DNA from: an uncultured virus (IMG/VR IMGVR_UViG_3300028392_000057)
Taxonomy: Duplodnaviria; Heunggongvirae; Uroviricota; Caudoviricetes
Reading direction: 5' to 3' (one strand)
Virus record (IMG/VR): IMGVR_UViG_3300028392_000057
DNA: 20,000 nucleotides
Part shown: in pieces, positions 1 to 20,000 of the stretch
How the letters are laid out: each line of letters begins with the position of its first letter
Position numbering within the stretch: the first letter of the stretch is position 1
Translations under genes and position numbers: made by a program
Notes under the pieces: generated by a model
Seen by the model: only the letters and a program-made list of their open reading frames with translations
Told to the model about the DNA's origin: nothing
Databases searched by the model: none

Positions 1-2082
1 AGTGCCGCCTGTGATAGTTACATTACCTACGGCACCTAGATTGCTTGTACCAGAAACTGATAATGATGTTAATGTACCTATACTTGTTATATTTGGCTGA
101 GCACCTGTTGTAATTACTGCTGTTGTGTAGTTTGCCGTTATTAAATTACCACCATTGACATTACCAAACGAACCATTGCCTGTAGCAGATACGATACCAC
201 CTGTGATTATATTACCTGCATTTAAGTTTCCTGTAGCAGTAATCAATCCACCTGTACCAATGTTACCTATGTTGGCATTACCTGTTACACTTAAACTTGC
301 TAATGTACCTGTGCTTGTTATATTTGGCTGTGCGGCTGTTGTTAATGTACCGGTAAAGAAGTTAGCAGAAACTAAATTAGCACCCGTGATGTTACCACCA
401 CCACCGCCGCTACTCGCAATTATATTACCAACAGTAGCATTACCAGAAACACTTAATGTTGTTAGTGTACCAACACTTGTGATATTTGGTTGAGCGTTAG
501 TATACACAGTACCAGCTACTAATGCATTGCCCACTTGACCAGTAACATTACCACCTGTAATTGAACTTAATGTAGAGCCATTGCCTGATACGTTGGTGAA
601 TATACCAGATGTTGCACCAATGTTGCCTATGTTAGCATTACCGGATACACTTAATGTTGTTAGTGTACCAACTGCGGTGACTTGTGTTTGACTTGCGTTA
701 GCACTGATAACAGTACCTGTAATTGCGATACCAGTACCAGCAGTGTAAACTTGACTTGTACTAAACTGAGCAAATGTAATATTACTAGTACCAAATGTTA
801 TTGTACCAGTAGGTGCGCTAACTATAAAAGCAACACCTTTATTAACAGTACCACCTTGAGTAAAGAAATAATCATTGATACTTAGTTGTGCTGTGCTATC
901 TGGGCCATATTCGTCAGTGTCAGTAGAACGAATAATAGCTGTTGTATTGGCGTAGGTGTAAACTCCGTTCCATGTAGCATTAGCTTCATCTTTAACTAAG
1001 ATACGAGTGCCAACTGTTTGTACATTGGCACTGTCAATATTTAAATATGTACCAGTCGTGCTGATATAAGCACCTATACCATTGGCTGCACCATTTGGTG
1101 AAACATATGATGTTGTACCACTAGTAGCAATTGCTAATGTAGTTGTAGTTGCGACATTGACTGGTTGATGATACGCTATACCACTTGATATCATTGTATC
1201 AACATATGCTTTTGTAGCAACATCAGTAGTTAAATTTGGATAACCAACGTTGTTTATCCAATATGTATTCATGTTGACATTAGCGCCAAATGATCCTGTG
1301 CCAGTAGCAACTAAGTTAGTTGTACCAATGTTACCTACATTGGCGTTACCAGAAACACTTATGCTAGTCAATGTACCAACACTTGTGATATTTGGTTGAG
1401 ATTGAGTTGTTAATGTACCTGTAAAGAGATTTGCTGAAACTACATTAGCACCAGTAATATTACCGCCACCAGCACCAGATGTAATTAGATTGCCACCAAT
1501 TGTAGCATTACCGGATACTGATAGACTAGTTAGTGTACCAATACTTGTAATATTTGGTTGTGCGTTAGTGTAGACTGTACCAGCTACTAAACTGTTAGAT
1601 ACTTGACCAGAAACATTGGCACCGGCTACACTATTTGCTGTTGTAGCATATGTTGCTAGATTAGCAGTACCATACAAGTTACCAGTGAAGTAATTAGCTA
1701 CTGCGCTATTACCCAAATTACTATTACCTGATATACTTAATGTCCCTGATACATTAGCCCCGGTACCAGTAATAGTCATTGTTGTATTACCAGCACTAGT
1801 GATAGTTACATTGCCATTTGCTGTTGCTATGTTAACGTTACTATTACCATTACTGATACCTGATGAACTTACTGATATAAATGATAATCCACCTGAACCG
1901 TTTGTACTTAATACTTGACCACTAGAACCGCCGGTGATAGTTATATTGCCAACATTACCTAGATTTGCTGAAGTAGTAGCAGACAAGTTGGCAACAGAAA
2001 TATTGGCAGAAACGTTCATACCGGTAACTGTGTAGTTACCAGATGTATCTATTCCTGATGGTTTAATTACTGTCAATGCCAT
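1..2082 (-). CDS. G0: Gly/Asn/Thr-rich repeat phage fibre-like protein, partial (runs off the window start; at least 694 aa)
   Basis: ATG at 2082-2080 with AAGGA at 2096-2092. Reads MALTVIKPSGIDTSGNYTVTGMNVSANISVANLS...GGSSGQVLSTNGSGGLSF, and the same frame gives ...VGNVTITGGT at position 1. Contains the YHQPVNVATT/GTRILVKDEANATWNGVYTY domain at about 660-1290. Missing from the ORF track because no stop lies inside the window. Confidence 0.9.
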   Translation of the reverse strand, partial: MALTVIKPSGIDTSGNYTVTGMNVSANISVANLSATTSANLGNVGNITITGGSSGQVLSTNGSGGLSFISVSSSGISNGNSNVNIATANGNVTITSAGNTTMTITGTGANVSGTLSISGNSNLGNSAVANYFTGNLYGTANLATYATTANSVAGANVSGQVSNSLVAGTVYTNAQPNITSIGTLTSLSVSGNATIGGNLITSGAGGGNITGANVVSANLFTGTLTTQSQPNITSVGTLTSISVSGNANVGNIGTTNLVATGTGSFGANVNMNTYWINNVGYPNLTTDVATKAYVDTMISSGIAYHQPVNVATTTTLAIATSGTTSYVSPNGAANGIGAYISTTGTYLNIDSANVQTVGTRILVKDEANATWNGVYTYANTTAIIRSTDTDEYGPDSTAQLSINDYFFTQGGTVNKGVAFIVSAPTGTITFGTSNITFAQFSTSQVYTAGTGIAITGTVISANASQTQVTAVGTLTTLSVSGNANIGNIGATSGIFTNVSGNGSTLSSITGGNVTGQVGNALVAGTVYTNAQPNITSVGTLTTLSVSGNATVGNIIASSGGGGGNITGANLVSANFFTGTLTTAAQPNITSTGTLASLSVTGNANIGNIGTGGLITATGNLNAGNIITGGIVSATGNGSFGNVNGGNLITANYTTAVITTGAQPNITSIGTLTSLSVSGTSNLGAVGNVTITGGT
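660..1290 (-). repeat. Copy 1 of a triplicated ~200-aa globular domain (in G0)
   Basis: YVDTMISSGIAYHQPVNVATTTTLA..GTRILVKDEANATWNGVYTY..RSTDTDEYGPDST; boundaries approximate. Confidence 0.85.
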
Positions 2083-2102
2083 TATATCTTGTCCTTATTA
2101 TG

Positions 2103-2109
2103 TATTTAG
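2103..2109 (-). promoter_or_regulatory. Candidate T4-type late-promoter-like motif (CTAAATA) upstream of G0
   Basis: Minus strand reads GAGCTAAATACATAATAAGGACAAGATATAATG. Resembles the T4 late consensus TATAAATA and sits just upstream of the RBS, but it is a short motif in AT-rich DNA. Confidence 0.35.
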
Positions 2110-2115
2110 CTCATA

Positions 2116-2190
2116 TCAATATGTCGGGAATGCACTTGTTGGTAATGTTTTAATAACAATTTTTTTGTCTAAAAATGTATAATGTACCAT
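2116..2190 (-). pseudogene. 24-aa mini-ORF, probable chimeric gene remnant (MVHYTFLDKKIVIKTLPTSAFPTY)
   Basis: ATG at 2190, AAGGA at 2201-2197 overlapping the G1 stop, TGA at 2118-2116. The N-half resembles MAHYAFLDxNNIV-type starts and the C-half resembles ...PTSAFPT ends of phage fibre-associated proteins (from recall, not a search). Confidence 0.5.
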
Positions 2191-2199
2191 GTGTATTCC

Positions 2200-4026
2200 T
2201 TAGACAGTAATTGTTCCTGTACCAGCAGTAAATGTGTAAATTTTATTTCCACCTACAGTTGTTTTTGCATAAGTTAACCCTACTCCAATTGATGTAAAGT
2301 CTGGATAATTAGATGGGTACGCAATAATTACTATTCCAGAACCTCCTGCTCCACCTGCTTTTTGTTGCTGAATATTACCTATATGGCCACCACCACCACC
2401 ACCGCCACCGGTGTTAGTAGTACCCGGTGCACCCACAGCATCGGCATAACCACCGTTACCACCACCACCTGTACCGCCGGTACCTGCTGATAATCCAGCC
2501 GGGTGTGAGCCACCGCCACCACCACCTGCATAAGTTACAGAAGTACCGGAGATAGATGATGCTGTACCGTTACCACCATTGCCAGCTGCTCTGGTACTAT
2601 TATTTGCATCTGCACCTACTGCACTAGCACCACCTCCGCCTGCGCCACCTTTGTCATAGTTATTGCCACCTAAACCACCATTATTACCTTGTGATGGTGA
2701 GGTGCTTGGAGTATTTCCAGATCCACCGGGGCCGTTGTTTGTTCCGCCACCGCCACCCGAACCACCACTTCCTGCTGTAGGAGGGGGGTAGTTTTCACTA
2801 GTTCCAAATCCACCGCCGGCTGCTGTAATTGTGCTGAAAACAGAACTTGTTCCACTAACACCAGGACCGCCGGTTCCAGTTCCTCCTGAACCGCCCTGAG
2901 CACCGGGAGGGCCGCCGGCGCCGCCTGTACCTACTGTTACAGTAAATGAGCCGCTAACTGCAAAAGAGGAGCCCGTTCTAAAGCCGCCGGCGCCACCGCC
3001 ACCGCCAATTCCGCCACCGCCACCTCCGCCGCCACCAACCACTAGATAATTTACAGTAGGTGTGACAGAATTTTGCACAACCCAATTAATCACTTGACTA
3101 CTTGTTTTGCCACTGCTATTGGCTGTGGCAGTAAGTAAACTTGATGAATTAGCGGACACAGTTGGTGTCCCGCTAATATTGGCACCGGTGATACTAAGAC
3201 CAGTCGGAAGAGTATTTGCTGTATATACTATACCAAATCCTGCAGCACTAGTTGCAACCATTGTTACATTGCTCATTGCCACATTTAATGATAAGGTGCT
3301 AGTTGAGTTAGGTGCAGGTGAACTCCATGTAACTACGTCTGGCGTAATAGTTAAACTAAAACTACGATTGGTATCTTGTAATTGGGCATCAGTTGCTCTA
3401 ACCGTAAATGTATATGTGGTGGGACTTGCTAATGCCTGACTTATACCAGTTATTGTTCCGTTACTGTTAAATGTTGCTCCTGGTGGTAATGAACCACTAA
3501 AAACACTATAAGTAATAGGTGCATCACCTGTTGCTGTAACTGTTTGATTGAAACTAGCAGTTTCATATACATTACCTAAAGTGCCGGCTGCGGTTGTCCA
3601 ATTTGGTGTTCCACTGTATTGAATGCCTGGAATAGAAATTGCTGTGCTACCATCTGGATTTATAACATATATAACATAGCTACCAGTACTATTTGCTGGA
3701 CTAGTAAATGTAATACTAGTTGAACTTACTACAGATACTACTCCCACTGCACTACCATTAATTAATACACTTGCCCCGGCGACAAATCCAGAACCAGTTA
3801 ATGTAATTGTTTGTCCACCTGCGGTATCGGCGGCTGTGTCGTCACCCGGATAAGCAATACTACTTACACGTGGTGCAACAATTGTACTACCAGTCACACT
3901 AACATTACCTAAAACTAAGGCATTTTGGACATACATACTATTGAACTGGCTATTTGCATTGCCCATATCTGTATTTGCTGGTGGGTTAAAAATATTTTGA
4001 TTTTTTAACTGATAATAATCTGCCAT
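2200..4026 (-). CDS. G1: putative adhesin/receptor-binding protein with an IPT/TIG-like domain, two putative Ig-like domains and a C-terminal glycine-rich domain
   Basis: 608-aa ORF, TAAGG upstream. PRVSSI..GGQTITLTGSGFVAGASVLING..ITFTSP..YVINPDG is IPT/TIG-like (aa ~51-137). ITYSVFSGSLPPGATFNSNGTITG and LPTGLSITGANISGTPT are He_PIG-like. VNYLVVGGGGGGG...GGSGIVIIAYP...YTFTAGTGTITV is a Gly-rich domain. Confidence 0.85.
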   Translation of the reverse strand: MADYYQLKNQNIFNPPANTDMGNANSQFNSMYVQNALVLGNVSVTGSTIVAPRVSSIAYPGDDTAADTAGGQTITLTGSGFVAGASVLINGSAVGVVSVVSSTSITFTSPANSTGSYVIYVINPDGSTAISIPGIQYSGTPNWTTAAGTLGNVYETASFNQTVTATGDAPITYSVFSGSLPPGATFNSNGTITGISQALASPTTYTFTVRATDAQLQDTNRSFSLTITPDVVTWSSPAPNSTSTLSLNVAMSNVTMVATSAAGFGIVYTANTLPTGLSITGANISGTPTVSANSSSLLTATANSSGKTSSQVINWVVQNSVTPTVNYLVVGGGGGGGGGIGGGGGAGGFRTGSSFAVSGSFTVTVGTGGAGGPPGAQGGSGGTGTGGPGVSGTSSVFSTITAAGGGFGTSENYPPPTAGSGGSGGGGGTNNGPGGSGNTPSTSPSQGNNGGLGGNNYDKGGAGGGGASAVGADANNSTRAAGNGGNGTASSISGTSVTYAGGGGGGSHPAGLSAGTGGTGGGGNGGYADAVGAPGTTNTGGGGGGGGHIGNIQQQKAGGAGGSGIVIIAYPSNYPDFTSIGVGLTYAKTTVGGNKIYTFTAGTGTITV

Positions 4027-4036
4027 TTTCTATACC

Positions 4037-5062
4037 TTATACGTTTGTTAATACCCAGCCCTGAGAAGCATTATAATATACCAATGTAAATGCTGAACGG
4101 GCTGTGGTGACTGTCATATTTGAGGCTGCTCCTTGAATATTTGCACCATTTCTACTAACTGTAATAGCATGTACACTGGCATTACCAGTACCATCAATGA
4201 TACCAACTTCAGTTCCTAATGTAGGACTGCTTGGAAGTGTAATAGTTATGTTAGCACTGTTAGTGTTAACGATGTATTTTGTGTTTGCGACTGCTGTAGT
4301 ATTTCCAGTAGCTTCTACATAAGTGTAACCTGATGCACTTGCAACTCCACCAAGATTAAATGTCATTACCTCAATAGCGGCACCACTAGCCGGCGCACTA
4401 CTTAATGTAACGTTTGCATTTGCAACTGAATATGCTGAATGTAATTGACTTACACCATCAATATTGATAATAGTATAATCTTCTGATGTAGGTGCATTGG
4501 TTAATGTAAAGACTGTTTGTACACCATTACCAGTGAATGAGTCAAGTACTATATTAGATCCGGATGATGATGCTACCCAACTTAGTCCACCTGAACCATT
4601 AGTACTTAACAGATATCCATTAGTACCGCCAGTGATTGTTACGTTACCTACATTACCTAAATTAGTTGTACCAGAAACACTTAGTGTACCTGCAATGTTT
4701 GCACCTGTGCCAGTGACGGTCATTATGTTGGCATTACCGGCTGTACTGATTGTTACATTACCACCGGATGTTGCAATACTAACATTACTTGTACCATTAC
4801 TGATAGATGAGCCACCACCAGCTGATTGTGCTACCCAAGATAGATTTGAAGAACCATCTGTGCTTAGTACGTAACCATTAGTACCGCCGGATATTTTAAC
4901 ATTACCGGGTGCACCTAAGTTACTTACACCTGTGACAGACAAGTTGGCCGTTATTGATACGTTTGATCCAGCAATATTGCCAGATGAAGCATCGAGTGTA
5001 ATAGGACCGGTTGTAATGCCGTTCTTTACTACAAAGTTCTTTGTATAACCAGTTGTCGCCAC
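4037..5062 (-). CDS. G2: fibre-associated protein with KNFVVKNG N-terminus, an FTGNG module and a C-terminal T4 gp9/gp10-like beta-sandwich
   Basis: 341-aa ORF with GTG start and AGGGA about 10 nt upstream. LDSFTGNGVQTVFTL..IDGVSQ..APASGAAIEV module, then YIVNTNSANITITLPSSPTLGTEVGIID..ITVSRNGANIQG..FTLVY..GW. Confidence 0.8.
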   Translation of the reverse strand: MATTGYTKNFVVKNGITTGPITLDASSGNIAGSNVSITANLSVTGVSNLGAPGNVKISGGTNGYVLSTDGSSNLSWVAQSAGGGSSISNGTSNVSIATSGGNVTISTAGNANIMTVTGTGANIAGTLSVSGTTNLGNVGNVTITGGTNGYLLSTNGSGGLSWVASSSGSNIVLDSFTGNGVQTVFTLTNAPTSEDYTIINIDGVSQLHSAYSVANANVTLSSAPASGAAIEVMTFNLGGVASASGYTYVEATGNTTAVANTKYIVNTNSANITITLPSSPTLGTEVGIIDGTGNASVHAITVSRNGANIQGAASNMTVTTARSAFTLVYYNASQGWVLTNV

Positions 5063-5112
5063 AGTTCCATATTCCCTGTTGTATTAAATTGTAAGATGCA
5101 AATTAATGCATA

Positions 5113-8100
5113 TTATGTTAGTAGGTAAGTTGTTATTAAGTTAACTGTTGCGGTTCCACCTGAACTAGTTGCATATAATGACACGTTTCCTGACACACCA
5201 TTAATATTACTGCTAATATCAACAATGTCTGCTACTGCGTTAGAACAAACTGATCCATAAATTGTTATGTAACTGTTTGTTCCATCTTGTACTAATAGTG
5301 CTTCAATTGACTGATATCCATTTGCACTTGAAGCACTGATGATATATTTAGCAGTTCTATAAGTTGTTGTTGCAAATTGGTCAATAACAGTATTTGTTGT
5401 TGCTGATACATTTGACCTATTACTCTGTAGTCCACCATTCAATAGAACGTTACCAGTTGTAACATTACCTGTTACAACCAAACTTGTTAGTGTACCAGTA
5501 CTTGTGATATTAGGTTGTGCACCTGTAGTTAATGTACCAGTAAAGTAGTTAGCAGAAACTAAGTTAGCACCTGTGATGTTACCACCACCTGCACCACTTG
5601 AAATTAAATTACCAACAGTAGCATTACCTGATACACTCAATGTACCTGTGATGTTTGCACCAGTACCAGTAACAGTCATTGTTGTATTACCTGCAGAAGC
5701 AATAGTTACATTACCATTTGCAGTAGCGATATTGACATTACTATTTCCGTTGCTGATACCTGATGAACTGATTGAAATAAATGACAATCCACCTGAACCA
5801 TTTGTACTTAGTACTTGACCACTAGTACCACCAGTGATTGTTACATTACCTACAGCACCTAAATTACTTGTGCCAGATACACTTAAACTTGTTAATGTAC
5901 CAGTACTTGTGATATTAGGTTGTGCACCTGTTGTTAATGTACCAGTGAAGTAGTTGGCAGAAACTAAGTTAGCACCTGTGATGTTACCACCACCGCCACC
6001 ACTTGCAACTATGTTACCAACTGTAGCATTACCTGATACACTCAATGTACCTGTGATGTTTGCGCCAGTACCAGTAACAGTCATTGTTGTATTACCTGCA
6101 GACGCAATAGTTACATTGCCGTTTGCAGTTGCAATATTAACATTGCTATTTCCGTTAGCATGTGGGCCTATTAAATTACCAACAGTTGCATTACCTGATA
6201 CACTCAGTGTACCTGTGACGTTAGCACCAGTAGCAGTTACAACAACAACGTTTGCAGTACCAACTGCACTAATATTAACATTGCCGTTTGCTGATGGAAT
6301 ATTTACGTTACTATTTCCATTACTGATACTTGATGAACTGATTGATACGAATGACAATCCACCTGAACCGTTTGTAGTTAGAACTTGTCCATTTGAGCCA
6401 CCGGTAATTGTTACATTACCAACTGCACCTAAATTGCTTGTGCCAGAAACACTTAAACTTGTTAATGTACCAGTACTTGTGATATTTGGTTGAGCCGCTG
6501 TTGTTAATGTACCAGTAAAGAAGTTAGCAGAAACTAAGTTAGCACCAGTGATGTTACCACCTGTACCAGCTCCTGCACTAATGTTACCAAATGTACCATT
6601 ACCTGTTATACTTAATGTAGTACCATTGAATGTGTTAGCAGAGATTACGTTGGCATTACTAATATTACCACCAGAACCACCTGCAGTTATCAAATTACCA
6701 ACAGTAGCGTTACCCGTTACAGATAGTAAACCACCTGTAACTAAGTTAGCACCAGTAATGTTACCAGTAGCAGTGATTAATGCTGTACCTAAGTTAGCAA
6801 CGTTAGCATTACCTGTAACAGACAATACACCACCTGTAACTAAGTTAGCACCAGTGATGTTACCAGTAGCAGTGATTAATGCTGTACCTAAGTTAGCAAC
6901 GTTAGCATTACCTGATACACTTAATGTACCGGCTATATTAGCACCTGTTCCAGTAACAACTAATATGTTAGCATTACCAGCTACGCTTGTAGTTACATTA
7001 CCTCCGGCTGTTGCAATACTAACATTACTATTACCATTTGATACGCCAGCTGTGCCAATTGTTATAAATGACAATCCACCTGAACCATTTGTACTTAGTA
7101 CTTGTCCACTAGTACCGCCAGTGATTGCTACATTACCAACTGCACCTAAACTAGTTAATCCAGATACAGTCAAATTACCAGCAGTGACATTACCGCTAGC
7201 ACTGAATGTGTTCGCAGAAATCACGTTAGCATTAGTAATGTTACCACCTGAACCACCTGAAGTTGTTAAGTTACCAACGACAGCATTACCTGTAACAGTT
7301 AATGTACCGGCTGTACTAATGTTACCAAATGTACCATTACCGGTAGCACTTACAATGCCACCTGTTATTAAATTAGCACCAGTAATATTTCCTGTTGCAG
7401 TAATTAAGCCACCTGTACCTATGTTGCCAATGTTAGCGTTACCGGTTACACTTAATGTGCCGGCTATGTTAGCACCAGTACCTGTAACTGTTACTATTGT
7501 ATTACCTACAGCAGTAATAGTTACATTTCCGTTTGCAGTTGCAATATTAACATTACTGTTACCATTAGCATGTGGGCCAATTAAATTAGCACCAGTAATA
7601 TTTCCTGTAGCAGAAACTAATCCACCTGTAATTAAATTAGCACCAGTTATATTACCAGTTGCAGTAATCAATCCACCTGTACCCAAGTTACCAACGTTAG
7701 CATTACCACTTGCACTTAATGTACCAGTTATGTTAGCACCAGTTGATGTTACTACTAGTACGTTTGCAGTGCCTGCAACTGTCATTGCTATGTTACTATT
7801 AGCAGTAATAGCAATATTACTGTTACCATTAGCATGAGGGCCAATTAAATTAGCACCAGTGATGTTACCTGTAGCAGTAATTATACCTGTACTAATGTTA
7901 CCAAATGTACCATTACCTGTAGCAGAAACAATACCACCACTAATGATATTACCACCGGTAATGTTAGCAGTAGCACTGAATGTGTTGGCTGCAATTACAT
8001 TAGCACCAGTAACGTTACCACCTGAACCACCTGTTGTTAAGTTACCAACTGTAGCGTTACCAGAAACTGATAATGTTGTCAATGTACCAATTGCTGTAAT

Positions 8101-9839
8101 TTGTGTTTGACTTGCGTTAGCACTAATTGTAGTACCAACAATATTAATACCTGTACCAGCATCATAAATTTGACTTGTACTGAATACAGCGAATGTAATA
8201 TTACTAGTACCAAATGTGATTACTCCGGCTGGGGCACTAACTACAAAAGCAACACCCTCATTAACTACACCGCCTAGTGTAAAGAAGTAATCATTGATAC
8301 TTAATTGTTCTGTGCTGTCTGGTCCATATTCGTCAGTATCAGTAGAACGAACGATAGCTGTCGTATTAGAATATGTATAAACACCATTCCATGTTGCATT
8401 AGCTTCATTCTTAACTAAGATACGTGTACCAACTGTTTGAACGTTTGCGCTGTCAATTAATAAGAATGTACCAGTTGTACTAATATAAGCACCAATACCA
8501 TTTGCAGCTCCATTAGGTGAATTGTATGCGGTTGTACCGCCTGTAGCAACTGCTAATGTAGTTGTAGTTGCGACATTGACTGGTTGGTGATAACTGATAC
8601 CACTTGATACCATTGTATCAACATACAATTTAGATGCGGCATCTGTATTTGAAACTGCATATCCAATGTTACTTAAGAAAAAGCCGTTCATATTAACATT
8701 GGCACCAAAGCTACCTGCTCCAGTTGCGACTAATGCTGTTACACCTAAATTACCTACGTTAGCGTTACCTGATACACTTAAGTTAGCACTTGTTACAAAA
8801 CCGCTTGAATTTAAATTACCTACGTTAGCGTTACTAGTAATAGTTACTAGATTACTACCTTTATTAAACGTGAATGCTGTACTTGTATTAGCATTACCTG
8901 CGTCATTGAATACAACACCTGTATTAGAACCGGGGATAGTAATACTACCTGAGATATTACCAGAAACGTTACCAACAACGTTACCAATGAAGTACGGAGA
9001 AGTTATATTACCAGTAGCAGTTAATGTGCCTGTTATATTAGCCCCAGCTCCATCAACAACTAATACGTTTGCATTTCCTGTACTTGAAATTGTGACATTG
9101 CCATTAGCTAATACAGTTACATTACTATTACCATTTGTAAGTGCAGAAGAACTGATTGAGATAAATGATAGATTACCTGCACCATCAGTTGACACAACTT
9201 GACCACTAGTACCACCGGTAACTCTAACATTACCAATAGCACCTAAACTACTTACTCCAGAAACTGTTAATGTACCGGCACTTACTGCATTGGAAGTGAC
9301 TAAGTTTCCACCAGTAATGTTGCCAGTAGCAGTAATTAAACCAGCTGTGCCAATATTACCAATATTAGCATTACTTGTTACAGATAATACACCACCTGTA
9401 ACTAAATAGCACCAGTAATATTGCCAGTAGCAGTAATTAAACCACCGGTAATCAAATTAGCACCAGTAATATTGCCCGTAGCAGATACAACACCGCCTGT
9501 ATTTAAATTGCCTGCGTTAAGATTACCTGTAGCAGTAATTAATCCACCTGTACCAATGTTACCAATATTGGCATTAGCAGCTACTGATAGGCTTGCTAAT
9601 GTGCCAACTGAAGTGATATTTGGTTGTGCCGCAGTTGTTAACGTACCTGTAAAATAGTTAGCAGAAATTAAGTTAGCGCCGGTAATATTACCGCCACCTG
9701 CTCCTGTTGTAATCAAATTACCAACCGTTGCATTACCAGACACCGATATGTTGTTAGCTGTTACATTACCTGATGCGGCGTCTAAAACGATATTACCTGT
9801 TGTAATACCATTCTTAACAACGAAATTTTTTGTAGTCAT
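5113..9839 (-). CDS. G3: long repeat-rich fibre-like protein (about 1575 aa if intact), interrupted by a 1-bp deletion near 9406; joins track ORFs 9402..9839 and 5113..9195
   Basis: ATG at 9839 with AAGGA at 9850-9846 and a MTTKNFVVKNGITTG start. GGT GCT AT TTA GTT ACA lacks one A compared with the repeat consensus GGT GCT AAT TTA (GANL). The downstream frame is open from 9405 to the TAA at 5113. The track start at 9195 is an internal Val of GQVVSTDGAG. Ends in an RTAKY domain. Confidence 0.85.
5493..6157. repeat. Intragenic direct repeat of about 260 bp (5493-5752 and 5898-6157; 405-bp offset)
   Basis: Both copies begin accagtacttgtgatattaggttgtgcacctg and share long identical runs such as gtagcattacctgatacactcaatgtacctgtgatgtttgc. 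Confidence 0.85.
6731..6914. repeat. Intragenic tandem duplication with 99-bp (33-aa) period; 85-bp core with one mismatch
   Basis: ccacctgtaactaagttagcaccagt(a/g)atgttaccagtagcagtgattaatgctgtacctaagttagcaacgttagcattacctg at 6731-6815 and 6830-6914. Confidence 0.9.
8070..8710 (-). repeat. Copy 2 of the triplicated domain (in G3)
   Basis: YVDTMVSSGISYHQPVNVATTTTLA..GTRILVKNEANATWNGVYTY..RSTDTDEYGPDST; boundaries approximate. Confidence 0.85.
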
Positions 9840-9851
9840 TTTATTTCCTTT

Positions 9852-12629
9852 TTAATCCGGGACATATGTTCCCATTAAGTTTAAATTTGTATTTGCGCCA
9901 ACCGCTGTCGCATATACGTTTACATTTCCTGCACTAATATCTGTGTCAAAAGCTACCAAATCAGTTGACGAGGTTGATAAACTACCATAAACAGTTATAA
10001 TACTATTTATGCTATTGTGAACTAAAAGAACTTCTAGTGCTTGAAAATCAGTTCCATTGCCTGCCCGCATTGTATATTTCGCAGACCTAAATTGGGTAGT
10101 AGGAAATACGTCAATTAGAGTATTAGATGTAATTGGAATTGATGTACGTTTACTATATAGATCCGTAACCTTTATGTTTACCGCATCAATTGTATTTGAA
10201 ATTGTCAAATTAGCAGAATTTATATTGCCCGATGCACTTATATTACCAGAATTTATATTACCAGTGATGCTTAGGAACGAACCATTTAAATTTCCAAAAT
10301 CTATATTACCCGAAGTACTTAAATTACCGGTGATTATGTTTCCAGTAATGCTTAAGAAAGACGCATTTAAATTAGCAGAACTGATGTTACCTGAGGCAGA
10401 GAATGTATTGGCAGATATCACATTAGCACCAGTAATGTTACCACCTGTGCCATTTGATGTAATATTACCAAATGTAGCATTACCTGAATTTATGTTACCG
10501 GAGATTATATTCCCGGTGACACTTAAGAATGAACCATTAAAGTTACTAGCATCTATATTACCCGATGCACTTAAATTACCCGAAGTTATATTACCGGTAA
10601 TGCTTAAGAAAGAGGCATTTACATTACCGGAACTTATGTTACCAGTAGCACTTATATTGCCGGAATTTATGTTACCAGTAGCACTTATATTGCCGGAGAT
10701 CACATTAGCAGTAACACTTAGATTGCCAGAGTTAATATTACCAGAAGCACTTAGGTTACCAGAGTTAATATTACCAGAAGCACTTAGATTTCCGGAGTTT
10801 ATATTTCCCGTAATACTTAAGAAAGAACTGTTTAAGTTACCCGAATCTACATTGCCTGAAACACTTAGATTGCCGGAGTTTATAGTACCAGTAACACTTA
10901 AACTAGTTAATGTTCCTGTACTTGTGATATTTGGTTGTGCTGCCGTTGTTAATGTGCCTGAGAAATAGTTAGCTGTTGCTAGATTACCTAGGTTAGCATT
11001 ACCTGATGATATATTTCCTGTAACTACAATATTAGTATTAGCTTGAACATTACCGTTAACTTCAATTCCACCACTTACTGACAATCCGGATAATATGCCA
11101 ACACTAGTGATGTTAGGTTGTGAAGCCGTTGTTAATGTACCGGTTACAGTAGTGAACACGCCACCAGTAGCACCAATATTACCAACGTTACTATTGCCAC
11201 TTACACTTAAACTAGTTAATGTACCTGTACTTGTGATGTTTGGTTGAGCCTGAGTTGTCAGTGTACCTGTTAACAAATTACCAGAAACGTTTCCAATTAC
11301 TGTAACATTATTATTAGCTATTAAATTACCCTGAATTGTGACGTTTCCGGTAGTGCTACCTACAACAACATTGGCTACTAAGCCTAAATTAATATCTGTT
11401 ATACCTGAGTTAAAAAAGCCGGCTGCGTTACCAATAACTGCAATAGCTCCGTTCCCAATAAGAACACATCCGCTATTTGATACTAGATAGTTAGCAGTAA
11501 CAATATTACCCAAATTAGCATTACTTGCGGCTATATTTCCGTTTAATGTTAATAAGTTGGCTGTACTATTAAATGTTAGATTATTACTTCCAGCAAATTC
11601 ACCGTTATTATTGAATTGAATAGTTGTATTTGAACCACCGGGTATACCACCCACATCCAATGGTTGACCATTAGCGTAATAATAATTGTCAGTTAATATA
11701 CCACTGACTGCGGCGTTTCCAGTTGAACTTAATGTTCCAGCTACATTTACACCAGTACCAGTAATTTTAAAGATATTTGCATTACCGTTAGCAGTAAAAG
11801 TTATGTCTGTTTCACGTAGTGTTAGTACACTTGAGCCATTGGCGCTAGAAAAGCTAGTTGTGTTTGCATTTCCACTTAGTACGAATTGTCCACCATTGCC
11901 GTTAGTAAAAACAAGATTTGCACCTGCAGTAGAAATTGTACTGTTGCCAATATAAATTGTAGTACCGGATAGATATAAATCGTTCCAACGATTGGTTGTA
12001 TTACCTAAATCATATATAATATTTGCGCTAGGCAATAAGCTACCAGTAAATATTCCTGATCCAGGAACTGATAAATTACCTGATACTGTATCGAATGTGA
12101 ATCCTGTATTACCGGTTAACTCACCGTTATCATCAAATATAACTTGGCTATTAAGTGAGTTAATAGCAGTACCAACTTCAGCTAATATACCATCTACTTC
12201 TAACGCACCGTCAATCTCAATAGGAACTGTAAATAATCCTTGAAAGTTAGTGGGAACATAATATGTTTCTCCTACAGGGACGTAGAAGGGCATTGGTGCC
12301 GCACTAGTATTAACTGCAGGATCAGCAAATATTAGATTACCACTACCATCTGTTTGAATTAGTTGGCCATTGGCTCCACCAAATATATGTACATTGGCTA
12401 TGTTTCCAAGATTGCTTGCACCATTAACTGTCAGTGAACTTAGACTTAGGGTGTTACTCCAAACTCTAGTATTACTTGTGCTTATTGTCAATACCGAGTT
12501 ATCTGCACCCGCACCAAGACTTGGTTCTGCTTGACTAAGCCCTAAGAACTGGTAGCGGTCGTTTGACAGGTTACTATAAGGAGTAACCGGAGCACGACCA
12601 CTTAACAGCTTTGAGTTATTCATTGCCAT
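9852..12629 (-). CDS. G4: repeat-rich fibre-like protein with a distinct N-terminal domain and a C-terminal RSAKY domain
   Basis: 925-aa ORF starting 3 nt after the G5 stop. N-terminus KLLSGRAPV..DRYQFLGLSQAEPSLG, fibre-type motif YDLGNTTNRWNDLYL, SGNINSGNLSA tandem repeats, C-terminus IDVFPTTQFRSAKYT..EVLLVH..VYG. Confidence 0.88.
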   Translation of the reverse strand: MAMNNSKLLSGRAPVTPYSNLSNDRYQFLGLSQAEPSLGAGADNSVLTISTSNTRVWSNTLSLSSLTVNGASNLGNIANVHIFGGANGQLIQTDGSGNLIFADPAVNTSAAPMPFYVPVGETYYVPTNFQGLFTVPIEIDGALEVDGILAEVGTAINSLNSQVIFDDNGELTGNTGFTFDTVSGNLSVPGSGIFTGSLLPSANIIYDLGNTTNRWNDLYLSGTTIYIGNSTISTAGANLVFTNGNGGQFVLSGNANTTSFSSANGSSVLTLRETDITFTANGNANIFKITGTGVNVAGTLSSTGNAAVSGILTDNYYYANGQPLDVGGIPGGSNTTIQFNNNGEFAGSNNLTFNSTANLLTLNGNIAASNANLGNIVTANYLVSNSGCVLIGNGAIAVIGNAAGFFNSGITDINLGLVANVVVGSTTGNVTIQGNLIANNNVTVIGNVSGNLLTGTLTTQAQPNITSTGTLTSLSVSGNSNVGNIGATGGVFTTVTGTLTTASQPNITSVGILSGLSVSGGIEVNGNVQANTNIVVTGNISSGNANLGNLATANYFSGTLTTAAQPNITSTGTLTSLSVTGTINSGNLSVSGNVDSGNLNSSFLSITGNINSGNLSASGNINSGNLSASGNINSGNLSVTANVISGNISATGNINSGNISATGNISSGNVNASFLSITGNITSGNLSASGNIDASNFNGSFLSVTGNIISGNINSGNATFGNITSNGTGGNITGANVISANTFSASGNISSANLNASFLSITGNIITGNLSTSGNIDFGNLNGSFLSITGNINSGNISASGNINSANLTISNTIDAVNIKVTDLYSKRTSIPITSNTLIDVFPTTQFRSAKYTMRAGNGTDFQALEVLLVHNSINSIITVYGSLSTSSTDLVAFDTDISAGNVNVYATAVGANTNLNLMGTYVPD
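10220..10905 (-). repeat. Degenerate 33-bp (11-aa, SxxGNIxSGNL) tandem array with periodic 5-aa NxSFL inserts, within G4
   Basis: SITGNINSGNL-SASGNINSGNL-SASGNINSGNL-SVTANVISGNI-SATGNINSGNI-SATGNISSGNV-NASFL; DNA ttaccagaagcacttag recurs at 33-bp spacing. Confidence 0.85.
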
Positions 12630-12632
12630 ATT

Positions 12633-12971
12633 TTATGATCCGGTAACCAATGTTTCTAAATAACTCAATACTAACTGTGCGCTAGTATCATCACTACTTG
12701 TAAATTGCAATATATCTCCGTAATTTAAAATCAATCTTCCAGTTAGTACTGTACTAGCGTCATTAATAGGCACACTAGCCTCTTTGACTAGTGATGTGTA
12801 GTTACCAGTACGATATACCCCGGCTGATATTTGTATTGTTCCTACACCAATATTACTAATTTGTGCCATCAAAACAACTGTAGAATAACCTATAGGTGGA
12901 GTGTATACATTGGCTGTAGTAGTTGTAATATCTGCTAATGTTGTTCTAAAATTATTTAATGCTGCTGGCAT
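12633..12971 (-). CDS. G5: small beta-rich hypothetical protein, candidate fibre adaptor
   Basis: 112-aa non-repetitive ORF with AAGGA at 12981-12977. Pattern NVYTPP..STVVL..ISN..LVK..VP..RLIL..GD.L..LSYLE resembles small proteins in fibre clusters of large T4-like phages. Confidence 0.8.
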   Translation of the reverse strand: MPAALNNFRTTLADITTTTANVYTPPIGYSTVVLMAQISNIGVGTIQISAGVYRTGNYTSLVKEASVPINDASTVLTGRLILNYGDILQFTSSDDTSAQLVLSYLETLVTGS

Positions 12972-12990
12972 GTTATTCCTTTATTCTTTC

Positions 12991-14241
12991 TTAATCGTTA
13001 CCCAACGCCAATATGAATGGTGTCATTTGAGCAAATAAACTTTGGTAAAAATCGGTACCAGTAATGGTTCCAGTAGCTTGATTAATTGTAAATCCATTAC
13101 CTACTTTAAAATTTCCTTTTTGGTCTGTACTTGTAAACGTTATGACTGCTCCATTTGTAGCTACAACTTCATTTGCTTCAATTGGTATACCACCATACTG
13201 TGGTAATGCTGTTGCAGGATTAGTTCCTGCACCCACATATTCAAATGTGTGAGCACTTGCTATAATTGAGCTTCTTGTGTAAAATTCAACATTTGTTCCC
13301 GGAGCAACAGTTTGAGTAAAAACTTGTTGTATAACTACTGTTGATTTTCCAGCACTTGGTTGATTAGGTAAAATAGTATCAATTGTATAATAGTTGGGAT
13401 CACCAGCGACTAACACAACCGTATTTACGTGAGGTTGACCATTAGTCAAACTATTAAGTACAAATGTTCCATACAGTTCTGATTCTAATGTACCGGATGT
13501 TTGTAATGGTCCAACACCATCTGCGACTAAACCATAGTTACCAATAGAACAATCACTACCATTTAAAGTACAGAATCCACCTGACTCTACTTTAATACCA
13601 ATATCACAGGCAATAGTGTAAATATTAACTAACTGACTGTAACCTGAATTTAAAATATGAATACCTTTACCACCACGATTAATAATTGTAAAGAATCCTA
13701 CAATCATTGCTTTAGTGCTTATGCTACTAACATTAGCTCCGTCAATATAAACAGCAGTACCAGTTGTAGTACTTGATGTTAAATTCTGTATGTATGGGCT
13801 TACAAATACATTCTGTGATGGCGTTGCTGGGTTATAGCTAAATCCATTAGCAGTATAGTTTTTAATTGTGATACCCCAAACATAACAACCATTTGTCATA
13901 TAAAACAAATCAGAGGATGGTGTTTGCGGTATTACAGTAACATTTCTTAAATTGTCTCCCATCAACGCTACATTAGATGGAATAGTAATAGGGTTAGCTT
14001 CAGTATAAGTACCCGGAGCAACATGAACTGAAATGTTTCCGGCCGCAGCCGCAGTCATTGCGGCCTTGATAGTTAAAAACGGATTGTTTATCGTACCGGT
14101 GTTACTATCATTACCATTTTTACCTACGTAGATAATGTTTTGAGATGTGTTTAATAGATTACCGTCGGCATCTATTACAACTTTGTTGTTGCCATCACCT
14201 ACACTGAAACCAGCTACTGCATTAAAAGGTTTTATTGCCAT
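12991..14241 (-). CDS. G6: pectin-lyase-like (parallel beta-helix) virion protein, tailspike-like
   Basis: 416-aa ORF. IYVGKNGNDSNTGTINNPFLTIKAAM..VHVAPGTYTE..ITIPSNVALMG is the typical N-terminal cap of pectin-lyase-fold proteins. Ends SAHTFEYVGAG..STDQKGNFKVG..LFAQMTPFILALG. N-terminus shared with G7. Confidence 0.8.
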   Translation of the reverse strand: MAIKPFNAVAGFSVGDGNNKVVIDADGNLLNTSQNIIYVGKNGNDSNTGTINNPFLTIKAAMTAAAAGNISVHVAPGTYTEANPITIPSNVALMGDNLRNVTVIPQTPSSDLFYMTNGCYVWGITIKNYTANGFSYNPATPSQNVFVSPYIQNLTSSTTTGTAVYIDGANVSSISTKAMIVGFFTIINRGGKGIHILNSGYSQLVNIYTIACDIGIKVESGGFCTLNGSDCSIGNYGLVADGVGPLQTSGTLESELYGTFVLNSLTNGQPHVNTVVLVAGDPNYYTIDTILPNQPSAGKSTVVIQQVFTQTVAPGTNVEFYTRSSIIASAHTFEYVGAGTNPATALPQYGGIPIEANEVVATNGAVITFTSTDQKGNFKVGNGFTINQATGTITGTDFYQSLFAQMTPFILALGND

Positions 14242-14251
14242 TTCTTACTTC

Positions 14252-17200
14252 TTAAATAAATCTCACTTGTGTTGTCCAAACTGTACTATTACTAGTTGCT
14301 GGAGTAACTTGCAATGCTACATTGCCGCCTACTACATTAACTGCTAATGAGCCTGTTGTTGCGTTTAAAGATGCTGTTGCATATGTTACATAATCGACTG
14401 TTGATCCATTTGTTACTGCGGTAACAGTTGACACACTATATTTAGAACCAGTAGAATCTACACCCTTAACTAAAAACTCCATAGCCGCTATACCAGTTGT
14501 ACTAAATTGTACAATGGTTTGATTAGCAGTAATTGAAGTAGTTGTTGTAGTTCCTGTTGCAATTGTAGTAGTACCAAGAGTAAGATTTCCTGAAAGAGCT
14601 ACTACATTTGATACTTTATTAAATGTAAACGCTGTGCTTGTATTGGCATTGCCGTTGTCATTAAATACAACACCTGTGTTAGCACCAGGGATAACAATAT
14701 TACCTGAAATATTACCAGATACATTACCAACAAAAGTGGTAGCAATAACGTTACCAATAACTGTTAAATTGCTAGTAACATAATCATATGTAAGATTAGC
14801 ATTTGCGGCAAAGTTGTTGTTACCATCATTAAACTGAATCTGTCTATTAGAGCCGGCAGCTTCTTGTAAATCCCAAGGTTGACCGTTTGCATACAATAGA
14901 TGGTCTGTACGTAGATTACCTACATTTGCTGTATTAGTAACATTTAAATTGCTTGATACGTTTATAAAATTTGCTGTAGCTAAGTTACCTAAATTAGCAT
15001 TTAATGATGTTAGGTTACCAGATGCACTGATAATACCACCAGTAATAATATTACCACCGGTAATATTAGCAGTAGCAGTGAATGTATTTGCTGATACTAC
15101 ATTAGCACCAGTAATATTTCCACCTGATCCAGTTGTACTAATATTACCAAATGTACCATTACCAGTTGCAGAAACAATGCCGGCTGTTATAATATTACCA
15201 CCAGTGATGTTACCAGTAGCAGTAATCAATCCACCTGTTATGACGTTAGCACCGGTGATATTACCGATTGCAGTAATTAATCCACCTGTACTAATATTAG
15301 CGAATGTACCATTACCGGTTGCAGTAACTACCCCTGTACCAATATTACCAATATTAGAATTACCTGACACACTCAATGAAGTTAATGTACCGACTGCTGT
15401 AACTTGTGTTTGACTTGCATTTGCGCTGATTACAGTGCCTACAATATTAATACCAGTTCCAGCAGTATATACTTGAGATCCACTGAATATACTAAATGTG
15501 ATATTTGAAGTACCAAATATAATTACTCCAGGCGGAGAACTAACTACAAAACCAGTACCTATATTAACTATACCACCTTGAGTAAAAAAGTAATCATTGA
15601 TACTTAATTGTTCTGTACTATCTGGACCATACTCGTCTGCATCAGTTGAGCGTACAATAGCTGTTGTGTTGGCATATGTGTAAACGCCATTCCATGTAGC
15701 ATTAGCTTCATCTTTAACTAAGATGCGTGTGCCTACAGTTTGTACATTAGCACCATCAATTAAATTATATGTACCTGTTGTACTGATATAAGCACCAATA
15801 CCATTTGCCGCACCATTTGGTGAGTTATATGTAGTAGTACCGCTAGTAGCTATTGCTAGAGTGGTTGTAGTTGCAACATTGACTGGTTGGTGATAACTGA
15901 TACCACTTGATACCATGTTATCTACATATTGTTTTGAGGCTGCATCAGTTACCAGTACTGGATAACCTACATTGTTTATCCATTTACCAGTGATATTTAA
16001 ATTGCCTGCAATAAGACTATCTGCTGTACCATTTACAGTTAATACTCCACCTGTAGTTAAGTTGCCACCGGTGATATTACCTGATGCAGTTACTACTGTT
16101 GATACTAGATTTGTAGCGCCCAAATTACCTACGTTAGCGTTACCCGTTACAGACAGTGAACCACCTGTAGTTAAGTTACCACCAGTTACATTACCAGTAA
16201 TAGTAATTAATCCAGCTGTGCTAATGTTGCCAAATGTACCATTACCGGTGGCAGTTACTATACCACCAGTTATTATATTAGCACCAGTAATGTTACCAGT
16301 AGCAGTAATTAGTCCACCTGTTATTAAATTAGCACCGGTGATATTACCAGTCGCAGTAATTAAGCCACCGGTTGATATGTTAGCGGCAGTGATGTTACCA
16401 CTTATTGATACTGCATTTGATATTTTATTAAATGTAAACGCTGTGCTTGTATTAGCATTTCCTTGATCGTTAAATACAACACCTGTATTAGCTCCAGGAA
16501 TGACAATGTTACCAGAAATATTACCAACTACGTTACCAATGAAGTTTGGTGCGTATACGTTTCCTGTAAAGTTTGCTGTGTTACCTGATAATTCTAAATT
16601 AACTGTTGCATTAGAAGTAGTTGTATTTCCTGCTGTGATTAAATTGCTACCGGTAATATTACCAGTAGCAGTAATAAATCCACCTGTACCAATATTACCT
16701 ATGTTGGCATTACCAGCTACTGTTATTAATCCAGTTGTTGATATGTTTCCTGCACCAATATTGCCCACTGCAGTAATTACACCAGCTGATCCAATATTGC
16801 CAATATTAGCATTACCAATGATTGATACACTTGCTAATGCACCAACACTTGTAATATTAGGCTGTGCGTTAGTTGTGAGTGTTCCTGTTATAGTAGTAAA
16901 TGTACCATTGTAAGCACCAATGTTTCCAACATTAGCATTACCTATTACGCTTAATAATCCAGTTGCTATTAAGTTACCTGAACTTACATTACCAACTGTA
17001 CTTAAATTACCTGCAGTAGCATTGCCGGATGCACTGAATGTGCCGGCTACAATAAGTCCTGTGCCAGTCACAATGGCTACGTTTGCGTTTCCTGCAGAAC
17101 TAATTGCTATGTTTGCATTAGCATAAACTTTGACATTACTATTACCGTTTTGAATACTAGTAGCATCAATACCTGTTAAGTAAGCACCGTTACCCAAAAA

Positions 17201-17347
17201 GAAGTTAGCTGTAATGTTACCATTAGCAGTTATATTTGCATTAGCTTGTATGTTGCCGGTAATTATGTCACCATTTGCTAATACAACGTTGGCTGGTATT
17301 TCTCCAACTGAGAAGCCAGCGACCGAGTTAAATGGTTTAATTGCCAT
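14252..17347 (-). CDS. G7: repeat-rich fibre-like protein with AIKPFN N-terminus, YHQPVNVATT domain and type A C-terminal domain
   Basis: 1031-aa ORF with AAGGA at 17359-17355. Many GGLITATGNITGANL repeats. C-terminus MEFLVKGVDSTG..TGSLAVNVVGGNVALQVTPATSNSTVW. Confidence 0.9.
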   Translation of the reverse strand: MAIKPFNSVAGFSVGEIPANVVLANGDIITGNIQANANITANGNITANFFLGNGAYLTGIDATSIQNGNSNVKVYANANIAISSAGNANVAIVTGTGLIVAGTFSASGNATAGNLSTVGNVSSGNLIATGLLSVIGNANVGNIGAYNGTFTTITGTLTTNAQPNITSVGALASVSIIGNANIGNIGSAGVITAVGNIGAGNISTTGLITVAGNANIGNIGTGGFITATGNITGSNLITAGNTTTSNATVNLELSGNTANFTGNVYAPNFIGNVVGNISGNIVIPGANTGVVFNDQGNANTSTAFTFNKISNAVSISGNITAANISTGGLITATGNITGANLITGGLITATGNITGANIITGGIVTATGNGTFGNISTAGLITITGNVTGGNLTTGGSLSVTGNANVGNLGATNLVSTVVTASGNITGGNLTTGGVLTVNGTADSLIAGNLNITGKWINNVGYPVLVTDAASKQYVDNMVSSGISYHQPVNVATTTTLAIATSGTTTYNSPNGAANGIGAYISTTGTYNLIDGANVQTVGTRILVKDEANATWNGVYTYANTTAIVRSTDADEYGPDSTEQLSINDYFFTQGGIVNIGTGFVVSSPPGVIIFGTSNITFSIFSGSQVYTAGTGINIVGTVISANASQTQVTAVGTLTSLSVSGNSNIGNIGTGVVTATGNGTFANISTGGLITAIGNITGANVITGGLITATGNITGGNIITAGIVSATGNGTFGNISTTGSGGNITGANVVSANTFTATANITGGNIITGGIISASGNLTSLNANLGNLATANFINVSSNLNVTNTANVGNLRTDHLLYANGQPWDLQEAAGSNRQIQFNDGNNNFAANANLTYDYVTSNLTVIGNVIATTFVGNVSGNISGNIVIPGANTGVVFNDNGNANTSTAFTFNKVSNVVALSGNLTLGTTTIATGTTTTTSITANQTIVQFSTTGIAAMEFLVKGVDSTGSKYSVSTVTAVTNGSTVDYVTYATASLNATTGSLAVNVVGGNVALQVTPATSNSTVWTTQVRFI
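15380..15985 (-). repeat. Copy 3 of the triplicated domain (in G7)
   Basis: YVDNMVSSGISYHQPVNVATTTTLA..GTRILVKDEANATWNGVYTY..RSTDADEYGPDST; boundaries approximate. Confidence 0.85.
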
Positions 17348-17368
17348 AATCTTTTCCTTTATTAATCA

Positions 17369-17375
17369 TATTTAT
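17369..17375 (-). promoter_or_regulatory. Candidate T4-type late-promoter-like motif (ATAAATA) upstream of G7
   Basis: Minus strand reads TCAGATAAATATGATTAATAAAGGAAAAGATTATG; 7 of 8 positions match TATAAATA, just upstream of the RBS. Confidence 0.4.
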
Positions 17376-17392
17376 CTGAATTTTATAATACA

Positions 17393-19999
17393 TCATGGGG
17401 CATACTCCGTAATTGTCATTTTGTAAGTTGTTGAATTTGACGAGTCAGGAGTAACTAACAATCGTACACTTGGTTGAACAATAATATTACCTGCATTATA
17501 GTCAACTGAGAATGATCCAGTTCCCCCATTTATTTGTAACCCACCATATTCATTGAAAGCAACAATATTTCCATATAACAATGATGATATTTTAACTGAC
17601 TGTCTTGTTGCACCCGTGACATCTGTTGCTATAATATGAAAGTCTACTCCTGAAACATTTGATGCCAAAGTAGTCCATAAAACTTGACTGGATGCAGTAG
17701 ATGTAGTTGTTGCAAAATAAACATATTGTGTTGAAAATTTGTAAATCCCGGCACCAACTTGAGTGCTATTTGCTACTAAATTACCAGCTACTTGTAAAGT
17801 ATTTGTTACTTCATTAAATGTTAAGAAAGAACTACCGCCAAATACACCACCGTCATTATACTGTACTTGTGTGTTTGACCCACCAGGTACTCCGTTGCCA
17901 CCGCCACCGCCACCAGTTGCCCAACTTAAGTTACCTGCACCGTCAGTGCTTAATACGTATCCGTTTATTCCACCGCTAATATGAAGATTTGAAACATTGC
18001 CCAAATTCACATTAGAAGATCCATCAGTGTTAACAGTACCTAACACTCTTAATTGTCCAACACTACCTACTTGTAAAGTACCATTAACATTTGCATTTCC
18101 AACAACAGTTGAATTAGTTGATACTATTGTACCATTTGTATCTAAATTACCTACTCGTATATTACCTGTAATACTTCCTGTACCATTAACATTTAGTGCA
18201 GTTAATGTACCAACTGAAGTAATGTTAGGTTGTGATGCATTTGCTACAGTTAATGCAACATTTGAATTTGTTGAACTGGTTGCAAATGTTGCAGTATTTG
18301 CAGTTTCTACACTTAAATTTGCTACTTTTGTAGTAGATGTAACTACAAAAGGACTAGTTCCATTTGCTACATTTGATATAAATCTACTACTTTGAATTGT
18401 ACTATTTGATGTAATATTTCCTAATACAGTTAGTGTCTTAGTTGTATTATTAAATGTAAATGATGAATTACCATCTAATAAACCTAGATTATTAAACTGC
18501 ACTTGAGTGTTAGTTCCGCCGGCTGATCCACCACCTGCTGGTTGCCAAGATAAATTACCTGAACCATTAGTAGACAATACATAATTTGCATTACCACCTG
18601 TAATTGTTAAATTAGATACACTACCTAAATCAACAGGACCTCGTACTGTCAATTCTGTTAATGTACCAACTAATGTTACATTTGGTTGTTCATTTGTACT
18701 AAGTACTCCGGCTACAATTGTAGAATAGATGTTACTAACATAAAGGTCACCGGTAATATCAATATCACTTTGCGGGCCAGTACCACTCATACTACCATTA
18801 AAAGTTATATTACCATTGGCTCCTGGTAAACTTGTGTCAATATTTAAGAATTCTAAATTACCAACTGTATGTATATTAGCTTGTGTTTGTGTAGTAAGTG
18901 TACCAGTTAAGAAATTAGCACTTACTAAGTTACCACCTATAATATTACCAGATACACTTAAACTAGTTAATATGCCCACTGTTGTAATATTTGGCTGTAA
19001 TGGATTAACTACATTTCCTGCATAGTATGCATAATTAGCATCATCTATATTACCTATTAAATTACCAAAGAAGTATGGAGCTGTGATATTACCTGAACTT
19101 GACAAACCAGTCAATGTACCAACACTTGTAATGTTAGGTTGATAATTTGTTGTTAGTGTACCAGTAACATAATTAGCAGAAACTAAATTACCACCTGCTA
19201 CATTAGCACCAGTAATATTTCCAGTTACAACTAATGATGTTAATGTTCCAACTGAAGTAATGTTAGGCTGTGCATTTGTAGTAACAGTACCTGCTGTATT
19301 TGATGACCCTGCTGATACCGAGAACGTTGCATTGGCTACTGTTCCAACTACATTAGAACCAGTTAGTTGTGATAATCCACTACCATTACCAATAAAATAA
19401 GTAGCAATAATATTACCATTTGCTGTTAAAACATTGCTAGAATAGTTAAACCTAAGCGCATCACTTGCGCCTGCATTGCCTTCTTGATTAAAGATAACAC
19501 TGGTGTTTGTACCGGGAACTACAAAATTCCCAGATATATTTCCAACAACATTACCAATAAAATACGGTGCTGTAATATTACCTGAACTTGTTAAAGTAGT
19601 TAGTGTACCAACACTTGTAATGTTAGGTTGAGTATTGGTTGTTACAGTACCGGACGTATTTGATGATCCAGCTGATACTGCAAATGTTGCATTAGCCACG
19701 GTACCTAAAACGTTAGCACCTGTTAATTGACTTAGTCCACTACCATTACCCGCAAATCTACCAGTATTAGCAGTAATGTTTGTAGCTGTAATATTACCAC
19801 TTACGTTTAATAATGATAATGTACCTGTACTTGTAATGTTAGATTGAGCACTTGTTGTTAATGTACCGGTTAAGAAATTAGCAGAAACTAAATTACCACC
19901 AGTAATATTAGCTCCAGTAATATTTCCACTTACTATCAATGAAGTTAATGTTCCAACTGACGTAATATTGGGTTGTGCGTTATCAATTACAGTATTAGA
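17393..19999 (-). CDS. G8: repeat-rich fibre-like protein, 5' partial (at least 868 aa), with type A C-terminal domain
   Basis: The frame is open beyond the track TTG at 19939 to the window edge (SNTVIDNAQPNITSVGTLTSLIVSG), so the true start lies outside. QPNITSVGTLT and PGGSNTQVQYND modules. C-terminus VDFHIIATDVTG..TGSFSVDY..LLVTPDSSNSTTY, TGA stop. Confidence 0.9.
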   Translation of the reverse strand, partial: SNTVIDNAQPNITSVGTLTSLIVSGNITGANITGGNLVSANFLTGTLTTSAQSNITSTGTLSLLNVSGNITATNITANTGRFAGNGSGLSQLTGANVLGTVANATFAVSAGSSNTSGTVTTNTQPNITSVGTLTTLTSSGNITAPYFIGNVVGNISGNFVVPGTNTSVIFNQEGNAGASDALRFNYSSNVLTANGNIIATYFIGNGSGLSQLTGSNVVGTVANATFSVSAGSSNTAGTVTTNAQPNITSVGTLTSLVVTGNITGANVAGGNLVSANYVTGTLTTNYQPNITSVGTLTGLSSSGNITAPYFFGNLIGNIDDANYAYYAGNVVNPLQPNITTVGILTSLSVSGNIIGGNLVSANFLTGTLTTQTQANIHTVGNLEFLNIDTSLPGANGNITFNGSMSGTGPQSDIDITGDLYVSNIYSTIVAGVLSTNEQPNVTLVGTLTELTVRGPVDLGSVSNLTITGGNANYVLSTNGSGNLSWQPAGGGSAGGTNTQVQFNNLGLLDGNSSFTFNNTTKTLTVLGNITSNSTIQSSRFISNVANGTSPFVVTSTTKVANLSVETANTATFATSSTNSNVALTVANASQPNITSVGTLTALNVNGTGSITGNIRVGNLDTNGTIVSTNSTVVGNANVNGTLQVGSVGQLRVLGTVNTDGSSNVNLGNVSNLHISGGINGYVLSTDGAGNLSWATGGGGGGNGVPGGSNTQVQYNDGGVFGGSSFLTFNEVTNTLQVAGNLVANSTQVGAGIYKFSTQYVYFATTTSTASSQVLWTTLASNVSGVDFHIIATDVTGATRQSVKISSLLYGNIVAFNEYGGLQINGGTGSFSVDYNAGNIIVQPSVRLLVTPDSSNSTTYKMTITEYAP

Positions 20000-20000
20000 T

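Follow-up and report, generated by a model that had tools for sequence, protein, structure and literature searches.

Fibre segments of an uncultured Caudoviricetes virus are probably joined head to tail by serial joints of the T4 gp9-gp34 type

In an uncultured Caudoviricetes virus (IMG/VR record IMGVR_UViG_3300028392_000057), four genes of a fibre cluster end in related domains and each is followed by a gene with a related first peptide, which raises the question of whether each protein docks by its start on the end of the protein encoded before it. We analysed a 20,000-base stretch of this DNA (the window) and took the genomic context beyond it from the matching IMG/VR record, G002, which is identical to the window over 20,000 bases but for one base near position 9408, where gene G3 is frameshifted in the window; in the record, G3 reads 1575 aa. 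The fibre cluster comes after the major head gene, and every one of its genes from G8 to G2 lies on the minus strand, as does G1. The first fibre segment, G8, is present as its 3′ part (17393..20000, open at the window end); the whole gene encodes 1785 aa (L001:1805-7162) and starts with an acidic “root” variant of the peptide, MAFEPFGLVGG..GIPP. G7 (14252..17347, 1031 aa) carries a type A N-terminal peptide (“plug”), a repetitive shaft and a type A C-terminal domain (“socket”), and G6 (12991..14241, 416 aa) carries a plug A, a DUF1565 region and a C-terminus that resembles the tail fibre family phrog_17885. G5 (12633..12971, 112 aa, phrog_1276) is a candidate adaptor. G4 (9852..12629, 925 aa) resembles the tail fibre family phrog_8745 at its N-terminus and ends in a socket B, while G3 (5113..9839) consists of plug B, shaft and socket B. 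G2 (4037..5062, 341 aa, GTG start) has plug B at its N-terminus and a C-terminal domain that matches gp34-proximal and tail-spike N-terminal modules (phrog_972 and others). G1 (2200..4026, 608 aa; He_PIG and glycine-rich) is a candidate terminal segment; its start, MADY[YF]Q[LV]KN, comes after a G2-type C-terminus, and this junction is possibly a third type of joint.

The first-pass annotation described four C-terminal domains of two subtypes, each followed by a matching peptide, and this description holds. Socket A1 ends G8 (17396..17695) and socket A2 ends G7 (14255..14554), while B1 ends G4 (9855..10154) and B2 ends G3 (5116..5415), all on the minus strand. Behind the A sockets, plug A opens G7 (MAIKPFNSVAGFSVG; 17294..17347) and G6 (MAIKPFNAVAGFSVG; 14188..14241); behind the B sockets, plug B (TKNFVVKNGITTG) opens both G3 (9786..9839) and G2 (4997..5062), these plugs again being on the minus strand. 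The two plugs are homologous to each other (hhalign probability 95.6), as had been proposed, and so are the A and B sockets (97.7). The peptides are conserved over diverged codons: KNFVVKNGITTG has different codons at 8 of 12 positions, FSVG has its Ser encoded by TCA in one copy and by AGT in the other, and codons for the same plug core residue differ synonymously in 54-55% of cases. Mean identity is 0.61-0.66 in the plug core versus 0.14-0.16 in the shaft. The spacers measure 45 and 10 bp for type A and 12 and 50 bp for type B. Duplication across the junction had been called unlikely on these grounds; the diverged codons and spacers do reject a recent event, but an old block copy still fits, because an old crossover within the repetitive shafts also copies the junction as a block.

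As judged from predicted structures, all four C-terminal domains have the eight-stranded fold of the C-terminal “socket” of T4 gp9. In a fold search with the socket models, a gp9 homologue (9F4A_LA) ranked top of 48,161 chains, with residues 183-299 matching socket B2 (Z 10.8, rmsd 1.9, 99 aligned) and residues 189-299 matching socket A (Z 9.4, rmsd 2.2, 94 aligned); tailspike C-domains come next (Z 9.5 for B and 8.5 for A). Foldseek matched socket B to T4 gp9 itself (1QEX, E 3.6e-4). At the sequence level, the gp9-like connector family phrog_967 was matched by both B sockets (E 2e-5 for B1 and 1.6e-3 for the other) and by neither A socket, none of the sockets matched Pfam PF23618, hhalign of the sockets against the single T4 gp9 sequence gave a probability below 1, and HMMs from both socket alignments found nothing among PDB sequences. 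Searching cultured phages by tblastn found nothing for socket A and 9 records for socket B, all cyanophage; in S-SM2, no plug lies behind the socket gene. The gp9/gp10 anchor domain PF07880 is absent from G7, G4, G3 and the window part of G8, and the first 100 aa of G8 have no PHROG match. In the first locus set, 245/247 socket copies run up to the stop codon.

Modelling supports the proposed docking of the N-terminal peptide on the C-terminal domain of the previous gene. A 3:3 model of the G8 socket with G7 residues 1-45 scored 0.93, with 0.00 for the best of 3 controls, in a job that was run on a single cognate pair with our own alignments supplied and that is unlike the calibration set, in which the score mark was attained by 116/157 solved pairs and 2/215 mismatched pairs. 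The runs share at least 97% of contacts, with a partner pLDDT of at least 92. In the model, plug residues 2-10 and 16-18 contact the socket, the plug adds a β-strand to the socket edge strand (domain residues 44-54), socket position 46 faces plug position 4, and the centre of the interface is socket Y50, one of four columns invariant in the window's four sockets. The solved structures 9F4A and 9X3R contain gp34, and the score may reflect likeness to these gp9-gp34 complexes. In chaperone-usher pili, each subunit binds its predecessor by an N-terminal extension, and order follows from pairwise preference. The analogy to their donor-strand complementation drawn in the first-pass annotation is ruled out by the models: the sockets fold alone as complete domains (pLDDT 96-97, 94-99 of 100 residues aligning to the full gp9-C domain), and the plug is predicted to join an edge strand of the trimer.

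The partner of gp9 in T4 is gp34, whose N-terminus attaches coaxially to the gp9 C-domain, according to the available text of PMC3004832. The plug peptides weakly resemble the start of gp34, which comes first among 75 T4 N-termini with either plug matrix and carries an F-x4-G-[LF] core. It scores 4.6 and 2.4 nats, versus at least 11 for true plugs, and hhalign probabilities of the plugs against it are 8.9 and 1.1, a weak likeness; of 7 further gp34 starts, one is negative under both matrices.

The predicted association between C-domain subtype and the following N-peptide is found in other genomes. Socket class matches the next plug class at 238/257 socket junctions in related loci, a count for which plugs were typed by matrices trained on the same loci; leave-one-out typing, which is fairer, gave 216/219 junctions with the core motif, with 23 further junctions lacking a core match. 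By class, plug A follows socket A at 146/150 junctions and plug B follows socket B at 92/107; no plug comes next after 15/107 B and 2/150 A sockets, and an A socket stands before a B-type plug in L061 and L063 (2/150). At non-socket junctions, any plug-like start comes next in 65/723 cases; A-like starts account for 58 of these, and almost all of the 58 are the chain-root variant. Conversely, socket A precedes 61/61 N-terminal plug-A genes among the matches listed, and plug B is preceded by a socket in at least 10 clusters at 40% identity. One and the same downstream gene starts with plug A in L048, where it follows socket A, and with plug B in L001 and L098, where it follows socket B. As the loci offer no conserved stretches for alignment, distant sockets were sampled through plug patterns only, among the matches listed. 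The concordance of A and B comes down to a single ancient split in the socket tree and one lineage of exceptions, so block inheritance of junction DNA can explain it without binding.

The further claim that gene order sets the order of the chain is less secure. Plugs are near-interchangeable within a class, 24/67 plug-B genes in other viruses lack an upstream socket gene among the matches listed, and G6, G5 and G4 are linked in a different way. The joints could thus be real and the order within a class uncoded, with G7 and G3 segments docking on their own kind or being skipped, so that fibres vary in length and make-up; this alternative has a serious chance of being correct, short of probable. 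A gene's own plug shares at least 11 of its 13 core residues with the next gene's plug in 16/34 B genes and 2/52 A genes; in the window, 12 of 13 and 11 of 13 are shared. With plugs so alike, G3 and G7 could each bind further copies of themselves, and strict coding by gene order is not established; the varied plugs behind A2 sockets also fit uncoded order. Finer specificity is suggested by A1 and A2 sockets, which share 25% identity and have different residues in columns 46 and 49 of the interface, and by the plug after A1, which keeps E16 (63/72) and P18 (57/72) within the modelled contact 16-18.

A single chain also has to pass from G6 to G4, between which there is no gp9-type joint. This gap, together with the DUF1565/β-helix-type region of G6, typical of fibre ends, would fit two or more separate chains: G8-G7-G6 ending in a receptor-binding G6, and G4-G3-G2(-G1) anchored via the G4 N-terminus, with G5 as an assembly factor. 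We consider this arrangement unlikely, since most relatives have, instead of G6-G5-G4, a single gene that carries plug A and socket B, and the triad relocates as a unit (L059, L061, L063, L094, L106, L111 and L126), always plug-first and socket-last where complete, which is the behaviour expected of an in-line linker. In mapped loci, G5 always lies between a G6-like C-terminus and a G4-like N-terminus.

Beyond the two or more specificity classes proposed earlier, A and B, there is a third at the root of the chain. The first gene's plug is acidic, with D/E at position 4 in 43/45 root plugs, and K/R occupies this position in 125/143 A plugs. A small stand-alone gp9-like gene, remote from the fibre cluster and near the terminase gene, occurs in 5/5 records at 84-119 kb from the root-plug gene; its product matches PF07880 in 5/5 records (above the curated cut-off in 1/5), and phrog_967 as a whole-genome query missed this root socket. 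Position 46, which faces plug position 4 in the model, is K/R in 30/38 remote sockets and D in 68/71 A2 sockets; A1 sockets have E at 49 in 64/72. Root plug and remote socket thus appear to have undergone a complementary charge change between distant genes, one evolutionary event that is new here and that points to their pairing. For the window itself the root partner is uncertain, as residue 46 of G8's own socket is Ala and G002 has two fibre clusters and one remote socket match.

This charge change bears on the reading in which there is no joint at all, the C-domain being a trimerisation domain or carbohydrate-binding tip, the peptide attaching every fibre individually to a hub on the virion, and old unequal crossovers within the repetitive shafts having duplicated the junction DNA as a block. 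The single A/B split agrees with it, and hybrid genes with plug A and socket B are expected crossover products. The gp9-C fold also ends tailspikes without a known partner, one being RaK2 gp529 in the accessible part of PMC10253068, and is counted among carbohydrate-binding C-terminal modules in the portion available of bioRxiv 10.64898/2026.05.12.724579. Multi-socket proteins with tandem arrays of up to 9 copies could serve as hubs; a plug follows 0/173 internal sockets in 47 such proteins. This reading is nevertheless improbable given the complex model (0.93 versus 0.00), a charge change that spans genes 84-119 kb apart and that block inheritance cannot produce, and the one remote socket found per record, too few as a hub for all plugs.

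We therefore favour a cluster that encodes trimeric fibre segments, connected head to tail through a series of T4 gp9-gp34-type joints, a reading we regard as probable. Each socket would be a C-terminal gp9-C trimer, its trimeric state assumed by analogy with gp9, and three copies of the next segment's first ~18 residues, lying on the threefold axis, are predicted to add a β-strand to its edge strand. In the root class, an acidic plug would meet the basic socket of the small remote gp9-like protein, anchoring the fibre to the virion; for A and B, pairing is seen in genomes. Class A would be converted to class B by the G6-G5-G4 triad or by segments that combine plug A with socket B, and such converters between classes would let the class code fix a coarse order root-A-A-B-B-end. 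Within each class, finer differences or co-expression probably determine the order, which may be loose. Segments would be gained, lost or exchanged through crossovers in the repetitive shafts, with the joints staying matched. As one chain of 6793 aa, G8-G1 would extend to ~400 nm at the T4 distal-fibre ratio. We hold only tentatively that there is one fibre of several hundred nanometres, made of up to eight proteins, whose joints form a legible code (root, A1, A2, triad, B1, B2, end), every socket accepting its own plug class only.

The proposed joint shares with gp9-gp34 of T4, and with the Klebsiella phage KP1 homologue (PDB 9F4A), the C-terminal fold, a predicted partner in the coaxial N-terminus of a trimeric fibre, and a gp9-like gene that stands alone at a distance from the fibre genes. 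In T4, where gp9 connects the fibre to the baseplate and is attached there through gp7, the joint is used once, whereas in this cluster long segments also carry the socket fused at their far end, and the joint would occur four times in succession, with at least three classes of sequence. T4 gp34-gp35-gp36-gp37 likewise places separate proteins end to end with genes in chain order, but each of those joints is a different structure and none is a repeated coded module. In branched receptor-binding systems, one trimer attaches to a domain of a second through a short N-terminal peptide that is conserved (available sections of PMC13352976), and charge complementarity has been proposed for partner choice (PMC8825819, in the text accessible to us). 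The KP32 branching domain with its peptide, CBA120 TSP4/TSP2 and the gp10-like RaK2 XD resemble the present system in the conserved N-terminal peptide of the docking protein. Their docking domains are of the gp10 XD type, proximal to the N-terminus, and form side branches, whereas the sockets are neither internal nor N-proximal, being gp9-C domains at the extreme C-terminus that would join segments in line. The literature searched, with few subscription papers and no supplements, yielded no description of serial gp9-type joints and no paper on the 9F4A/9X3R interface.

If true, serial joints would account for large-phage fibres longer than one protein, their length varied by adding or swapping segments, and would give a role to a socket domain present in 7,508 protein clusters at 50% identity. 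The gp9-gp34 interface and its specificity would become testable with 100-residue domains and short peptides, and the charge swap between root and A offers a one-residue test of the joint code. Should that code also be true, plug-socket pairs would be orthogonal, threefold-symmetric connectors, and fibre architecture would be readable from sequence over thousands of uncultured-virus proteins.

The minus strand of the window carries nine fibre-like genes (G8 to G1 in transcription order, with G0 beyond G1). As the first-pass annotation had stated, two type A C-terminal domains ("sockets," of G8 and G7) and two type B sockets (G4 and G3) are each followed by a gene with the matching start peptide ("plug," class A in G7 and G6, class B in G3 and G2). 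Its codon counts also hold, with 8 of 12 KNFVVKNGITTG codons differing and the serine codon being TCA versus AGT, as do its spacers of 45 and 10 bp for type A; those of type B are 12 and 50 bp. The four socket domains share 20–25% identity with the first one, and profile comparisons identify the A and B sockets as homologous (probability 97.7), as well as the plug A and plug B peptides (probability 95.6). Conservation is 0.61–0.66 in the plug core versus 0.14–0.16 in the shaft (the repetitive middle of a segment), and the synonymous sites of the core have diverged despite protein conservation. The plug/socket junction is a real feature.

A long IMG/VR record (G002, 524,565 bases) is identical to the window at 20,000 of 20,001 columns. 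G3, which in the window contains a one-base frameshift near 9408 (9400–9415) within a repeat, is uninterrupted in this record (1575 aa); the frameshift is either an assembly error or a natural variant. Full-length G8 comprises 1785 aa. In G002, T4-like portal, head protease, and major head genes precede the fibre cluster; a search for close cultured relatives found none. The record contains two related fibre clusters (G002:C1 145000–185000 and 345000–404000) with neighbouring genes that are duplicated in the reverse direction, and it may be a fusion of two phage genomes.

Both B domains match the C-terminal end of phrog_967, the gp9-type tail-fibre connector. When predicted models of a B domain (pLDDT 95.9) and an A domain (pLDDT 97.3) were compared with 48,161 chains, both matched best the gp9-homologue C-domain of 9F4A (for B, Z 10.8, rmsd 1.9, 99 aligned; for A, Z 9.4, rmsd 2.2, 94 aligned), and Foldseek matched T4 gp9 (1QEX) at E 3.6e-4. 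The recurrence and selection of the junctions and the fold of the socket are established. In T4, the gp34 N-terminus joins the long fibre coaxially to the gp9 C-domain, as described in sections of PMC3004832; portions of PMC10253068 and bioRxiv 10.64898/2026.03.06.709160 also report this attachment. Tailspike C-domains were nearly as close in the fold search (Z 9.5 and 8.5), so the fold by itself does not prove a socket. A socket-only role is opposed by plug-free tandem arrays of the domain and, in the portions of the literature consulted, by its presence at tailspike ends. Two to nine tandem gp9-C-like domains occur in 47 of the best 150 socket-profile matches (P0006–P0034 and others), in some proteins behind a gp9/gp10-like N-terminal motif; these are candidate multi-socket hubs or beaded fibres.

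The plug resembles the start of T4 gp34 (NC_000866, KREFRAEDGLDAG), and an F-x4-G-[LF]-type core is common to eight gp34 starts. Under both plug matrices gp34 ranked first of 75 T4 gene starts (64 kb of genome), although its scores were low; of seven further gp34 starts, one was negative with both. Profile comparison was weak (probability 8.9 and 1.1). Judged from these sequences, plug and gp34 are likely homologous.

The proposal that the N-terminal peptide of protein n+1 docks on the C-terminal domain of protein n is supported by a model that combines three copies each of the G8 socket and the G7 N-terminal 45-mer (one cognate pair), which scored 0.93 versus 0.00 for the best of three controls. 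The complex mark was reached by 116/157 solved complexes and 2/215 mismatched pairs, rates that are only approximate for this case, and the high score may be due to likeness to the solved gp9-gp34 complexes 9F4A and 9X3R. At least 97% of contacts agree between runs (partner pLDDT at least 92), placing plug residues 2–10 and 16–18 against socket residues 38, 44–54, 58, 60–61, and 63–66, with 49-9, 50-8, and 51-7 as the closest socket-plug pairs. In our reading of this contact list, the plug would be added as an antiparallel strand at the Y50-bearing socket strand, with a predicted 3:3 stoichiometry.

We surveyed junctions at 159 loci found via sockets plus 8 more, merged to 138 with identical junctions removed. 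Socket A was followed by plug A in 146 cases, plug B in 2, and neither in 2; socket B by plug B in 92 and none in 15; and non-socket genes by A-like plugs in 58, B-like in 7, and none in 658. Leave-one-out plug typing agreed at 216 of 219 junctions with the core motif, 23 further junctions being without it. The reverse test, a DNA-pattern search, returned at least 124 and at least 123 stretches, from which duplicates were merged and 25 and 36 with short flanks dropped. Among the matches listed, socket A lies upstream of all 61 N-terminal plug-A genes (one more plug-A match is internal and chance-like), while the 67 plug-B genes are preceded by socket B (42), a nearer-A socket (1), or no socket (24); at 40% identity, these listed matches form 10 clusters with socket-then-plug-B and 19 with plug B lacking a socket. 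In 3 of 4 plug-B contigs tested without an adjoining socket, one lies 10–18 kb away. The A/B label requires only 2 changes on a 120-socket tree, so the concordance represents one ancient split plus one exception, few independent events. The association between C-domain subtype and the next N-peptide extends across related loci; sockets may prefer plugs of their own class.

Several loci depart from the simple arrangement. Near 10270–10450 in L061 and L063, socket A precedes a B-derived plug with an altered core (KYFNVINGITVG); this could be a mismatch that arose naturally or a pair that has been re-tuned. An HNH-like gene separates socket and plug genes in L037 (near 10300), and in L158 a short tail and Mtd_N-like starts come after the sockets. 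Genes of 136–140 aa, hardly more than N-terminal peptide plus socket, are flanked by a socket gene on one side and a plug-B gene on the other (L146, L149, L152, L163–L168) and may encode minimal adaptors.

The chain's first gene has a plug variant ([DE]-x-F-N-x-x-G-G-[FY]-S-V-G-I-P, "root") but no upstream socket, and a socket elsewhere was therefore expected beforehand. All five long records contain one extra small A-related socket ORF, 84–119 kb from the fibre cluster; G002 has two fibre clusters yet one such match. The gp9/gp10 N-terminal motif PF07880 occurs on this protein in 5/5 records (above cut-off in 1), suggesting a minimal gp9. With close relatives counted, plug position 4 is D/E in 43/45 root plugs versus K/R in 125/143 A plugs, socket position 46 is K/R in 30/38 remote sockets versus D in 68/71 A2 (G7-type) sockets, and socket position 49 is E in 64/72 A1 (G8-type) sockets versus G in 33/38 remote sockets. 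Socket residue 46, Ala in G8, touches plug residue 4 in the G8/G7 model. This charge pattern is something that block inheritance cannot give, although the root/A change counts as one event and the argument is limited by the Ala of G8 and the single match in G002; the root plug would pair with the remote socket.

The commonest chain after the head gene runs root-A, A-A, A-B, B-B, B-end, and in the window G6-G5-G4 stands in for the A-B converter. The G6 C-end, G5, and the G4 N-end (12500–13300, minus strand; phrog_17885, phrog_1276, and phrog_8745) are kept together, at other positions too (L059, L061, L063, L094, L106, L111, L126), and form a candidate three-part joint that would lie in line within the chain. 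Joint number and segment length vary greatly among loci. G2-like genes carry plug B after socket B (L001, L098) and plug A after socket A (L048), as does a related G2 type after socket A (L045, L049, and the second G002 cluster), a swap expected from shaft crossovers with or without binding. Order within a class may be loose, since own and next plugs of B segments agree in at least 11 of 13 residues in 16/34 cases. MADY[YF]Q[LV]KN-type starts come after the G2-type C-end (window 3980–4330), and MLILLQRAS starts after a variant one; this is possibly a third, XD-like joint family, which would join G2 to G1. G0 (1–2082, minus strand; 888 aa in L081, start MALTVIKPSGID) has shaft blocks in common with G7 and G3 and carries neither an A nor a B plug. 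At 740 Å per 1247 aa, a ratio from a section of PMC3004832, a single chain of G8 to G1 (6793 aa) would be about 400 nm long.

Serial gp9-type joints were not described in the literature searched, whose coverage was partial. The window's plug and socket would work like T4 gp9-gp34, and its joints resemble the docking of conserved peptides on branching domains described in parts of PMC13352976 and PMC8825819. But the window joints would prolong the fibre in line, and they repeat and come in classes. We conclude that the window joint is a new form of the known T4 gp9-gp34 joint.
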